A stretch of DNA of 64,000 bases from Acidimicrobiia bacterium (lineage in GTDB: Bacteria; Actinomycetota; Acidimicrobiia; Acidimicrobiales; JANYDT01). The position numbers were made by a program, and so were the translations under genes. Positions 1 to 64,000 of the stretch are shown here, piece after piece. The DNA is taken from NCBI GenBank assembly GCA_043720595.1, contig JAYSSK010000069.1, positions 35,480-99,479 of the forward strand, in the 5' to 3' direction. Within the stretch, counting starts at the first letter, position 1. Every line of letters begins with the position of its first letter. The notes beneath the pieces were generated by a model. The model ran no database searches and was not told the origin of the DNA. It saw only the letters and a list, made by a program, of their open reading frames with translations.

Positions 1-752
1 GCTGCTATAGCGAGGGTTTGCTCGATGCGGTCTGTCTTTTCAAGCGATCCCATCATGACGACGCGTGGGTGCCCGATCGACCGTAGATCGGCCGGCTCTA
101 CGGGAGCGGCGTCCGGGTCGAACAACGACAGGTCGACACCGTGTTCGAACAGACGGCCTTTGCCGTGGTGGCGGTCAGGTTCGCGTCGCATCAACGCACC
201 GCTGGAGTAAAGCGTGGCGTCGGCTTCAAGGAACGCGATGTCTTCGAGTTCGCTGATCTTCGACGTATCGACGTCTTCTGTTGCTGAAAAGTGATCGACC
301 CGGTACAGCACAATTGGACCGTCACCAACATGTTGGGCTGTGCGCCACGCCGTTGGGTTGGCCACGATCCTGTACCGGAATGGACCAAACCGCGACATGA
401 CCATTCGAACCTGGGCTGTGACGAACACCGAGTTCATCCGAGCGAAGAAACCCGTGCCGTAGACAGGCAGAAAAATGGGGCTGAGTACGGTGAGGTTCGG
501 CTGCGGGTGCTTCACCACATGGCTGATGGATTTGAGCTTGCGGCGAACTCTCATCCATCCGTCCGCGTTTCCGAGCGACGGCATGCGCATGCCCATGCTG
601 TTGACGATGAGTACCGGACGAGTCTTGGCGAGTTCGTGTGAGATCTGAAAGTCAGCGTGCGTATGGCTGTGATACCAGTAGTCGCCCGCCGAGAACGAGA
701 CCACGCCGGCGTTGTCAGTCGAGGTTGCTGCTTTGCGAGAGACTCGACTCAT
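1..752 (-). CDS. Glycosyltransferase (TuaH-like GT1 family), N-terminal part; 3' end runs off the window
   Basis: Absent from the ORF track because it is open at the window edge. My translation from ATG 752..750 reads MSRVSRKAATSTDNAGVVSFSAGDYWYHSHTHADFQISHELAKTRPVLIVNSMG... with no stop down to position 1. ATGA overlap with the upstream Wzz-like stop. Polysaccharide-cluster context. Confidence 0.45.
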   Translation of the reverse strand, partial: MSRVSRKAATSTDNAGVVSFSAGDYWYHSHTHADFQISHELAKTRPVLIVNSMGMRMPSLGNADGWMRVRRKLKSISHVVKHPQPNLTVLSPIFLPVYGTGFFARMNSVFVTAQVRMVMSRFGPFRYRIVANPTAWRTAQHVGDGPIVLYRVDHFSATEDVDTSKISELEDIAFLEADATLYSSGALMRREPDRHHGKGRLFEHGVDLSLFDPDAAPVEPADLRSIGHPRVVMMGSLEKTDRIEQTLAIA

Positions 753-2404
753 CGTTGTTCGGTGGCGACAGGACGTGTGCGACGTTGGTTGCGTGACTGT
801 GTTCCTGGGCCGGCAGCGGTTGTGTTGGTCACCAGCTCTTCGACACGGCTTGGCCCGTCTGCGACGGCTGGCGGCTCGCTCTGCCCAGCGCGCCGCAGCG
901 AAGACGCCTTACGTCCACGTCCGCTGGAGGTGGACCGACCGGCCCGACGGCTGCCGCTGCTGACAATTGCAACAACTGGGGTGTCGCCGACCTGTGCCAT
1001 GAACTGCCGGACAGTTTCTTGTGCAAGCTTGCGGGATGGAACGACCAGGACGACAACGTCTGCGACCTCGCAGACCGAGATAGTAAGCGCGCTTTCTGAG
1101 AATGGGGCACAGTCAACAACAACGACATCTGAGACCGACTCGAACCGCTCCATGATTGGTGCAACGTTGAACCGGTTGAGCCGAGGCGCGAGGCCACCGA
1201 TGAAGTCGATGTCGGTGTCGGGCAGTCGCTTTGTGAGACGACGGACCACACTGTCGTCGCCGTCGTCCATCTGATTCAGATCGAATGTCGAGATTCTTTC
1301 GCCGTCGAAGGCATCGAAGGCGACCGACAAATCAGAGTCCTCGGAGTTGCCATCGACCAGCAGCACCGTTGCCGAGCGGGCGAAGAATGACGCGACGCTG
1401 ACCGCTAGCCCAGACGTGCCAAGGCCGCGAGTGACGCCAACCACCGCAATCTTGAAGGTGACTGACAACGGGACAGCATTGTCAGCGCGAATACATATGT
1501 CTTTGACGGCGGATGCGTAGTTCGGCGAGGTGGGGTTGAGGAACCAGTTTCTGTTCGGTACCTGCGGTCGCAGCCAGGGGAGCAAGGGACCGACCGGAGC
1601 TCCGACCAGCTCACCGAGCTGGCGCTCGTCGACAACCATCGGCGTCAGCCACGACCAGCCGATTGCCATGGCAGAGGCCAGCAGCCCGCCGATGATGAGC
1701 GCCAGTGCAGTCCATCTGAGCGGCGGGCGGACGCCGGAGCGTTCAGCAGATGCCGCGAATTCGGCCACCGATGAGTTGACCCGGGCTCGGTTGGTGAATT
1801 CGTAGGCAGTCCGCGAGCGAACGAGTTCGGTGTATTCGACCAAGAGCGCGTCACGGTCAACGCGGGCACTGGAATCGCTCGGATCGTTATAGACCCGGTC
1901 TTCAGCCGTGCGGAGCTCGTCGCCGATACCTTCCAGGCGATCGCCGATCACCTTGAGTTCAGGTCCACGCGCCGAAGCCAAACGAGACTCCTGATCGCCG
2001 ATGAACGAAGCGACGAACGCATTCGCGAGGTCGATAGCTTCCTGATCTGACTTTGCGGTGGCATACACCTTGACGAGGTCGGATTTGGGGGCGTGGGTCA
2101 CGCGAATCCGCTTGCTGACCTGATCAGTGGAACCGGTGAGGCCAAGCGACTCCATAGCCAGTTTCGTGATCTGCGGGCTCTTCAGCACCACCAACTGTGT
2201 GTCGACGTACCGATCGGGGTCGGCGTAGTTGATGTTGCCGCCAAGGCTTGACGCCGGCGGCTGGATGATGAGTGCTGACTGCGCGGTCGACGTGGCATTG
2301 GCTGCCAGGGCAAAAATCAGGCCGAGTTGTGAGAATGCAACAGCCGCAAGTGTGATGGGGACCCACCACCGCTTGATTGAGCCCAGAAGAATACGGAGTT
2401 CCAT
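749..2404 (-). CDS. Polysaccharide chain-length determinant (Wzz/GumC-like) fused to a BY-kinase/MinD-like domain with degenerate Walker A
   Basis: ORF 749..2590 trimmed to MELRILLGSIKRWWVPITLAAVAF (TM1) at 2404. Second TM is LALIIGGLLASAMAIGW. The C-terminal domain has VVGVTRGLGTSG / VLLVDGN / VVVVDCAP, resembling Walker A/A'/B but without the P-loop Lys, and there is no C-terminal Tyr cluster. Confidence 0.7.
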   Translation of the reverse strand: MELRILLGSIKRWWVPITLAAVAFSQLGLIFALAANATSTAQSALIIQPPASSLGGNINYADPDRYVDTQLVVLKSPQITKLAMESLGLTGSTDQVSKRIRVTHAPKSDLVKVYATAKSDQEAIDLANAFVASFIGDQESRLASARGPELKVIGDRLEGIGDELRTAEDRVYNDPSDSSARVDRDALLVEYTELVRSRTAYEFTNRARVNSSVAEFAASAERSGVRPPLRWTALALIIGGLLASAMAIGWSWLTPMVVDERQLGELVGAPVGPLLPWLRPQVPNRNWFLNPTSPNYASAVKDICIRADNAVPLSVTFKIAVVGVTRGLGTSGLAVSVASFFARSATVLLVDGNSEDSDLSVAFDAFDGERISTFDLNQMDDGDDSVVRRLTKRLPDTDIDFIGGLAPRLNRFNVAPIMERFESVSDVVVVDCAPFSESALTISVCEVADVVVLVVPSRKLAQETVRQFMAQVGDTPVVAIVSSGSRRAGRSTSSGRGRKASSLRRAGQSEPPAVADGPSRVEELVTNTTAAGPGTQSRNQRRTRPVATEQR

Positions 2405-2423
2405 GATGTGTGTGTGCCTGACC

Positions 2424-3701
2424 TCAGGCTCCGACCTTCGGGTCAGAGAAACGGACAATCCTACCGTCGGGTGATCCCAAGTTGGTTCCCAGGATCGATT
2501 GCAAAACTTGTTCTTCAGCGTCGCGCACAGAGCGGGCAGTGAATGAACGGTCAAAAGACTCGCGGGCTGCGATACGCAAGGCCGCGCCAACGCTTGGGGT
2601 GGATATCAACGAGTTGCATTGCGCCGCGAAATCCTCGGTGGTATCGCCGATGAGCAGCTCCACCCCGGGGGTTGCCCCGAGGCCTTCAGCGCCGATCGTC
2701 GTTGCCACCACCGGTACCCCGTACGCGTAAGCCTCGATGATCTTGATTCGGGTACCGCCGCCGGACAGCAGCGGAGCGCAGCTCGCGGATGCGTTGAGCA
2801 GTTCCATCTCGATTGACTCCACAACACCGACACACTCGACGCCGGGCTGAGTCGCCAGAGCGGGGCCTGTCGAACCCTGCGGTCCGACCAGTCGTACGCG
2901 GGCTGTGGGATGGGCTTTTCGAACGAGTGGGAGAACCTGTTCGCAGAGGAACCGAGCTGCTTCCTCGTTGGGGCGGTACGTGAGATCGCCCACGAACAGC
3001 AATATCGGGTTCAACCGATCAACGTCGGCGTCGGTCTGCATCCGGTCGGGTGCGGCATATCCGTTGGGGACTGGGTGAACGGTTGCGATCCCATAGCGGG
3101 CGTTGAGCTTCGCTGTGTCATCTGCCGAGCAGACGGTGATGGCGTGCGCCGATTTGGCGATTTGTTGGTGGAGCGTCTCCCAACGGCGAAGGTCAAGTGT
3201 GTCGACGAGACGAAAAACGGTGCTTCGTGGTGAGCGGAGGTTCCAGCTGGTGGTTGCCTTCCGGTGACGGATCTTTTCGTCTTCGAGGTCGTCGAGGTCG
3301 ATCACGAAACGAGTCTTCGGAAATCGTGCAACGGCTTCGCTGACAAGCGGCCATGCAGTACCAGCCAGAACCCAGACCACGTCGTACTGATTTGCTTCCA
3401 GCTTTCGTTCCAACTCCGGTGCGGCCGCTCCCCAGGTCACCGACGTCATCGAGAGCGGCAACGGACCCGTGAGCCAGTTGAAAATGGCTTTCGGTTTCGA
3501 CGGGCGCGGAACGCTGAGCACGGTAACTCGGGCAGGATCAATGGTCGGCGGGCACGGAACGGTTGGGTAGTGGTCGGGCAGCGCCATCACCACGTCGACC
3601 TCACCCAATTCGGCCAATGCCTGCAGCACCATTCCGGCGCGACGTTTGAACCCCGGGTACAGGGGCCAAGCGGGGCGGTTGGTGACGAAGCAGATCTGCA
3701 T
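2424..3701 (-). CDS. Glycosyltransferase family 1 (GT-B fold, GT4-like)
   Basis: ORF 2424..4328 trimmed to [18 protein letters not shown] (ATG 3701..3699, 1-nt overlap with the rfbF stop). C-terminal LLFVGDLTYRPNEEAARFL...GGGTRIKIIEAYAYGVPVVATTIGAEGL is a typical GT1 donor-binding motif. Confidence 0.8.
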   Translation of the reverse strand: MQICFVTNRPAWPLYPGFKRRAGMVLQALAELGEVDVVMALPDHYPTVPCPPTIDPARVTVLSVPRPSKPKAIFNWLTGPLPLSMTSVTWGAAAPELERKLEANQYDVVWVLAGTAWPLVSEAVARFPKTRFVIDLDDLEDEKIRHRKATTSWNLRSPRSTVFRLVDTLDLRRWETLHQQIAKSAHAITVCSADDTAKLNARYGIATVHPVPNGYAAPDRMQTDADVDRLNPILLFVGDLTYRPNEEAARFLCEQVLPLVRKAHPTARVRLVGPQGSTGPALATQPGVECVGVVESIEMELLNASASCAPLLSGGGTRIKIIEAYAYGVPVVATTIGAEGLGATPGVELLIGDTTEDFAAQCNSLISTPSVGAALRIAARESFDRSFTARSVRDAEEQVLQSILGTNLGSPDGRIVRFSDPKVGA

Positions 3702-4489
3702 CAGGTGTCGGACCAGACTTTCCAAGGCGCCGTACCAGCGGTCCACATGTCTTCCAACTTGCGTTTGTCGTTCAAGCTGTCCATCGGCTGCCAAAAGCCT
3801 GAGTGGCGAAATGCCGACAGTTGGCCCGATGATGCGAGTGTGTTGAGCGGTTCCTGCTCCCACACTGTCGAATCGTCGGTGATGTGATCGATGACTGACG
3901 GTTCGCATACGAAGAACCCGCCGTTCACCCAAGCGCCGTCGCCATCGGGCTTTTCGTGGAACGACGAGACCTGAGACTGGCCCGAGCCGAGGGCTAGCGC
4001 CCCGAATCGGCCAGCGGGCTGCACCGCAGTGAGGGTCGCAGCTCGGCCCTGCTCCTTGTGGAATTCGATCAGTTTGGTGACGTCGACATTGGACACCCCG
4101 TCGCCATAGGTCAGGCAGAACGTTCCGTCGATGTGATCGGCAACGCGCTTGATGCGCCCCCCGGTCATGGTTGCCTCGCCCGTGTCGATCAGTGTGACTC
4201 GCCAAGGTTCCGTACGTCGACCGTGGACTTCCATCGTGTTGGAAGCGAGGTCGAACGTGACGTCCGCGGTCTTCATGAAGTATTGAGCGAAATACTCCTT
4301 GATGATCCAACCTTTGTAACCGCAGCAAACGACGAAGTCATTCAGACCGTGATGCGAATAGATCTTCATGATGTGCCACAAGATCGGATTGCCGCCGACT
4401 TCAACCATCGGTTTTGGACGGACAGAGGTCTCTTCAGCGAGTCGCGTACCAAGGCCGCCGGCAAGAAGGACGACCTTCATCGTGGACAC
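3701..4489 (-). CDS. rfbF: Glucose-1-phosphate cytidylyltransferase (CDP-glucose synthesis)
   Basis: [57 protein letters not shown]... is a full-length RfbF-type signature. The start could be 4489 or 4480. Confidence 0.85.
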
Positions 4490-4636
4490 CTATGTGCAGT
4501 TTTCATGATCATGTGATTCTCGGTTTCCAAAGCATTACAACCGGCTCCGTCGTCGGCGTTCCTGCCAGGATACGTGGGCCGCATTCAGCCGGTACAGCAC
4601 TGTCGGCGCAATTCACTCTCGTTGATGAACGAACGC

Positions 4637-5215
4637 TCAGCTGTGTGGTGATTGGGCCTGCATGGTTGCCCGAAGCTCGTCAACCTGATCATCGAACGAT
4701 GGCCAACTGGCGTCCTTTGGAGAAACGATGCGGGGTGTCATCGGCCAAATGATCGCGATAGTTGAGTCCTCCGGACGGAGGCCACCCTCTGCTGGTCCGT
4801 TGTACCGCTGGCTGACCTGATAGGTGACTTCGGCTCCCTCGGTCAGCGTGAGATACGCGTGCCCGCATCGGGTCGGCACGTACAACGCCCGACGGTTCTC
4901 TCCAGTCAATTCGACCCCGTACCACTGACCGAACGTGTCGGATTCCGGCCGCAGGTCGACGAGCACGTCGAAGATCGCGCCGTTGGTGCACCGCACGAGC
5001 TTTGCCTCTGCGTGAGGTGGGCGTTGGAAATGGATTCCCCGACAGGTGCCGGCAAGAAGGTTGAACGAGACGTTTTCCTGCACCACCTGGTGGTCGATCC
5101 CGGCTACAGCGAACTCGTCGGCACAGTACGACCGCGAGAAGAAGCCGCGGTCGTCCGACCGAGGTTCCAGATCAACGACCATCGCGCCTGCGATAGGCGT
5201 GGGCGTGAAAATCAT
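4637..5215 (-). CDS. NDP-4-dehydro-6-deoxyhexose 3,5-epimerase-like cupin (RmlC family)
   Basis: DDRGFFSRSYC...RGIHFQRPPHAEAKLVRCTNGAIFDVLVDLRPES..FGQWYGVELT..RALYVP..GHAY matches RmlC-type motifs. Confidence 0.8.
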   Translation of the reverse strand: MIFTPTPIAGAMVVDLEPRSDDRGFFSRSYCADEFAVAGIDHQVVQENVSFNLLAGTCRGIHFQRPPHAEAKLVRCTNGAIFDVLVDLRPESDTFGQWYGVELTGENRRALYVPTRCGHAYLTLTEGAEVTYQVSQRYNGPAEGGLRPEDSTIAIIWPMTPRIVSPKDASWPSFDDQVDELRATMQAQSPHS

Positions 5216-6525
5216 GCCGGTGTTGTGGGCTCAGCAGCACCAGCTGCAAAGTAAGCCTGTTGCTCACGCCACAGCTCGATGGTGAGAGAGCCCGTTGGAA
5301 GTTCGACGTCCGCGAAACGGATGAAGTCATCCTTCTTGACGTCGCGAACGAGACGGCATCCTTCGGCGAGGCCCATCGGGAGCAAGCCTTCGGCCCGCGA
5401 TGTGTCAGCGTTTTCGCACATGCCATACGTGAGGTATTCGCCGAGACCGTCGAGAACGGTGCCTGCGGGCGAATCCACCTTTGCAGCAGTGATCACTTCG
5501 ACGACTGGTCCTCCCACTGGAGCAATGGCGGCGTCACCGAACAGCACGACTCTCGCAACGGTGAGGGGCACTTCGAAGATGGTGAGGTGATACGGCACGT
5601 AGAAGCTGTACACCGGACCAGCGCCAAGCTTGCCGTAGTTCAGGTAATGCGCCTGGGTGGCATCTTGCGCTTCGGCAAACACGTAGACACCCGGGCTGGG
5701 CACCGACCCGACGACGTATTCGACAATGCCGCCAAGGTCACGGACCTGGTCCATGTCGTAACTGCCGACAAGTTCGTCGACGTGGCCCTTGTGCTCGATA
5801 CCGATCATGCCGCGCTGCGCGACGCGCATGCCGGTGGCGTTTGCAACGATGGCCTGTTCGAACGAGATCTTGGTGCCGTCGGCGAAGCTGGTGACCATGT
5901 TGGCCGTTTGACCCCACTGTTTTGCGAAGCTCGCCTGGGTGGTTGGGTTGCGGTACCGGTCTTGAAGACCCTTGATGTTGCCGCAGACACGTGGGATGAG
6001 ACCCATTGTTTTGACGAACCGCACGAGGTTGATCTCGACCCCGGGCTGGTCGCCGTCGCAGCCGGTAATCACCACTCCAGCGGCATCGGCTTTTACCTTC
6101 AGGATCGGTCCAACGGTACCGTCGAGTTCGGCGTTCATGAGCACCATGTGCTGGCCGTTGTCGATGGCCGCCATCGTGGCCTGCGCGCCGTACTCCACGT
6201 GGCCGGTGGCCTCGACGAGACATTCGAGGCGAGTCGAAGCTGCCATCACCAACGCGTCGGAAGTGACCGCGCAACCGCCTCTGGCAATCACGGCGTCGAG
6301 CGCTTCCGTGGTGGAGACCTCTTCGACGTCAGAGATGCCGTGCTTGGTGAGCATTGCAACAGCGTTGGCCGGTGTGCGGTTGCACACCGCGCCGAGGCGA
6401 ATGCCTGTCATGTATTGCATCTGGTTGGCGATGCCTGCGGCCATGAACCCTGCACCGAACATGCCGAACAGGACGGGGTTGTTGGCGGCTGCACGCTTTG
6501 CGAGCGCGGTGTCGATGAGGATCAT
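5212..6525 (-). CDS. NAD(P)-dependent oxidoreductase with C-terminal SAF domain (COG4091 / homoserine-dehydrogenase-like)
   Basis: ORF 5212..6684 trimmed to MILIDTALAKRAAANNPVLFGMFGAGFMAAG (Rossmann GxGxxG), with ATGA overlap to the ugd stop at 6522..6525. Family assignment from memory of COG4091-like sugar-cluster enzymes. Confidence 0.6.
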   Translation of the reverse strand: MILIDTALAKRAAANNPVLFGMFGAGFMAAGIANQMQYMTGIRLGAVCNRTPANAVAMLTKHGISDVEEVSTTEALDAVIARGGCAVTSDALVMAASTRLECLVEATGHVEYGAQATMAAIDNGQHMVLMNAELDGTVGPILKVKADAAGVVITGCDGDQPGVEINLVRFVKTMGLIPRVCGNIKGLQDRYRNPTTQASFAKQWGQTANMVTSFADGTKISFEQAIVANATGMRVAQRGMIGIEHKGHVDELVGSYDMDQVRDLGGIVEYVVGSVPSPGVYVFAEAQDATQAHYLNYGKLGAGPVYSFYVPYHLTIFEVPLTVARVVLFGDAAIAPVGGPVVEVITAAKVDSPAGTVLDGLGEYLTYGMCENADTSRAEGLLPMGLAEGCRLVRDVKKDDFIRFADVELPTGSLTIELWREQQAYFAAGAAEPTTPA

Positions 6526-7892
6526 GCGGGCACCTGGCCGTTGTTGGCAGAGAGCCCGATCGGCAGGCCGATTGCTTCGAAGCGTGCAAAGTCGTTCTTG
6601 TCCAACATGCGCCGCCCGTCGATGACCAGCGGAGTCTTCGGCAGGGAGCGGACCGATGCGGCCAGGTTGGCGTACAACGCCCAACGGGTGGTGAGCAGAA
6701 TGGCGTCGGCGTTGGCGATGGCATCGTCGAGTTCGGCGGCAAAACCAACTGAGTCGGGAAGCACTTTCCGTGCAGCTGATTCGGCCACGGGGTCGTGCAC
6801 CGTGACAACGGCGCCGAGCTCGGCCAGTTGCTGAACGATGGCGATGCCAGGAGACTCTCTGATGTCGTCTGTGCCGGGTTTGAACGCCACACCGAGAACG
6901 GTGATGGGCCTGCCGGTGAGGTCGGGGTAATGGTAAGTGAGCAGATCAATCATGCGCTGAGGTTGCGCGTTGTTGATGTCGACAACCGAGCGCAGCATCG
7001 GCATTGGTGACCCAGCATCTTCGCCATAGGCAATGAGCGCTTTGACGTCCTTCGGGAAGCAGCTGCCTCCGAAGCCGCAACCGGGCCACAGGTAGGTGGC
7101 GATAGACGGTGTGATCCGCGTGCCGTCGGCCAGGATCGGCGAGAGTCGCTTGTCGAGGTGTACGCCGCTGAACGCATCGGTAACGTCGACGCCGACCGCT
7201 GTGCACAGGTTGGCAATCTCATTCGAGTACGAGATCATGGTGGCAAGCAGCGAGTTGGCGGTGTACTTAATCATCTCGGCGGTGCGCGGGCTGGTGCGAA
7301 TCTTGTCGACGTTGGCGAACGGTGCATACAGCTCGCCCAGTGCGTCGATGGAGCGCTCGTCGACGCCACCCAGCACAATGCGATCGGGTGCCATGAAGTC
7401 CTCGATGGCCTCGCCCTCTTTGAGGAACTCCGGGTTCATCCCGAGGCCGAAGTCTTTGCCGGCGGTCTTCCCCGAGGCGGCTTCGAGTGCACGCAGTACG
7501 GGGCCTTCGGTGGTGCCTGGTACCACCGTGCTCTTCACGACAACGGCGTGGTAGGTGTCCTTCGTGCGAAGCACGTCGCCGATTTCGCTGGCGACTCCTT
7601 CGACGAACCGCAGGTCGATGTGTTCCCCGTCGAACGGTGTTCCGACGGCGATCAAAGTGATGTCGGTAGCTTCCACCGCTGCCCGCAAATCGGTCGTGGC
7701 ACGCAGCCGCACTCCCACGTTGGCCGCTAGCAATTCATCGAGCCCCGGTTCGTAGATCGGGGAGACGCCGCTGTTGATTGCGTCGACCTTGGCCTGATCG
7801 ATGTCGATGCAGGTGACGTCGTGGCCGTAGTGCGCAAGGCACACTCCGCTGACGAGACCGACGTAGCCGGTTCCGGCAATTGATACTTTCAT
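6522..7892 (-). CDS. ugd: UDP-glucose 6-dehydrogenase
   Basis: ORF 6522..8114 trimmed to MKVSIAGTGYVGLVSGVCLAHYGHDV. Catalytic GFGGSCFPKDV motif present. Confidence 0.85.
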   Translation of the reverse strand: MKVSIAGTGYVGLVSGVCLAHYGHDVTCIDIDQAKVDAINSGVSPIYEPGLDELLAANVGVRLRATTDLRAAVEATDITLIAVGTPFDGEHIDLRFVEGVASEIGDVLRTKDTYHAVVVKSTVVPGTTEGPVLRALEAASGKTAGKDFGLGMNPEFLKEGEAIEDFMAPDRIVLGGVDERSIDALGELYAPFANVDKIRTSPRTAEMIKYTANSLLATMISYSNEIANLCTAVGVDVTDAFSGVHLDKRLSPILADGTRITPSIATYLWPGCGFGGSCFPKDVKALIAYGEDAGSPMPMLRSVVDINNAQPQRMIDLLTYHYPDLTGRPITVLGVAFKPGTDDIRESPGIAIVQQLAELGAVVTVHDPVAESAARKVLPDSVGFAAELDDAIANADAILLTTRWALYANLAASVRSLPKTPLVIDGRRMLDKNDFARFEAIGLPIGLSANNGQVPA

Positions 7893-7893
7893 G

Positions 7894-9075
7894 TCAAGCC
7901 TCCGAAGCTTCTTGGTTGCCGAGGTACCAGGTGAGAGACCGGGTGAGGCCGTCGTCGATACCGACCATTGGCTCGTAACCGAGTTCGGTCCTCGCCTTCG
8001 TGATGATGGGGCAGCGCCGGTTGGGATTGTCCACGAGGTAGGCCTCGTCGGACGACTTCGCGAACACGACCTTCCCCTCGTAGCCGAACAGGGTGCGTGA
8101 CGCTTCGACGACACGGTCTGCGAGTTCTCGCATGGAGATCTCGGGCGTTTCGGTTCCGATGTTGTATGCCTCGCCCGGGCGGCCCTTTACGAGCACCTTG
8201 TAGTACCCCACAATGGCGTCTGCGATGTAGCAGAACGTGCGGGTGGGGGCACCGTCGGAGTACATCACGATGTCTCGGCCGGCCAGCACGTCGCGGGCGA
8301 AGTCGGGCAGCACGCGGGCGTCGGTAATCTTCAGACCAGGGCCGTAATTGTTGAACGGCCGAGCCGTCTTGATGGGGAGCCCGTATTGCTGCGAGAAGTT
8401 GACGCATAGTGTCTCGCCGTAGCGCTTCGACTCGTCGTAGCAAGCGCGTGGGCCGGTGCACGAAACGTTGCCCCGGTACGTCTCTGGGGTGGGAATGTCT
8501 TGCGGGAGCGGGTCGCCGTAGATCTCGCTGGTCGAATAGAAGAGGAAGCCTTCAACTGGCCTGTCGGAGTTCTGCTGGCCCCGTGCGTACTCCAGCAAGT
8601 TGCGCAGCCCGTTGACGTTTGCGTCCATCGTCTCGATGGGGTGCTGGCGGTAGTAGATCGGCGAAGCGATGGATGCTGCATGGATGATGAACTGGACTGC
8701 GCCCAGCGATGCGGGCACCGGGTCGGTGACGTCGTGGGTCTGCAGCGTGAGGTGCGCTGTACCTTCAAGGTCGCTCAGCCACAGCGGCACGCCGCGCACG
8801 TAGCTGTCGTACACCGTGAGGTCGATCGGGTCCGACGCTGTCTCGTTGTAATGAACGATCGTCTGAACAAGGTAGTAGCCAAGGAACCCGGCACCGCCGA
8901 CCAAGAGGAGTCGCTTGCCAGCCATCTCTGCGAGTTCTGCTGAAAGACGGGTGCAGATGTCGTCGAGGTCCTGCGTCACGACAGCGCGGGCGCTTGTCAG
9001 TGATTGTTCAGTCTGTGGGGTCACGTCACACCATGTAGTTGTTGATCTGGGCGGAGCTTCAGTGTCCCAGACCAA
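7894..9075 (-). CDS. NAD-dependent epimerase/dehydratase (UDP-glucuronate decarboxylase-like extended SDR)
   Basis: KRLLLVGGAGFLGYYL Rossmann motif; YDESKRYGE (YxxxK). The exact start is uncertain; internal Met/GTG candidates exist. Confidence 0.7.
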   Translation of the reverse strand: MVWDTEAPPRSTTTWCDVTPQTEQSLTSARAVVTQDLDDICTRLSAELAEMAGKRLLLVGGAGFLGYYLVQTIVHYNETASDPIDLTVYDSYVRGVPLWLSDLEGTAHLTLQTHDVTDPVPASLGAVQFIIHAASIASPIYYRQHPIETMDANVNGLRNLLEYARGQQNSDRPVEGFLFYSTSEIYGDPLPQDIPTPETYRGNVSCTGPRACYDESKRYGETLCVNFSQQYGLPIKTARPFNNYGPGLKITDARVLPDFARDVLAGRDIVMYSDGAPTRTFCYIADAIVGYYKVLVKGRPGEAYNIGTETPEISMRELADRVVEASRTLFGYEGKVVFAKSSDEAYLVDNPNRRCPIITKARTELGYEPMVGIDDGLTRSLTWYLGNQEASEA

Positions 9076-9220
9076 CGACGGATCATCGTCACCACGAATG
9101 GCGATTGATCACAGATGTGAACAAAATCTCAGTTGTCCGAACACCGCGAACCATCGGTGTTCGGTGAAGGTCGCTCAGATATAGCGGGGTATTTTTCAGG
9201 CCTTCGGAGCCGACCGATGG

Positions 9221-10411
9221 TCAGCTGTATGCGCGCACGATCAGTGCATCGCCCTGTCCGCCGCCGCCGCACAACGCGGCGGCCCCGTAGGTTGCGCCCC
9301 GGCGTCGCAACTCGAGCAGCAATGACAGCGCAAGACGGTTACCAGACGCGCCTATTGGGTGGCCAAGAGCGATTGCTCCGCCATTGACGTTGACGATGTC
9401 CTGGCTTGCACCAAGGTCATCTGCGCTGGCCAGTGCCACTGACGCGAATGCCTCGTTCATTTCGAACAGCGACATGTCGGACAGGTTCAGCTTGGCCTTA
9501 GTGAGCGCCTTGCGGATGGCGTTGGCCGGTTGCAGGAGCAGGCTGGGCGAGTCTGGGCCAGCCACCATCCCGTACGACACGACTTCGCCAAGCGGACTAA
9601 TACCAAGTTCAGCTGCTTTGGCTGCCGACATCATGACCACGGCACTTGCGCCATCGGAGATTTGGCTGGCGTTACCTGCAGTGATGGAACCCGCCTTGTC
9701 GAACGCCGGTTTCAGCGCACCGAGCGAGTCTGCTGTGGTGCCGGGTCTGACACCTTCGTCGGTGTCGACCAGAAGCGGGTCGCCTTTGCGTTGGGGGATG
9801 GGCACCGCGACGATCTCGTCGGCGAAGCGCCCTTCCTTTGCTGCGTTGGCGGCGCGTTCGTGTGATTGCGCAGAGAACTCGTCTTGGCGTGCCCTCGTGA
9901 TGTTGGCGTGGCTGGCGCCGTACTTTTCTGTTGCGGCGCCCATTGGAATGGCGTCAATGGCGCAGAACAACCCGTCGTGGAACGTGGCATCGAGCAGTTC
10001 TGCGTTTCCGTAGCGATACCCGCCACGGCCGTTGGGGATCATGTAGGGGGCGTTGGTCATGGATTCCATGCCGCCGGCAATGACGATGTCGGCATCGCCT
10101 GCCTGAATCATCTGGTCTGCCTGGTAGATGGCGTTAAGACCCGAGAGGCACACCTTGTTGACGATGGTTGCGGGCACATGCATCGGCAGACCCGCGGCGA
10201 TGGCGGCCTGGCGGGCCGGGAGCTGCCCTGCACCGGCCAACAGCACCTGGCCCATGATGACGTGGTCGATCTGGTCGCCTGGTACACCGGACCTGCGCAG
10301 TGCCTCGGCGATGGCCAATCCGCCCAGCTTGGCTGCAGAGAAACTGGCGAGCGCGCCAGACATCTTGCCGATGGGTGTGCGGGCTCCGCTGACGATGACT
10401 GATCCTGGCAT
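9221..10411 (-). CDS. Acetyl-CoA C-acetyltransferase (thiolase II)
   Basis: ORF trimmed to MPGSVIVSGARTPIGKMSG. VNKVCLSGLNAI (active-site Cys), NVNGGAIALGHPIGASG, AALCGGGGQGDA. Confidence 0.9.
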   Translation of the reverse strand: MPGSVIVSGARTPIGKMSGALASFSAAKLGGLAIAEALRRSGVPGDQIDHVIMGQVLLAGAGQLPARQAAIAAGLPMHVPATIVNKVCLSGLNAIYQADQMIQAGDADIVIAGGMESMTNAPYMIPNGRGGYRYGNAELLDATFHDGLFCAIDAIPMGAATEKYGASHANITRARQDEFSAQSHERAANAAKEGRFADEIVAVPIPQRKGDPLLVDTDEGVRPGTTADSLGALKPAFDKAGSITAGNASQISDGASAVVMMSAAKAAELGISPLGEVVSYGMVAGPDSPSLLLQPANAIRKALTKAKLNLSDMSLFEMNEAFASVALASADDLGASQDIVNVNGGAIALGHPIGASGNRLALSLLLELRRRGATYGAAALCGGGGQGDALIVRAYS

Positions 10412-10516
10412 GAGTCCATTCTTCTCCTCTTTGCACGTTCTTCCCAACTACTTCTCCGAAACGTCCTGCAAGCGCTTGAATGGAAATGCTGAATATGCAC
10501 CTCGTAGCGTGCATAC

Positions 10517-11854
10517 ATGCAAGAGATCGTCGCTGCAATTAACGCTGGAGCATCCGGCAACGAGATCGGAGCGCTTCCGCTGCCCGAGTCATATCGGGCC
10601 GTCGTCGTGGAGCGGACCGACGCTGCGATGTTCGAGGGGATGGCCTCAGCCGACAAAGACCCGCGTCAGAGCCTGAAGCTGCGCGACGTTGCCCTGCCGG
10701 AGTTGGCTCCTGACGAGGTGTTCGTGGCCATGATGGCCAGCTCCATCAACTTCAACACGGTATGGACGTCGATCTTCGAGCCGATGGCCACGTTCGGCTT
10801 CCTCGATCGGTTGGCAAAGGAGAGCGAGTACGGGAAGCGCCATGCGCTGCCGTATCACGTGGTGGGTTCAGATGGCTCGGGAGTGGTGTTGCGGGTCGGG
10901 TCTGCGGTGCGCAACTGGAAGCCGGGCGACCGGGTCACCATCCACTGCAATCACGTCGACGACCAAGACCCAAGTGCTCACGACGATTCGATGCTGGCCA
11001 GCAACCAGCGCATTTGGGGGTTTGAAACCAACTTCGGTGGGCTCGCCGACGTGTCTGTGGTGAAGGCCAACCAGTTGATGCCGAAACCCGCGCATCTCAG
11101 TTGGGAAGAGTCCGCTGTCAACGCTCTGTGCAGCTCCACTAGTTACCGCATGTTGGTCAGCGGTAACGGGGCGCGGATGAAGCAGGGCGACTCGGTGTTC
11201 GTCTGGGGTGCAACCGGAGGTATCGGAGGATACGCGGTGCAGTACGTGCTCAACGGCGGTGGCACCCCTGTGGGAGTGGTGTCGTCGCCAGAGAAGGCAG
11301 AGTTGCTGCACGAGCTTGGTTGCGAGCACGTGATCAATCGAAAAGAGGCCGGCTACCGGTTCTGGTCAGACGAGCACACTCAGGATGAATCGGAGTGGCG
11401 TCGGCTGGGTAAAGACGTTCGGGGGCTCATCGGCGAAGACCCAGACATCGTGTTCGAGCATCCAGGCCGCCAGACCATGGGCGCGTCGGTCTTCATCGCA
11501 AAACGCGGAGGCACCATCGTCACGTGTGCGGCAACGAGTGGTTACATGATCGAGTACGACAACCGGCATCTGTGGATGAAGCTGAAGAGCATCAAGAGCT
11601 CGCACTTTGCCAACTACTCCGAGGCGTACGCAGCCAACCGTTTGTTGGCGCAGGGCAAGATCGTCCCAGCCCTTTCGGGCGTCTATCCACTGGCGCAGAC
11701 CGGGGACGCTGCGTTCCAGGTGCACCACAATCTGCACGAGGGCAAGCTGGGCATCCTGTGCCTTGCAGAGCGTGAAGGTATGGGTATCGACGACCCCGAG
11801 TTCCGCGACAAGGTTGGCGAAAAGCGGCTCACCGTCTTCCGTCGCCACGCCTAG
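10517..11854 (+). CDS. ccr: Crotonyl-CoA carboxylase/reductase
   Basis: 445 aa. LPESYRAVVV...ASSINFNTVWTSIFEP...RHALPYHVVGSDGSGVV...QRIWGFETNFGGLA is characteristic of Ccr rather than a generic MDR. Confidence 0.88.
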   Translation: MQEIVAAINAGASGNEIGALPLPESYRAVVVERTDAAMFEGMASADKDPRQSLKLRDVALPELAPDEVFVAMMASSINFNTVWTSIFEPMATFGFLDRLAKESEYGKRHALPYHVVGSDGSGVVLRVGSAVRNWKPGDRVTIHCNHVDDQDPSAHDDSMLASNQRIWGFETNFGGLADVSVVKANQLMPKPAHLSWEESAVNALCSSTSYRMLVSGNGARMKQGDSVFVWGATGGIGGYAVQYVLNGGGTPVGVVSSPEKAELLHELGCEHVINRKEAGYRFWSDEHTQDESEWRRLGKDVRGLIGEDPDIVFEHPGRQTMGASVFIAKRGGTIVTCAATSGYMIEYDNRHLWMKLKSIKSSHFANYSEAYAANRLLAQGKIVPALSGVYPLAQTGDAAFQVHHNLHEGKLGILCLAEREGMGIDDPEFRDKVGEKRLTVFRRHA

Positions 11855-12057
11855 AAGTCGGCGCTAATCCTGCGCAGGTGACCCGAGGCCACGTTCATTT
11901 GGGCTGAAGTCGATTGTCACGTGTCGAAATTGATCCGGTGCCGGTGAGACTGATTCGGATGGGCAGGGCTAGGGGCGTCGGGATGTCTCTCGCCGAGAAC
12001 GTGCCTCGGGTGGTAGATGCGTTTCTCGTAACTGGGCAACCCACTCGTCGATGGCAT

Positions 12058-12172
12058 CCAACGTTGGTTCTGTGGCAACCAACGTTGTGAATTTTGGGTC
12101 CGGGCGGGCGCCGAATCGCGACGTTGGTTGCTAGGTGTCCAACGTTGGTTGCGTGGAGTCCATCGTTGGTTC
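12058..12172. repeat. Phased array of five ACGTTGGTT-type boxes in the ccr/dsbA intergenic region
   Basis: AACGTTGGTT at 12060-12069 and its inverted copy AACCAACGTT at 12077-12086. Direct copies ACGTTGGTTG at 12121 and 12142 and tCGTTGGTTc at 12163, giving exact 21-bp spacing for the last three. Confidence 0.7.
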
Positions 12173-12364
12173 GCGAGGTGGTCGCCGGGGGTTTCTCGCG
12201 GGGGCACAGCTGGATTTGCGCAGACCGAGAGCAGAGCCGGGTGGGACGTGGGGTGACTTCCCTTGCACGTTGCAACGTTTGCACGAACAAGATTCGTCAC
12301 GTGACACGGCATGCAATGGTTTTTGGAGCAACCCATTAGCCACGGTGCTGGCTAGGGTCGGAAG

Positions 12365-13021
12365 ATGATCAGCGTTGAGATCTATTCCGATGTTGTCTGC
12401 CCGTGGTGTTATATCGGCAAGCGCCGGTGGGAGAGTGCGCTCAATGAGTTGGTTGCCCAGCGTGGCGAGGGTGTGCTCAAAGAGATCAGCGTTGTATACC
12501 GCCCGTACCAATTGGACCCCACAGCTCCCAGTGCCCCGAGCCCGGTTGCGGAGACGTATGCCAAGAAGTTCGGCGGACCCGAGCGTGCGCAGGCGATCAT
12601 GAGCAACGTGTCGCAGATCGCAGCCACGGAAGGGCTGGGCTTTCGAATGGACATAGCGCTGCGGGCCAACACACGTGACGCGCATCGCCTGATCGGCTTC
12701 GCGCTCAGCGAGGCAAAGCAGCACGAGATGAAGGAACGTCTGATGCGCGCTTACTTTGTTGAAGGTCTCGATGTTGGCTCACGCGAAGTCCTTGTCCAAC
12801 TGGCAGCGGAGGTTGGCCTTGATGCCGAGGACGTGCGCGGGTACTTCGCTTCCGATGCAGGTATCGGTGCGCTCAACTCGCAGCTCATCGAAGCACAAGA
12901 GGTCGGCATCTCGGCGGTGCCAACGTTTGTGTTCAACGGTGAGTTCGCCGTGCCTGGCGCGCAAGATGCCAACGTGTTTGTTCGGGTGCTGTCAAAGCTT
13001 CTCGACCAGCCCGTCGCATGA
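12365..13021 (+). CDS. DsbA/FrnE-family thiol:disulfide oxidoreductase
   Basis: MISVEIYSDVVCPWCYIGKRRWE has the CPWC redox motif at the typical N-terminal position of FrnE-like DsbA proteins. Confidence 0.8.
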   Translation: MISVEIYSDVVCPWCYIGKRRWESALNELVAQRGEGVLKEISVVYRPYQLDPTAPSAPSPVAETYAKKFGGPERAQAIMSNVSQIAATEGLGFRMDIALRANTRDAHRLIGFALSEAKQHEMKERLMRAYFVEGLDVGSREVLVQLAAEVGLDAEDVRGYFASDAGIGALNSQLIEAQEVGISAVPTFVFNGEFAVPGAQDANVFVRVLSKLLDQPVA

Positions 13022-13953
13022 CCATCGCGCTTCTGCTCGATCCAGCGTTCCGCACCACGGCGATGTGGATGGATCAACTCCGCTCGGCGTTGCCAGAAGA
13101 ACCTATCGAGCTGTTCACCGACGCAATCGACCGCGCACATGTAGACGTTGCGTTGGTGCGCGGGCTGGAGCCGGGAGACCTTCGGTCCTTTCCGTCGCTT
13201 GGACTCATTCAGTGTCTATGGGCGGGTGTGGACCGCTTGCTGCACGACCCAGAGGTGCCAACGGAACCGCTGCTTGTCCGCACCGTCGACCCGGCCATGG
13301 CCAATCAGATGGCGGCCACGGCTGTTGCGCATGTGCTGGATGCTGCGTTGGGCCACCACCGTTACCGCCAAGCACAGCAGCGAGGGGAGTGGAAGCCACG
13401 TCACTGCAAGCCAATGTCGTCGAAGACCGTAGGCATCTTGGGTTTCGGCTCGTTGGGCCGTCGGTGCGCCGAGCTGCTGAGACAGTTCGGGTTCCAGTTG
13501 ATCGGCCTTCGCTCAACGGGGGCGAAACCGATGGAGTCGGTCGCGACCACAGACCAGCTGACCGACGTGCTGAGCGCTTCAGACATCGTGGTCAACCTGT
13601 TGCCGCTGACCGCTGTCACCGAGGGTGTCCTCAACGCAGCGGCCTTCGCGTCCATGCGTCCCGGAGCGGTGCTCATCAACCTGGCGCGTGGTGGTCATGT
13701 TGTCGATGCAGACCTGTTGGCTGCCTTGGACGAAGGCCATCTTGGCCGAGCAGTGCTCGACGTGTTCCGGATCGAACCGCTTCCGTCCGATCATCCGTTC
13801 TGGACGCATCCGCTGGTCACTGTCACGCCCCACGTGGCCGCAGAGACAGACCCGCATACCGCTGCTGTTGTCATCGCTACTAATGTCCGTGCGTACCGTC
13901 AAGGTGACCTTGGCGCAATGACCGGTGTAGTGGATCGGGCAAAGGGCTATTGA
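13018..13953 (+). CDS. D-2-hydroxyacid dehydrogenase (glyoxylate/hydroxypyruvate reductase A-like)
   Basis: TVGILGFGSLGRRCAELL NAD-binding motif; NLARGGHVVD; TPHVAA. ATGA overlap with the dsbA-like stop. Confidence 0.8.
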   Translation: MTIALLLDPAFRTTAMWMDQLRSALPEEPIELFTDAIDRAHVDVALVRGLEPGDLRSFPSLGLIQCLWAGVDRLLHDPEVPTEPLLVRTVDPAMANQMAATAVAHVLDAALGHHRYRQAQQRGEWKPRHCKPMSSKTVGILGFGSLGRRCAELLRQFGFQLIGLRSTGAKPMESVATTDQLTDVLSASDIVVNLLPLTAVTEGVLNAAAFASMRPGAVLINLARGGHVVDADLLAALDEGHLGRAVLDVFRIEPLPSDHPFWTHPLVTVTPHVAAETDPHTAAVVIATNVRAYRQGDLGAMTGVVDRAKGY

Positions 13954-15011
13954 TGGACTCCAGTCGGTCCATCTCTGTTGCAGAGCGTGGCGTCTATAGC
14001 CTGCTGGTGTTCTGGTTGGTGATGGGCCTTGCGGTTGATACGCGCTCGCATCGGGAATCCGCCAGCATCGACACGTTCTTCACGAGTTCACATGCACTTG
14101 GGTACGCGGGCGGAACAGCAGTATCGGTCTTCTTGCTCTACCTGGTCCGACGCTATCGCCCTGCCGATCCGACAAGGAGGTGGGCGCCCGTTCCACCTGG
14201 GCTACAGGCATCGGTTGCGGGAATTGGTATGTACCTGCTGGGCGGCGTCGGCGACCTTGCTTGGCACTCCGCCTTCGGGGTGGAGCAGGAGCTGAAGATC
14301 TTATTCAGCCCAACTCATTTGATGTTGATGGCGGCGATGCTGATGCTCGCGTTCGGCCCGATCCGGGCCGCTTGGGCGGCCGACGAGCCGGTGGCCAACG
14401 CATGGACTGGACTACGGACGATGTGGCCGCAGATGATTGCTGCCGGTTGCATCGCTGCAGTGCTGAACGTGTTCCTGACGTATGCGTCGCCGTACGAGCA
14501 GCCGATCTTCACCACCGAAGTTCCCCTGCTGTTCCAGCGGTTCTCGCAGTTCCTGCAGATCTCCTCAACCATGGCGGTGTACGCGCACACGCTGGCGTTC
14601 TTCGGCATCATGCTCCTGTTGGCTCGCCGGTGGCCGCTACCTTTCGGGTCGTTCACGCTCGCTTTGTTGGTGCCGGCCATCTCGATGTTCGTCTACTTCG
14701 ACTGGGAGTACCGCCGGGCAATCACCGCGTTGCTGCTGGGTGCTGTGGCGTGTGACTTGCTCAACGTACTGCTTGGAATCGTGGTCGGGTCCGTCAACCG
14801 AACATTCGCGCGCATACGATTTCGTGTGTTCGCGTTCCTCGGGCCAATTCTCTTCTGGTCGGTCTACCTGTTGGTCACCAAACAGGGGCGCCCCATTACG
14901 TGGTCAGCAGAACTGTGGACCGGCACCATCGTGTGGTCGGGCATCCTGGGGCTGGGCGTGTCCGTTCTGCTGCTACCGCCGCGACCCCCACAGGCCACTT
15001 ACCTCGACTGA
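13953..15011 (+). CDS. Polytopic membrane protein of unknown function
   Basis: Roughly 8-10 hydrophobic segments by eye. The ATG at 13953 overlaps the upstream TGA (TGATG). I recognise no family. Confidence 0.6.
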   Translation: MDSSRSISVAERGVYSLLVFWLVMGLAVDTRSHRESASIDTFFTSSHALGYAGGTAVSVFLLYLVRRYRPADPTRRWAPVPPGLQASVAGIGMYLLGGVGDLAWHSAFGVEQELKILFSPTHLMLMAAMLMLAFGPIRAAWAADEPVANAWTGLRTMWPQMIAAGCIAAVLNVFLTYASPYEQPIFTTEVPLLFQRFSQFLQISSTMAVYAHTLAFFGIMLLLARRWPLPFGSFTLALLVPAISMFVYFDWEYRRAITALLLGAVACDLLNVLLGIVVGSVNRTFARIRFRVFAFLGPILFWSVYLLVTKQGRPITWSAELWTGTIVWSGILGLGVSVLLLPPRPPQATYLD

Positions 15012-15083
15012 TCGACCCCGCGCCCGTCTTGTTCACTCTGTGCGCTGAGTACTACTTCGTCCGGAGCGTCGTTAAGTCAGGTA

Positions 15084-16295
15084 CTAATCCGTGCGTTTTG
15101 TGATTGCAATGATGATTGCGACTAGGGCTCCGAGGACTCCTCCGCTGGCAGCTCCAACAGTTTGGTTGCCTACCAAGAAGTAGCCCACCAGAGCGCTGAT
15201 CCCGATGCCAAGAGTGCTAGGAAATGATCCAATCAGAGAAGAAACGAGTTGTTCTACGCCTTTCTCGACCCCGGATTCCAGGCCTTTAAACGCTGCGCTG
15301 CGAAGAGGCCCGCGCTTCCTCTTTGCTGGATCGTCGACCTCACTGGTGAGGTCTTGTCCGGCGGCTTGGAGTTCGTTGCCAATCTCGGCAGCTTGCTCTA
15401 GCCATTCGGTCAACCCGCCGTCGAGCTTGTCGACATCGAGGGTGCCTGCTGCAGCGAACAGGGCCTCCAAATCCTGGCCAATCCGCCGTGCTGTATTCGG
15501 CGGGATCCCTTCGGCGACGAGATCCGCCTGCGTGTCCCTGGCGATGGTTGAATATGAGGCCAAGATTCGTGCCACGTCAGTCACTGTTGCTTCGATGATC
15601 TGTACCGGTGGGTTCGGGTGGCGCAGTATCTCGTTAAGGACCCCCCTGTCAGCGTGTAGCGACGTTTCGTCCTCAGGTAAAAGGAGGTCACTGTCGACAA
15701 CGCGAGCGATCTCGGCGATTAGCGGCTCGATCGCACATCGAGCCAAACGCAAACGGTCATGTTCGGCTGCCAGCGAGGCCACCTTCTCTAAACGTGGCAT
15801 TTCGTGCGCGCCGTTCGCGTTATCGCGCCGAGGTGGATTGAACCATTCGGGCCATCGAGTGGAGTCGTCATAGTCGGCACCGGAGAAGTCGACTTGGGCC
15901 GGGTTTGCGGTCGACAGGCCAGCTCCAGTCACGTCGACGTCCCGCAGCGTGACGCGGTTGAAGTCGACACCAGTGAGATTGGCGTGCCGCAGGTTGCTTC
16001 CGTCGAGAGTCGACCTGATGATGGTGGCTCCTGACAGGTTGGTTCGGCTGAGGTTGGCTCCGGTGAGGTCAACACCGGAAAGGTCAACACCGGAAAGGTC
16101 AAGGCCTTCGAGGTTGGCCCCCGTAAGGTCTATTCGGCCCAGGAAGGCCGGACCTATCACGTCAGGTCGGACAACGCGTCGCCCAACTTGGATCTTGCTC
16201 CATTCCGGAAGGTTGCTCTTCAGAAGTTCAACAAAGTAGAGATCCGCCACGTTGACCGGCGTAGCCCTTGGGGTTTCCCTGAGTCTGAAGGACAT
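15084..16295 (-). CDS. Pentapeptide-repeat protein with helical middle region and C-terminal glycine-rich TM segment
   Basis: DLTGANLEGLDLSGVDLSGVDLTGANLSRTNLSGATIIRSTLDGSNLRHANLTGVDF pentapeptide repeats. C-terminal LGIGISALVGYFLVGNQTVGAASGGVLGALVAIIIAI. Start is either MSFRL (16295) or the upstream Met at 16442. Confidence 0.6.
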   Translation of the reverse strand: MSFRLRETPRATPVNVADLYFVELLKSNLPEWSKIQVGRRVVRPDVIGPAFLGRIDLTGANLEGLDLSGVDLSGVDLTGANLSRTNLSGATIIRSTLDGSNLRHANLTGVDFNRVTLRDVDVTGAGLSTANPAQVDFSGADYDDSTRWPEWFNPPRRDNANGAHEMPRLEKVASLAAEHDRLRLARCAIEPLIAEIARVVDSDLLLPEDETSLHADRGVLNEILRHPNPPVQIIEATVTDVARILASYSTIARDTQADLVAEGIPPNTARRIGQDLEALFAAAGTLDVDKLDGGLTEWLEQAAEIGNELQAAGQDLTSEVDDPAKRKRGPLRSAAFKGLESGVEKGVEQLVSSLIGSFPSTLGIGISALVGYFLVGNQTVGAASGGVLGALVAIIIAITKRTD

Positions 16296-16593
16296 CCAAT
16301 CGAACTTTGTGAGGCGCGACGGAAAACTATGTCTACTGATGAAGATACGGTCGACGAAAGTCCCGTTTGAGACGTCCCTCCGAACTTTTGGCGCAGACTT
16401 ACAATGCGAATCCCGCGAGGATGATTGAAGAGTCGGTGGCAAGGTCGCCCGAGAATTCAGAGCATCGAGTGGACACTCGGGAAGGAGTTAGCCAAACGAC
16501 GAACCCGAACCGCCAGCGTGCGTCAGGTCTCACTTTATGCACCCACCTGCACCCCGTTCGGTTTGCGGTGGGTCAGAGGCGTAGCGTCGTGAC

Positions 16594-17025
16594 ATGTCTC
16601 AACACGCAACTCCCGGGCTCACTGGACTTCTGACCGAAATCGATCATGTGGCGATCGCAGTCCACGACCTGGAAGCTGCCATCAAGTACTACGAAGATGT
16701 GTATGGAGCGACCGTCGACCATCGGGAGTTCGTCGAGTCCGACGGCGTGGAGGAAGCACTGCTGAAGGTGGCCGAGAGCTACATCCAGTTGCTGACCCCT
16801 ACCAACCCGAACTCAACAGTTGCGAAATATCTGGAGAAGCGCGGCGAAGGTCTTCACCACATCGGGTATCGGGTTGCGGATTGCGCAGCCGCGCTGGAAG
16901 CGGTGAAAGCCGCAGGTGGCCGGGTGCTCGATGAAAAGCCTCGGCCCGGTTCGCGGGGCACAACCGTTGCGTTCATCCACCCGAAGACCACTTTCGGCAC
17001 GCTGGTTGAACTCGTCCAGGAGTAG
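16594..17025 (+). CDS. mce: Methylmalonyl-CoA / ethylmalonyl-CoA epimerase (VOC/glyoxalase fold)
   Basis: IDHVAIAVHDLEAAIKYYEDVYG...EGLHHIGYRVAD...TTVAFIHPKTTFGTLVELVQ is a typical MCE signature. Confidence 0.8.
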   Translation: MSQHATPGLTGLLTEIDHVAIAVHDLEAAIKYYEDVYGATVDHREFVESDGVEEALLKVAESYIQLLTPTNPNSTVAKYLEKRGEGLHHIGYRVADCAAALEAVKAAGGRVLDEKPRPGSRGTTVAFIHPKTTFGTLVELVQE

Positions 17026-17037
17026 TAGCTCCGTCGC

Positions 17038-18303
17038 TTAACTCCACAGCGCTGACATCGGCAGCGCGGTGAGGTTGGGTCCCAGGCTCACGGCACGGTC
17101 ACCGAGGAAGAAGACGAAGCCGTGCACGAACCGCGAGCCCACACGGTCGCGAAACGATGCGAGGTGTTTGGCGTCGGCGGCGGTGACGGTGGCTGAACCT
17201 TTAACCTCGACGCCGACCAATCGCCCGCCCGGGCCGACCAGCAACGCGTCGATCTCAGCTCCGTTGCGCTCTCGAAAGTGATGCAGGCGAACGTCGGTGC
17301 GAGCCCACGTGCGTTGCTTTGCCAACTCGTTGACGGCGAAGGTTTCCAGCAGCTGACCGAACAACGGTGACCGCACGTCGGTCAATGACGCGACATCGGC
17401 TCCGAGCACCGCAGCCGCCAGTCCACTATCGACCGCATGTCGCTTGGGGTGACGTTTGGCTTTCGTCGTTGCGCTGGACGCCCACGCAGGCAACTCGTGA
17501 ACCACCATCAAGTTGCGGAGCAACTCGATGTGCTGGGCAACCGTCGTCGGATGAATTCCGGCGTCTGACGCGATTGCCGTCGCGTTAGCTTCGTGCGCCG
17601 TCCGTGCCATCACCAGGTCCAGCACCCGACGAAACTCTGCGAGTTTGCGAACTTCGCCAACCTCTTCGATGACGTCTTTCGTAGCGATGGTCGCAAGGTA
17701 CGAACGAAACCAGTTGGCCCTGGAGCGCGTCGTCATGCTGCGCGGCTCGGGGAATCCGCCTCGGACGATCAAATCCGCCACGTCAGAGCGAGTGACGGGC
17801 GACATGTCCAGTTCTCGGAAGATCTCGGGTTGTTCGAATGCCCGGTCGATGAATTGCTCCCGCACCCCGGTTGCCAATGCTTCTCCCACAGAGAACGGCC
17901 ACAGCTCGACGATCCCGACGCGACCAGCGAGTGAATCGGCAACGTTCTTCGATGTGAGAAAACTGGTCGATCCGGCCAGCACAAATTGGCCGCGTGAACG
18001 GTCCCGGTCTAACCGCATCTTCGCTGCCAACAAGAAGGGTTGGCCGGCCCGTTGGAATTCGTCCACTGTGCTTGGCGACGGAAGTTGATCGACATACGTT
18101 TTCGGATCGAGCAATGCCGCGGCGAGTTCGGTCGGGTCGTCGAACGTTCGGGCGGTGCACAGTCTCCCGTCCTCGAAGTTCTTGACGTTCAACTGTTCAA
18201 GAAGGGTGGTTTTTCCGCTCTGCCGTGCACCGCTGACGACGACCGCGCGGAACTCTTCCAGGTACTCTTCGACTACCGCAAGACTTCGACGGGCAACGTC
18301 CAT
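17038..18303 (-). CDS. AAA-family ATPase with C-terminal DUF4143-type domain
   Basis: VVSGARQSGKTTLLEQL Walker A. The length and C-terminal region resemble the widespread ATPase+DUF4143 family. Paralog of 20777..22039. Confidence 0.75.
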   Translation of the reverse strand: MDVARRSLAVVEEYLEEFRAVVVSGARQSGKTTLLEQLNVKNFEDGRLCTARTFDDPTELAAALLDPKTYVDQLPSPSTVDEFQRAGQPFLLAAKMRLDRDRSRGQFVLAGSTSFLTSKNVADSLAGRVGIVELWPFSVGEALATGVREQFIDRAFEQPEIFRELDMSPVTRSDVADLIVRGGFPEPRSMTTRSRANWFRSYLATIATKDVIEEVGEVRKLAEFRRVLDLVMARTAHEANATAIASDAGIHPTTVAQHIELLRNLMVVHELPAWASSATTKAKRHPKRHAVDSGLAAAVLGADVASLTDVRSPLFGQLLETFAVNELAKQRTWARTDVRLHHFRERNGAEIDALLVGPGGRLVGVEVKGSATVTAADAKHLASFRDRVGSRFVHGFVFFLGDRAVSLGPNLTALPMSALWS

Positions 18304-18359
18304 ACCGCCATGCTACGCAGGAAATGACGTTCGTGTAACCGCGAATTGGCGTGCCGCTA

Positions 18360-19124
18360 CTAGATATTTGTCCGGCAGACAAGATCGCGGATCGGTCGTC
18401 CTGCCTCGGTGCCCTTCTGCTCGTAGCTGGTGATCGGACGGATGGGGTCGCGTAGTGCCCAGTCGGTGTGTGGGTTCGTCAGCTTCGGTGTGGCTCGAAT
18501 TGCTGCAAGCATGTCATCGGCATAGGGCTGCCAGTCAGTTGCCATGCGCAGCGTTCCACCGGGAACCAGCCGTTCGGCAACCAGCGCAACGAAATCGGGC
18601 TGGACCAACCGACGCCAAGCCTGACGCTGCTTCGGCCACGGGTCCGAGAACCATATGTGTACTTCCGATACCGATGCTGACGGACACATCCACAGCAACA
18701 CCTCGTGCGCGTCCGCAGCAATGATTCGCACGTTGGTGATGTGTCCAGCTTCGAGGGCGTCGGCCAACACGGCGTGACCTGCCACATGGACGTCGATGGC
18801 AAGGATGTTCACGTCAGGACGGGCGGCAGCCAGCGTGAGCGTGCTCTCACCCATGCCGAATCCGATGTCAACGAATAGTGGGGCCGTCCGCCCAAAGACG
18901 GTGTCGAAGTTAATGCTGGGCGCTGGCGCCACCAAGTACTTCGGGAGGGTCTCCGCAAGTGCCCGGTACTTCGTTGGAGACATGCGGCCCGTGCGTGGGA
19001 TGAAGGAGCGTGCAGCCCGGCCAGTGCTCGGGCGGGACCGAGCGGTGAACGGAGGGATCGGAATCGAAGTCGAAAGGTTTGGTCCCGCTTCGTCGCTCTG
19101 CGTGAGGTCTCCGGCAGTGGACAT
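18360..19124 (-). CDS. trmB: tRNA (guanine-N7)-methyltransferase
   Basis: LFVDIGFGMGESTL SAM-binding motif; IWFSDPWPKQRQAWRRLV; GGTLRMATDW. Confidence 0.8.
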   Translation of the reverse strand: MSTAGDLTQSDEAGPNLSTSIPIPPFTARSRPSTGRAARSFIPRTGRMSPTKYRALAETLPKYLVAPAPSINFDTVFGRTAPLFVDIGFGMGESTLTLAAARPDVNILAIDVHVAGHAVLADALEAGHITNVRIIAADAHEVLLWMCPSASVSEVHIWFSDPWPKQRQAWRRLVQPDFVALVAERLVPGGTLRMATDWQPYADDMLAAIRATPKLTNPHTDWALRDPIRPITSYEQKGTEAGRPIRDLVCRTNI

Positions 19125-19147
19125 AGTTCGAGAGTACCGTCAGCACC

Positions 19148-20038
19148 GTGAAGGTTCACCTGCTCGACGGCACCTATGAGTTGTTCCGCCACCATTTCGC
19201 TGTTCCGCCCAGGAGCACAGCCGATGGTCGAGAGGTCGGAGCCATCAGGGGAGTCCTTGAATCGGTGTTGAACCTGTTGGCTGACGGGGTCACGCACATT
19301 GCGGTGGCTACCGATCATGTGATCGAAAGTTTCCGCAACGATCTGTGGGCTGGTTACAAAACCGGTGAAGGCATCGACCCGGTGCTGTTCAGTCAATTCC
19401 ATCCGCTGGAAGAAGCGCTTCGCGCATTGGGCGTTGTGGTGTGGGCGATGGAGGAGTACGAGGCCGACGATGCGATGGCTGCCGGTGCGTTTCTTGCTGC
19501 ACAGGACGACCGCGTGGAGCAGGTGCTGATCCTGACGCCCGACAAGGACCTGGGCCAGTGCGTTGTGGGCAAGCGAGTGGTGCAGTACGACCGGCGCAAA
19601 CGAGCCCTTATCGATCACGATGGTGTTGTCGAGAAGTTCGGAGTGCCGCCCGAGTCAATCCCCGATTACCTCGCACTTGTTGGCGACACTGCGGATGGGT
19701 ACCCGGGGCTTCCTGGGTGGGGCGCAAAGACAGCAGCGGCTGTTTTGGCCCGCTATGGACACCTTGAAACCATCCCTCCGCTTGCTGCGGCCTGGGAGGT
19801 CCCGGGTCTTCGTGGAGCACCGAAGCTGGCCGCGACCCTGGCCGACCATCGCGATGAAGCGTTGCTGTTCCGCCTCATCGCCACTACCCGAAACGATGCC
19901 ATCGAGTTGCCAGGTGGGGTCGACTCGTTGCGGTGGACCGGCCCAACCCCGGCGTTCGACGCAGTGTGCGAGTCCTTGGAGTCCACCACCATGGCTCAGC
20001 GTGCGAAAAACCTCTGGAAGGCCCGCAACGGGTCCTGA
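19148..20038 (+). CDS. 5'-3' exonuclease (FEN / Pol I N-terminal domain family)
   Basis: GTG start. KVHLLDGTYELFRHHFA...EADDAMA...LTPDKDLGQCV...IPDYLALVGDTADGYPGLPGWGAKTAA, i.e. the H3TH region. Confidence 0.8.
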   Translation: MKVHLLDGTYELFRHHFAVPPRSTADGREVGAIRGVLESVLNLLADGVTHIAVATDHVIESFRNDLWAGYKTGEGIDPVLFSQFHPLEEALRALGVVVWAMEEYEADDAMAAGAFLAAQDDRVEQVLILTPDKDLGQCVVGKRVVQYDRRKRALIDHDGVVEKFGVPPESIPDYLALVGDTADGYPGLPGWGAKTAAAVLARYGHLETIPPLAAAWEVPGLRGAPKLAATLADHRDEALLFRLIATTRNDAIELPGGVDSLRWTGPTPAFDAVCESLESTTMAQRAKNLWKARNGS

Positions 20039-20097
20039 TTCGTCGGCTGAGCTCCGTTCGGCGCCCCGGGACTCCTCAGTTGAAGTGGAGTGGTACG

Positions 20098-20418
20098 ATG
20101 TATTGCACCATGATCACCATCACGGCCTCCGAGGCTCGAAAGAATCTGTTTCCCTTGATCAAGCAGGTCAATGACGATCAAGCGGCAATCCACATTTCGT
20201 CGCGTGGCGGCACCGCGGTGTTGGTGTCCGAGGCCGAGTGGAACAGCGTGCAGGAGACGAACTACCTGTTACGTAATCCCGTCAACGCGCGTCGCCTGAT
20301 GGAATCGTTGGAACGAGTTCGCCGCGGCGAACTCGAGCATCACGAACTCGTCGAGGTTGAGGGTGAGGGCGCGACTGAGACAGCACTCGACGATGTCTAC
20401 GGGGGCGACGCTCTGTAA
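20098..20418 (+). CDS. yefM: Type II antitoxin, Phd/YefM family
   Basis: ITITASEARKNLFPLIKQVNDDQAAIHISSRGG..AVLVSEAEWNSVQETNYLL. GGAG (20087-20090) lies 7 nt upstream of ATG 20098. The stop overlaps the toxin start (TAATG). Confidence 0.85.
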   Translation: MYCTMITITASEARKNLFPLIKQVNDDQAAIHISSRGGTAVLVSEAEWNSVQETNYLLRNPVNARRLMESLERVRRGELEHHELVEVEGEGATETALDDVYGGDAL

Positions 20419-20678
20419 TGCGGCTGGTCTTTGACCAGAGCGCCTGGGCTGACTACATGTATTGGGTAGCCGAAGATCGGGCGATGGTGAAGCGGATCAA
20501 CCGTCTCCTCGCGGACATGACGCGGAGTCCGTTCGAGGGAATTGGGAAACCTGAACGCCTCAGCCAAAACCTCTCGGGGGCGTGGTCGCGGCGAATCGAT
20601 GCGGAGCATCGGTTGGTGTACGTCGTCGACGGGAGCGATCTCGTCATCCTCCAAGCCCGCTACCACTACGAACCGTAG
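20418..20678 (+). CDS. yoeB: Type II toxin, YoeB/Txe mRNA interferase family
   Basis: MRLVFDQSAWADYMYW...INRLLADMTRSPFEGIGKPERL...GAWSRRIDAEHRLVYVV...LVILQARYHY is a near-canonical YoeB. Confidence 0.9.
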   Translation: MRLVFDQSAWADYMYWVAEDRAMVKRINRLLADMTRSPFEGIGKPERLSQNLSGAWSRRIDAEHRLVYVVDGSDLVILQARYHYEP

Positions 20679-20776
20679 AGCCCACTTGCTGACCAGTGGG
20701 GGTCGCCGCCACGCCTTTTTGACCGTTTCGATGGTTGGCTCACCATCGGGTTCAACTCACATCCCTCCGTTCACCG

Positions 20777-22039
20777 CTAGGGGGCGATCCGGTTGGGGGG
20801 AGTGCTGTGCCACAGCGCATCGATCGGCACGGCGACCAGGCGATCGCCCATCGAGAAGATCCGAGAGCCGGTATAGAGCAGGACGCCGAGATGGAACTGA
20901 TCGCCGGCGGCATCGCGGAGGTGGCGGAGGTGGCGAAGGTCGTCGCCAGACACTGTGCTCGACGCCTTGACCTCGACCGCGACGACTCGACCATCGGGGT
21001 GCTCCAAGACTGCGTCGACCTCTTGTCCATCTTTGGTCCGGTAGTGGTATGCCCGGGCGAAGGTGTCTGACCAGGCGAGCTGGCGCAGGAGCTCCCCGAT
21101 GGCGAAACTCTCCAGCAGCGACCCGGCCCGCGTCGGATCCCGCTCGGCGCGTTGACGGGTCAACCCTGCGAGATGCGCACAGAGGCCGGAGTCGACGAAC
21201 ACCAACTTGCGTGCGCGGGTTGCCCGCGTCGTGGCCGAGTTCGTCCAGGCCGCAATTCGTTTCACGAGGAACACTTCTTCGAAAAGCGCGACGTAGCGCT
21301 CCACCGTGTTCTTCGAGATTCCAAGTCCGTTCGACAACCCAGCGATGGAGATCGGACTCGCCGTACGAGCGGCCAGCAGGGCGATCAAGCGCATTAACTC
21401 GTCGCGGCGTTGGATCTCGCCAAGTTGGGTAACGTCGCGATCGATGAGGTCGCGTACGTACGACTCGAAGAACCTCGATCGGCGCGCTTCGAGACGGTCG
21501 ATTGCATCGGGGAAACCACCCCGAATCGCTCGCTCCAGGTAGTCCGAGCGGTCGAGCGACGCCTCAGTAGTGAGTTGCGGCTCCAGCTCGAAGACGGCGT
21601 CGACGAATCGATCCGGCGCGCCGTCTATCTCGCCCTGGGAGAAGGGCCACATCTCGACCGTCTCGGACCTTCCGACGAGCGCGTCGGGCAGAGCGCGCAG
21701 CCCGAGCAGACGAGCGGAGCCGGTGAGGAGAAATTGGCCGGGCCGATTGTCCTCGTCGACACGTGCCTTGATTGGGAGGATCAAATCCGGGGCGCGTTGG
21801 ATCTCGTCGATCACCAGCAGACCTTGGTGCGCCACGAACGCTTCCGGGTCCAATCGAGCAGCGGCGAGGTCGTTGGGCCGATCGAGCCGACGCTCCAGTG
21901 TGTCCCTTCTGTCTCGCACGAGGTGGTGGACGGCCGTGCTCTTCCCGGCCTGCCGGGCACCGTTGACGATGACGACCCGCGTGTCGGCGAGCGCAGCGTC
22001 CAAGAGTTGTTCGAGGTGGCGCTTGCGGTATGCGGTCAC
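20777..22039 (-). CDS. AAA-family ATPase with C-terminal DUF4143-type domain (paralog)
   Basis: GTG start at 22039. VIVNGARQAGKSTAVHHL Walker A. Same length and architecture as 17038..18303. Confidence 0.75.
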   Translation of the reverse strand: MTAYRKRHLEQLLDAALADTRVVIVNGARQAGKSTAVHHLVRDRRDTLERRLDRPNDLAAARLDPEAFVAHQGLLVIDEIQRAPDLILPIKARVDEDNRPGQFLLTGSARLLGLRALPDALVGRSETVEMWPFSQGEIDGAPDRFVDAVFELEPQLTTEASLDRSDYLERAIRGGFPDAIDRLEARRSRFFESYVRDLIDRDVTQLGEIQRRDELMRLIALLAARTASPISIAGLSNGLGISKNTVERYVALFEEVFLVKRIAAWTNSATTRATRARKLVFVDSGLCAHLAGLTRQRAERDPTRAGSLLESFAIGELLRQLAWSDTFARAYHYRTKDGQEVDAVLEHPDGRVVAVEVKASSTVSGDDLRHLRHLRDAAGDQFHLGVLLYTGSRIFSMGDRLVAVPIDALWHSTPPNRIAP

Positions 22040-22060
22040 GCAACACCTTAGCTATTTGGC

Positions 22061-22140
22061 TGACTATCTGCCAGACTTTGAATGACTATCTGCCAGACTT
22101 TGAATGACTATCTGCCAGACATCCTCTGACCATCTGCCAG
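22061..22140. repeat. 22-bp tandem direct repeat (two identical 22-bp units plus two further core copies), core TGAC(T/C)ATCTGCCAG
   Basis: TGACTATCTGCCAGACTTTGAA at 22061 and 22083 (identical), TGACTATCTGCCAGAC at 22105, TGACCATCTGCCAG at 22127. Exact 22-bp phasing, 22-101 bp upstream of the ATPase GTG. Confidence 0.9.
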
Positions 22141-22197
22141 TAGCTTGGACCGGGTGAACACCGTTCGGGAACTCCAGCACGTGTTGACTACGTCTCA

Positions 22198-23010
22198 GTG
22201 TTCATGAAATTCAAGCGCCGCCGTAACCTCTTCTTCGTTGGCCCCCTTCTGCTGGCTCTCACCGCCTGTGCCGACCAACAGCCGAGCGCAGTGACGGCTG
22301 CCGTCGCCTCAACGAGCGCCCAACCCAGCCAGGAAAAGACTGTGACTAATCCAGACCAAACCTCCAGCCCTTCAACGGTTCCCGTTCGCACGATCAACGT
22401 GCACGGTGTCGGCCGTGCGTCTGAAACACCCGACCAGGCCACGGTCACCATGGGCGTGGAAACTAACGCGGCTACTGCACAGTTGGCCCTGCGAGAGAAC
22501 AACGCAAAGGCAGCAGAGCTGATAGCACTGCTGAAGAGCAGCGGGGTGGAAGACCGATACATCCAGACCAGCCAACTGTCGGTGTATCCGCAGTTCGACA
22601 ACCAGGGCCGCAGGATCGTGGGCTATCAGGTCACCAACATCGTCACCGCCACAGTGAAGGATGTGAAGAAGGCAGGCGCAGTCATTGATGCGGCCACTGG
22701 CGTCGCTGGAGACGCGATTCGCATCCAGAGTCTCAGTTTCGGTTTGTCCGATTCGTCGGAACCGCTGAAGCGGGCTCGGACCAGAGCAGTGGAAGACGCA
22801 CGCACGCAAGCAGAACAACTGGCAGCAGCCGCCGGCGTGAAGGTTGGCGCGTTGCGGACCATCTCGTCGTCGTCGGTGAGCGCTCCACCGATCTTGTACC
22901 AACAGAACGTGAGCGCCAAGGTTGCGTCGGCCGACTCATCGGTGCCGCTGGAAGCCGGGTCGGCCGAGGTCACTGCCGAGGTTGACCTGGTGTTCGACCT
23001 CGTCGGCTGA
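22198..23010 (+). CDS. SIMPL-domain (DUF541) lipoprotein
   Basis: Signal peptide plus lipobox LLLALTAC. GVGRASETPDQATVTMGVET...QTSQLSVYPQFD...GYQVTNIVTATV is SIMPL-like. Confidence 0.75.
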   Translation: MFMKFKRRRNLFFVGPLLLALTACADQQPSAVTAAVASTSAQPSQEKTVTNPDQTSSPSTVPVRTINVHGVGRASETPDQATVTMGVETNAATAQLALRENNAKAAELIALLKSSGVEDRYIQTSQLSVYPQFDNQGRRIVGYQVTNIVTATVKDVKKAGAVIDAATGVAGDAIRIQSLSFGLSDSSEPLKRARTRAVEDARTQAEQLAAAAGVKVGALRTISSSSVSAPPILYQQNVSAKVASADSSVPLEAGSAEVTAEVDLVFDLVG

Positions 23011-23048
23011 ACACCGACAAGGGCAAAGACAACGCCCCGGCGAGGGGG

Positions 23049-24485
23049 TCAGGCTGGTTTCGGGTTGTATCCCAACATTGCTTTGGACTCCAGGAATTCA
23101 AGCAGGCCGTGCTTGCCGAACTCGCGGCCGTTGCCGGACTGCTTGTAGCCACCGAACAACGCGTTGGAGTCTGTCCCGGCGCCATTGAGGTGCACGTTGC
23201 CTGCGCGCAGCTTGCGCGCAACTGCCCGGGCCCTGTCGGTGTCATTCGAGGAGACGTAGGCGGCAAGGCCGTACACGGTGTCGTTGGCGATCTCGATGGC
23301 TTGCTCTTCAGAGTCGTAGCCGAGGATGGACAGCACCGGCCCGAAGATCTCTTCACGCGCGATGGTCATGTCGTTCGTGACGTTGGCAAAGACGGTTGGC
23401 TGCACGTAGTAGCCGGACGTGAGCCCATCGGGCCGCCCGACGCCACCTGCCACAAGGGTGGCGCCTTCATCGATGCCCTTCTGGATGAGACCCTGGATCT
23501 TCTCGAATTGGGCCTTGGAAGCGACCGGGCCGATCACCGTGCCCTCGCCGTTGGGGTCGCCGACCGTGATCTTCGCGGCAGCGGCAGCGGCAGCCTCGAT
23601 TGCTTCACCCATGCGTCCGGCCGGGACCAGCATGCGCGTTCCGGCGTTGCAGGACTGGCCGGAGTTGAGGCACAACCGGCCAACGTCGCGCGCGACGACG
23701 GCGGCAAGGTCGACGTCGTCGAGGATGATGTTGGCCGACTTGCCGCCCAACTCCTGATGAACCCGCTTCACGGTAGGTGCCGCGTTCTTAGCCACTTCAA
23801 CGCCAGCACGAGTGGAGCCGGTGAACGACACCATGTCCACGTCTGGGTGCGAGGACAACGCGACGCCGACCGTTGCACCGTCGCCGTTGACGAGGTTGAA
23901 CACGCCAGCCGGCACACCGGCCTCGTGCATGACCTCGGCGAACACAATGGCGTTGAGCGGTGCCATCTCCGATGGCTTCAGCACCATGGTGCAGCCGGCT
24001 GCAATTGCAGGGGCGACCTTCGCCACGATCTGGTTGAGCGGCCAGTTCCATGGAGTGATGAACGCGCACACGCCGATGGGCTCGTACTCGATACGGCTGG
24101 TGCCGACATCTTCTGCCCATTCGAACTCTGACAACGCCTTGATGGTTGCCATGAAGTGACCGAGGCCTGCAGGGGCCTGTGCACGTGAAGCGATCATGGC
24201 AGGCGCACCCATCTCGGAGGTGACTGCGGTGGCGATGTCACCCATGCGGGTCTTGTAGACCTCGGTGATCCGCGTGAGCAGGGCGAGCCGCTCCGCCACC
24301 GTTGTCTGGGAGAACGTGGCGAAGGCTGCCTTTGCTGCTGCAACAGCCGCGTCGACGTCTTCGGCCGTGCCCATGGCGATGGTTCCAACCGATTGTTCAG
24401 TGGCCGGGTTCATGACGTCTCGTCGGGCCGCCGACCGTGGCTCGACCCACGCGCCGTTGATATAGAACTTCGCTTCGTTTCCCAT
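23049..24485 (-). CDS. NAD(P)-dependent aldehyde dehydrogenase
   Basis: FTGSTRAGVEV, ELGGKSANII, LNSGQSCNAGTR (catalytic Cys), PFGGYKQSGNGRE-like C-terminus. Confidence 0.9.
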   Translation of the reverse strand: MGNEAKFYINGAWVEPRSAARRDVMNPATEQSVGTIAMGTAEDVDAAVAAAKAAFATFSQTTVAERLALLTRITEVYKTRMGDIATAVTSEMGAPAMIASRAQAPAGLGHFMATIKALSEFEWAEDVGTSRIEYEPIGVCAFITPWNWPLNQIVAKVAPAIAAGCTMVLKPSEMAPLNAIVFAEVMHEAGVPAGVFNLVNGDGATVGVALSSHPDVDMVSFTGSTRAGVEVAKNAAPTVKRVHQELGGKSANIILDDVDLAAVVARDVGRLCLNSGQSCNAGTRMLVPAGRMGEAIEAAAAAAAKITVGDPNGEGTVIGPVASKAQFEKIQGLIQKGIDEGATLVAGGVGRPDGLTSGYYVQPTVFANVTNDMTIAREEIFGPVLSILGYDSEEQAIEIANDTVYGLAAYVSSNDTDRARAVARKLRAGNVHLNGAGTDSNALFGGYKQSGNGREFGKHGLLEFLESKAMLGYNPKPA

Positions 24486-24538
24486 GCCGACAAGCTACGC
24501 GTCGGGCTGACGTTTGGCGAAACCCACAAAGGCCCAAG

Positions 24539-25270
24539 TTGTCGGGGCGGTCGTTTCCGGTGGGAGATACTTGCCCCGTGAGCGTGCCTGTCAGCATCCA
24601 GTCACCATGGGTGATCGTGGAGGAACCACATCGCGTGTGGCGTTTCGAACGTGCCTTTCTCACCAGCAACTGGCGCTGCGTTTACGGCGACGGTTGTCGT
24701 GGGATTCACCCCACCCAGAATCCGGGCCGGGCCGATGGCTGCTGTACCTACGGCGCTCACTTCGCCGAAGCCGAGGATTTTGTGAAGGTTGCGTCCTTCG
24801 TCCCAACCCTCACAGCAAAGGTGTGGCAAAACGCGGCGCATGGGAAGCGGGTCGGCTGGTTCAAGAAGCTGCCGGACGGCCGAATCGCGACTCGGACTAC
24901 CAAGGGCGGTTGCGTGTTCCTGAATCGACCGGGTTTTTCGGGCGGAGTCGGTTGTGCGCTTCACCTGGCAGCAGTGCAACAGGGTCGTCGCCAGGTCGAC
25001 GTGAAACCAGATGTGTGCTGGGAACTGCCGATCCGCACCGAAGACGCCGAGGGTGCCGACGGTCGGCGGGTCATTACCGTTCGCCGTTGGGACAAGCAGG
25101 ATTTCGGGCCAGAAGGTGCTGAAATGCACTGGTGGTGTACCGAACCCGAAACGGCTCCTGAGGCGTTCTCAGCGTCTCAGCCTGTGTTACTCACATTGCA
25201 CGACGAACTGACAGAACTGTGCGGCCCGGCCGTCTATACCGAGTTGCTCGCACGTCTTCGAAACGGTTGA
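24539..25270 (+). CDS. Conserved-looking cysteine-rich hypothetical protein (possible Zn/Fe-S binding)
   Basis: Cys clusters CVYGDGCRG...DGCCTYG...GGCVFL...GCALH...VCWELP. Coding-like codon bias. Start uncertain. I recognise no family. Confidence 0.5.
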   Translation: MSGRSFPVGDTCPVSVPVSIQSPWVIVEEPHRVWRFERAFLTSNWRCVYGDGCRGIHPTQNPGRADGCCTYGAHFAEAEDFVKVASFVPTLTAKVWQNAAHGKRVGWFKKLPDGRIATRTTKGGCVFLNRPGFSGGVGCALHLAAVQQGRRQVDVKPDVCWELPIRTEDAEGADGRRVITVRRWDKQDFGPEGAEMHWWCTEPETAPEAFSASQPVLLTLHDELTELCGPAVYTELLARLRNG

Positions 25271-25342
25271 GCATGACTGCCGCCGCGGTCAGCTCGTCCC
25301 TGTTGGGTCGGGGGGCCACAGCCCCGGTAGCCTGACAAGCTT

Positions 25343-26899
25343 ATGGAACACCCCCTTTCGGAGCGGCTAAACGATTTGGCTCGGCGGAAGGCCGAAGCGT
25401 TCAATGCCGGATCACCCCGAGCAGTCGAACGCCAGCACGCCAAAGGCAAGATGACGGCCCGCGAGCGGATCGACTATCTGCTGGACGACGGCTCGTTCAT
25501 GGAGCTCGATCTCTTGGCCAGGCATCGGGCGCAGGGGATGGGCTTGGAAAAAGATCGTCCGTACACTGACGGCGTGATTACGGGGTGGGGCACCATCGAC
25601 GGCCGCCAAGTCATGGTGTTCGCGCAAGATTTCACCGTTTTCGGCGGAGCCCTCGGAGAGGTGCATTCCGAAAAAATCGTGAAGGTGATGGACCTCGCCA
25701 CAAGCGTTGGAGTGCCGCTCATCGGTCTCAACGACTCTGGCGGCGCGCGCATTCAAGAGGGCGTCGTGTCGCTTGCCTCGTACGGCAACATCTTCTATCG
25801 GAACGTCAAAGCATCCGGGGTCATCCCACAGATCAGCGTGATCATGGGCCCATGTGCCGGTGGTGCCGTCTACTCGCCGGCAATGACCGATTTCGTGTAC
25901 ATGGTCGACCAGACCAGTTACATGTTCATCACGGGCCCAGACGTCGTGAAGACGGTTACCGGGGAAGACGTCACGCCCGAGGAGTTGGGTGGCGCAACCA
26001 CGCACGCAACCAAGTCCGGTGTGGCCACGTTCGTCGCGCCAGACGACAAGAGCTGCCTTGAGGATGTTCGGTATCTGCTTGGCTTCTTGCCGCAGAACAA
26101 CCTCGAAGAAGCACCGCGGGCCGTTGTCACAGATGACCCGGACCGGTCATGTACTGCCCTCCTGGCACTCATGCCGGAAAACCATAATCGTGCATATGAC
26201 ATGAAGTCCGTGGTCAAGGAAGTGGTCGACGACGGCGAGTTCTACGAGTACTTCCCGCGGTTCGCCAGCAACATCGTGTGTGGCTTCGCCCGTTTGGACG
26301 GCCACTCGGTCGGCATTGTCGGAAACCAGCCCATGGTCAAAGCCGGAGTCCTCGACATTGACTCTTCCGAAAAGGCCGCCCGTTTCGTACGTACCTGCGA
26401 CGCATTCAACATCCCCATCGTCACGTTCATCGACGTACCCGGCTTTATGCCCGGCACGGATCAGGAGTACGGCGGAATCATTCGCCACGGCGCGAAACTC
26501 CTCTACGCCTACTGCGAGGCTTCAGTCCCACGTATCAGCGTCATCACCCGGAAGGCATATGGCGGCGCGTATGTGGTGATGGACTCCAAATCGATCGGGT
26601 GCGATTTGGCCTTCGCTTGGCCCAACGCAGAACTCGCCGTGATGGGAGCCCAGGGTGCCGTCAACATCGTCTACCGACGAGAGTTGGACGCGGCACCGAA
26701 TCCCGAAGCGCGACGCGCAGAACTGGTCGAGGACTACAGCGAACGGTTCGCCAACCCGTACATCGCTGCGGAGCGCGGATACGTCGATGACGTCATTGAC
26801 CCAGCTGACACACGCAAGGTGCTCATTCGTGGGTTGGCGATGCTTCGCACGAAACGTGAGGATCTGCCAAAGCGCAAACACGGAAACGTTCCGCTGTGA
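25343..26899 (+). CDS. pccB: Propionyl-CoA / acyl-CoA carboxylase carboxyltransferase beta subunit
   Basis: 518 aa. [18 protein letters not shown]...GGARIQEGV...[13 protein letters not shown]...GAYVVM is the AccD5/PccB family signature. Confidence 0.9.
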
Positions 26900-27093
26900 A
26901 TCAAAACCCAACGGTTGCAATCGTTCCGGCCCCGACCGACGAGGAAGCCGCAGCGATCGTGGCAGCGGTCGAACTTGCTTGGCCCCGCCCAGTCATGCTG
27001 TTCACGGCCGGTCGATCACCATCAGACACACCGTTGTGGCGGTGGTCCGGCCGCTGGTGGGCAAACGGGCTGCAACGCGGACGCCGGGTTTGA
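26896..27093 (+). CDS. accE: Acyl-CoA carboxylase epsilon subunit
   Basis: 65 aa, 4-nt overlap with pcc[16 protein letters not shown]...LWRWSGRWW is typical of actinobacterial AccE. Confidence 0.7.
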
Positions 27094-27269
27094 ACGACCT
27101 CGACGGGATTTGAACAAATCCTCAGATCCGAAACGGGGTGCGAAAACCTGAACTTCGGCTCAGCGAATTTTCGTCCCCGCGATTGAATCAATCAGACAGG
27201 TCTTGAGACCTACCGGCAGGGTGCCGAAGTTCCACCTCGTGAAGGTCCCGCTCGAAAGTTCCGCAGACC

Positions 27270-28952
27270 ATGCTGCTTGATCTGCGCGCTGAAAAGCGCC
27301 CCGGGTTGCTTGGACGCAGCGACACGCTTGCCATGCTCGAGATCTATGTCGAGAAGGCCGTCAAACAGCTCCATATCGCTGTCCCAATTGTGACCGGTCC
27401 CGAAGGGATGGGCCGATCCGCTGTCCTACACGAATTGCTGGAGCGATCTCGCAACACCGGCCGAACCGGTGGTTACGGGTGCGTACGCTCCGGCCTCGGT
27501 CAAGCATTGATTGATGCAACGAGTTCACTCGCTGTTTCCATCAAGTCGTTGTACCCGGATAGCACCTGCACGGGCGACCTCATCGCTGCAGCAGAGGCGT
27601 TTCGCGGACGTAGCCCCGACGAAGCTACCGAGGAAGGCTTCGTGTCGGCCATCGACCACCTGCTGTACGCCCTGTGCACCGCGTTAGCAGAGGTGCCACG
27701 CGGATACGTGCTGTGCATTGACGATCTCCAGCTTGCAAACGACGGACGGGTGCGAGCTCTCCTCGAGGGACTCATCGCGCTCTCGTCCACGGGTGCGCCG
27801 ATCCCGGTAGTGCTCACCAGCTCGATCGGATTGGGCGTGCGGATCATTCCGCAAGGCCTTGACCAGCTGCAGCTCCGACCGCTCACAAACGCTGACCTCG
27901 CCGACATCGCGCAACGCCAAGGCGTGATCGCTACGCCTGAAGTGATCCGTCAAATTGGCGACTTCGTTGAAGGTCGACCTGGCCGTGCGATCGAGATCAT
28001 CGAACGGGCCTCCGCCAAGGGTCTCGTTGATGCCCACACGGTCCGGGCCGTTATTGCGGAGTCCAAGATTCTCGGTGCGGAACGGAGTGCTGCTGCCGAC
28101 GCCGAGCGTATTGCGGCCCAAGTGCGGACTGCCCCAGACATTCCTGAAGATGCCGCGAGCAAACCTTCGGCTTCGTCGGGTGGCTTCGATCGCACACTGC
28201 CAAGCGCGCATACGGATCACGTGGTGACCAAGTCGCAGGTGTACCTCGACGGCCTCGAATTTACCGATCCGACCCCCGTCGCCGGGGACGTACTTGACGG
28301 CTCGAGTGACGAGATGTCCGCAGTGATTGCGGCAACCGTTCAAACGAACATGTGGCTCGACGATGCTGTGGTGGCCCCCGACTACGGTGCCGTCAGTGTG
28401 GTCAGTTCAGAATCCAGCGATGACCGAGTCGTCAAAGGCGAACCGTCGGAGTCATCCGACGAGGTACCCGAACTGCTGGTTCCACTCCCGGAGGCCGAAA
28501 TCTTCACGCAGCCAAGCGAATTGCCGCTTGTCTCGCAGGAACCGGGCGAGTCGATAGCGATCCGCAGCGATTCCGCAGATGAACTGGTTCCGGTCGCTCA
28601 ACCGGCGGATTCAATTGCTCTGCCAGTTCGCCAAGGCGCACCGACCAGGTTTGGCGCAACGACCCCATCACACACTGCTGCAACGCCAGAGCTGATGCAG
28701 CTCACGCCCACGCAGCGCCGGGTACTGGATTGCGTGGCCGAATTGGGGTCGTCTGGCGGGTCGACCACCGCGGTGAAGGTATCGCTCGTCAAACGCTCAT
28801 TGGGTGAAGTGTCTCGTTTCGGTGGCGCAGCGTCGCCGGTGGGCGACGCGCTCACTGCTCTCAGTAGCGCCGGACTGCTGGCGCTTGCGGGCGAAACAGT
28901 GTCGCTGACCGAACTTGGTCACCGCCACGCTGCGCCCACGACTGCTGACTGA
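27270..28952 (+). CDS. AAA_16/STAND-like NTPase with Walker A Lys->Arg, acidic disordered linker and C-terminal winged-helix-like domain
   Basis: GRSDTLAMLEIYVEKA...VTGPEGMGRSAVLHELL (GxxGxGRS), YVLCIDDLQL (Walker B-like), about 200 aa of Ser/Asp/Glu/Pro-rich sequence, then LTPTQRRVLDCVAELGSSGG. Confidence 0.55.
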   Translation: MLLDLRAEKRPGLLGRSDTLAMLEIYVEKAVKQLHIAVPIVTGPEGMGRSAVLHELLERSRNTGRTGGYGCVRSGLGQALIDATSSLAVSIKSLYPDSTCTGDLIAAAEAFRGRSPDEATEEGFVSAIDHLLYALCTALAEVPRGYVLCIDDLQLANDGRVRALLEGLIALSSTGAPIPVVLTSSIGLGVRIIPQGLDQLQLRPLTNADLADIAQRQGVIATPEVIRQIGDFVEGRPGRAIEIIERASAKGLVDAHTVRAVIAESKILGAERSAAADAERIAAQVRTAPDIPEDAASKPSASSGGFDRTLPSAHTDHVVTKSQVYLDGLEFTDPTPVAGDVLDGSSDEMSAVIAATVQTNMWLDDAVVAPDYGAVSVVSSESSDDRVVKGEPSESSDEVPELLVPLPEAEIFTQPSELPLVSQEPGESIAIRSDSADELVPVAQPADSIALPVRQGAPTRFGATTPSHTAATPELMQLTPTQRRVLDCVAELGSSGGSTTAVKVSLVKRSLGEVSRFGGAASPVGDALTALSSAGLLALAGETVSLTELGHRHAAPTTAD

Positions 28953-28982
28953 GCGCCTCGGAGCAACCGACGGCGTGTCGGC

Positions 28983-29891
28983 GTGGAGGGCGCTACATTG
29001 CGCTCTGCCATGACTTCTCAATCCACGCCTGACAAGCTTGAACTGGCTCACAGCCCAGACGCCGTCGAAGACAAGAACCTCATCGTCGACGAGTTCTCCG
29101 AGCGTCTCGCGGCGTTCAAACAGTTGTCGAAAGACGACGTCGACGGTGCTTCGCAGATTCTCGATCGACTCGGTGCAAAGGGAAAAGTCGAAGCCGACAT
29201 CATCAAGGAAATGGCCGCCATCCGGCCCTTATGGCTGCCGGGGCGATTTGAGGAGGCGCACCGCATCGCAATGCGGGCGCTCGAAGTCCTCGATCGCAAC
29301 GGTGCCCGCGGCCCGAAGCTCCCATCGATGGGGCCTCTCAGCCCGGTCGCGTCGTTCCTCGTGCAACTCGTTGCACGGTTCATCGTTCGCAACCACCAGG
29401 CAGAAGTAATTAAAGCCATCAAGCACATCTACATTCGCCGCGAAGCGCAGTGCCCGCCGTCATCACCAGAACGGTTCATCGTTCGCCGCGCGCGCATCGA
29501 CGCCGAGCGCGTGCAACCCACTCTGCGGTCGAATCCAATTGGTGTGCCAGCGTTTCTGCTCGGCGGAGCGTTCCTCAGCTCCATCCTCTCCAGCATCGGG
29601 CGAGGGCTGTCCAATGCAAGTGGATCCAAAGCCGGTGTGCTCATCGCGGCACTCATCCTGTGCTTCGTGATCGCTGGTGTGTCGTGGACGGTTGTGCGAG
29701 GTGCAGCAGTGGCGCGCAGCCGTATTCGGCTCACTTTGGACAGGCCACTGAATGGGTTGTGGGAAACGATCGGTGCTGCTGGCAAACCGCCGAAAGATCA
29801 GTCGAGGGTGTTCGCCCTCATCGCGACCGTGCTGCCGCTCCTAGGGGCGTTGGTGTTGTTCGCCGGCGTGGTGTTCGCAGCGGTGCGCTGA
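28983..29891 (+). CDS. Hypothetical membrane protein (soluble N-terminal half, three C-terminal TM helices)
   Basis: GTG 28983 or ATG 29010. TM segments VPAFLLGGAFLSSILSSI, VLIAALILCFVIAGVSW and FALIATVLPLLGALVLFAGVVFAAV. Lies 30 bp downstream of 27270..28952. Confidence 0.5.
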   Translation: MEGATLRSAMTSQSTPDKLELAHSPDAVEDKNLIVDEFSERLAAFKQLSKDDVDGASQILDRLGAKGKVEADIIKEMAAIRPLWLPGRFEEAHRIAMRALEVLDRNGARGPKLPSMGPLSPVASFLVQLVARFIVRNHQAEVIKAIKHIYIRREAQCPPSSPERFIVRRARIDAERVQPTLRSNPIGVPAFLLGGAFLSSILSSIGRGLSNASGSKAGVLIAALILCFVIAGVSWTVVRGAAVARSRIRLTLDRPLNGLWETIGAAGKPPKDQSRVFALIATVLPLLGALVLFAGVVFAAVR

Positions 29892-29914
29892 AGACCGTTG
29901 GCGGCCGCCAGCTC

Positions 29915-31864
29915 TTACGCGCCGGCTCGGTATTCAACAACGAGATCCGCGATGTCGTTCATAATGCGCGTCAAGTCAAAGTCTTTCGGTGTGAACACTC
30001 GGGCTACTCCACCTGCGAGCAGTGCCGTTGCGTCGGCCTCAGGGATGATGCCGCCGACCACGATGGGCGCGTCGATGCCGATGGTTCGGAGTTGGTGCAC
30101 GAGGCTGGGGACAAGCTGCAGGTGAGATCCGGAGAGGATGGACAACCCAATCAGGTCTGGGTCCTCGTCTCGGGCAGAGGCAACGATCTCCTCGGGCGTT
30201 GAGCGGATGCCCTGGTAGATCACCTCCATGCCTGCATCGCGCGCAGCGACTGCGATCTGTTCGGCACCGTTCGAGTGACCGTCGAGACCGGGCTTGGCAA
30301 CAAGTACCCGGGGTGGACCGCCCGCCATGGTCCGTGATCGCGCAGCAACCGCAGAAAGGCCAGCGCTCGCCAAGGTGGTTCCGCCTCCGACCCCGGTAGG
30401 AGCACGGAACTCGCCGAACTCTGCGCGCAGCACGCCGGCCCAGTCCCCAGTGGTTCCGCCAGCTTTGGCGAGCGCGATGGACGGCTCCATGATGTTGGCT
30501 CCGGATCTCGCAGCATCGCGCAGCGAATCCGTCGCAGCAGCAACTGCCGCGTGGTCGCGCGATGCGCGCCACCGAGCGATGTCTTCGATTGCATCGATCT
30601 GGACAGCGGGGTCGACCGTAACGATCAGGTTGCCGGTCGACAGCGGCGAGGCCTCGGTCTCGGTGAAGCAGTTGACGCCGACAACCTTGATGTCGCCTGA
30701 CTCGATTCGACGAAGACGGTCCGTATGTGAACGTACTAGACGACTTTTGAGTTCGCCGATGCACTTGAAGGCACCGCCGCGGCTGAGGACGTCTTCGAGT
30801 TCTGTCCAGGCAGCGGCTTCCAGTTCCTTGGTCTTTGCTTCGACCACGTGGGACCCGTTGAACAGGTCGTCGTACTCCAACAGGTCCGTCTCGTATGCGA
30901 GGACTTGTTGAAGACGTAGTGACCATTGCTGATCCCACGGTGTTGGGAGGCCGAGCGCTTCGTTCCACGCTGGCAGCTGCACGGCACGCGCGCGAGCGTC
31001 TTTGGACAGGGTGACCCCGAGCATCTCCAATACAATGCGGGCCACGTTGTTCTCTGGTTGAGCCTCCGTCAGGCCGAGGGAGTTCACCTGCAGTCCGTAG
31101 CGAAACCGGCGAAGCTTCGGGTCGGTCACGCCATAACGCTCGGAGCAGATGCGGTCCCACAGTGATGTGAAGGCGCGCATCTTGCACAGCTCCTCGACGA
31201 ACCGGATGCCTGCATTCACGAAGAACGAGATTCGGCCAACGATGAGTGCGAAGTCCGTCTCGGGAATCTGGCCCCCGGCCTTCACTGCATCGAGCACATC
31301 GATCGCAGTAGCAAGTGCGTAGGCCAGTTCCTGAACCGTGGTGGCGCCAGCCTCCTGCAGGTGGTAGCTACAGACGTTGATGGGGTTCCATTTCGGAACG
31401 TTGACAACCGTGTACGACACCATGTCGACGATCAGCCGCTTGGATGCGTCGGGCGGGAAGATGTAGGTGCCGCGGGACAGGTATTCCTTCACGATGTCGT
31501 TCTGTGTTGTGCCTTGCAGACTGTGCCGGTCTGCCCCTTGCTCGTCGGCGTTGGCGAGATAGAGCGCAAGCATCCAGGCAGCTGTGGCGTTGATGGTCAT
31601 CGACGTGTTCATCCGCTCGGGTGGGATGTCGGCGAGGAGCGCGCGCATGTGCCCGAGGTGCGCGACGGGCACGCCAACCTTCCCGACTTCGCCGACAGCG
31701 CGCGGGTCGTCGGGGTCGTAACCAGTTTGGGTTGGCAGGTCGAACGCGATCGACAGACCGGTTTGACCCTTTGCCAAGTTGGTCCGGTACAGCTGGTTCG
31801 AGGCGGCAGCCGTCGAGTGGCCAGCGTAGGTACGCATGACCCAGGGAGCCTCTGGTCGATTCAT
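29915..31864 (-). CDS. ecm: Ethylmalonyl-CoA mutase (MeaA/Ecm-type B12-dependent acyl-CoA mutase, fused catalytic and B12-binding domains)
   Basis: PWVMRTYAGHSTAAASNQLYRTNLAKGQTGLSIAFDLPTQTGYD...TSMTINATA...GTTQNDIVKEYLSRGTYIFPP. C-terminal LVAKPGLDGHSNGAEQIA is the B12-binding DxHxxG-type motif. Confidence 0.8.
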   Translation of the reverse strand: MNRPEAPWVMRTYAGHSTAAASNQLYRTNLAKGQTGLSIAFDLPTQTGYDPDDPRAVGEVGKVGVPVAHLGHMRALLADIPPERMNTSMTINATAAWMLALYLANADEQGADRHSLQGTTQNDIVKEYLSRGTYIFPPDASKRLIVDMVSYTVVNVPKWNPINVCSYHLQEAGATTVQELAYALATAIDVLDAVKAGGQIPETDFALIVGRISFFVNAGIRFVEELCKMRAFTSLWDRICSERYGVTDPKLRRFRYGLQVNSLGLTEAQPENNVARIVLEMLGVTLSKDARARAVQLPAWNEALGLPTPWDQQWSLRLQQVLAYETDLLEYDDLFNGSHVVEAKTKELEAAAWTELEDVLSRGGAFKCIGELKSRLVRSHTDRLRRIESGDIKVVGVNCFTETEASPLSTGNLIVTVDPAVQIDAIEDIARWRASRDHAAVAAATDSLRDAARSGANIMEPSIALAKAGGTTGDWAGVLRAEFGEFRAPTGVGGGTTLASAGLSAVAARSRTMAGGPPRVLVAKPGLDGHSNGAEQIAVAARDAGMEVIYQGIRSTPEEIVASARDEDPDLIGLSILSGSHLQLVPSLVHQLRTIGIDAPIVVGGIIPEADATALLAGGVARVFTPKDFDLTRIMNDIADLVVEYRAGA

Positions 31865-31967
31865 CCGATCAGTCTTGCCGTGTTTGACCGACGGTTACCA
31901 GACGCCGATTCGTGAAACGACCGGTCCGGCGGGCTGGCGGTGTGCAATACAAGCGTGCAGAGTGTTA

Positions 31968-32300
31968 TCAGGCGTCGGCGTTAACGGCGCTGTGCGGAGC
32001 AGAGTTTCCACACAGGTCGGTGGGTTTTGCGTGGTCGAGGTGAAACCGCGTGACCTGCTGGCGGTCTTGTGCAGCGTGTTGTTGGTACCAACGCCAGACG
32101 AACCAGGCCGGCGGACCGAACGCGATGGCTGACCCGACGGTGCCGAAGAACTTTCCAACGTTTTCGCCTTGTGTCCTTGCGGTGATGAGGATCGCGAGGG
32201 TGACTACCACGATGTTCCATACGAAGAAGCCAACGCCGACCAACACCCAACGGGGAATATTCGGTTCATCACGCTTACCCATGCTTTCAGTCTTGCTCAT
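31968..32300 (-). CDS. Small membrane protein, unknown function
   Basis: ORF 31968..32498 trimmed to MSKTESMGKRDEPNIPRWVLVGVGFFVWNIVVVTLAILI. Two hydrophobic helices. Confidence 0.45.
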   Translation of the reverse strand: MSKTESMGKRDEPNIPRWVLVGVGFFVWNIVVVTLAILITARTQGENVGKFFGTVGSAIAFGPPAWFVWRWYQQHAAQDRQQVTRFHLDHAKPTDLCGNSAPHSAVNADA

Positions 32301-32327
32301 TGAGAGAGATTCGGTATCCTCACCAAC

Positions 32328-32717
32328 ATGCCCGCAACTCGCCGTTCGCTCGACATGGTGGCCGAAGCCTCGGCCCGCATCCGCACCTATTCTGTGCCCG
32401 ACGCGGTGGCCAAACTGGGAGCCGACGGTGTCACCTTCGTCGACCTGCGTGATCCGCGGGAACTGGAACGCGACGGACGCATTCCGGGTGCACTGCACGC
32501 GACGAGGGGAATGTTGGAGTTCTGGGTGGATCCGGAGAGCCCCTACTACCGGTCCATCTTCGGTGAGGACAGAGAGTTTGTGCTGTTCTGCGGCGGTGGG
32601 TGGCGGTCAGCCCTCGCTGCCGCCACGCTCCTCGACATGGGTTTCGACCACGCGTCGGTGGCGCACGTAGACGGTGGCTTTGCAGCCTGGAAAAAGGCTG
32701 ACGCTCCGATCGAGTAG
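32328..32717 (+). CDS. Rhodanese-domain sulfurtransferase
   Basis: FVDLRDPRELERDGRIPGALH...FVLFCGGGWRSALAA (active-site Cys loop). Confidence 0.75.
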   Translation: MPATRRSLDMVAEASARIRTYSVPDAVAKLGADGVTFVDLRDPRELERDGRIPGALHATRGMLEFWVDPESPYYRSIFGEDREFVLFCGGGWRSALAAATLLDMGFDHASVAHVDGGFAAWKKADAPIE

Positions 32718-32763
32718 ATCGGGTCGCAGTTCCATCAGGTTGGTCCGACTCAATCTGTGGCGC

Positions 32764-33255
32764 TCATCGTTTCGCAATCGCGACGAACGTTGCGCCGGTG
32801 AGCGTTGCCAGGTCAGCCGGTGAGAGTTCGATTTCGAGGCCACGGCGTCCACCGCTCACAAAAACCGTCTCCCACAATTGGGCGTCCTCATCGATCAGAG
32901 TTCGTAGACGTTGGCGTTGGCCCAACGGGCTAATTCCCCCAAGGACATACCCTGTCGATCGCTGCGCATCTTTGTGGTCGGCCATCTCAGCGCGGCGCGC
33001 CCCGACAGCACTGGCCACCAGCTTCATGTCGCACGACGCATTGGATGGAACAACGGCTACGACCAGCTCATCTCGCTGTTCGCCCTTGATGGAAACAACA
33101 AGGGTCTTATGGACACGTCCCGGTTCGATGTTCAATGCTAGTGATGCTTCGTGCGCATATGAAGTGGATGCCGGGTCGTGAGTGTATTCGTGGAATTGGT
33201 GTGGCACAGCTGCCTTAGTCACCGCCGCGGTTGCGGGTGTTCCCTTTCCGCTCAT
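32764..33255 (-). CDS. ybaK: Cys-tRNA(Pro)/Cys-tRNA(Cys) deacylase (YbaK/EbsC family)
   Basis: TPATAAVTKAAVPHQFHEY...VHKTLVV...TGYVLGGISPLGQ...VFVSGGRRGLEIEL. Confidence 0.8.
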   Translation of the reverse strand: MSGKGTPATAAVTKAAVPHQFHEYTHDPASTSYAHEASLALNIEPGRVHKTLVVSIKGEQRDELVVAVVPSNASCDMKLVASAVGARRAEMADHKDAQRSTGYVLGGISPLGQRQRLRTLIDEDAQLWETVFVSGGRRGLEIELSPADLATLTGATFVAIAKR

Positions 33256-33360
33256 CGTCGAACGTCTGTTGGGAAAGCGGACATGTCATCTGGGTCGATC
33301 GACTGCAGCACGACACGCAGTTTGCTCCAGCACCCTGGCACCCGCCAGTAGGGTTGAGAC

Positions 33361-33894
33361 ATGGCAACTGTGAACCCCACCGCAACCTGTGAGACCAGCC
33401 TCGGCACCTTCGAGGTCGAGCTTTTCCTACGTGAAATGCCCCTGACCGCCGGAAATTTCATCGAGTTGGCAGAAAGCGGCTTTTACAACGGCCTGCACTT
33501 CCACCGAGTCATTGACAGCTTCATGATCCAGTTCGGGTGCCCGCACAGCAAAGACCCGTTCAGCTCGCAGGCAGGCACGGGGCAGAGCCCCAAGGGCCGC
33601 ATCCGCGACGAGTTCCCAGACAACTTCAAGTTGTCAAACAAACCAGGCACGCTGTCGATGGCCAATACGGGTCAACCTAACTCGGGCGGGTCCCAGTTCT
33701 TTATCAACACCGTCGACAACGGTCGCCTTGACTGGTTCTCGCCCGGCGCGTCTCGTCACCCTGTTTTTGGCAAGATTGTGGGCGGAGCCGAGGTCGTTGC
33801 GGCCATCGAGAAGACTCAGACCGACAATCGTGACCGTCCGGTCACGCCGGTCCAGATGATCTCCGTCACAATCAACAAGCCAGCAGAAGCCTGA
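33361..33894 (+). CDS. Peptidyl-prolyl cis-trans isomerase (cyclophilin type), cytoplasmic
   Basis: [33 protein letters not shown]. Confidence 0.9.
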
Positions 33895-33912
33895 TTCCCT
33901 GCTTGCTCCAGT

Positions 33913-33931
33913 CCGGCCCGGAATGGGCCGG
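33913..33931. terminator. GC-rich hairpin between convergent cyclophilin genes
   Basis: CCGGCCC-ggaat-GGGCCGG, 19 bp after the ppiase stop. No clear U-tract. Confidence 0.3.
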
Positions 33932-33994
33932 GCTATTCGTTAGCAACAGCGCTTCTTTAGCTACGGCGCTTCGTGAGCCACGGCGCTTCGTGAG

Positions 33995-34810
33995 CTACTG
34001 AGCAGCGGCAGTCGTTGAGGTGGCGGCTGTGCCGCCTTCGCCTTCGGCGACAATTTCAAGGCTCTTGATCGTCACCAGCTGCGAAGAGACCTCAGAGCCC
34101 TCGACTGCAAGCGCATCGATTTTTCGAACGACGTCCAGGCCCTGGCTGACCTTGCCGAGCGGGGCAAAATCCGCCGGGTTGAGCGCCGTGCCCGATGCCC
34201 CAGAGATGATCAGAAATTGGCTTCCGTTCGCCCGGTCAGCCATGACAACTGATCCCGGCTGTAGCGCTTCTGATCCGGACTCGGTCGGAATTGTGTAGCC
34301 GGGGCCACCTTCGCCGCTTGCGTCTGGGCTACCGCTCTGCACGAGGAAGTCCCCGATGACCCGGTGGAAAGGGAGCCCGTCGTAGAAGCTGTACCTCGCC
34401 AGGTACACGAAGTTGTTTACTGTTTTCGGCGCCGCGTTCTGATCAAGGTCGATCCAGATGGTGCCCTTGTCAGTTTTGACTTTTGCTCGGTACTTCGCAG
34501 CCAGGTCGATGCACATCGGCGGGTCCAGCGGGAAAGCCCGGGTTTGGTTGTTTCCACCCGTGGGGTTGGGACACGGCAGCGCCTCGGGCGCGACGGTGGT
34601 TGGCGGAAGGGTGGTCGCGGTGGTCGTGGCGATCGGCGTTGCCAGCGTGACATCGGGCACCGTCGGGGCAGCAGATTCGGTGTCTCGTACCGCTGACCCG
34701 ACAAGCGCCGCGATCGCCGTCAGGGCCACAACCCCGCCGGCAACGACCATTGCCCGGCCCCGCAGCCCACGGGAGTCACCAAGTTCATCGTCTGTTTCGT
34801 ACGTGGCCAT
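33995..34810 (-). CDS. Membrane-anchored/secreted cyclophilin-type peptidyl-prolyl isomerase
   Basis: ORF trimmed to MATYETDDELGDSRGLRGRAMVVAGGVVALTAIAALV (TM anchor). FHRVIGDFLVQSGSP...GGPGYTIP. Confidence 0.8.
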   Translation of the reverse strand: MATYETDDELGDSRGLRGRAMVVAGGVVALTAIAALVGSAVRDTESAAPTVPDVTLATPIATTTATTLPPTTVAPEALPCPNPTGGNNQTRAFPLDPPMCIDLAAKYRAKVKTDKGTIWIDLDQNAAPKTVNNFVYLARYSFYDGLPFHRVIGDFLVQSGSPDASGEGGPGYTIPTESGSEALQPGSVVMADRANGSQFLIISGASGTALNPADFAPLGKVSQGLDVVRKIDALAVEGSEVSSQLVTIKSLEIVAEGEGGTAATSTTAAAQ

Positions 34811-34914
34811 ATGGTTCAGGGTAGTCCACCCCCTGGGCAATTGAGGGGATCGCACCACCGTGCAACCCCCTCCCGGTAGGCTGGCGGGTGCCTGTTCCGG
34901 GCCGAGCTCTTGTA

Positions 34915-36783
34915 ATGCGCCATCGTCGAACGTCCCGCCATGCCTTTCTCCGTGTCCCTCTCCACGCGGCTGCTAGCCACGCGCGGGGCGTTGCTCGTGC
35001 CGTGTTCCTCTCAGCGTTCGTCGCTGTGTTCGTCGTCGGTCCACGTGCGGCAGCACTGATTCCGGCGGAGACGTCCACAACCATTGCCCCAGTGCCTGCG
35101 GCTACAACCTCAACGACAGCGCTGCTTCCCACGCCGTCAGCCGCTCCACCAACGGTGCCATCGGCCATTCCGTCAGCTGTGCCGTCGCTCGTCACCCCCA
35201 ACGAAGCGATTTCGGTTGCTTCTCCTTCTAGCCTTCCAGAGTCGTCGAGCACGATCGTTGTGTCAGCGGTTCCATCGGAAGCGACCTCTTCGATTCCGCC
35301 TGGTTCCTCATCGACTATCCCGACCGATGGGCTGGTCTCGACCATTCCAACGGGCTCGTCTCTTCCGGGGCATCGAGAGAACGAGCTCACGGATTTCTTC
35401 CTCGTCCCGGGGGTCGATCCATCGACCGGTGCCAACTTCGACGACGCCCTGCCTGAAGAAGTGCCGTTGACCGGGTTTTCGGCCTCAACGTATGGGTCTC
35501 CTTTCATCGGCACCTCCTTTGCTGCTGAGCTGGCGAAACTGACGGCCGGGGAGCGGCAACGGGTTCTCGACATTCAGGCTCGCCTCGCAGAGGCAACCAA
35601 ACGAGTGGATGCAGCGAAGGATTCCCTTGAAGCGCTCACCAACTCTGGCCGGCAGAGCCAAGACGACCTTGCCAACCTGCACGCACTACGAGACCGCCTC
35701 GCTGTGTCGATGCGCCAACGCGCCTTGCGCCAGTACACCGGGGAATCGGCCCGCTATCTGCGTCTGATCCTTGAGGCAAAAGACCTCAACGTGCTCCGCC
35801 GTCGGACGGACCTCATTTCGCAAGCACAACGGCGTGATGCTGCGCTGGTCCAGACGTACCGGCAGTCTGCGCGCTCGTTGGAGGAGGAAACAGCGCAATT
35901 CAACGCCATCAAGGAAGCACGTCAGTTCGAGATCGATCAGCTGGTGGCTGACCAAGCAGCGCTCACGAAGGATTTCGATTCGTTGAGCGCGTTGCTGGGT
36001 GCGCTCGATGCACCGGTTGCGTTCGAAGGCTTCGTGTTCCCCGTGCAACCGCCTTACGCCTACATCGATACCTATGGGGCAGACCGAATGATGGGGTCCG
36101 CCTTCCAGCACCAGCACCAAGGTGTTGACATCTTCGCCCGCGAGGGGACCCCTGTCGTAGCCACGAAGCGCGGCGTCGTGTACAGCATCGGCGTAGCTCG
36201 CCTCGGCGGAAATCGGGTATGGCTCAAGGATGTCGATGGCACCTGCTACTACTACGCACACTTAGTATCCTTCGCAAGTGGACTGTACGAGAACAAGATC
36301 GTCGAGTCAGGGGAAGTGCTCGGCTTCGTCGGAACCACCGGCAACGCCGTCGGCACACCACCTCACCTTCACTACGAGATTCATCCTCAGTGCGGCGGAC
36401 CCACCAACCCGACGCCGATTCTCAAAGCAGTCGAGAACAGCAACCTCGAACAGTACGTGGCAGCGGTCCGCCCCGTGTTCGGTGGAGGGCAGCTCCCAAC
36501 TGGTGCAGCTCCAGTCGTGACGACGGTTCCAGGCGCACAACCACAGCCTGGCGTAACGGTCGCATCCACCCGGCCAGGGCAGGGGGCACCGCCGCCGCTG
36601 ATTGGAAATGCTCCCGGAGGCAGTACCAAGGTTGTTCCTACTTCGGGAGTGCTCCGCCCCGCGGCAACGCTCAAGGCAGTGGCCGTTCCCCAAGGCAATA
36701 AGGTCACCATTCCGCCACCGACCACGGCACCACCGTCAACGAAGACAACCTCGACCAAGCCGACCACAAAGCCCGGAGGATAA
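34915..36783 (+). CDS. Secreted M23-family peptidoglycan metalloendopeptidase with Pro/Ser/Thr-rich and coiled-coil regions
   Basis: HQGVDIFAREGTPVVA and GTPPHLHYEIHP (the HxxxD / HxH zinc motifs). N-terminal signal/anchor AVFLSAFVAVFVVG. Start is 34915 or 34888. Confidence 0.8.
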   Translation: MRHRRTSRHAFLRVPLHAAASHARGVARAVFLSAFVAVFVVGPRAAALIPAETSTTIAPVPAATTSTTALLPTPSAAPPTVPSAIPSAVPSLVTPNEAISVASPSSLPESSSTIVVSAVPSEATSSIPPGSSSTIPTDGLVSTIPTGSSLPGHRENELTDFFLVPGVDPSTGANFDDALPEEVPLTGFSASTYGSPFIGTSFAAELAKLTAGERQRVLDIQARLAEATKRVDAAKDSLEALTNSGRQSQDDLANLHALRDRLAVSMRQRALRQYTGESARYLRLILEAKDLNVLRRRTDLISQAQRRDAALVQTYRQSARSLEEETAQFNAIKEARQFEIDQLVADQAALTKDFDSLSALLGALDAPVAFEGFVFPVQPPYAYIDTYGADRMMGSAFQHQHQGVDIFAREGTPVVATKRGVVYSIGVARLGGNRVWLKDVDGTCYYYAHLVSFASGLYENKIVESGEVLGFVGTTGNAVGTPPHLHYEIHPQCGGPTNPTPILKAVENSNLEQYVAAVRPVFGGGQLPTGAAPVVTTVPGAQPQPGVTVASTRPGQGAPPPLIGNAPGGSTKVVPTSGVLRPAATLKAVAVPQGNKVTIPPPTTAPPSTKTTSTKPTTKPGG

Positions 36784-36899
36784 TTCGCCTTCTGGTTTGC
36801 TTACCTCGGGTTCAACCCGGGTCGCTCCGTTGACCGTTCGGCCGCGCCCGGGCTCACACCGCTCGGCCTTCTGGCGGGCGCTGGTAGCGTGTCATCCCC

Positions 36900-38168
36900 G
36901 TGGCCCTCATCGTCCAGAAGTTCGGTGGAAGCAGTGTTGCTGACCCCGAGCGCATCCGTGCCGTAGCCGACCATGTTGCGCGCACCGTCAAGCGGGGCAA
37001 CCAGGTTGTGGTTGTCGTGTCTGCAATGGGCAAGACCACCGACGACCTCATCCGGCTCTCCAATGCTGTCCTCACCAGCCAGAGTGGGCCTGTTGAGAAG
37101 GCGACGAAAAAGGGCGACGTTCCTGTGAAGGGCGATTCTCGGGAGATGGACATGCTCCTCTCGACAGGCGAACGGGTTTCCGCTGCGCTTGTCGCGATGG
37201 CTATCGAGGACCTAGGCGTCCGGTCTGCCAGCTTCACGGGCAGCCAAGTTGGCATCGTTACTGATACCCAGCACGGCAGGGCAAAGATCATCGAGGTCAA
37301 GGGTGACCGGCTTCGTCAAGCCCTCGCAGCTGGCGTGGTGCCCGTCGTCGCTGGCTTTCAGGGCGTTTCAACCTCCAACGATGTCACAACCCTTGGGCGG
37401 GGCGGTTCCGACACCACCGCAGTTGCGCTTGGTGCGGCCATCAAGGCCGACTCCTGCGAGATTTACACCGACGTGACGGGTGTGTTCACGGCCGACCCGC
37501 GCGTCGCCCCAAAGGCACACCGCATGAAGCAGGTGAGCTTCGAAGAGATGCTCGAAATGGCCGGCTCGGGCTCTGGCGTTGTCGCCCTTCGGGCCGTCGA
37601 GTTCGCCAGCCGCCACAAAGTACCGCTGCATGTGCGGTCGAGCTTCACCTGGGAGCCCGGCACCATCATCACCGAGGAGGATCCGTCCATGGAACAGGCC
37701 GTTGTCACCGGCATCACCCACGACACGTCCGAGGCCAAAGTCACGGTCGCTGACACCCCAGACCGGCCAGGCGTTGCAGCTCAGCTGTTCCGAGCACTCG
37801 CCGATGCCCGCATCAACGTCGACATGATCGTGCAGAACGTCGGCCACGACGGAAAAACCGACATCAGCTTCACGGTGCCAAAAGCCGACCTCAACACAGC
37901 GCTAGACGTCTGCGAACGGGTGGCCTCAGACCTTGGTGCCGGGGTGGTCGACGCCGACCGCGAGGTTGCGAGGGTGTCCATCGTCGGTGCCGGAATGCGC
38001 ACCAACCCCGGTGTTTCGGCCACGATGTTCGAAACGTTGGCGGCAGCTGGGGTCAACATCGAGATGATCTCCACCTCCACCATCCGGCTGTCTTGTGTCG
38101 TGCGCTCCGAACAGGTCGAAACTGCCGTTCAGGCGCTTCACACGGCCTTCCAACTCGACGCCGACTGA
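36900..38168 (+). CDS. ask: Aspartate kinase (alpha subunit, full length)
   Basis: GTG start. ALIVQKFGGSSV, VVVVSAMGKTTDDL, two C-terminal ACT domains. Confidence 0.9.
   Translation: MALIVQKFGGSSVADPERIRAVADHVARTVKRGNQVVVVVSAMGKTTDDLIRLSNAVLTSQSGPVEKATKKGDVPVKGDSREMDMLLSTGERVSAALVAMAIEDLGVRSASFTGSQVGIVTDTQHGRAKIIEVKGDRLRQALAAGVVPVVAGFQGVSTSNDVTTLGRGGSDTTAVALGAAIKADSCEIYTDVTGVFTADPRVAPKAHRMKQVSFEEMLEMAGSGSGVVALRAVEFASRHKVPLHVRSSFTWEPGTIITEEDPSMEQAVVTGITHDTSEAKVTVADTPDRPGVAAQLFRALADARINVDMIVQNVGHDGKTDISFTVPKADLNTALDVCERVASDLGAGVVDADREVARVSIVGAGMRTNPGVSATMFETLAAAGVNIEMISTSTIRLSCVVRSEQVETAVQALHTAFQLDAD
37689..38168 (+). CDS. ask: Aspartate kinase beta subunit from an in-frame internal start
   Basis: In-frame ATG 37689 (MEQAVVTGITHD...) preceded by GAGGAGGA (37674-37681) with a 7-nt spacer. 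It sits at the same position as the lysC-beta start known in Corynebacterium and Mycobacterium. Confidence 0.55.
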   Translation: MEQAVVTGITHDTSEAKVTVADTPDRPGVAAQLFRALADARINVDMIVQNVGHDGKTDISFTVPKADLNTALDVCERVASDLGAGVVDADREVARVSIVGAGMRTNPGVSATMFETLAAAGVNIEMISTSTIRLSCVVRSEQVETAVQALHTAFQLDAD

Positions 38169-39302
<1,134 letters not shown>

Positions 39303-39369
39303 AGGCCAATTCTGGTGTCCGTCTCATCGCCGTTGATGAGTCGCTAACCTTTTCGCAAGTGCCAGCGCA

Positions 39370-39443
39370 CGGGATGTAGCGCAGCTTGGTAGCGCGCCAC
39401 GTTCGGGACGTGGAGGCCGGGGGTTCAAGTCCCCCCATCCCGA
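39370..39443 (+). tRNA. tRNA-Pro (anticodon CGG)
   Basis: Hand-folded cloverleaf. Acceptor CGGGATG/CATCCCG plus discriminator A. D-arm GCGC-AGCTTGGTA-GCGC. Anticodon arm CCACG-TTCGGGA-CGTGG. T-arm GGGGG-TTCAAGT-CCCCC. 74 nt, no encoded CCA. Confidence 0.9.
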
Positions 39444-39520
39444 CAACCCGATGAAGCTTGAACACCGCATGGCCAAACCAAGCCAAACCAGGCCAGGCCG
39501 GGTCGGCGCTGAACGAAGAA

Positions 39521-39541
39521 GGCCCCGCCAATGGCGGGACC
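39521..39541. terminator. Hairpin between tRNA-Pro and the convergent secreted-protein gene
   Basis: CCCGCC-aat-GGCGGG with flanking GG/CC. On the minus strand it is followed by TTCTTCGTT. Confidence 0.35.
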
Positions 39542-39594
39542 TCGTTCGAACTGTTGCGCAAAGCAGTGGGGGAACTGGGTCGAGCTACGGCCGA

Positions 39595-40602
39595 CTAGTC
39601 GTCAGATTTGTCTGACTTGTCTGACTTGCCCTTGGAACGAGCAGACCGTGCAGCCTCGCGCTCGGCCTTTTCCTTGGCACGCTCCGCTTCGCGTTTTGCC
39701 TTTTCGGCGGCCTGTTCAGCTTTCTTTGCCGCATGCTCTGCCTTCTTCTCGGCCTTATCCGATTCGTGATCGTCCTTATCCGATTCGTGATCGGACTTCG
39801 ATTCGGTTCCGAGCGCCTTGGCGGTTTGCTTCAGGAGGTCGGCCGCCTTGTCGAAGCTAGCGTCAGCCAACTTGATCTGCGCCTTGGCTGCATTGACCGC
39901 TGCTGCGTTGGCAGTTTTGGTTGCTTCGTTGCCCTGATCGGCGGCTAACCCAGTCAAAGATGCGCTCGCTGCTGCTGAAGTCGCCTTACCGGCTGCGATC
40001 ACCGGAGCGACCTGGGCGAGCAATGCTTCCGCTGCGGCGGTGTTGACGCCCTTGGCCTTGGCAGCAGCAATCTTGGTGGTCAACTCTGCGATGTTGGCGG
40101 TCTGCTTAGCGCCGCGGGCCCATTGCTTGTTGCAGGCCAGTGATAGGTGCACTGCCGGCGAGACGACCAGGTAGACGCGCTGGTGGGTGAAGATCTGCTG
40201 GTACAGGGGCTTCGCAACTTCGGGCGTTGTTGCAGCGGCGATAGAAGTCCCAAGGGTCACGAGCCCAGCTTGGGTGGCGCCGATGCGAGTGAGTGAGGCA
40301 GCGTTCTGGCCGCAGTCCGTTGTCTGCGAAATGACCTTGGCCGACCAGCTTGCGAGGTCACGCTGGCGCTTGGCAATCGCTTCGGCGGAGCGGGCCTTGA
40401 TCGCTGCAAGGTTGTCAGGTGCTGTCTGTGCCTGCTTCTCCTGCTGGGCATCGCTGGAATTCAGAACCGACTCGAGCGCTGGGCTGGCTTGCTCAGACGA
40501 CGATTTCGTCGATGACTTCCGCGAGTCGGAGTCCGCAAAGGCAGCGGCGGGAGTGAGCGCAACGAGCGAAGCCGTCAGAACGAGGGTTGTGAGCTTTTTC
40601 AT
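39595..40602 (-). CDS. Secreted Ala/Lys/Glu-rich helical protein with charged repetitive C-terminus
   Basis: Signal peptide MKKLTTLVLTASLVALTPAAAFA. C-terminal KSDHESDKDDHESDKAEKKAEHAAKKAEQAAEKAKREAERAKEKAEREAA..KSDKSDKSDD. A 21-bp DNA tandem repeat lies at about 39760-39801. Confidence 0.6.
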   Translation of the reverse strand: MKKLTTLVLTASLVALTPAAAFADSDSRKSSTKSSSEQASPALESVLNSSDAQQEKQAQTAPDNLAAIKARSAEAIAKRQRDLASWSAKVISQTTDCGQNAASLTRIGATQAGLVTLGTSIAAATTPEVAKPLYQQIFTHQRVYLVVSPAVHLSLACNKQWARGAKQTANIAELTTKIAAAKAKGVNTAAAEALLAQVAPVIAAGKATSAAASASLTGLAADQGNEATKTANAAAVNAAKAQIKLADASFDKAADLLKQTAKALGTESKSDHESDKDDHESDKAEKKAEHAAKKAEQAAEKAKREAERAKEKAEREAARSARSKGKSDKSDKSDD

Positions 40603-40671
40603 GAGACCACTGTGCGAGGCCGCTATGAGCTTCTCAGGTTAAGGATGTAAGGGAATTATGTGGACCAAACT

Positions 40672-40753
40672 CAAAAATGATGATGGCATCCTCACGGTGC
40701 GTGAGGATGCCAATGGACGAGCGAGGCCTTGAGCGGTCTGTCTTCCGCTCAAG
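40672..40753 (-). terminator. Two stem-loops downstream of the glycoside hydrolase gene
   Basis: CTTGAGCGG-n8-CCGCTCAAG (40728-40753) sits 5 nt after the stop. GGCATCCTCAC-ggtgc-GTGAGGATGCC (40685-40711) is followed on the minus strand by ATCATCATTTTTG. Confidence 0.45.
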
Positions 40754-40758
40754 TCGAC

Positions 40759-43659
40759 CTATGGGATGTAGCCGTTGATGTCAACCACAACATGAGTTGT
40801 GGCCGAGGAATACAGGCAGACCTTGCCACTCGCGCCCAAACGGGCCATCGCGGCGTTGGAAATGGTGTCACCTGAGTTGAAGTTGATGTTGGATGCCAGT
40901 GGCAGGGCTGTCCCGCACGGATAGATCGTGACGAATCCGGCACTGCTTGGTTGGGTAACAGCGAGGTTGAGCGTCACTGCGTAGGCGTTTGCCGGAATCG
41001 CGTTGCGGCCTCCGACGGTCAGCTCCAGAGTTGTTCCGCCAACCAATAGTCCGCCGCCGGCCTGTTGTCCATCTGCGGTGAATTGTCCTGGGCGGGTGTC
41101 GAGGAACCGTGCGGGCACCTGGCCGGTGTAGGGCGAAGTTGATGGGTAGTAGCCATTGGCGTCGACCACGATGTGAGTCTGGGCCGATGAATAGACACAG
41201 ATTTTTCCGGCGGTTCCCAGGCGGGCTGCCACCGAGTTTGCGATCGTCTGGCCGGCGACGAAGTTCAGGTTCGAAGCCAACGGCAGCGGAGAGCCGCAGG
41301 GGTAGACCGTCACGAAACCGGCAGTTGTCGGCTCGGTGACTGCGATGTTGAGTGCAACCGCGTTGGGGGTGGCCGAAATGCCACCTCGGTTAGCGATGGT
41401 GAGTTCCGTGGTGAACCCCGCCGGCCGGATGCCTATGCCGGCAAATTGGCCGTCGATGGTGAACTGGCCGGCGCGCGTGTCCATGAGGCGTGCCGGAGTT
41501 GTTGAGGTGAAGAAAGGTACAGATCTCGAGTACGCGGACGCATCGACGACGACGTGGGTAGTGGCCGAGGCGTAGATGCACGTCTTGCCTCCGGCTCCGA
41601 CCCCAGCTGGGACAGAGGCGGCGATGGTCATCCCGGCAGAGAAGTTGACGTTCGACGATGTGGGAAGCGTCGTTCCGCACGGGAACAGGGTGAGAAATCC
41701 AGCAGCTGCTGGCTGGGTGACGGCCACGTTCAGCCACACGGTGCTGGCATCGGCTGGGATGCCTGCCCGGCCGATCAGTTGGAGTTGCGTAGTGGTGCCA
41801 GCCTGCAACAGGCCGGTACCTGCCATCTGCGTATCTACGGTCTGTTCTCCTGGGCGGGAGTCCATGAGACGAGCAGGGCTAAAGGCCACAAAGGGCGAAA
41901 CTGGAGGCGGCGGAGTTGTGGTTGTGGTTGTTGTGGTGCTGGTTGTTGTGGTGCTGGTTGTTGTGGCTGTGCTGGTGCCGGTGTCGAGTTCAAGGAGGGT
42001 GATGGATGCTGGGGGGAAGCTGCGGTTGTAGCTGGTTGCGCCGCCGCGGTTGGTGGTGGTGCCGGGTGCGTCGGAGAAGTCGTTGTTCGGGACGACTTTG
42101 CCGTTGTAGGTGGGGAGTGTGTCGTTGATGTTGGTGCCGGCGAAGGTGTCGGCATATTCGCTGAGGATGGTTTTGCCGTCGATGCTGATGGTGGCGGTTT
42201 TGGCTGTGTTGGTCTTGTTGATGACCATGAGGGTGGTGTTGCCGTTTTTTTGGCCGGCGTAGATGGAGAGGTCTGTGCTGGCGTTAAAGGTGGTGGCGAC
42301 ACCTTTGATGGTGGTGCCGAATCGTTTCCAGAGGGCCATGGCGTAGTAGGTGGGGTACCGGTAGGCGTCTTGGTAGTTGGCGTCTTTGAAGCCCATGAGT
42401 CCGAACTCGTTACCGAATGAGTAGTCGTAGTACATGGTGAATTGGTTCGAGCCGATGAATCGGTCGTTGAGGCCCATCTGGCCGATGGAGTCCCCGATCA
42501 TCATTGCGTTCATGATTTGGTTGAGACGCATACCAGTTTGTTCTTGCCAGCCTTCGGAGGTCAGCCCGTACTCCGACATCAACACCGGAGTTTTACGCGT
42601 GATTCCTGCATTTGCTTCAAGGACGGAGAGCTGCTGGTCGAGCTCGGGGAGCTTGGTTTCAGGAAAAGCAAGGATGGTGGCGTTGCCGGCCGGTGTGTTT
42701 GGTGGCGGGCTGTACTGGTAGTAGGTGTGAACGATGAGGAAATCGATATCGGTGCCGGCCCGGTTGAACAGGGGCTGCATCCACGGATTGGCTGTGTTCA
42801 GTTCACCCTGAGTTCCAGGTATGCCGACCCTGATGGTGGGGTCGATGGTCTTGAGGAGTGTTTTGGTTTCTGCGTACCCGTTCCGGCGGGTTGCACCAGT
42901 ACCGATGCCTTCGTAGAACTCGACGGAGTTGCACGTCCAGACTGTTTCCCACCCGAAATCCAGACAACCAGCCAGACCCTTACCGCCCATGGTCTCGTTA
43001 CCGAACTCCCACGTCTTGATACCCATTGGTGCAACAACACCAGCATCAACGCGCTTCTGAGCCCAGAACCCAACCGTCTTCCAATCGACACCCAACTGAT
43101 CAACACCAATCACCCGGGTATCAGTCACCGTGCCATTGGAAAACGCCAACAACGCAGCGTTTTCTTTCATCGTGGCATTCGCATTCAGCGTGATCACCAA
43201 CTGATCGGTGCCCATACTGTTGGACCACTTGAAAAACTCTGACGTACGAATCAACGGATCAGTCGTCAAATTACGTTTCGCAGTCGGGTAACACGGCGTG
43301 CCATAGGTAACCGCCCCAGGCGTTGCAGACAACTCACACGACGCCCAACCCCAATCCTGTGCTGCAATACCACCCGGGAACCGCATGAACTCCGTCGCCT
43401 GGCTACCACGCGACGCCAACTGGGCATTCAAGTAATACGGATGCAAGAAGAACGACGCATTCGTACCCCACTTCATCGGACCAAAATCACGAAACGCACG
43501 ACCATCCACCCTGATGGTCCCATCAACCGCCGCCTGCGCAGAGCCGACGCCGGATCCGACGATTGAACCAAGCGCCGCAGCAGCGGCAAGCATTGACAAA
43601 ACCGTCCGTTTCCGGAGACGGGCTAGCGGACGTTTGGTCGACGAGGACGTCGGTGTCAT
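40759..43659 (-). CDS. Secreted clan GH-A-like glycoside hydrolase with Thr-rich linker and three tandem C-terminal ~110-aa repeat domains
   Basis: ORF trimmed to MTPTSSSTKRPLARLRKRTVLSMLAAAAALG..AQA, with AAGGAG upstream. KTWEFGNETMGG and VLMSEYGL are candidate acid/base and nucleophile Glu motifs. Linker TTTSTTTTSTTTTTTTTPPPP. Three copies of ARLMDxRxG...GF(L/V)T(L/V/I)(F/Y)PCG...SN(V/L/I)NF...VVD(A/I)xxY. Confidence 0.7.
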   Translation of the reverse strand: MTPTSSSTKRPLARLRKRTVLSMLAAAAALGSIVGSGVGSAQAAVDGTIRVDGRAFRDFGPMKWGTNASFFLHPYYLNAQLASRGSQATEFMRFPGGIAAQDWGWASCELSATPGAVTYGTPCYPTAKRNLTTDPLIRTSEFFKWSNSMGTDQLVITLNANATMKENAALLAFSNGTVTDTRVIGVDQLGVDWKTVGFWAQKRVDAGVVAPMGIKTWEFGNETMGGKGLAGCLDFGWETVWTCNSVEFYEGIGTGATRRNGYAETKTLLKTIDPTIRVGIPGTQGELNTANPWMQPLFNRAGTDIDFLIVHTYYQYSPPPNTPAGNATILAFPETKLPELDQQLSVLEANAGITRKTPVLMSEYGLTSEGWQEQTGMRLNQIMNAMMIGDSIGQMGLNDRFIGSNQFTMYYDYSFGNEFGLMGFKDANYQDAYRYPTYYAMALWKRFGTTIKGVATTFNASTDLSIYAGQKNGNTTLMVINKTNTAKTATISIDGKTILSEYADTFAGTNINDTLPTYNGKVVPNNDFSDAPGTTTNRGGATSYNRSFPPASITLLELDTGTSTATTTSTTTTSTTTTTTTTPPPPVSPFVAFSPARLMDSRPGEQTVDTQMAGTGLLQAGTTTQLQLIGRAGIPADASTVWLNVAVTQPAAAGFLTLFPCGTTLPTSSNVNFSAGMTIAASVPAGVGAGGKTCIYASATTHVVVDASAYSRSVPFFTSTTPARLMDTRAGQFTIDGQFAGIGIRPAGFTTELTIANRGGISATPNAVALNIAVTEPTTAGFVTVYPCGSPLPLASNLNFVAGQTIANSVAARLGTAGKICVYSSAQTHIVVDANGYYPSTSPYTGQVPARFLDTRPGQFTADGQQAGGGLLVGGTTLELTVGGRNAIPANAYAVTLNLAVTQPSSAGFVTIYPCGTALPLASNINFNSGDTISNAAMARLGASGKVCLYSSATTHVVVDINGYIP

Positions 43660-44006
43660 TCTTGGTGCTCCTTGGAGAGAGAAATCAGAAGTGAACGCGA
43701 GTTCATGCGCCACCGAGAGTAGCAGCGCACTTCTGTAATCCAATGTCCTTGACGTCACATGGGCACGAATTCACCAACCATGGTGACCTCGTTCGCTGGC
43801 GGTCAACAGAAGTGCCCTCACCTGGGAAAATATCCCCTACCCGGCTGCGACAAAGGCGGCCTGCACATCGGTGCGGCGACGCTTTGGAGGACGTTGCGAC
43901 AGCTCTGCAGAACGTGAGTTCGCTCTGCTCGTTCGCCACCGTCCGTGCGATCTCACCTCGGACATAGTGACCGGGACGACGGTGTGACAGCCGTAGTCTT
44001 TGTTGT

Positions 44007-44504
44007 GTGGAGTGCTTCAGGAGATTTCGGCTGAGGGTCCGTGCATTTCGACGCCTTCCGCGTCGTTCGAAACTGGTCTTCGTTCCCGCTCTCGTTCTCA
44101 CCCCCATCTTCCGAACTGTCGCTCGGCGTCGAGGAATCAAGTCGGCAACTGCACTCGCTCGCCGACTGGGAGGGCCCTTGGCCGAGCCGACGACCCCGTC
44201 AGCTCAGACCGAGGTCGATTCCGTCCTCCCGATTGCTCGCCAGGTGGTGTCGGGCGTTCGCGCTGCAGCAGGCGCGCTTCCCGCCGAGTTGGTGTGCCTT
44301 CCTCGATCCTTGACGTCATGGACTCTCCTCAACCGGATGGGAGTCGCTGCAACGCTACGCATCGGCATGGACGCGTCGACCGCTCATCAAACGGCACATG
44401 CCTGGATCGATGTCATGGGCGAGTCCGTCGGGGAAGCCCCTAGCCACATCGCCCAGATGGCCGAGTTCGCCGACCCGATTCTTGGAAGAAAGCCTGCGGA
44501 ATGA
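44007..44504 (+). CDS. Lasso peptide biosynthesis B2 protein (transglutaminase-like leader peptidase)
   Basis: GTG start. ELVCLPRSLTSWTLLNRMG...TAHAWIDVMGE gives Cys and His in the McjB-type arrangement. ATGA overlap with the next gene. Confidence 0.8.
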   Translation: MECFRRFRLRVRAFRRLPRRSKLVFVPALVLTPIFRTVARRRGIKSATALARRLGGPLAEPTTPSAQTEVDSVLPIARQVVSGVRAAAGALPAELVCLPRSLTSWTLLNRMGVAATLRIGMDASTAHQTAHAWIDVMGESVGEAPSHIAQMAEFADPILGRKPAE

Positions 44505-45460
44505 CTCAATCGACGGCGGTGTCCTTGCACGGTTTCGTTGTCGCCAGCCCATGGACACTTTCGGCCCGCCCTTCGCAGCATCCAGCAGAAGTCCGATGCA
44601 CCGTCGAACGGAGCGTCGCTCCCCAGCTCCCTGATTCAGCATCGGGCAGCCTGGTCGCCCAGTCTGTGGACGAAAACGGGATCGCGACCATGCAGGTGCG
44701 CTCCACGGCAACCGGGCACCTCATCAATTGGCCCGGGTTCATGAGTGCCTCGCTCAACATCGTCCCCGACGGATCTGTTCGAACCCTGCATCTGATGGCC
44801 CACACGACCGGCGCGCTTCGGTTGGCTTCTGTGTTGGTTTCACCTGCAGTAGGGGTTGTCGCGATGCTCAGTGGTGCCCTTGTGCTTCACGCAACAGCGG
44901 TGAACATCGATGGCCGCGCAGTACTGCTTGTAGCAGATCGAGGAGGCGGCAAGTCGTCGGTTGCTGCGCTTCTCGGCAGCGCGGGTATCCCCCTCCTTGC
45001 CGAAGACGTATGCGCAGTATCGATAGGCGTTGATGGTATTCCGGTTGTGCACGCTGGAGTTCAAGAGCTTCGTTTGCGGCCAACAACACCCTGGCTTGCG
45101 GTCCTCCCCGGGCTTGTCCGCTCCGAACGGCATTCAGACGGTCGAATTGTCGTGCGTCCGCCAACGACGCCACGGCATTGCGTTCCTGTGGGGGCTGTGA
45201 TGGTGGTTCGCCTGTCACGCTCCGCCGACGAGGTATTGGTCACCCGGTTCACGGGCGTGCAGGCAGCCAGCGTGTTGATAAAGGCCCAAAGGTGCCCCCC
45301 TACTGCTGGAAGTCCTCTCACGAGATCTGCCTTCGAAGGATCGGCAGCTTGCGCAGATGCACTGCCCGTGTCAGCGCTCACTGTCCCGTGGGCCGAACGT
45401 CGGCGCAATCGGCAACTCGGCGTGGAACTCAGGGATGCCTTGAAGGCGGCAAGCGTCTGA
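44501..45460 (+). CDS. HPr kinase-like (Hpr_kinase_C domain) putative lasso-precursor kinase, paralog 1
   Basis: LVLHATAVNIDGRAVLLVADRGGGKSSVAALLGSAGIPLLAEDV has the HprK C-terminal P-loop architecture. Confidence 0.7.
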   Translation: MTQSTAVSLHGFVVASPWTLSARPSQHPAEVRCTVERSVAPQLPDSASGSLVAQSVDENGIATMQVRSTATGHLINWPGFMSASLNIVPDGSVRTLHLMAHTTGALRLASVLVSPAVGVVAMLSGALVLHATAVNIDGRAVLLVADRGGGKSSVAALLGSAGIPLLAEDVCAVSIGVDGIPVVHAGVQELRLRPTTPWLAVLPGLVRSERHSDGRIVVRPPTTPRHCVPVGAVMVVRLSRSADEVLVTRFTGVQAASVLIKAQRCPPTAGSPLTRSAFEGSAACADALPVSALTVPWAERRRNRQLGVELRDALKAASV

Positions 45461-45470
45461 ATCCTTACGG

Positions 45471-45755
45471 TCAGTTGGGGGCGTTTGATGGGGCTGCTAT
45501 TCCGCGGCGTGCCAACTCGGCGAGAAATCGGCCGATGTCGGTGCGCGCCGTATCTGCGTTCACGTCGAATCTGTCGGTCACGACACCGATCAATTCGTTC
45601 ATGTCTGCACCACGGGAGAGTGACTCCCATACGACGATTCCTGACCCGTCAATAGACAGGTAGGTGGAATTGCGAAGGTCGAAGACGATGACGGACTCGT
45701 CGACTCGCTCCCATGTAATCAAGTCGGTCTGTAGCCGCCAGACTTGTTCAAACAT
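45471..45755 (-). CDS. PqqD-family RiPP recognition element (lasso B1 protein)
   Basis: 94 aa. VIVFDLRNSTYLSIDGSGIVVWESLSRGADMNELIGVVTDRFDV...ARTDIGRFLAELARRGI is a classic PqqD pattern. Confidence 0.8.
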   Translation of the reverse strand: MFEQVWRLQTDLITWERVDESVIVFDLRNSTYLSIDGSGIVVWESLSRGADMNELIGVVTDRFDVNADTARTDIGRFLAELARRGIAAPSNAPN

Positions 45756-47003
45756 TCGAACAGCCTACGCGTCGGCGAGAATGAGCATGGAATGCCCTTG
45801 CCGTTGAACCCCAAAGCCAATATTCTTCCCGCCGACCAGTCCACCATCCGGTGGAATTTTCCTCTGTTCACTGACGTGTCGACCCTTGGCAAGCTGGTTC
45901 GTCCGCCAGAGTTGGACCCCAGCACGCGCGCCCGAAACAAGGCCAGGGGCTCTTTGTTCGAAGTACTCGTCGACCAGATTGCATTGCGACTAGATGACCG
46001 GCCGGTTTATGTCCAGTTTTCTGGCGGGTGTGACTCATCGCTTGTTTTGTCAGCAGCGGTGGTTGCCTGCGATCGAACCGACCACGATGCTCCGGTCCCA
46101 CTGACCTTCCGCTACCCGCTGCTTCCGGAGACCGATGAGAACGATTTCCAGAGCCTGATGCTCGAATTCCTCAAGCTCGGGCCTGGGCACCGCGAAATAG
46201 TCACCACCGAGTTCGACCTCCTTGGCCCTGCAGCACAGAGGGGACTCAACGAGCTGGGTGTCGTGTGGCCGGCGCCTGTGGTTGCTTGCTCGGATGTCTT
46301 CCGATCGATCCCCCCGGGGTTGGTTCTCTCCGGCGAGGGCGGCGATGAAGTGATGGGGCCTCGTCGTATCGCCGGGGTCTTTCGAGCGGCGGAAATGCTC
46401 AGACGGGGACAGCTCAAGGCTACCGCAGGAAACTTGGCGCATGCGGTCGGGCCCTCGATTGTGAGGCGGAGGGCAATGCTGAAAGGTGGAGGAATGGTTG
46501 GGGAATGGATCGAGGCCGAAGAGGCGAAACGATTCGTTCGGCGAATCGGTGAGACGTATGGCCGGGAACCACTCCGAAGCAGCCGTTACGCCTCGTACTA
46601 TGCACAACTTTCAAGTTCAACGCTTGCGCTCCACCAAATCACAGCAATCATGCATTGGGCTGGCCAGCAGTATTGCGCGCCGTTGATGGACCCGAGCTTC
46701 GTGGCTGCGGTGAACGACCTCACTCCGGACTATGACCTCCGGAATCGTCATCGTGTGCTCCGGCGTCACTTCGCGGAGCATCTTCCAGTGGAGATACTCC
46801 GGCGGACGGACAAGCGCTACATGCAGTCCGTCTACTTCAACGACCATGCGCGCGAATTTGCCCGTCACTGGGACGGGCAAATCGAAGACGACGCTATAAA
46901 CGGCAAGCTACTCAAGAACCATTGGTTGACTGCTAATCCGCACGAAGTCTGGTCGCAGACCTTCTTGCTGCTGCAGGCAGTTTGGTTGGCCTCGACGCGT
47001 TGA
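45744..47003 (+). CDS. Asparagine-synthetase-like ATP-dependent lasso cyclase (C protein), lacking the N-terminal domain
   Basis: PP-loop VYVQFSGGCDSSLVL lies only about 90 aa into the ORF. LVLSGEGGDEVMG follows downstream. The true start is probably downstream of 45755 (for example Met at 45792), because 45744 overlaps the divergent pqqD start. Confidence 0.7.
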   Translation: MFKHSNSLRVGENEHGMPLPLNPKANILPADQSTIRWNFPLFTDVSTLGKLVRPPELDPSTRARNKARGSLFEVLVDQIALRLDDRPVYVQFSGGCDSSLVLSAAVVACDRTDHDAPVPLTFRYPLLPETDENDFQSLMLEFLKLGPGHREIVTTEFDLLGPAAQRGLNELGVVWPAPVVACSDVFRSIPPGLVLSGEGGDEVMGPRRIAGVFRAAEMLRRGQLKATAGNLAHAVGPSIVRRRAMLKGGGMVGEWIEAEEAKRFVRRIGETYGREPLRSSRYASYYAQLSSSTLALHQITAIMHWAGQQYCAPLMDPSFVAAVNDLTPDYDLRNRHRVLRRHFAEHLPVEILRRTDKRYMQSVYFNDHAREFARHWDGQIEDDAINGKLLKNHWLTANPHEVWSQTFLLLQAVWLASTR

Positions 47004-47007
47004 GCTA

Positions 47008-47142
47008 TCAGGAGCTGGTAAGCGGCTGGCCTGCTGGGATGGCCTGGTCGGCGAAGGACTTCGGGCTAGCGGCGAGGGTGGTCTGAGCGACCGAGCCGAT
47101 TTCTTGAACGGCTGGGGCGGTGTATGGCTGCTTGGTTGACAT
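47008..47142 (-). CDS. Predicted lasso peptide precursor (44 aa): leader MSTKQPYTAPAVQEIGSVAQTTL / core AASPKSFADQAIPAGQPLTSS
   Basis: These are the last 44 codons of track ORF 47008..47628. ATG at 47142. The leader fits YxxPx(L/V)x3Gx5Tx with Thr at -2. The core has Ala1 and Asp9 (ring-forming pair as in paeninodin) and a C-terminal Ser. It is convergent with the cyclase, 4 bp apart. Confidence 0.7.
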   Translation of the reverse strand: MSTKQPYTAPAVQEIGSVAQTTLAASPKSFADQAIPAGQPLTSS

Positions 47143-47202
47143 ACCGGTATTCTGAAGGGCACAACGGGACAACGGTAATCGTCTGTTTCCCGTACGGGAG
47201 TA

Positions 47203-48213
47203 GTGGTGGATTACGTGAGTCGGTCGATCTGGGTGCACGGACTCCGGGTTCGGGCTGACTTCGGACTTCCCTGTCTGCGAGCCGCTGACGCGGTTCCAGA
47301 CTTGACGTTGCTCACCACGATCCATAAGTCTGGCCGGCCGGAGCCCGAGACCGTCCGAAGGCCGGAAGACCACGATCAACGAAGTGTCGGTGCTACCCGA
47401 CCGCTCTATGCCGACCGCAACATGCAGATCGCAGGAACCATCGATGGTCCAAGTGTTGTGGTTCGGTATGGCGCCGTCGGGGTGCAGTTCACCCTTGACG
47501 TTTCGCAGTCGCCAATCAGGGTCATCGCGGCTGCCGACCGGGATGAATGGCTTGAGTGGATCCCGGTTCTCGCTCAAGGAGCGATGCTCGCGGCCGCCGT
47601 GGAACTGCAAGGTCGAGCAGCGTTTCATGCGAACACAGTCGATGTTGATGGCGAGGGTGTGTTGATCGGGGGAGTATCCGGTGCTGGCAAGACCGTCGCA
47701 ACAGCCCTACTCATTCTCGCGGGCAACAGATTGGTGGCTGATGACGTCAGCGTGGTCGACCCCGAACTTCCTGTCCGACCTGGCCTGCTCGAGATGCGGA
47801 TCCGCACTTGGGAGAACGCTGTCGGCCAGATGCTGGTCGATGAACTCTCCAAAATGCCTGGAGCGACACAACGTTCAACGATTGATTGGCGTGTCGCAGT
47901 CCGCTCCGGCGGCGATCCGGACTACGAGGGGGTCATGCCCGCCCGCATCGTGTTGACGGTGGTCGACGACGACATCGACCGCCCACAACTTCACACCGTG
48001 TCCGGCTCCGAGGCGCTCACGGCCCTTCTTCCAGTGAAGCGGCTGGTTGGGTGGACGGATCCGGAACGGCTCCGGGCAGACTTTGGGCATTGCGCAGACC
48101 TTGCGGGGCGAATCCCGGTTCAACGCTTGGTGCTCCCCAAGCTCTCGAGCAACGATTCGGGCTGCATCCATCGCGTCGCGGACCAACTCGACCAACTCTT
48201 CAGGCACGCCTGA
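47203..48213 (+). CDS. HPr kinase-like (Hpr_kinase_C domain) putative kinase, paralog 2
   Basis: GTG start. AAFHANTVDVDGEGVLIGGVSGAGKTVATALLILAGNRLVADDV. Confidence 0.7.
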   Translation: MVDYVSRSIWVHGLRVRADFGLPCLRAADAVPDLTLLTTIHKSGRPEPETVRRPEDHDQRSVGATRPLYADRNMQIAGTIDGPSVVVRYGAVGVQFTLDVSQSPIRVIAAADRDEWLEWIPVLAQGAMLAAAVELQGRAAFHANTVDVDGEGVLIGGVSGAGKTVATALLILAGNRLVADDVSVVDPELPVRPGLLEMRIRTWENAVGQMLVDELSKMPGATQRSTIDWRVAVRSGGDPDYEGVMPARIVLTVVDDDIDRPQLHTVSGSEALTALLPVKRLVGWTDPERLRADFGHCADLAGRIPVQRLVLPKLSSNDSGCIHRVADQLDQLFRHA

Positions 48214-48279
48214 ATAAACCGAAAGTTCTTCGGAAAGCGCCTCTTCCTGAGTTGCCCGAATGTGCGCAAGCAACCAGGG

Positions 48280-48954
48280 TTACCCTGACGCGGTGCTTTC
48301 CGTCCAGCGCTGCACCGCCTGGTGGCGGTTTCGGACCCCCAATTTTCGATACAGGACGCGCTGCAGCGCCTCGACTGTTTTCGTTGTCACGTCGATTTCG
48401 GCGGCGATCGATTTGTTCCCTGCGCCCGTGCGCATGAGGTTGAGCAACTGCAATTCTCGGGGTGTCACCTGTGGCAACGAACCTTCGACGGAACTCTGCG
48501 ACACGGACAGAGCATCGAGCAATTGGGTGACGCTCCATCCGGGCACGCCGTTCATCACCGCAACGACTGCTTCGCGCACGGCCGAAAATCCGTGCGCTGG
48601 AGCCACGAGCCACATCACACCCTTTCGCAGCGCCTCGGATAGTTCGTTGGGTAGCTGTGATGCGGCGGTCACCAGCACGATGGGGTGACCCCTACGTACC
48701 ATTCGCAACGAAACGCCGAACCCGCTGTCCGCGTCGTCCAACAGCACGGTAATGCTGGCCTCCGTTGTTTTCGCAGAGGTGGCTCGCGTCGAGTGAGTTT
48801 CACCTGGCGTTCGGCGACGGGAGCCTTCGGGGACGACGATTGATCCAACACCCGGAAGGTCAGCTTCGTGCAGCAGCGTCGCCACGCCGAGTGCAATGAG
48901 TGGATTCGCACCGACAACAACCAGAGTTCTGCCGTTTACCGAGACCCTGGTCAT
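48280..48954 (-). CDS. LuxR-family transcriptional regulator with atypical receiver-like N-terminal domain
   Basis: C-terminal HTH VTPRELQLLNLMRTGAGNKSIAAEIDVTTKTVEALQRVLYRKLGV. Confidence 0.7.
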   Translation of the reverse strand: MTRVSVNGRTLVVVGANPLIALGVATLLHEADLPGVGSIVVPEGSRRRTPGETHSTRATSAKTTEASITVLLDDADSGFGVSLRMVRRGHPIVLVTAASQLPNELSEALRKGVMWLVAPAHGFSAVREAVVAVMNGVPGWSVTQLLDALSVSQSSVEGSLPQVTPRELQLLNLMRTGAGNKSIAAEIDVTTKTVEALQRVLYRKLGVRNRHQAVQRWTESTASG

Positions 48955-49592
48955 CGCATTCTTTCCCCGTCTGCAAGCATCGACGTTTTAGCCCGGCCGA
49001 CAGGTTCCCGGACGCGACGTTGTTCGCTACCCGAGATAGTTGCGGAGTTCAGAAGTCCTCTGGCACGGGCTGTCTCGACGGCCTGACCGGCAGTGTGGAC
49101 ACCCCACTTTTTGTAGAGCCGTCGTCGGTGGGTGGTCACAGTCGACTGACCGATTCCGAGCTCTCGTGCGAGCTCGACGTTGGACTTACCAGCTGCAATG
49201 CCGCGCACTATTGCGAGTTCGCGTTCCGTGGGTGGCATGACGGCTATTAACGGGGCGAGCCAAGGCTGCTTCGGCAAAACAGCCGAGGTGGTTGTCCCAC
49301 AGGCACTCTGGCTGGGCGTCGAAAGCTGTTTGGCCAGCCAAAGCAAAGGCTTAGTGGCCGGTGCCCGGTCCAGGTCGACGGGCGGAACCTGAGGGTGACG
49401 CAAATGAACTGCGGAAAGTGTTGCGCCGCGGCCCACGAGCACGTCGGGCTCGGAACCGCCTAGGAGGGATTCACATGATCCAACTGTCCACTCGCTAGCG
49501 ACCTGTATAGCAATGGTTGCACCGGCCTCGCGTAACACGGCGTGAATCGCCTCGTTCCACAGTGCAGTGGATTCGACCAGAGCGACCTTCAC
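48951..49592 (-). CDS. LuxR-family transcriptional regulator with degenerate receiver-like N-terminal domain
   Basis: PTERELAIVRGIAAGKSNVELARELGIGQSTVTTHRRRLYKKWGV. N-terminal KVALVESTALW...PDVLVGRG lacks the usual acidic pocket and phospho-Asp. 4-nt overlap with the downstream LuxR gene. Confidence 0.7.
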   Translation of the reverse strand: MKVALVESTALWNEAIHAVLREAGATIAIQVASEWTVGSCESLLGGSEPDVLVGRGATLSAVHLRHPQVPPVDLDRAPATKPLLWLAKQLSTPSQSACGTTTSAVLPKQPWLAPLIAVMPPTERELAIVRGIAAGKSNVELARELGIGQSTVTTHRRRLYKKWGVHTAGQAVETARARGLLNSATISGSEQRRVREPVGRAKTSMLADGERMR

Positions 49593-50808
49593 ACCCGGAG
49601 TTTTGCAGCTGTTGTGGACCCGTGAACGCGTTCACCACTACCTGCCCGATACATTTGAGATCGTGGAAGGTCCGATTGGCGCGTTGGTTGACCTCGCGCT
49701 CGAGCGTGGCCGCGATCACGGCGAGGGCTGGCTCGGGAGATTCGGACCGTCTTTGTTCGAAGCGGCTCACGAACATCGGCTCGTACCGATGCTCTGGGAC
49801 AAGTTGGCTGCGGTTCCGGGAGCGGACCGGCAACACATTGCTGCGTCAGACCTGCATGCCCGTCACCGATACCGAATCGCCGAAGAGGAACTTGTCCGGG
49901 TAGCCGCAATTGCAGCTTCTGTCGATGTGGAGATAGGGGTCGTTAAGGGAGTTATCAACGCCGAACGCTGGTTTGCACCGGACCCCTCTGTTCGCCCTTG
50001 TTCCGACATCGACTTGTTTCTCGATCCAGCCGATCCTGGCGGCACAGATCGCCTCCTTCGAGCACTGGAACCGGACAATGCCCTTTGCGGCCATGCGGGC
50101 CACCTCATGTCAATCGGGGTCCTACCCGACATCCCGGTCACCGGAGGCCGGCTGCTCGTGGAGATCCACGCAAACCCGATGACGCTGCGGCTGAGTCACA
50201 GCCGGCTGGATGCCGTTTGGCAATCTACGGTTCCGACCAAGACTCGCGCAGGGGCGTCCGTTCGATGCCTCGACACGACAACCGCATTGATACACGCGCT
50301 TATTAATTCGGCAAAAGATAACCACGCATACCTCCTGCAGGTGCTCGAAGTGGGGCGCGCACTTCAGGATCCTTTGGTCGATTGGGATCGATTCATGCAG
50401 ATTGTTCGCGACAATCGTTGGGACGCCGTGTTCGACGATGCCATCAGGTATGTGTGCGGCCTGCTGGGGCAGACTCCCCCGCCCGTCAAGCTGCAGCCAG
50501 AACCGCTAGCAGCATGGACCCTGCGCCGTCTCGCGCCTCAACAAGACCGGTTGGGTGGTCGGGTGTCGTGGAGGCGCGCACAACGGTTCTGCAAACTTGA
50601 CCTCGTTGTGCCCGGGACACGGACTCGGTCCGTCCGCGGGATTGTCACCCGTACCTTTTCGCCGGATGAGTACATAACTGCCTTCGCTCCCGATCTCACC
50701 GGACCGTATCCGCTACGTGCGGCACGGTTCTGGATGCGCCGCCAGCAATACGTCAAAGGCACTCGGTCGTCGCTAGCTGGCCCTCTCGCGTTGAAGCACA
50801 AGGGATGA
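49567..50808 (+). CDS. Nucleotidyltransferase-family protein (NTP_transf_5-like), putative lasso tailoring enzyme
   Basis: RPCSDIDLFLDPADPGG (GS/DxD-type NTase motif) within about 400 aa. The start is probably downstream of 49592, because the ORF 5' end overlaps the divergent LuxR gene. ATGA coupling to the ABC gene. Confidence 0.6.
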   Translation: MDSTRATFTPGVLQLLWTRERVHHYLPDTFEIVEGPIGALVDLALERGRDHGEGWLGRFGPSLFEAAHEHRLVPMLWDKLAAVPGADRQHIAASDLHARHRYRIAEEELVRVAAIAASVDVEIGVVKGVINAERWFAPDPSVRPCSDIDLFLDPADPGGTDRLLRALEPDNALCGHAGHLMSIGVLPDIPVTGGRLLVEIHANPMTLRLSHSRLDAVWQSTVPTKTRAGASVRCLDTTTALIHALINSAKDNHAYLLQVLEVGRALQDPLVDWDRFMQIVRDNRWDAVFDDAIRYVCGLLGQTPPPVKLQPEPLAAWTLRRLAPQQDRLGGRVSWRRAQRFCKLDLVVPGTRTRSVRGIVTRTFSPDEYITAFAPDLTGPYPLRAARFWMRRQQYVKGTRSSLAGPLALKHKG

Positions 50809-52646
50809 AGCCCATTCTGTCTGTTTGGCGATTGTTCGCCGGTCTTGGGACGAACCTGCGTCAGACCTACCGATTGGTGTGGGACGGTGCGCGTCCGCAG
50901 GTGCTCGTTGGCTTGGCGCTTGACCTTGTTTTGACACTCGCCACCATTGGTCAACTCGCGTTGGTGAAACGGTTGCTTTCTCAACTTCGAATCGGGGCGA
51001 GCGGCGGACAGTTCACGCGGCCGTTGATGCTCACAATTGTCGTGAGTGGCCTGCTCGCCGCGTCGGTCGCAGCAGTGGGCGCTGTCCAGATGTTCATCAG
51101 ACCGCTCGCAGTGGAGATGCTGACGCGTCACACATACGCGAAAGTGCTCCAGCGGCTGCGGACTGCGCCGCTTGAGCACTTCGACGAGCCGACATTTCAT
51201 GACAGGCTCGAACGGTTGTCGAAGGACGGTGTCGAACGGCCAGCGGAACTGGTGTGGGCTGCCTCGGGTTTGCTGGCGAGCATCATCGGGCTGGTCGGAA
51301 TTGGAGCCTTCGTTTCGACGATTCTTCCGGAGATCATGCCAATGGTTTTGATCGGTGCGGTACCGCTGCTCATTTCCAGTCGCGTTGATGCGCACGCTTA
51401 CTATCGGTATATAGAGGGTGTCGGAGCGGTGAGACGACGGACCCAGTATCTCCGAGACGTGCTGACGGAACGCAAGATGGCTCCTGAGCTGCAGGGTTAC
51501 GGGTTGCGACCAACCTTCGAAGCTCGTCACGAGGCACTGCAGCAGGAGCGGATCGATCGACTGGCCGCGATGGTCAAGGCCCGCTCCATCCGTTCCATCT
51601 TCACCGCGGCCGCCACCGTCATCGTCACGATTGCGGCGATGTCGCTCATTGCCTGGAAAGCAACCACAGGTGCACTGACGATCGATGAAGCGGTGGCAGT
51701 GGTCCTCGGTGTACAACAACTCACCTCTCGGATGTCCACCATGCGGTCCGCTCTTTCTGTGGTGCAGCAGAACCGTCTGTTTCTTGCCGACTTGTTTGGG
51801 TTCCTTTCCGACGAGCCAAAAGTATCGGCTCAGGACCCGGCCGGCCACGGTGACGCGGAATCCGAAAGGCCTCTCATGCCGACCGGTTCAATCGATCTGG
51901 ACGGCGTTGGTTTCCGCTACCCAGCTCAGACCCGAGATGCAGTCCAAGACGTCAGCCTTCACATCAACTCCGGGCAGGTCGTTGCCCTGGTCGGCGAAAA
52001 TGGTTCGGGAAAAACCACACTCGCGAAATTGATTGCCGGCCTCTATTCGCCCACGGCTGGCGCAGTATCGGTCGGCGGGGTCAATTTGGCTCGGCTCAGT
52101 GGCCCGAACCGCACGCGCCATGCCGTGACGGTCTTCCAGGACTTTGCGAGGTTTGCGCTGAGCGCACGTGACAACATCGCGCTGGGCGATGTGTCGAAGG
52201 GCGACGATCCTCGGCGCGTTCAGTCATCGATTGAAACTGCCGGACTCACTTCGGTGATTGATGCGCTCCCCCACGGCCTCGATACCATCTTGGCTGCCCA
52301 GTTCGACGGAGGTGTCGACCTCTCCTCAGGGCAATGGCAGCGGTTCGCTTTGGCCCGAGCGTTCTACCGGGATGCGCCCGTGCTGCTGTTGGACGAGCCG
52401 ACCGCCGCGTTAGACGCGCGGTCTGAATACCTGTTGTTCGAACGAGTGCGCGAAGTGGCCCGCGGACGTACGGTGATTCTGATTTCGCATCGGCTCGCCT
52501 CGGTGCGTGACGTAGACCGAATCATCGTGATGAAGAGCGGACGGATCGTCGAGACCGGTACCCATCACGAACTCATCGCAGCGGGCGGCCTATATGCCGA
52601 GCTGACCGACCTGCAGGAGCGAACCAGTTTGGCCAACCTCGATTGA
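50805..52646 (+). CDS. ABC transporter, fused permease/ATPase (McjD-like lasso peptide exporter)
   Basis: N-terminal 6-TM domain. LVGENGSGKTTLAKL (Walker A), LSSGQWQRFALARAF (signature), VLLLDEPTAALD (Walker B). Confidence 0.85.
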   Translation: MKPILSVWRLFAGLGTNLRQTYRLVWDGARPQVLVGLALDLVLTLATIGQLALVKRLLSQLRIGASGGQFTRPLMLTIVVSGLLAASVAAVGAVQMFIRPLAVEMLTRHTYAKVLQRLRTAPLEHFDEPTFHDRLERLSKDGVERPAELVWAASGLLASIIGLVGIGAFVSTILPEIMPMVLIGAVPLLISSRVDAHAYYRYIEGVGAVRRRTQYLRDVLTERKMAPELQGYGLRPTFEARHEALQQERIDRLAAMVKARSIRSIFTAAATVIVTIAAMSLIAWKATTGALTIDEAVAVVLGVQQLTSRMSTMRSALSVVQQNRLFLADLFGFLSDEPKVSAQDPAGHGDAESERPLMPTGSIDLDGVGFRYPAQTRDAVQDVSLHINSGQVVALVGENGSGKTTLAKLIAGLYSPTAGAVSVGGVNLARLSGPNRTRHAVTVFQDFARFALSARDNIALGDVSKGDDPRRVQSSIETAGLTSVIDALPHGLDTILAAQFDGGVDLSSGQWQRFALARAFYRDAPVLLLDEPTAALDARSEYLLFERVREVARGRTVILISHRLASVRDVDRIIVMKSGRIVETGTHHELIAAGGLYAELTDLQERTSLANLD

Positions 52647-52688
52647 CCATTGGTCGCCTTCGGGTATGACTGGTGGCGGAGCGGTGGC

Positions 52689-53132
52689 TTAGCGAGCGGT
52701 GGAGTCTGCTGTGGCTCGGTAGTTGGTTGACGCGTCGCCTGGTTGCGGGCGATCTTCGTACCGTTCGCCCGCGAGGACGGCTCGCATCGCCTTGCGGACG
52801 CGAATTGGGTCCAGCGGCTTGATGAGCCAGCCGTCGGCGTCGCACTTCTGCGCCAGGTAGGTGTCGGCGTTGCGATCGAGCAGCAGGATGATTGGGACCT
52901 CTGGCGACCGGCCACCCGAAGCCTCGAGGCGCAGGTCGTAGGTGACCGCAATGGCGCCCATGTCGGAGATCTGCATGTCGAGGATGACCAGGTCGGGTTC
53001 TTCGGTGGCAACCACGTCACGCACGGCCCGCCCGGCACTGACGCTGCGGATGACGGTGTCACCCCCGGGGATGGCAGCACGGATCTCGTCGTGGACCCAG
53101 GGGGCGTCGCTGCAGATCAAGACGGTGGGCAT
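52689..53132 (-). CDS. Stand-alone response-regulator receiver domain protein
   Basis: ORF trimmed to MPTVLICSDAPWVHDEI. PDLVILDMQISDMGAI (phospho-acceptor Asp) and GWLIKPLD (conserved Lys). Confidence 0.75.
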   Translation of the reverse strand: MPTVLICSDAPWVHDEIRAAIPGGDTVIRSVSAGRAVRDVVATEEPDLVILDMQISDMGAIAVTYDLRLEASGGRSPEVPIILLLDRNADTYLAQKCDADGWLIKPLDPIRVRKAMRAVLAGERYEDRPQPGDASTNYRATADSTAR

Positions 53133-53155
53133 GGCCGTCGAGAATAGCGCCCGGT

Positions 53156-54316
53156 TCACCAGAGGGCAGCCAGCACAGCGAGCGCTCCGGCCTCGTCCAG
53201 CCGAGGGTCGAATCGGTTGACCAGAGAAACCACCGGTGCCGGCAACGCGTCGCGCAATGTTTTGGCCGCGGAGGTATCCCGGTCTTGTCTGGCAACGTGG
53301 TCAGCAAGGATCTCGTTCACGGCCCGCACGTGAGCTGACTTCCCTGACACTGCCGTCGGGAGGTCGTCGTAGAACGGCTCGGCCCGGTTGATGATCACAC
53401 CATCGACGGTGATTCCGGTCTGACTGATCTGTTCGGCAAAAATCACCGCCGCACAGAGGGGTTCGGTCTCGGAAGTCGTCACAAGGACCCAAGCAGTCGA
53501 GCGGTCCGTCAGAATTTCCAACGCAGCCGCAGCACGTTCCCGGAACCCCGCTTCGAGGCCATCGAAGAGCCGGAAGAATTCGATGGCATCCGAAACGACA
53601 GCCCCGCCAATGACCTGCGTGAGCGGCTTCAGCACCGCTTGCGCCGCTGCGGAAACGAATCGAAAGGCACCCTTTCCTGGAGCAATGACCAGTCGGAACA
53701 AGCTGTGGTCGAGAAATCGAACCAGGCGGCGAGGTGCCGTCACGAAGTCGAGCGCGTTCGCGGCCGGTGGAGTGTCCACTACAACGACATCGAAACGATT
53801 GTCGTGTACAAGTTGCTGGACCTTCTCGGCAGCCATGTACTCCTGGGTTCCCGACAGTGTCCCAGAAATGTTTGTGTACAGACGATTGGCCAAGATGGCT
53901 TCCGCCTGATCTGGTCGTGCGTGTGTACGGATGACGTCGTCGAAGGTTGCCTTGGTGTCCAACATGCAGGCCCAAAGTTCTCCCGTGATCGGCCGGAACG
54001 CCGGTAAGTCCATCTTGTCCGAAGGCGACTTCGGCATGGGTTGAGCTAAGGAAACGCGCTGCGGCGTGTTGTCCAGGGTCTCCAGGCCGAGGGTTTCGGC
54101 GAGACGTTTGGCGGGGTCGATGGTGATCACCACGCAACGCCTCCCGCCCTGCGCCTGAGCGAGCGCGATCGCTGACGCGAGCGTCGTTTTACCAACCCCA
54201 CCGGTCCCTGCTGTGACGATGACCCGGGCCGAGGAGAACAATGAAGACAGCTCCGCGTCGTTCCGACTAGGGCGGTGCGGCCGACCAAGACTCCCGAAAG
54301 GGTCGGTGACGGTCAT
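53156..54316 (-). CDS. ArsA/Get3-like P-loop ATPase (second of a pair)
   Basis: ORF trimmed to MTVTDPFG (ATGA overlap with the upstream gene). VIVTAGTGGVGKTTLASAIA...VVITIDPAKRL. Confidence 0.8.
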   Translation of the reverse strand: MTVTDPFGSLGRPHRPSRNDAELSSLFSSARVIVTAGTGGVGKTTLASAIALAQAQGGRRCVVITIDPAKRLAETLGLETLDNTPQRVSLAQPMPKSPSDKMDLPAFRPITGELWACMLDTKATFDDVIRTHARPDQAEAILANRLYTNISGTLSGTQEYMAAEKVQQLVHDNRFDVVVVDTPPAANALDFVTAPRRLVRFLDHSLFRLVIAPGKGAFRFVSAAAQAVLKPLTQVIGGAVVSDAIEFFRLFDGLEAGFRERAAAALEILTDRSTAWVLVTTSETEPLCAAVIFAEQISQTGITVDGVIINRAEPFYDDLPTAVSGKSAHVRAVNEILADHVARQDRDTSAAKTLRDALPAPVVSLVNRFDPRLDEAGALAVLAALW

Positions 54317-55275
54317 GAACGTGCCTCGGGAGGTGCTGCGGGGCGAAGCGTCCGACTTTGGTCCGGCCTGACCCGAGACAACCTGTCGAAGTCGATTAAC
54401 ACCTGCTGCAACGTCTGTCGTCGTTGAACAGCCGACGGATGCCACACCGCAGGGAGTTCCAACAACGGCAGCGGAAGTTCTGCACGGAGGCGCTCAAGCA
54501 TTTCGGCCTGGATGGACTCTCGCACCGCACGGTCCTCCACCAGCCGACGCAGTGGGTCGTCAAGAGCGTTGGGCTTCACTGCTCGGGCGACACAAGGCTC
54601 GACGTGGTTCACGATGACCGGTCCGAGTCGCACATGCACGCGATCTTCCAGAGCGAAGGCGGTCTCGATCGTTTCGGTGACAGGAGTCTGGTGGGGAACC
54701 GTCACCAACACGACTTGCGTGAGTACGGGGTCGGCCAGCATGGTGGCAACGTCGTCGGCTTGTTGACGGATGGCCCCAACAGATACGGAGTCACGCAGGC
54801 CGGTGGCTGTGTGGAGCATAGTGACGGCATGCCCAGAGGCAGGTCCGTCAACGACGATGAGGTCGTAATCGCCCTGGTTCACAAGCGCCTTGATCCTGCC
54901 CAGTAGCAGGATGTCCGCGATGCCCGGAACGGCCGTGGCGATGATGTCCAACGCCCCCGATCCACGGAGCTTGTCCGCGAGGCGACCGAGTCGTTTGTCG
55001 ACCAGCCAGTCGGCCAAGGCTCGGTCGGCCGTCAGCATCTGTGCGTCGAGCCGCTCGCTGAGTTGAACACGGTTCTCGGCCAACGTGTCGATGCCGAACT
55101 GAGCGCACAGCGAGGCAGGCGAGTCCAGCCCCACTAGCAAAGTACGGGCTCCAGAAGCGGCCGCGGCGGCCGCAGTGACGGCTGCCACGGTTGTTTTTCC
55201 CACGCCGCCCTTACCGGCGACGACGAGGAGTCTTGAGTCACGGAAGAATGGGGGTCGCATGCGATGTGACCACAC
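54313..55275 (-). CDS. ArsA/Get3-like P-loop ATPase (first of a pair)
   Basis: LLVVAGKGGVGKTTVAAVTA; DLIVVDGPASGH. Start is 55275 or 55260. Confidence 0.8.
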   Translation of the reverse strand: MWSHRMRPPFFRDSRLLVVAGKGGVGKTTVAAVTAAAAAASGARTLLVGLDSPASLCAQFGIDTLAENRVQLSERLDAQMLTADRALADWLVDKRLGRLADKLRGSGALDIIATAVPGIADILLLGRIKALVNQGDYDLIVVDGPASGHAVTMLHTATGLRDSVSVGAIRQQADDVATMLADPVLTQVVLVTVPHQTPVTETIETAFALEDRVHVRLGPVIVNHVEPCVARAVKPNALDDPLRRLVEDRAVRESIQAEMLERLRAELPLPLLELPAVWHPSAVQRRQTLQQVLIDFDRLSRVRPDQSRTLRPAAPPEARS

Positions 55276-55327
55276 CCTCTCAACCTCCGATCAGCCCTCC
55301 CGTTTTCAGGACCAGACCGATCGAACC

Positions 55328-56644
55328 GTGCGCGTGTGGCTGACGCGCACACTAGCCACGGTTTGCGTTGGTGCGGCAGCGTTGCTGTCCTTCTTGCCGT
55401 CTGCCGTGGCAACCGAACCGCAGCCCGGGCAAACGGAAACACCGTCGTCCTCGACGGTTTCGCCGGCCGTCGTTGACTCCGGGGACCGGCCTGAAGGTCC
55501 TTTCGTGGACATTCTGGAGGTTGAAGGGCGAATCGATCCGGTCACAGCAGACTTCGTCGTTTCATCGCTGCGCAAGGCGGCTCTCGACGGAGCACAAGCC
55601 GTGGTTATCCAACTCAACTCGCCAGGATCCTTCCTTTCCGAGTCACAAATGGCAGAGGTCACCAAGGCCATGCAGAGCCCCGGGCATGTGCCTGTGGCTG
55701 TGTGGGTTGGCCCTTCCGGAGCCCGAGCGCGCGGCCAGTCGGTCGAACTGTTGGCGGCAGCGGACTTCGTCGGTGTTGGTGGCAAGGTCGAAGTTCAGCT
55801 ACCTGGCGCCCGGCCGATGAATGCAAAGCAAGCCATTGAGGCCAAGGTGGCCGATGTTCAGGCGCCGGTCCTCGCCGACTTCATCGGGCAACTCGACGGC
55901 AAGACGCTCGCCGGTCAAATCCTCGATACCGCCGGCGATCCCACGAAACAAGCGAACGGACGAGAAATTGCGCAACTGCGAACGGTGCGGTTTCAGAGGT
56001 TGGGCCTCCTGGCGCAGCTGTTGCACAACATGGCCAACCCTGGAATCACGTTCTTGTTCCTAGCCATCGGCCTGGCGTTGGCGGTCTTTGAATTCTTTAC
56101 CGGTGGTGTGGGGGTTGCCGCGAGCGTTGCGGTGATCTGTGCCGGGCTTGGCGCGTATGGCTTGGGCGTGCTCCCCACGAGGCCGGTCGGTGCGTTTCTC
56201 GTGGTCGCTTCATTCCTGGCCTTTGCCATCGACGTGCAGGCTGGCCAACCACGCTTCTGGACAGGTGTGGCAACGGTCGGCCTTGCGGCTGGCTCGCTGC
56301 TCTTGTTTGGCACTGGCGTCTCTGTACCGCTCTGGTGGGCTGCCATTGTCGTGGTGATGATCGTGGTGTTCATGGTCGGTGGCATGCCCACGATGATCCG
56401 CACCCGGTTTGCCACGCCAACTATTGGGCGAGAGTCGATGGTTGGAGAGTTGGGAACTGCCAGAACTGACGTTTCGCCGGATGGAGTCGTGGAAGTGAAG
56501 GGTGCTCCTTGGCGGGCTCGCACGAACCGCTCGACGCCAATCGCAGCGGGTTCACCGTTGCGGGTCGCATCGATCGATGGCCTCGTGCTCGAAGTCGAGC
56601 CGCTCGAGGGTGCGGCGCGGGACCATCGTGAACGCCGTCCCTAA
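55328..56644 (+). CDS. NfeD-family membrane-bound serine protease (ClpP class)
   Basis: Start set at GTG 55328, giving signal-like RVWLTRTLATVCVGAAALLSFLPSAVA (uncertain; the ORF opens at 55175). Central multi-TM block. C-terminal OB-like VVEVKGAPWRARTN..PLRVASIDGLVLEVEP. Confidence 0.7.
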   Translation: MRVWLTRTLATVCVGAAALLSFLPSAVATEPQPGQTETPSSSTVSPAVVDSGDRPEGPFVDILEVEGRIDPVTADFVVSSLRKAALDGAQAVVIQLNSPGSFLSESQMAEVTKAMQSPGHVPVAVWVGPSGARARGQSVELLAAADFVGVGGKVEVQLPGARPMNAKQAIEAKVADVQAPVLADFIGQLDGKTLAGQILDTAGDPTKQANGREIAQLRTVRFQRLGLLAQLLHNMANPGITFLFLAIGLALAVFEFFTGGVGVAASVAVICAGLGAYGLGVLPTRPVGAFLVVASFLAFAIDVQAGQPRFWTGVATVGLAAGSLLLFGTGVSVPLWWAAIVVVMIVVFMVGGMPTMIRTRFATPTIGRESMVGELGTARTDVSPDGVVEVKGAPWRARTNRSTPIAAGSPLRVASIDGLVLEVEPLEGAARDHRERRP

Positions 56645-56680
56645 CGGTTGCTCCACCTTGGGTTGAACTGCCGTCCAGCT

Positions 56681-57355
56681 TCAGGCCAGAGTTCTGTCAA
56701 CCAGTTGCATCACCTCGAGATGAACCTGGTCTGGCGACTTTCCTTCGACATCGAGGATTACCCCATGACCGCGCTGGGCAGCGCGTTGGTACAAGCGCCT
56801 TGATGCTCGCAGCAGCGTTTCGTGGGATTCGTACACGTCTGGCATGCCCCCTGTCGCTGCAGCACGATGGGCAGCGCGTTTCATCGACGTTGCGACGCTG
56901 ATGTCGAAAAGAACGGTGAGCGCTGGGACCGGCAGGCTGAGGCGGTCCATCTCCAGCTCGAGCACCCAGTCGAATATGCCATCTGCGTCGGCGGGGTCAG
57001 TGGCTCTGGCGCCCTGGTAGACGGCGTTTGAGAGAGTCCACCGGTTGATGAGCAATACCTCGCAACTTGGCAACGCAGTCGCCACCGCGTCCCACCTGTC
57101 CATGGCGAACCACAGCGCCATCGAGCGCGGGTCGAGCGTGTCAGCTGTCGCCGCTTCCGATCCGCGCAGCAACGCACCGATTCGGGATCCGAAGAACGTG
57201 TCGTAGCGCGGGAACGAGAGGGTGCCGATCTCACTTCCGCGGTCGCGGAGTGCATCGGCAAGCAACAACGCCTGGGTGGTTTTCCCCGACGCGTCCAGGC
57301 CTTCGATCGCGATGATCGTTGGGCTTGACGGTGGGCTGGAGGATTCGAAGGTCAC
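56681..57355 (-). CDS. tmk: Thymidylate kinase
   Basis: IIAIEGLDASGKTTQALLLADAL (P-loop), LSFPRY, LINRWTLSNAVYQ. Confidence 0.8.
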   Translation of the reverse strand: MTFESSSPPSSPTIIAIEGLDASGKTTQALLLADALRDRGSEIGTLSFPRYDTFFGSRIGALLRGSEAATADTLDPRSMALWFAMDRWDAVATALPSCEVLLINRWTLSNAVYQGARATDPADADGIFDWVLELEMDRLSLPVPALTVLFDISVATSMKRAAHRAAATGGMPDVYESHETLLRASRRLYQRAAQRGHGVILDVEGKSPDQVHLEVMQLVDRTLA

Positions 57356-58290
57356 GATTCGGCGGCAGCAGCGGCTGCGATGACCCCGAGGTCCAGATTC
57401 TCGAAGCGAACGCGCAAGTCAAGGTAGGCGAACACCATGAACGCTGCGGTGAGGGCTGTGCCAAGGGCCGTACCGACCGTCCCGAGGGCGACTTGGATGG
57501 TTGTCCCGGCAGCGGATGAAGAATTGCCAACCGCCTGTGAAATCAGGGTGAATGGCATGGCGACCAGCGTCGAGATCAGTCCGCCCACAATGATGAGCGC
57601 AAGCATCGGCCAGAACCGCTGCGCAGTGAGATGCCAGCTGCGTTTCATTGCTGCGACTGCTCCAGCTCGTTCGACGACCACGGCTTGTGGGGCAACGGCG
57701 AATCGGGTCAGGGTAAAGAAAATGCCGACGCAGCAAGCCGCCAGCCCAGCGAGGTTCGCTAGGCCTGTGAGCAGGACCGCTCCGATGAGTGCAGGGGCGA
57801 GCCCAAAGACTGACCGCATGCACTGTCCAATAGGGGTTTGGCGCATCAGAATTCGGTCGGTGTAGTACGCGGTCAATACTCCTTGCACCAGCGTCGCGGT
57901 GACCAGCATCGCGATCAACGCCGGAAGTTCTCCGCTGAGCGCTCCGTTGAGACCTGAAAAGTCCAAGGTGTCGCCCGGCTTGAGATCCTTCGACTGGTCT
58001 TGAAATTTCGTCAACCAGTTCTGCAGGCTCCCGGTGCGGCGCGAGCTCAGCACCGAGACGATTTGCGATGGAACGACCAAGAGCAACGCGAACGGCAGCA
58101 CGGACCGAATGGAACGCCACCAGAGGCGAAAACCTCGGTCAAGTACGTCACCGAATTCGAGCGGAGGGGTACCAGTTCGTGGGGGTCCGGGCAACATGGG
58201 GTCGTGCCACTGCGGTTCCGGGGCCTGGAAGGGTGGTCCAGACCATTGGGGTTGCGGCGGGAAGGGTGACGGTGGGGGCTGGTCGGTCAC
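57352..58290 (-). CDS. Pro-rich N-terminus / polytopic membrane protein (GDPD-membrane-domain-like), unknown function
   Basis: Start placed at GTG 58290 (VTDQPPPSPFPPQPQW...). The upstream part of ORF 57352..58398 contains an 11-bp x3 repeat that is unlikely to be coding. About 6 TM segments. 4-nt overlap with tmk. Confidence 0.55.
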   Translation of the reverse strand: MTDQPPPSPFPPQPQWSGPPFQAPEPQWHDPMLPGPPRTGTPPLEFGDVLDRGFRLWWRSIRSVLPFALLLVVPSQIVSVLSSRRTGSLQNWLTKFQDQSKDLKPGDTLDFSGLNGALSGELPALIAMLVTATLVQGVLTAYYTDRILMRQTPIGQCMRSVFGLAPALIGAVLLTGLANLAGLAACCVGIFFTLTRFAVAPQAVVVERAGAVAAMKRSWHLTAQRFWPMLALIIVGGLISTLVAMPFTLISQAVGNSSSAAGTTIQVALGTVGTALGTALTAAFMVFAYLDLRVRFENLDLGVIAAAAAAES

Positions 58291-58483
58291 CCTGCAACCG
58301 TACCGCTGTGGCTGGCTTCGGGCTGGCTTCGGGCTGGCTTCGGGCCGCGCTAGAAAAGGAAGCAAATTCAAGAAACATGAAGCGTGGGAAGGCTTCAATT
58401 TTGTGCGCTCTCAAACTGCCCCTTGCCTTTGTGACGTACGACACGTACTTTGGCATTCTGTTCAGAACCTTGGGGGTCGAGAA

Positions 58484-58741
58484 ATGAGTTTGGCCGACGA
58501 ACTTTGGCAGCGCAAGGCTGCTTGTAAGGGCCCGCAATCAGCGATGTTCTTCCCGCCGTCGCATTTCGAGCGGAAAGAAGACAAAGAACGTCGGGAGCGT
58601 TCCGCAAAGACCATCTGTGCACAGTGCAGCGTCCTCGGGGACTGCCTGAATTATGCAATCGAGATCCGTGAGCCACACGGCATCTGGGGTGGTCTGAACG
58701 AGAACGAGCGCCGTGTACTCCTCGCACGGGTCGCTTCATAA
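58484..58741 (+). CDS. whiB: WhiB-family Fe-S transcription factor
   Basis: ORF 58034..58741 trimmed to MSLADELWQRKAACKG.....CAQCSVLGDC...HGIWGGLNENERR, giving four Cys plus the G(I/V)WGG turn. Confidence 0.9.
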   Translation: MSLADELWQRKAACKGPQSAMFFPPSHFERKEDKERRERSAKTICAQCSVLGDCLNYAIEIREPHGIWGGLNENERRVLLARVAS

Positions 58742-58859
58742 GTCCCTTCGGTAGCTTTTCGCGCACGCTTCTCGGCTCCGCAGGATCTCCGTCAGGGCCG
58801 GAGATCTTGTAGCAAGGTGCCAAGACGCCGCCATTGGGGGCACCTAAGGTTGTGTCCTT

Positions 58860-60068
58860 ATGACAGGTGGCTCGGGCTTCAACACAGACGTCGTCGTGGT
58901 CGGCGGGTGCGGCCATGTCGGGCTTCCACTCGCAATTGCCTTCGCTGACCGTGGGTTGCGTACGGTGTCGTTTGACATCAACCCGGACTCTGTTGCGCTC
59001 GTCAACGAGGGTTTGTTGCCGTTCGACGAACCCGATGCAGGTCCGGTCATCCAACGGGTGGTGGAGAGCTCGATGTTCAGGGCATCGACCGACCCTGCTG
59101 TCATCTCCGATGCGGCCCATGTCGTGGTCGTCATCGGAACTCCTGTCGACGAGCACCTCAACCCCGACGCCCGCGCCGTACCCGACGCCGTTGCAGCTGT
59201 GCACCAGCATCTCCGCCCGGGCCAGCTGCTGGTGTTGCGGTCCACGGTGTACCCGGGTGTGACGGCCTTGGTCGAGCAGGGTCTTGCCCGTGCCGGCCTC
59301 GCCAAGGTCGAGGTGGCCTTCTGCCCCGAGCGCATCGCCGAGGGCAAAGCAATGACCGAGCTGTTCGAACTTCCCCAAATCGTCAGCGCCCGCACCGATG
59401 CTGCGCTGGCCAGGGCCGAGAAACTCTTCCGCCACCTCACAGCGTCCACCGTGCAGGTCACTCCTGAAGAGGCCGAGTTGGCGAAGCTGTTCACCAACAC
59501 GTGGCGGTACATCAAGTTTGCGGCGGCCAACCAGTTGTTCATGATGGCCAACGACTTCGGCCTGGACTTCGAACGCATCCGTCACGCAATCACGTTCGAC
59601 TATCCGCGTGCAGCAGACATGCCCGGGCCTGGCTTCGCAGCTGGTCCGTGCTTGTTCAAGGACACCATGCAGTTGGCGGCATTCAACGACAACAAGTTCG
59701 TGCTCGGCCACTCGGCGATGCTCGTCAACGAAGGACTCCCGCTCTATGTGGTGTCGCGTATGGCTGCGCGCTTCGACATCGCCAACATGACCGTTGGCAT
59801 TCTTGGAATGGCGTTCAAGGGCGAGTCCGACGACACCCGCTCCTCGCTGTCGTACAAGCTGAAGCGCATTCTTCGGTTTCGGGCCGCAAACGTGTTGTGT
59901 GCCGACCCATATGTGCGCACCGACGCAGATCTGGTCGACGAAGCCGAGTTGCTCGAGCGGAGCGATGTCGTCGTTATCGGAGCACCGCATCGCCGCTACC
60001 GCACTCTTGGTGCCATGCAACCTGTGATTGATATCTGGAACGTCACCGGCAACGGCGTGCAGATCTGA
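58860..60068 (+). CDS. Nucleotide-sugar dehydrogenase (UDP-glucose/GDP-mannose dehydrogenase family)
   Basis: VVVVGGCGHVGLPLAIAFADRG (Rossmann), AAGPCLFKDT (catalytic Cys), ILGMAFKGESDDTR. Confidence 0.8.
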   Translation: MTGGSGFNTDVVVVGGCGHVGLPLAIAFADRGLRTVSFDINPDSVALVNEGLLPFDEPDAGPVIQRVVESSMFRASTDPAVISDAAHVVVVIGTPVDEHLNPDARAVPDAVAAVHQHLRPGQLLVLRSTVYPGVTALVEQGLARAGLAKVEVAFCPERIAEGKAMTELFELPQIVSARTDAALARAEKLFRHLTASTVQVTPEEAELAKLFTNTWRYIKFAAANQLFMMANDFGLDFERIRHAITFDYPRAADMPGPGFAAGPCLFKDTMQLAAFNDNKFVLGHSAMLVNEGLPLYVVSRMAARFDIANMTVGILGMAFKGESDDTRSSLSYKLKRILRFRAANVLCADPYVRTDADLVDEAELLERSDVVVIGAPHRRYRTLGAMQPVIDIWNVTGNGVQI

Positions 60069-60121
60069 GCCGTCATGCGCCCAGTCAGCCAACACTCAAT
60101 CCAGACCGTTTGCTCGCACCC

Positions 60122-60952
60122 ATGACCTACCTCCACCGCCGTTCCTCCGATCCAACGCTGACGGAGGACCCCGCTGACCAGGCCCCGCGGGTTTCCATCG
60201 TCGTGACGGTTTATAACGAGGGCGATTCCGTTGTGGAGTGCCTCGACCGCATCTTCGAAGCCGTTCGGCTCCCGTGCGAAGTCATCGTGGTCTACGACTC
60301 GGCCGACGACACCACCGCGCCCTTCGTCGAGTCCTACGCGCAACGAGACCCGCGGGTGCGTCCTACGCTCAACACCCTTGGCCGTGGACCGGCGAAAGCT
60401 ATTCGGTTTGGGTTCGGAGTTGCGACGGCACCAGTAATGGTGGTCACCATGGCCGACGGTTGCGATGACCCCGCTCAGATCGACTCGTTGGTGAAGCTGG
60501 TGGAGCGCGGGGTGGTGATTGCTTCGGCGTCGCGGTACATGCGCGGCGGGCAGCAGGTGGGTGGACCTTGGTTCAAACAGGCGTTGTCTCGCACCGCTGG
60601 GCGATCGTTGGCCACGTTCGCCAGGGTCGGCACCAACGACGCCACCAACTCGTTCAAGGCCTATAACACCCAGTTCGTGCGCCAGGTAGGCATCGAGTCC
60701 GACTCTGGTTTCGAAGTTGCGCTCGAGTTGGTCGCCAAGGCCCGCCGCTACCGCCAACCGGTGGCAGAAATCCCAACCATCTGGCTCGACCGAACCTTTG
60801 GCGAGTCCAACTTCAAGTTGGCCAAGTGGTTGCCGAAGTATCTGCGCTGGTACCGATACGCGTACGGCCCCGCTCTGACCCTGCCTGCACTTGCGACGGC
60901 TTCCTTGAGTGCAGAAATCGCTTCAACTCTCCCCCATAGTTCCCCGAGGTAG
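60122..60952 (+). CDS. Glycosyltransferase family 2 (polyprenol-phosphate glycosyltransferase-like)
   Basis: VSIVVTVYNEGDSV...VIVVYDSADDTT...TMADGCDDP. Start is ATG 60122 (TTG 60110 also possible). Confidence 0.75.
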   Translation: MTYLHRRSSDPTLTEDPADQAPRVSIVVTVYNEGDSVVECLDRIFEAVRLPCEVIVVYDSADDTTAPFVESYAQRDPRVRPTLNTLGRGPAKAIRFGFGVATAPVMVVTMADGCDDPAQIDSLVKLVERGVVIASASRYMRGGQQVGGPWFKQALSRTAGRSLATFARVGTNDATNSFKAYNTQFVRQVGIESDSGFEVALELVAKARRYRQPVAEIPTIWLDRTFGESNFKLAKWLPKYLRWYRYAYGPALTLPALATASLSAEIASTLPHSSPR

Positions 60953-60954
60953 TC

Positions 60955-61989
60955 ATGTCTTACACAGTGCTCGTTTCCGGTTCGGCCGGCTTCATCGGCG
61001 GATACGTCGTCGAGGAGTTGCTGGGTCGCGGTCACACCGTCATCGGCATCGACAACTATTCGAAGTATGGGCAGGTCACTAAGAGCTACGACGACCATCC
61101 CAATTACAAGTTCGTCAAAGGCGAATGTACCGATGTTGGCCTAATGACCGAGCTGGCCAGCCAGTGTGACCACTTCATCGCTGGGGCGGCACTCATTGGC
61201 GGTATTTCGTACTTTCATGCGTATGCATACGATCTGCTCGCCACCAACGAGCGCATCATGGCCGCGTCGTGTGATGCGGCACTCAAGGCGTACGCAGGCG
61301 GTACCGGCAAGTTGCAGAAGGTGACATACCTGTCGTCCTCGATGGTGTTCGAGTCAACCGAGCACTGGCCATCGGTCGAGGGAGACGAGCGCAAGGTTGC
61401 TCCACCGTTGTCGTCGTATGGCTTCCAGAAGCTGGCTGTCGAGTACTTCGCCCGTTCGGCGCATCAGCAGTACGGCCTGCCCTTCACCATCGTCCGTCCG
61501 TTCAACTGCGTTGGCATCGGCGAGAGCCGTGCCAAGGGCGAACATGAAGTGATGTCCGGCAACGTGCAGTTGGCTATGAGCCATGTGGTGCCAGACCTCG
61601 TTCAGAAAGTTGTGAAGGGTCAAGACCCCTTGCACATCCTGGGCGACGGTTCGCAGGTTCGTCACTACACATACGGTGGAGACTTGGCCAAGGGAATCGC
61701 CGTGTGCATGGAACACCCCGCTGCACTGAACGAAGACTTCAACATATCGACCGCCGAAGGCACCACAGTCCGAGACCTCGCCGAGGTCATCTGGCGCAAG
61801 ATCAAAGGCCATGAGGTTCCGTTGTCGCTGGTGAGCGACGAGGCTTACACCTACGACGTTCAGAAGCGCGTGCCATCGGTCGAGAAGGCAAAAAACGTGC
61901 TCGGCTTCGAAGCCACTACGTCGCTGGAAACCATGCTTGACGAGGTCATCCCCTGGATCGTCGACGCGGTAAAGGCCGGCAGCATCTAA
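60955..61989 (+). CDS. NAD-dependent nucleotide-sugar epimerase/dehydratase (extended SDR)
   Basis: VLVSGSAGFIGGYVVEELLGRGHTVIGIDN; SSYGFQKLAVEY (YxxxK). Confidence 0.8.
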   Translation: MSYTVLVSGSAGFIGGYVVEELLGRGHTVIGIDNYSKYGQVTKSYDDHPNYKFVKGECTDVGLMTELASQCDHFIAGAALIGGISYFHAYAYDLLATNERIMAASCDAALKAYAGGTGKLQKVTYLSSSMVFESTEHWPSVEGDERKVAPPLSSYGFQKLAVEYFARSAHQQYGLPFTIVRPFNCVGIGESRAKGEHEVMSGNVQLAMSHVVPDLVQKVVKGQDPLHILGDGSQVRHYTYGGDLAKGIAVCMEHPAALNEDFNISTAEGTTVRDLAEVIWRKIKGHEVPLSLVSDEAYTYDVQKRVPSVEKAKNVLGFEATTSLETMLDEVIPWIVDAVKAGSI

Positions 61990-62115
61990 GCCACACAACT
62001 TGCCCCCGTCATACGCGCAACTTGGCACTTTTGAGCAAAAAATCGGCCCGGAATCGCCAAGTTGTGTCAGAAATCGGTTCAAGTTGCGCGTATCGAACCA
62101 GCCGAGCCCGAAGGG

Positions 62116-63852
62116 TTATCTCTGGGGAAGGCGGGGGCCGGGGATTCGAAGGTCGCCGCGTCGGCGGGTGATGCCGTTGGCGTCGAACCAGCCGACGATC
62201 GGCAAGATGTATTTGCGGCTGGTGCCGAGCGCGTCTCGGATCTGCGCAACCGTGATGCCACCGGGGTTGTCGGCGAATAGATCGGCCGTCGTGCGCGCAG
62301 CTTGGTCAAGTGCAGCGGGCGCGAAGTGGATTCCGTCCGACACGATCACCAGCTTTCGACGTACCAGTTCCCTGAGTTCTGCGCGGTCCAAGCCGGTTGG
62401 CTCGGGCGGTTGGAACGGGGCAGCCGTCAGCGCCGCCACGTATGGGTGGTCGGCAAGAGGGTCGACAACTTCACCGTGTTTCACGCGGCCGTCTCGTAGT
62501 GAGATTCCTTCGTCGTACAAATCGGGAAGAACTCCCCGCTCGTGTTCGTCGAGCTGGGCCGGGTCGAGGCCAAGTGGACCGGCTTCATCAGTGCGTATGC
62601 GAATCGTGTCGAGGGCTTGCGCGTACGCGTTCTCGCTGACCGCCCAACGTTGGGCAACCACTCGGCCCACCCATGGGGTTGGCGAGAGCCTGATCAACTG
62701 ATCGAGCTCGACCCAACGTCGTTCCTGCACGAGGTGCTGAATCGACCCGTCGGGCACCGTGCCAGCAGCGGATCGTCGGGGGTCGACGTCGAGTACTTCG
62801 ATTCCACCGATGGTCTCTTCGCGTCCGTAGTCGCGCAGGATGGCACGATCACCTGGGAGGAGCGGCAGTTCCAACGGAAGATGGACTCGGATGAACCCGG
62901 AGGACCCACCAGGGATGCGACCGTTGCCCAGGACTCGGACGCGCACCGGGAATTCGCCGCTTCCGATGGCTAGGGCGAACGCACCGCGCCGAGACACCTC
63001 GTGATCCACTGCGCCCAGGACATCGAGGCGGGCGTCGAAGCGTGTGCAACGGTGCCACTGGGCCTGCCGGATGAGTGCGTCGCCGCGTTGTAGGTCTTCG
63101 TGTGACACCCCACCAAGGTTGAGTGCCACGCGGTTGCCGGGGCCGATACCGGGTTCCTTGGTCCCGTGGCTTTGAATGCTGCGGACACGAACGTGATGAA
63201 CGGCGCCGTGGCCGACGACGGCTAAGTCCTCATCGGCTGTGATGTGCCCGCCGGTCAGCGTGCCGGTGACAACGGTGCCGGAGCCCTTGGCCGCGAACAC
63301 ACGATCGACCCAAAGCCGTGGTCTGCCCCGATCGACAGCAGCCGGTGTACGTGCGACAAGGTTGTCGAGCGCCTCACGGAGTTCGTGAATTCCGACCCCC
63401 GCTGGGGCGTCAACTGGGACGATGCGTGCGCCCTGCAAGAACGTGCCGGCGACATGTTCCTCGACGTCCATCAACGCGAGCTCGCGCCACTCCATGTCGA
63501 CCAGCCCCACTTTCGTGAGCACGATCAGGCCATGGCGGATGCCGAGGAGGTCCAGGATTCGGAGGTGCTCCTCGCTTTGCGGTTTCCAGCCTTCGGTGGC
63601 AGCAACAACGAAGATGCAGGCGTCGATGGCCCCGACACCCGCAAGCATGTTCTTGAGGAACCGGACGTGGCCGGGCACGTCGATGAAAGACACGTCCGCG
63701 CCGCTCGGAAGCGTGGTGTGCGCAAACCCCAGATCGATAGTAAGCCCACGTTCTTTCTCTTCGCGCCACCGGTCGGGGTCCGTCCCGGTGAGCGCCTGGA
63801 TGAGCGTGGATTTGCCGTGATCGACATGCCCGGCCGTGGCGATGATGCGCAA
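62116..63852 (-). CDS. selB: Selenocysteine-specific translation elongation factor
   Basis: TTG start. RIIATAGHVDHGKSTLIQALTG, DVPGHVRF, LTKVGLV. The long winged-helix C-terminal extension and position directly downstream of selA support SelB. Confidence 0.85.
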   Translation of the reverse strand: MRIIATAGHVDHGKSTLIQALTGTDPDRWREEKERGLTIDLGFAHTTLPSGADVSFIDVPGHVRFLKNMLAGVGAIDACIFVVAATEGWKPQSEEHLRILDLLGIRHGLIVLTKVGLVDMEWRELALMDVEEHVAGTFLQGARIVPVDAPAGVGIHELREALDNLVARTPAAVDRGRPRLWVDRVFAAKGSGTVVTGTLTGGHITADEDLAVVGHGAVHHVRVRSIQSHGTKEPGIGPGNRVALNLGGVSHEDLQRGDALIRQAQWHRCTRFDARLDVLGAVDHEVSRRGAFALAIGSGEFPVRVRVLGNGRIPGGSSGFIRVHLPLELPLLPGDRAILRDYGREETIGGIEVLDVDPRRSAAGTVPDGSIQHLVQERRWVELDQLIRLSPTPWVGRVVAQRWAVSENAYAQALDTIRIRTDEAGPLGLDPAQLDEHERGVLPDLYDEGISLRDGRVKHGEVVDPLADHPYVAALTAAPFQPPEPTGLDRAELRELVRRKLVIVSDGIHFAPAALDQAARTTADLFADNPGGITVAQIRDALGTSRKYILPIVGWFDANGITRRRGDLRIPGPRLPQR

Positions 63853-63853
63853 C

Positions 63854-64000
63854 TCAGCCTGCCTGTGTGCTGACGTGCACGATGCTGCGAATGGCCTGGA
63901 TCAGCACGGCATCGTCGTCGGGGTGAACGGTGCGAAGGTCGATCAGGGTGCCAGAGGGAGCAGTTCTTGCGATGATCGGCGGCTTCCGATCTCGAAGTGC
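63854..64000 (-). CDS. selA: L-seryl-tRNA(Sec) selenium transferase, C-terminal 48 codons (5' end outside window)
   Basis: My translation of the minus strand: ALRDRKPPIIARTAPSGTLIDLRTVHPDDDAVLIQAIRSIVHVSTQAG*. The pattern resembles a SelA C-terminus, and it lies immediately upstream of selB. Confidence 0.6.
   Translation of the reverse strand, partial: ALRDRKPPIIARTAPSGTLIDLRTVHPDDDAVLIQAIRSIVHVSTQAG

Follow-up and report, generated by a model that had tools for sequence, protein, structure and literature searches.

What product do the ten adjacent genes at positions 44007–52646 of this 64,000-nucleotide stretch of DNA (the window, analysed over its full length) make, and how do a short cyclase and two kinase-like genes fit into it? 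The host is an uncultured Acidimicrobiia-like member of the Actinomycetota. A preliminary description had read the genes as a split-B lasso-peptide pathway of the phosphorylated type in a high-GC actinobacterium; the phylum stands, while a G+C content of ~61% over the whole window makes it high-GC in moderate degree only. All ten open reading frames (ORFs) it claimed are present at their stated coordinates, as are the quoted motifs (VCLPRSL...HAWIDV, SGGCDS, DRGGGKSS, GVSGAGKT and CSDIDLFLD), and the start and stop codons overlap as ATGA where it saw coupling, at B2/kinase-1 and at the nucleotidyltransferase (NTase)/ABC junction, as well as between the two LuxR genes. With a probability of about 0.78, 44007–52646 would be an intact, chromosomally conserved lasso-peptide gene cluster of the paeninodin/pseudomycoidin type, a reading that agrees with all computational tests run on precursor, enzymes and motifs. 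Its unusual points are mainly two: a cyclase without the N-terminal half of characterised lasso cyclases, and a second, divergent kinase-like gene.

Domain calls for the ten cluster proteins were made by profile searches with the curated cut-offs of Pfam and NCBIfam, and these cut-offs were passed by B2, PqqD/B1, Asn_synthase, NTP_transf_5, the two GerE/LuxR proteins and the ABC exporter. The predicted leader peptidase B2, a transglutaminase-like Cys protease (plus strand, 44007..44504, start codon uncertain), matches lasso_biosyn_B2 (NF033537; cut-off 33) with 58.4 bits and Transglut_core3 (PF13471) with 1.3e-15. Cys97 and His131 are invariant in five orthologues and in two annotated proteobacterial B2 proteins, and the stop codon overlaps the ATG of kinase-1. 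The orthologues begin slightly further in. B1, a PqqD-like RiPP recognition element of 94 aa (minus strand, 45471..45755), reaches 44.9 bits with PqqD (PF05402; cut-off 23.4). Its top NCBIfam matches are lasso PqqD chaperone models, at 37 and 32 bits and thus under their cut-offs of 70 and 80, and an identical protein is found in a public collection.

The precursor peptide A, 44 aa long (MSTKQPYTAPAVQEIGSVAQTTL / AASPKSFADQAIPAGQPLTSS), lies on the minus strand at 47008..47142, inside the 3' end of a 206-aa ORF (47008-47628), as had been proposed. Its leader carries Y-17, P-14, V-12, G-8 and T-2 of the lasso pattern YxxPx(L/V)...T(-2), and its core runs from Ala1 to Asp9 as the ring pair and ends in -TSS. 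The hallmarks of a split-B lasso precursor (YxxPxL, Thr at -2, a small first residue, Asp/Glu at 7-9) are thus present, together with the C-terminal Ser of the phosphorylated type. Homologues sit in the same position at the related loci L001/L006, L002, L003 and L005, and compared with L001 the sequence differs at 25 nucleotides, 22 of them in third codon positions of the 47008-47142 frame. As judged from sequence, the precursor is a conserved coding ORF under purifying selection across these five loci. It has no clear Shine-Dalgarno sequence, and a search for promoter-like sites found none. A second 44-aa ORF, on the plus strand (47124-47258), is coincidental, with no conservation.

The remaining genes encode a putative tailoring enzyme, an exporter and regulators. 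The PsmN-like NTP_transf_5 nucleotidyltransferase (plus strand, 49567..50808) matches PF14907 with 74 bits (cut-off 31.2); its DxD motif, S146-D-I-D149, is invariant, and it is 74-80% identical to the proteins of L001 and L003. Since conservation begins only near residue 33, translation probably starts at a more internal codon. The gene is absent at L002 and L005, i.e. it is dispensable in relatives. The fused permease-ATPase of the McjD/MsbA-like ABC exporter (613 aa, plus strand, 50805..52646) gives 2.4e-29 with ABC_tran (PF00005) and full-length matches to MsbA-type exporters. Two LuxR/GerE regulators, of 224 aa (48280..48954; PF00196, 3.1e-13) and 213 aa (48951..49592; 1.3e-12), share the minus strand. 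A GerE gene pair occupies the equivalent place in L001, L002 and L003; at L005 gene calling gave one of the two and tblastn the other.

The cluster occupies a common chromosomal site (asd ... RR-ArsA-NfeD) in L001/L006, L002, L003 and L005. Recurrence of the same gene set with a homologous precursor in five further loci is far more than chance, and it bears out the conserved small precursor ORF expected for homologous neighbourhoods. Within this arrangement the cluster behaves as two evolutionary modules, and the second kinase-like gene together with an exchangeable B1-C-A-kinase-2 cassette suggests that tail decoration and core sequence diversify independently.

The preliminary description had named two Hpr_kinase_C-like paralogues. 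For kinase-2 (~336 aa, plus strand, 47203..48213, start at 47203, 47206 or 47215), a canonical lasso-type HprK-like Ser kinase, the label holds with a narrow pass (PF07475, 34.9 bits vs 33.3). It aligns to the P-loop region of HprK/P in the PDB (E 4.5e-5), and it clusters with kinases that occur singly at neighbouring short-cyclase loci. All eight positions of the lasso-kinase motif H...GxxGxGK[ST]...DD defined in PMC10368454 are held, as H142...G157-x-S-G-x-G-K163-T...D180-D181. Kinase-1 (319 aa, plus strand, 44501..45460) falls below the Pfam threshold, because it scores only 14.5 bits (E 0.026), yet profile comparison and fold both mark it as a full-length paralogue: hhalign relates its family to that of kinase-2 with 99.3% probability (E 1.9e-20, 301 columns), and the best PDB matches of its AF2 model (pLDDT 73) are HprK/P catalytic domains. 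It has only six homologues among the 5.8 billion proteins searched. On these relationships kinase-1 is a rare, deep-branching paralogue of kinase-2, and its kinase activity is putative. Assignment of the two to the HPr-rel-A system (TIGR04352 HprK_rel_A with TIGR04353 PqqD_rel_X) was rejected, with 30.7 bits for kinase-2 and 25.4 for kinase-1 against 200, and 27.2 for B1 against 35. The same goes for a bona fide HPr kinase/phosphorylase of carbon catabolite control (TIGR00679, 36.9 and 12.8 bits against 240), where a ~50-residue P-loop segment alone aligns.

What, then, does kinase-1 do? It keeps six of the eight motif positions (H130, G148-G-G-K-S-S153 and E168-D169 in place of DD, with A145 for Gly), and the substitutions A145 and E168 are invariant in all orthologues. 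Our best guess is a second phosphoryl transfer, either to another Ser/Thr or as extension of a phosphate chain, and we consider it almost equally likely that the protein is non-catalytic or acts as a phosphorylase. In the latter case, to which we give somewhat less than an even chance, kinase-1 would be no protein kinase but a degenerate HprK-fold scaffold or chaperone for B2, a phospho-peptide binder, or a phosphorylase/phosphatase, and kinase-2 alone would phosphorylate. HprK/P enzymes catalyse phosphorolysis in the kinase active site. The invariance of the two substitutions, the ATGA coupling to B2, and conservation that follows B2, NTase and ABC rather than precursor, cyclase and kinase-2 all speak for such a role, as does an independent plasmid cluster of Thalassobaculum in which a second paralogue has degenerated (H→Q, DD→DG). 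Ala substitutions at the motif positions altered in kinase-1 damaged BsfK (PMC10368454). On the other hand, the changes G→A and D→E are conservative, and the nucleotide-binding site looks intact because His130, G-G-G-K-S-S, Asp169 and an ELRLR segment are invariant.

The cyclase, C, is an Asn-synthetase-like, putative macrolactam synthetase consisting of the synthetase domain only. Its frame on the plus strand is open from TTG 45744; the most likely start is ATG 45792, and the protein predicted from there (45792..47003, 403 aa) is identical to a database protein (P0001). C matches Asn_synthase (PF00733) with 60.5 bits against 21, so that the assignments of B2, B1 and C in the preliminary description are all significant in profile checks. 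S93-G-G-C-D97-S and G197-E-G-G-D201-E are invariant among 27 homologues, and the compact AF2 model (pLDDT 91) finds asparagine synthetase chains as top PDB matches, whereas a PDB search with the single, very divergent sequence gave no match. The two-domain architecture of a glutaminase-like N-terminal domain plus synthetase (about 510-650 aa) is not found here. The family profile covers AsnB from residue 200 to 456 only, and a proteobacterial lasso cyclase of 650 aa from residue 255 to 576 only; C is ~240 aa shorter than two full-length kinase-associated lasso cyclases compared, the missing part being the N-terminal domain. No GATase-like sequence occurs anywhere in the 64-kb window, and C is the sole Asn-synthetase-like gene within it.

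This had been taken for a truncated cyclase, a view that does not hold. The best 150 database relatives are 314-508 aa long, mostly 370-430, and the median maximal open frame at 85 short-cyclase loci is 417 aa. Going by these lengths and the company the genes keep, C belongs to a large and widespread family of ~400-aa enzymes with the synthetase domain only, found across the Actinomycetota, and is not a local truncation. Next to its members lie lasso-type precursors and B1/B2, in most cases with a single HprK-like kinase: among 86 short-cyclase loci, an iterative search gave B2 at 71, B1 at 75, an NTase at 45 and an ABC exporter at 70, and lasso-type precursors were recognised at 54. At loci that contain a kinase, 34 of 35 distinct precursors have a terminal or penultimate Ser, vs 6 of 19 at loci without a kinase match (Fisher p = 3e-7, uncorrected for phylogeny).

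A pathway can be proposed from these parts. The 44-aa precursor, a conserved coding ORF, would be expressed from the minus strand, and B1 would bind its YTAPAV leader motif and present the peptide, as characterised B1 proteins do. Kinase-2 would then phosphorylate the precursor at its C-terminal Ser while the peptide is still linear, possibly repeatedly, by analogy with PadeK, PsmK and SyanK; this target is supported by the way in which kinase genes and a C-terminal Ser occur together. Kinase-1 would enter as another protein of HprK fold that binds ATP, its translation coupled to that of B2. Cleavage by B2 after Thr(-2)-Leu(-1) would free Ala1, and the single-domain C would adenylate Asp9 and couple it to the newly formed amine of Ala1, which would make a ring of 9 residues and a tail of 12. 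The NTP_transf_5 enzyme may put a further group, e.g. a hexose, on the phosphate, as PsmN does, and the ABC transporter would export the product and probably also confer immunity. Regulation of the cluster would fall to the two LuxR proteins. Phe, Tyr, Trp, Arg, His and Lys are all absent from the tail QAIPAGQPLTSS, and since it lacks a bulky residue, a C-terminal phosphate or sugar may hold it threaded, as proposed for pseudomycoidin. A wider but tentative idea, which we think rather doubtful as a whole, is that the synthetase-only enzymes are minimal lasso cyclases, forming a large, undiscussed actinobacterial branch, and that kinase-1 adds a distinct modification and builds, with the NTase, a C-terminal plug for the plug-less tail.

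The same tail feeds another alternative, namely that the product is an unthreaded, branched-cyclic head-to-side-chain macrolactam, or is threaded only while its C-terminus is decorated. The reasoning is that a single-domain cyclase, without the entire N-terminal domain, cannot pre-fold its substrate and that the tail offers no steric plug; moreover, unmodified pseudomycoidin, with its Ala1-Asp9 ring and small-residue tail, was isolated unthreaded (PMC6993621). Against this, dozens of lineages have the short cyclase alongside lasso-type precursors and the complete lasso machinery, and related precursors (L003, L005 and many others) have aromatic or basic residues in their tails, so we regard an unthreaded product as unlikely, at perhaps one chance in a few. 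It is far less probable that two RiPP systems, one lasso and one like the linear polyphosphorylated-peptide (LPP) type, with a kinase each, are packed together as in some Bacillota. The two evolutionary modules would suit such packing, and LPP clusters, often found beside paeninodin-like ones, share HprK-like kinase, NTP transferase, RRE and MsbA-like pump (PMC13381572); the window, however, has one RRE and one precursor only and no gene of the signal-peptidase-I type, and intergenic gaps of <=66 bp leave no space for a second precursor. Finally, a decaying remnant with C as a pseudogene fragment, to which its shortness might point, is effectively refuted by the similar length of its relatives, the invariant catalytic motifs, the compact model, the absence of frameshifts in the cluster and the overlapping start and stop codons that are kept.

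If the lasso reading is right, its consequences reach beyond this locus. Phosphorylated lasso peptides characterised in the literature found come from Bacillota and Proteobacteria only, and the window cluster and its relatives would, by their genes, widen the type to the Actinomycetota; the relatives include cultured strains of Nocardioides, Isoptericola, Terrabacter, Jiangella and Amycolatopsis, which are directly testable. Of the leads that the cluster offers, its family of single-domain cyclases is the most interesting. By mid-2026 the structure of a lasso cyclase was still to be solved (PMC13352647), and those enzymes that have been studied were insoluble (PMC5067487, PMC6993621), and therefore the way in which the enzyme pre-folds its peptide is still to be worked out. 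A natural family without the entire N-terminal domain allows a direct test of what that domain does, and may be easier to handle. Should its members be minimal lasso cyclases, the glutaminase-like domain would be dispensable for lasso folding, and a smaller target for a first cyclase structure would be at hand.

How does the cluster compare with known systems? Asparagine synthetase B and beta-lactam synthetase (PDB 1ct9, 1jgt) share with C the PP-loop ATP-pyrophosphatase synthetase domain and the SGGxDS and GEGxDE motifs, but C is very divergent in sequence and wholly lacks the glutaminase domain. The LPP clusters of Bacillota (PMC13381572) also share a YxxP-type leader motif, but they use an SpI-type peptidase without cyclase or B2, whereas the window cluster has both of the latter. 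Membership of that class was rejected, with no signal-peptidase domain in the ten cluster proteins. LppN, which is PsmN-like, was inactive in one heterologous system. Proteobacterial lasso clusters with a kinase, i.e. those of SyanK (polyphosphorylation), bsf of Bradymonas (PMC10368454) and unstudied plasmid clusters of Sulfitobacter indolifex and Thalassobaculum sp. (the latter also with two HprK-like genes), share HprK-like kinase, PqqD, B2, Asn-synthetase-like cyclase and ABC exporter. Unlike C, their cyclases are 630-650 aa long with a GATase_7-like N-terminal domain, and sulfotransferase genes are present; the target of BsfK is Ser3, and in the Bsf leader Ile occupies position -2 (PMC10368454).

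Paeninodin-like clusters typically include kinase and NTase genes (PMC8498205, PMC13381572), and the background given in the preliminary description, on HprK homologues and on kinase/nucleotidyltransferase pairs, is confirmed (PMC8498205, PMC6993621). In paeninodin (pade, Paenibacillus dendritiformis) and with ThcoK-type kinases (PMC8498205, PMC5067487), the kinase targets the C-terminal Ser of the linear precursor, as proposed here. Split B, ABC exporter and a B1 that binds the YxxPxL leader are shared, while the paeninodin cluster, from another phylum, has no NTase and one kinase, and the window cluster adds a divergent paralogue to its kinase and has a cyclase of one domain. The psm cluster of Bacillus pseudomycoides (psmCAKB1B2ND; PMC6993621) differs in phylum (Bacillota), in having one kinase and all genes co-directional, and in that a LuxR pair is not reported; PsmC is described as a homologue of known macrolactam synthetases (PMC6993621). 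It shares the split B1/B2, the HprK-like kinase and an NTP_transf_5-type transferase adjoining the ABC exporter. In its product Ala1 and Asp9 close the ring, the C-terminal Ser is phosphorylated and the hexoses are NTase-dependent (PMC6993621), and its precursor has in common with the one described here the Ala1-Asp9 ring, a Ser at the C-terminus and a tail that lacks bulky residues.

Ten adjacent genes lie in 44007-52646 according to ORF listing and translation, in agreement with the preliminary description of a lasso peptide cluster of the split-B type, and every motif quoted in that description was found in the translations. In order, the genes are the leader peptidase B2 (+), the divergent HprK-like gene kinase-1 (+), the PqqD-like RRE B1 (-), the Asn-synthetase-like cyclase C (+), the precursor A (-), the canonical HprK-like gene kinase-2 (+), two LuxR regulators (both -), a nucleotidyltransferase (NTase, +) and an ABC exporter (+). 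In domain scans with Pfam and NCBIfam, judged against curated cut-offs, B2 matches NF033537 lasso_biosyn_B2 (58.4 bits, cut-off 33), B1 matches PqqD (44.9 bits, cut-off 23.4), C matches Asn_synthase (60.5 bits, cut-off 21), kinase-2 matches Hpr_kinase_C (34.9 bits, cut-off 33.3) and the NTase matches NTP_transf_5 (74 bits, cut-off 31.2); both LuxR regulators match GerE, and the exporter resembles MsbA-type ABC proteins. These assignments had been anticipated, and the only score under its cut-off is that of kinase-1, at 14.5 bits for Hpr_kinase_C (cut-off 33.3). The genes are tightly packed, with gaps of -4, 10, 36, 4, 60, 66, -4, -26 and -4 bp along the cluster. The ATGA overlaps claimed for B2/kinase-1 and NTase/ABC are both present in the junction sequences, and a further one is found at LuxR1/LuxR2. 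A and B1 are, in the window's clade, lone minus-strand genes flanked by plus-strand genes, with room for divergent promoters of 60 bp (A) and 36 bp (B1), and we infer that a minus-strand transcript begun at A would pass antisense through C into B1. At L007, the nearest outgroup locus, A is on the plus strand, upstream of C. A scan for promoter-like sites found none, terminator-like sites occurred only at chance level, and the sole match in an Rfam scan was a tRNA-Pro.

The precursor gene was said to be hidden in a longer ORF, and A is in fact the final 44 codons of a 206-codon minus-strand ORF, at 47008-47142 within the 200 bp that separate C from kinase-2. It encodes the leader MSTKQPYTAPAVQEIGSVAQTTL followed by the core AASPKSFADQAIPAGQPLTSS. 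Numbered from the proposed cleavage site, the leader has Tyr-17, Pro-14, Val-12, Gly-8 and Thr-2, a signature of the kind that is bound by split-B lasso RREs (PMC10368454; PMC13381572), and the core, which ends in Ser, carries Ala1 and Asp9. A conserved small precursor was to be expected in homologous neighbourhoods, and homologous peptides are indeed equally placed in the related loci with an equivalent cluster: L001 and L006, which share a precursor (...AASPKAFADQAIPAGQPLTSS), L002 (ASQNKTIADRTIAAGEPNTSS), L003 and L005. The last two each have two tandem precursor genes on the minus strand (about 11220-11650 in L003 and about 11280-11700 in L005) with cores of the type AQNVxGxGD...S-x-L...A-G/A-S, several of which terminate in Ser-Arg or Ser-Lys, not Ser. 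Between the window and L001, 25 of the 135 nucleotides of the A gene differ; in the minus-strand frame, 22 of these are third positions and second positions are untouched, which marks A as coding and subject to purifying selection. A plus-strand ORF at 47124-47258 has the same length as A (44 aa), is partly antisense to it and is easily mistaken for the precursor; we regard it as a coincidence, since a lasso motif is absent and L001 lacks the start codon. In L007, which has a single kinase, the precursor (about 9770-9960, plus strand) reads AQSPLFPKSD...FAS. If its core begins at Ala, the first acidic residue is at position 10, which means either an unusually large ring or a shifted cleavage site.

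The cyclase gene can be open for up to 419 codons, and its most likely start is at 45792, giving a protein of 403 aa. This protein is 100% identical to a database protein, and its closest named relative is that of L006, from a MAG labelled Acidimicrobiia bacterium (73% identity). The motifs S-G-G-C/R-D-S-S and G-E-G-G-D-E are invariant in the family. Searching the PDB with the single sequence gave nothing meaningful, and the family profile was needed; this profile matches E. coli AsnB from residue 200 onwards only (E 5.5e-12). The AF2 model of C (pLDDT 91) has human asparagine synthetase chains as its top PDB matches (Foldseek E about 6e-5). A plasmid search with C found nothing, and one with kinase-2 found two proteobacterial lasso clusters, which were taken as full-length cyclase comparators. 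In a Sulfitobacter plasmid cluster annotated with PqqD, lasso B2, asparagine synthase, an HprK-like gene and an ABC exporter, the cyclase is 650 aa long, and the C family profile aligns with residues 255-576 only (hhalign 97.3%). Both this cyclase and a 630-aa one from Thalassobaculum have a GATase_7-like N-terminal domain. Since the profile aligns only with these parts of AsnB and of the 650-aa lasso cyclase, C is the synthetase domain alone.

Three explanations for the missing N-terminal domain can be weighed. A kinase could take its place, which is unlikely as a general rule, as several loci with a cyclase of this short family have no kinase match (tblastn E<1e-6). The domain could also be encoded as a separate gene; this was rejected, since tblastn with a 741-aa AsnB found only C in the 64-kb window, with no second Asn-synthetase or glutaminase-like sequence, and gaps in the cluster are at most 66 bp. 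That the cyclase was truncated by a local accident, as the word "truncated" had implied, is not borne out, for it belongs to a large family of similar length. A word-indexed search yielded 29 homologues, 316-417 aa long, and when 1.84 billion representatives were searched exhaustively with the profile, 883 matched at E ≤ 1e-30, the best 150 of which are all 314-508 aa long, mostly 370-430. A scan of GTDB species genomes found 208 relatives. The best 80 of the 208 are all from Actinomycetota except for one Gemmatimonadota MAG, and include members of Acidimicrobiia, Thermoleophilia, Nocardioides, Isoptericola, Terrabacter, Amycolatopsis, Jiangella and others; in 85 loci the maximal open frames have a median of 417 aa. 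Related clusters are present in cultured strains such as Terrabacter aerolatus NBRC 106305, Nocardioides xinjiangensis, Isoptericola halotolerans and Jiangella asiatica.

By iterative search, the neighbours of the short cyclases include B2 at 71 of 86 loci, B1 at 75, the NTase at 45 and an ABC exporter at 70, and lasso-type precursors were recognised at 54 short-cyclase loci (leader YExPxhxxhG[ST]hxxhTx, core G/A-x7-D). With these co-occurring genes, the family behaves like the cyclase belonging to a large lasso lineage of actinobacteria. The searchable literature makes no mention of lasso cyclases that are truncated or without the N-terminal domain, and according to a 2026 review no lasso cyclase structure exists (PMC13352647). 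Within the searchable literature, we provisionally regard the family as new. If truly undescribed and functional, it is relevant to an unsettled question of lasso biosynthesis. In the Nocardioides group, a 741-aa full-length AsnB-type enzyme follows the kinase in short-cyclase clusters (L017, at 12508-14733, and also L015 and L020); it is apparently active, with matches to GATase_7 (2e-44) and Asn_synthase (3e-83), and may be a tailoring amidotransferase. In these clusters the precursor tail is long, rich in Gly and terminated by GFGS. Three loci from Solirubrobacterales MAGs (L050, L052 and L060) have a short cyclase, no detected kinase, and precursors of the form CEKxFGxSDGHTF...C-T/A-S-x. 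Besides Cys1 and Asp9 these contain another Cys, and the same cyclase family may thus also make lasso peptides with a disulfide bridge.

Of the two kinases, kinase-2 aligns with the P-loop segment of HprK/P (PDB E 4.5e-5), has 8/8 residues of the lasso-kinase motif (H, G, G, G, K, S/T, D, D) defined for BsfK and relatives (PMC10368454), and, in a rough neighbour-joining tree, falls among the kinases of the nearest short-cyclase loci that have only one. Across the short-cyclase loci, Ser is the last or second-to-last residue in 34 of 35 distinct precursors with a kinase, versus 6 of 19 without a detected kinase (tblastn E<1e-6; Fisher p = 3e-7, for loci that are not phylogenetically independent). 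This association fits the specificity of PadeK, PsmK and SyanK, which act on the C-terminal Ser of the linear precursor (PMC8498205; PMC6993621). The kinase-1 and kinase-2 families can be aligned over their full length (hhalign 99.3%, E 1.9e-20, 301 columns), and the top PDB matches of the kinase-1 AF2 model (pLDDT 73) are all HprK/P catalytic domains, for example 1jb1 (rmsd 2.2 Å over 118 columns). Kinase-1 is about 20% identical to kinase-2, forms a deep branch in the same rough tree, and has six homologues in a search of 5.8 billion proteins. All orthologues have Ala for the first motif Gly and Glu-Asp for Asp-Asp, and none of them departs from the motif at the His, in G-G-G-K-S-S or at the second Asp. 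Among actinobacterial loci, two HprK-like paralogues are found only in the window's own clade. An unrelated, unstudied proteobacterial lasso cluster on the plasmid NZ_CP139716 of Thalassobaculum sp. OXR-137 (L087, 6246-16155) also has two HprK-like genes, the second of which is degenerate (H→Q, DD→DG); this cluster further contains two PqqD genes, a sulfotransferase and the 630-aa cyclase. As the window's clade and the plasmid cluster each pair a canonical with a divergent copy, a canonical kinase with a divergent putative-kinase paralogue is a recurring, unstudied arrangement. The literature searched contained nothing relevant on kinase-type lasso peptides of actinobacteria or Acidimicrobiia.

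In the other genes, B2 keeps Cys97 and His131, and the NTase has an S-D-I-D motif that corresponds to the DxD essential in PsmN (PMC6993621). The NTase gene is missing from L002 and L005, and among Bradymonadales clusters N genes come and go (PMC10368454). The pair of GerE genes is equally placed in L001, L002 and L003; in L005 only one of the two was called as a gene, and tblastn revealed the other. The parts of a pathway and their motifs can be read from the translated genes. B1 would bind the leader of A, kinase-2 would phosphorylate the C-terminal Ser of the linear precursor, B2 would cleave after Thr-Leu, and the single-domain C would adenylate Asp9 and close the Ala1-Asp9 ring; the NTase would then decorate the phosphate and the ABC pump export the product, with the LuxR proteins as presumed regulators. 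Paeninodin, pseudomycoidin and Bsf are the models for the sequence of events, for the site of phosphorylation and for what the NTase does, all of which are here assumed by analogy. The calculated monoisotopic neutral masses are 2043.027 Da for the linear core and 2025.017 Da after dehydration; every HPO3 would add 79.966 (2104.983, 2184.949 and 2264.916) and every hexose 162.053, so that a phosphate and a hexose together would give 2267.036.

The window has a G+C content of about 61%. On one side the cluster borders on aspartokinase, asd and tRNA-Pro; on the other side are a receiver-domain gene, a pair of ArsA-like ATPases and NfeD. The same genes flank it in L001, L002, L003 and L005, and it is therefore a vertically inherited chromosomal locus and not an obvious mobile island. 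The tRNA-Pro(CGG) at 39370-39444 (+) has asd just upstream and is about 4.5 kb away from the cluster, and the conserved synteny argues against a tRNA-targeted island. At 52646-53160 the window is without an MFS transporter gene that lies between the receiver-domain gene and the ArsA-like pair in L001, L002, L003 and L005. At 40759-43758 (-) there is a 999-aa predicted secreted protein with no Pfam match, 83-84% identical in L001/L006. It combines a signal-like segment at the N terminus with a linker rich in Thr and Pro and, at the C terminus, three repeats of ~130 aa (PARLMDSRPG...VVDxxxY). Compared with L003, the flanking genes are 77-94% identical, and B2, kinase-1, the NTase and the exporter are in line with them (56-87%); identity falls to 30-48% for B1, C, kinase-2 and the LuxR genes, and L003 has a different type of precursor. 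In L003 the B2-kinase-1 and NTase-ABC pairs are inverted around the central block. From these two identity classes, the B1-C-A-kinase-2-LuxR block has either been exchanged or diverged much faster than the B2-kinase-1/NTase-ABC backbone, and a mosaic cluster with cassette exchange of this block is suggested. The split links kinase-2 with the substrate, whereas kinase-1 goes with the conserved machinery.

The cluster is a member of the lasso class that would work like the paeninodin/pseudomycoidin type, and in itself it is an expected kind of find; the one architectural feature of the class that it lacks is a two-domain cyclase. Pseudomycoidin has the same ring as the window core and a similar tail. 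The tail of the window core has no bulky residue. Pseudomycoidin is unthreaded when undecorated, and its authors propose the phospho-hexose as a lock (PMC6993621), which may hold for the product of the window too. To the paeninodin/pseudomycoidin type, the window cluster adds a second HprK-fold gene, the LuxR pair and the interleaved strand layout.

Follow-up and report, generated by a model that had tools for sequence, protein, structure and literature searches.

A probable paeninodin-like lasso precursor gene in a kinase-containing cluster from Acidimicrobiia

Introduction

The 64-kb stretch of DNA analysed here (the window) comes from an uncultured lineage of Acidimicrobiia and carries a lasso peptide cluster that, going by its annotated genes, would pass for an orphan. 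Lasso peptides are small bacterial natural products in which a ring is formed and the chain is knotted. An earlier note on this DNA had pointed to the last 44 codons of a much longer reading frame. We conclude with high confidence that this minus-strand interval, 47142..47008 (called gene A), is the structural gene of a paeninodin-like lasso peptide made by the route proposed below, and would thus supply the cluster with its precursor. Gene A is new and unannotated; the system type to which it belongs is the known kinase-tailored ‘paeninodin-like’ lasso and is no new system. The open reading frame (ORF), its coding conservation, its motifs, the surrounding gene set and the family-wide pattern are established.

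A small ORF with a lasso-type leader and core

Gene A begins at ATG 47142–47140 and stops at TGA 47010–47008 on the minus strand, exactly as the earlier note had read it, and occupies the 200-bp gap separating two plus-strand genes (Table 1). Its frame forms the 3′ end of a 206-aa ORF (47008..47628). Translation yields MSTKQPYTAPAVQEIGSVAQTTLAASPKSFADQAIPAGQPLTSS, which divides into the leader MSTKQPYTAPAVQEIGSVAQTTL and the core AASPKSFADQAIPAGQPLTSS; the text of the leader is YTAPAVQEIGSVAQTT. Leader residues Y7-x2-P10-x-V12-x3-G16-x5-T22-L23 fit the pattern YxxPx(L/V)x3Gx5Tx, so that the two features expected of a lasso precursor, YxxPx(L/V/I) and a penultimate Thr, are both present. The motif Y..P.[LVIM]...G.....T. 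was searched in the six-frame translation of the whole 64 kb and gave two matches, one of which crosses a stop codon and the other of which is gene A. Shuffled sequences predict 0.15 stop-free matches per 64 kb, compared with the one observed. This search bears out the previous assignment of residues 7–23 to the lasso leader pattern with Thr at −2, and it revealed no better precursor candidate elsewhere in the window.

The NCBIfam model NF033521 (‘lasso RiPP family leader peptide-containing protein’) also aligns with residues 7–23 (profile positions 1–17; E = 0.0047). The score of 16.9 bits lies below the cutoff of 19 bits, which is an annotation threshold and no biochemical criterion. Six of seven related precursors tested exceed this cutoff (19.7–29.6 bits) and the seventh scores 18.5 bits; gene A falls short because AQTT replaces the AELT of its relatives. 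We rejected T21 as the −2 residue, since this choice shifts Asp to core position 10 and breaks the register with all relatives. The 23-aa leader and 21-aa core first suggested in the note keep the invariant Thr(−2) and Asp9 in register across every relative.

The core starts with Ala1, carries Asp9 as its sole acidic residue and terminates in Ser (...TSS), all of which can be read directly in the sequence. It therefore has the small first residue and the Asp or Glu at position 7, 8 or 9 that characterize lasso cores, as well as the C-terminal Ser of paeninodin-like peptides. The paeninodin core that the note had quoted is correct, AGPGTSTPDAFQPDPDEDVHYDS (PMC12427821), and the pseudomycoidin core, AGPGKRLVDQVFEDEDEQGALHHS, likewise shares Ala1, Asp9 and a C-terminal Ser with paeninodin and gene A (PMC12427821). 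By analogy with these peptides, Ala1 and Asp9 are predicted to form the isopeptide ring, and core Ser21 (Ser44 of the precursor) is the predicted phosphorylation site.

Table 1 Features of the cluster and of gene A, in order of position in the window
Feature	Position	Strand	Evidence
B2 leader peptidase, transglutaminase-like; start codon uncertain	44007..44504	+	PF13471 (1.3e-15); NF033537 lasso_biosyn_B2 (58.4 bits, cutoff 33)
Kinase-1, HPr-kinase-like paralogue with altered motif	44501..45460	+	Weak HprK matches; motif
B1, PqqD-type leader-recognition protein (RRE)	45471..45755	-	PF05402 (1.5e-11); lasso PqqD models
Cyclase C, Asn-synthase homologue, 403 aa, PP-loop SGGCDSS	45792..47003	+	PF00733 (2.9e-16)
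Precursor gene A, 44 codons + TGA	47008..47142	-	Sequence, motif, NF033521, orthologues, dN/dS
Core peptide AASPKSFADQAIPAGQPLTSS, 21 residues	47011..47073	-	Alignment, family statistics, literature comparison
Leader peptide, residues 1–23 (Y7xxP10xV12, G16, Thr22 at −2)	47074..47142	-	Model and alignment
CAGAAT, −10-like hexamer ending 6 nt before the ATG	47149..47154	-	Comparison of cAnAnT
Palindrome TCCCGTACGGGA, putative regulator binding site	47188..47199		Window match and relatives
Kinase-2, HPr-kinase-like, divergent from gene A	47203..48213	+	PF07475 (34.9 bits, cutoff 33.3)
Two GerE/LuxR-family regulators (48280–48954 and 48951–49592)	48280..49592	-	PF00196; conserved in L002–L006
PsmN-like uncharacterized nucleotidyltransferase (NTP_transf_5), N	49567..50808	+	PF14907 (1.8e-20)
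MsbA-like ABC exporter, D	50805..52646	+	PF00005; Pfam and NCBIfam

Gene A is conserved as a coding sequence

Gene callers skipped gene A both in the source genome and in its closest relative (L002). Moreover, the exact peptides of gene A and L002 are absent among 15 billion collected proteins, which indicates that they are uncalled by any pipeline, and no Shine–Dalgarno sequence lies 5′ of the gene A ATG. Such observations would suit an ORF that arose by chance in GC-rich DNA between genes and yields no product, but we regard this explanation as extremely improbable in view of the low expectation for the leader motif given above and of the pattern of conservation. The closest relatives (L002–L006) encode cyclases 45–74% identical to that of the window, with L002 at 74%; L008 and L009, recovered by the genome scan, are the L002 and L004 clusters met again. 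A conserved small ORF, which the earlier note had named as a check on its reading, is found in all of these, each having one to three on the minus strand in the same slot and orientation as gene A, even where cyclase identity is only 45–54%. Residues Y7, P10, E14, G16, T22 and D32 (core Asp9) are invariant in an alignment of ten related precursors.

Furthermore, the gene A sequences of the window and L002 differ at 25 nucleotides, 22 of which are third codon positions. Of the resulting codon changes, 19 are synonymous and 3 are non-synonymous (dN/dS 0.02). The two alternative frames over gene A are about 50% identical with L002, where a stop interrupts one of the two. In addition, the L003 orthologue was called by JGI, as a 43-aa hypothetical protein. 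Searches aimed directly at the peptide gave little: a word-indexed homologue search with the 44-aa query found no match, a metagenome scan with the precursor alignment gave 29 pattern matches of which none was confirmed by tblastn, and a second scan of metagenomes, for degenerate DNA encoding PYTAPxxQEIGS, gave no match.

Two longer ORFs that include this region were rejected as real genes. The frame of an 84-aa ORF (46908..47162) is unconserved (about 50% identity), and so is that of the 206-aa ORF, whose L002 version is reduced to 44 aa by a stop codon. This stop lies just 5′ of the ATG, so that no start codon precedes the ATG in the L002 ORF, which is exactly 44 aa long. The upstream part of the 206-aa ORF is antisense to the kinase-2 gene, which has an HPr-kinase Pfam match, and these 160 codons, which the note took to be non-coding, are cut off by the L002 stop.

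In several relatives the precursor gene is present in two or three tandem copies whose cores differ (L004 7166–7693, L005 7223–7702, L006 2876–3375 and 6822–6965), and a second cyclase gene in L006 is accompanied by its own precursor. This arrangement suggests that the subfamily diversifies through precursor duplication.

Expression signals and gene order

In nine precursor genes, a cAnAnT hexamer ends 6–7 nt 5′ of the start codon. Its position, together with the missing Shine–Dalgarno sequence, points to a leaderless transcript, and gene A is probably transcribed in this form from its own promoter. Between positions 46700 and 47400, a scan for sigma-70 consensus promoters returned 0 sites, and terminator-like sites near gene A occur on the plus strand only, with none for gene A itself. 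The RNA downstream of the gene A stop shows no terminator hairpin on folding (z = 0.57), and no Rfam family was matched in the region 43000–53000.

The palindrome TCCCGTACGGGA is centred 51.5 nt upstream of the gene A ATG and ends 3 nt before the GTG of kinase-2. It occurs once in the 64 kb with 0.85 matches expected, so the pattern alone is no rarer than chance. The form CCCnTAnGGG recurs at nine of ten precursor genes (window and L002–L006), always 50.5–51.5 nt ahead of the start codon, where it is kept despite diverged spacers and also at second precursor copies away from kinase-2. We regard it as a putative binding site, for which the two GerE/LuxR regulators of the cluster are the candidates.

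The region 44007–52646 is arranged as seven transcription units on alternating strands: B2-K1 (+), B1 (−), C (+), A (−), K2 (+), R1-R2 (−) and N-D (+). A and C are convergent with their stop codons 4 nt apart, B1 and C are divergent with starts 36 bp apart, and L004 and L005 each have a second A copy that shares 29 nt with the 3′ end of C. This layout may permit regulation by antisense transcription or read-through, for instance if a transcript of A continued in antisense across C and on into B1. The cluster is directly preceded by a minus-strand gene (40759–43758) for a secreted-looking 999-aa protein, which has a linker rich in Thr and Pro and three repeats, each about 120 aa long (...FLDTRPG...GxxGKxCxYSSAxTHxVVDxxGY). 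It adjoins the cluster in both L001 and L002, and no Pfam match is on record for it.

A lasso cluster with a synthetase-only cyclase

The enzymes that define a lasso context, namely an RRE protein (B1), a B2 protease and an adjoining Asn-synthetase-like cyclase, are all encoded within 3.2 kb. [quoted passage not shown] The N gene is missing from the relatives L003, L005 and L006.

The cyclase C corresponds to only the synthetase half of AsnB, the N-terminal glutaminase-like domain being absent. In a profile search of the PDB, positions 46–191 of the C profile align with residues 201–356 of 1ct9; the profile was required, as a search with the single C sequence gave no match. Likewise, TIGR01536 matches C from model position 240 onward, and none of the curated lasso-cyclase models scores above its cutoff on C. 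The AlphaFold model of C is confident (pLDDT 91.6), and the known structures that it resembles most are those of TsnB9, beta-lactam synthetase and AsnB/ASNS. The family of C comprises at least 786 clusters at 50% identity (E ≤ 1e-30) of proteins of about 390 aa, and 149 of the top 150 clusters are 314–433 aa long. One member carries just the NCBI name ‘asparagine synthase-related protein’, which implies that annotation may under-call clusters with single-domain cyclases.

Kinases and the C-terminal serine

Homologues of C were traced to contigs carrying the same cluster, and a scan using one genome per species added 80 loci. All of these are from Actinomycetota bar one, an Acidobacteriota MAG, and the hosts include Acidimicrobiia MAGs, Isoptericola, Occultella, Nocardioides and Amycolatopsis, among others. 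The reviews consulted place phosphorylated lasso peptides in Firmicutes, Proteobacteria, Bradymonadales and several further groups and not in Actinomycetota, although other descriptions may exist (PMC9266682, PMC10368454, PMC8498205); the survey indicates that paeninodin-type clusters with a linked kinase occur widely in this phylum. An ORF with the leader motif lies near the cyclase gene in 79 of the 87 loci that encode the cyclase family of the window. Among the 85 distinct cores, Asp or Glu occupies position 9 in 74, and the first residue is Ala in 40 and Gly in 28 (68 with either). The C-terminal residue is Ser in 63 of these cores, compared with a Ser frequency of 9.8% inside them. A two-by-two test of kinase presence against C-terminal Ser gave p = 0.33 with only two kinase-less loci, and so has no power. 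By analogy with characterized systems and on the family-wide statistics, the TSS tail of gene A would be the kinase target.

Kinase-2 carries FHANTV...GVSGAGKT...ADDV and thus the full H / GxxGxGK(S/T) / DD motif, residues of which are required in BsfK as judged by mutagenesis (PMC10368454). The cluster therefore includes the HPr-kinase homologue with a catalytic motif that is expected of a paeninodin-like system. An exact protein look-up of kinase-2 returned no record because start codons differ. Kinase-1 deviates from the motif, with a P-loop of ADRGGGKS and AED in place of GxxGxGK(S/T) and DD, and A..GGGKS and ED also occur in its orthologues from L002–L006, L008 and L009. Maintenance of the altered motif across orthologues suggests that kinase-1 may be an altered-function enzyme or a non-catalytic partner.

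These features leave room for a model in which the precursor is real and the HPr-kinase-like proteins act elsewhere than, or not only on, the C-terminal Ser, or in which kinase-1 has no catalytic role and instead partners or scaffolds the cyclase, whose N-terminal domain is missing. Indeed, the target of BsfK is core Ser3 and not the C-terminus (PMC10368454), and the gene A core also has a Ser3. The cluster moreover holds two kinase paralogues, all kinase-1 orthologues have G-to-A and D-to-E changes at positions important in BsfK, and of the 44 non-redundant loci whose flanks are complete, 42 encode an HprK-like kinase beside the single-domain cyclase. We nevertheless judge this model unlikely. 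Ser3 is unconserved in the subfamily, whose other cores begin ASQNK, AQNV or SAAPK, whereas Ser stands among the last three residues in 79 of the 85 family cores and the catalytic motif of kinase-2 is complete. Modification of the C-terminal Ser remains our preferred reading, and it would agree with PadeK, ThcoK, SyanK and PsmK, which phosphorylate the C-terminal Ser of linear precursors (PMC9266682, PMC6993621).

Tail and topology

The tail following Asp9, QAIPAGQPLTSS (47011–47046), is devoid of F, W, Y, R, H and K; among the 85 cores, those of the window and L002 are the only ones with no such residue after the ring. Given that the tail offers no plug residue, a classical sterically locked lasso is doubtful, and from its sequence the stable threading of the gene A product appears uncertain. 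A precedent is pseudomycoidin, whose tail also has a weak plug or none and which, when unmodified, was isolated as an unthreaded branched cycle (PMC6993621). Its authors proposed that a phospho-hexose on the last Ser could be the lock (PMC6993621). By analogy, the gene A product may have a phospho-hexose lock of this kind, or may be a branched cycle. Since no bulky residue follows the ring, this core lends itself to asking whether a lasso can be locked by a phospho-sugar on its C-terminal Ser.

The same precedent and the plugless tail could be taken to mean that the peptide is processed without cyclization or threading, either to a linear (poly)phosphorylated product resembling the LPPs or to a product that is only branched-cyclic. 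[quoted passage not shown] However, these clusters have an SpI-type peptidase and no cyclase, whereas the window has B2 and C, the latter an Asn-synthase homologue, and offers no alternative substrate candidate for them. The LPP leader motif YxxPxVLxHQxIxFETxxS is absent from the gene A leader, no signal-peptidase Pfam match was found among the cluster ORFs submitted, and core Asp9 is invariant in the relatives. We therefore do not class the cluster with the LPPs, and processing without cyclization or threading seems to us quite improbable.

A more far-reaching version of our preferred reading, a kinase-tailored lasso, is that the Acidimicrobiia subfamily uses a distinct lasso route, in which a synthetase-only cyclase would operate with kinase-1 as a dedicated, catalytically altered partner, and the plugless tail would be kept in the ring by nothing but the phospho(-hexosyl) group placed on the last Ser by kinase-2 and N. 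We assign this idea a small but real chance. If it is correct, the distinct route would be the ‘third locking strategy’ suggested for pseudomycoidin.

A proposed biosynthetic route

We infer all of the enzymatic steps, the phosphorylation site and any threading of the tail by analogy with characterized clusters. In the proposed route, the 44-aa precursor would be expressed from its own promoter, probably under control through the upstream palindrome, and its YxxPxV leader would be bound by B1 (PqqD). An HPr-kinase-like enzyme, most likely kinase-2, would then transfer phosphate to C-terminal Ser44 of the linear precursor. This order follows that of paeninodin, ThcoA, SyanA and pseudomycoidin, in which phosphorylation precedes the action of B2 and C (PMC9266682, PMC6993621, PMC8498205). 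The PsmN-like nucleotidyltransferase may add hexose to the Ser phosphate, as PsmN attaches one or two hexoses to the C-terminal Ser phosphate in its own system (PMC6993621, PMC9266682, PMC8498205). B2 would cleave after Leu23, with Thr22 as the −2 residue, and C would close an isopeptide bond between the amine of Ala1 and the side chain of Asp9 to give a 9-residue ring and a 12-residue tail. The cyclized core, 18 Da lighter than the linear one, has a calculated M of 2025.017 ([M+H]+ 2026.024), and the calculated [M+H]+ values are 2105.990 with one phosphate, 2268.043 with phosphate and one hexose, and 2430.096 with phosphate and two hexoses. Finally, the product would be exported by the ABC transporter.

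Comparison with known systems

The lasso cluster of Bradymonas sediminis (BsfA/BsfK, PMC10368454) resembles that of the window in having K and N genes and the same kinase catalytic motif, and in that system B1 accelerates phosphorylation (PMC10368454). The precursors differ, as BsfA has Ile at −2, a C-terminal Asp and a phosphorylated Ser3, whereas gene A has Thr at −2 and a C-terminal Ser.

Paeninodin (PadeA, Paenibacillus dendritiformis; Zhu et al. 2016), in the accounts of PMC9266682 and PMC5067487, has Ala1, Asp9, a C-terminal Ser and split B1 and B2 proteins, as in the window, together with an HPr-kinase homologue that adds phosphate to the last Ser while the precursor is still linear. 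On the same accounts, the paeninodin tail is bulky (F11, H20 and Y21), whereas the gene A core has no bulky tail residues, and the pade cluster lists one kinase and no N gene, with C, A, K, B1, B2 and D on one strand.

Pseudomycoidin (PsmA, encoded by psm of Bacillus pseudomycoides, PMC6993621) shares with the gene A product the Ala1–Asp9 ring, a ‘DQ’ in which Gln directly follows the ring, and the C-terminal Ser. The psm cluster also matches the window in gene content, comprising C, A, an HprK-like kinase, B1, B2, a PsmN-type NTP transferase and an ABC exporter. Nevertheless, the two cores are unrelated except for A1, K5, D9, Q10 and the terminal Ser, and the hosts belong to different phyla, Bacillota for psm and Actinomycetota (Acidimicrobiia) for the window. 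The window further differs from psm in its two kinases, its two LuxR-type regulators and its strand-alternating genes, with A convergent with C, and possibly also in its synthetase-only cyclase.
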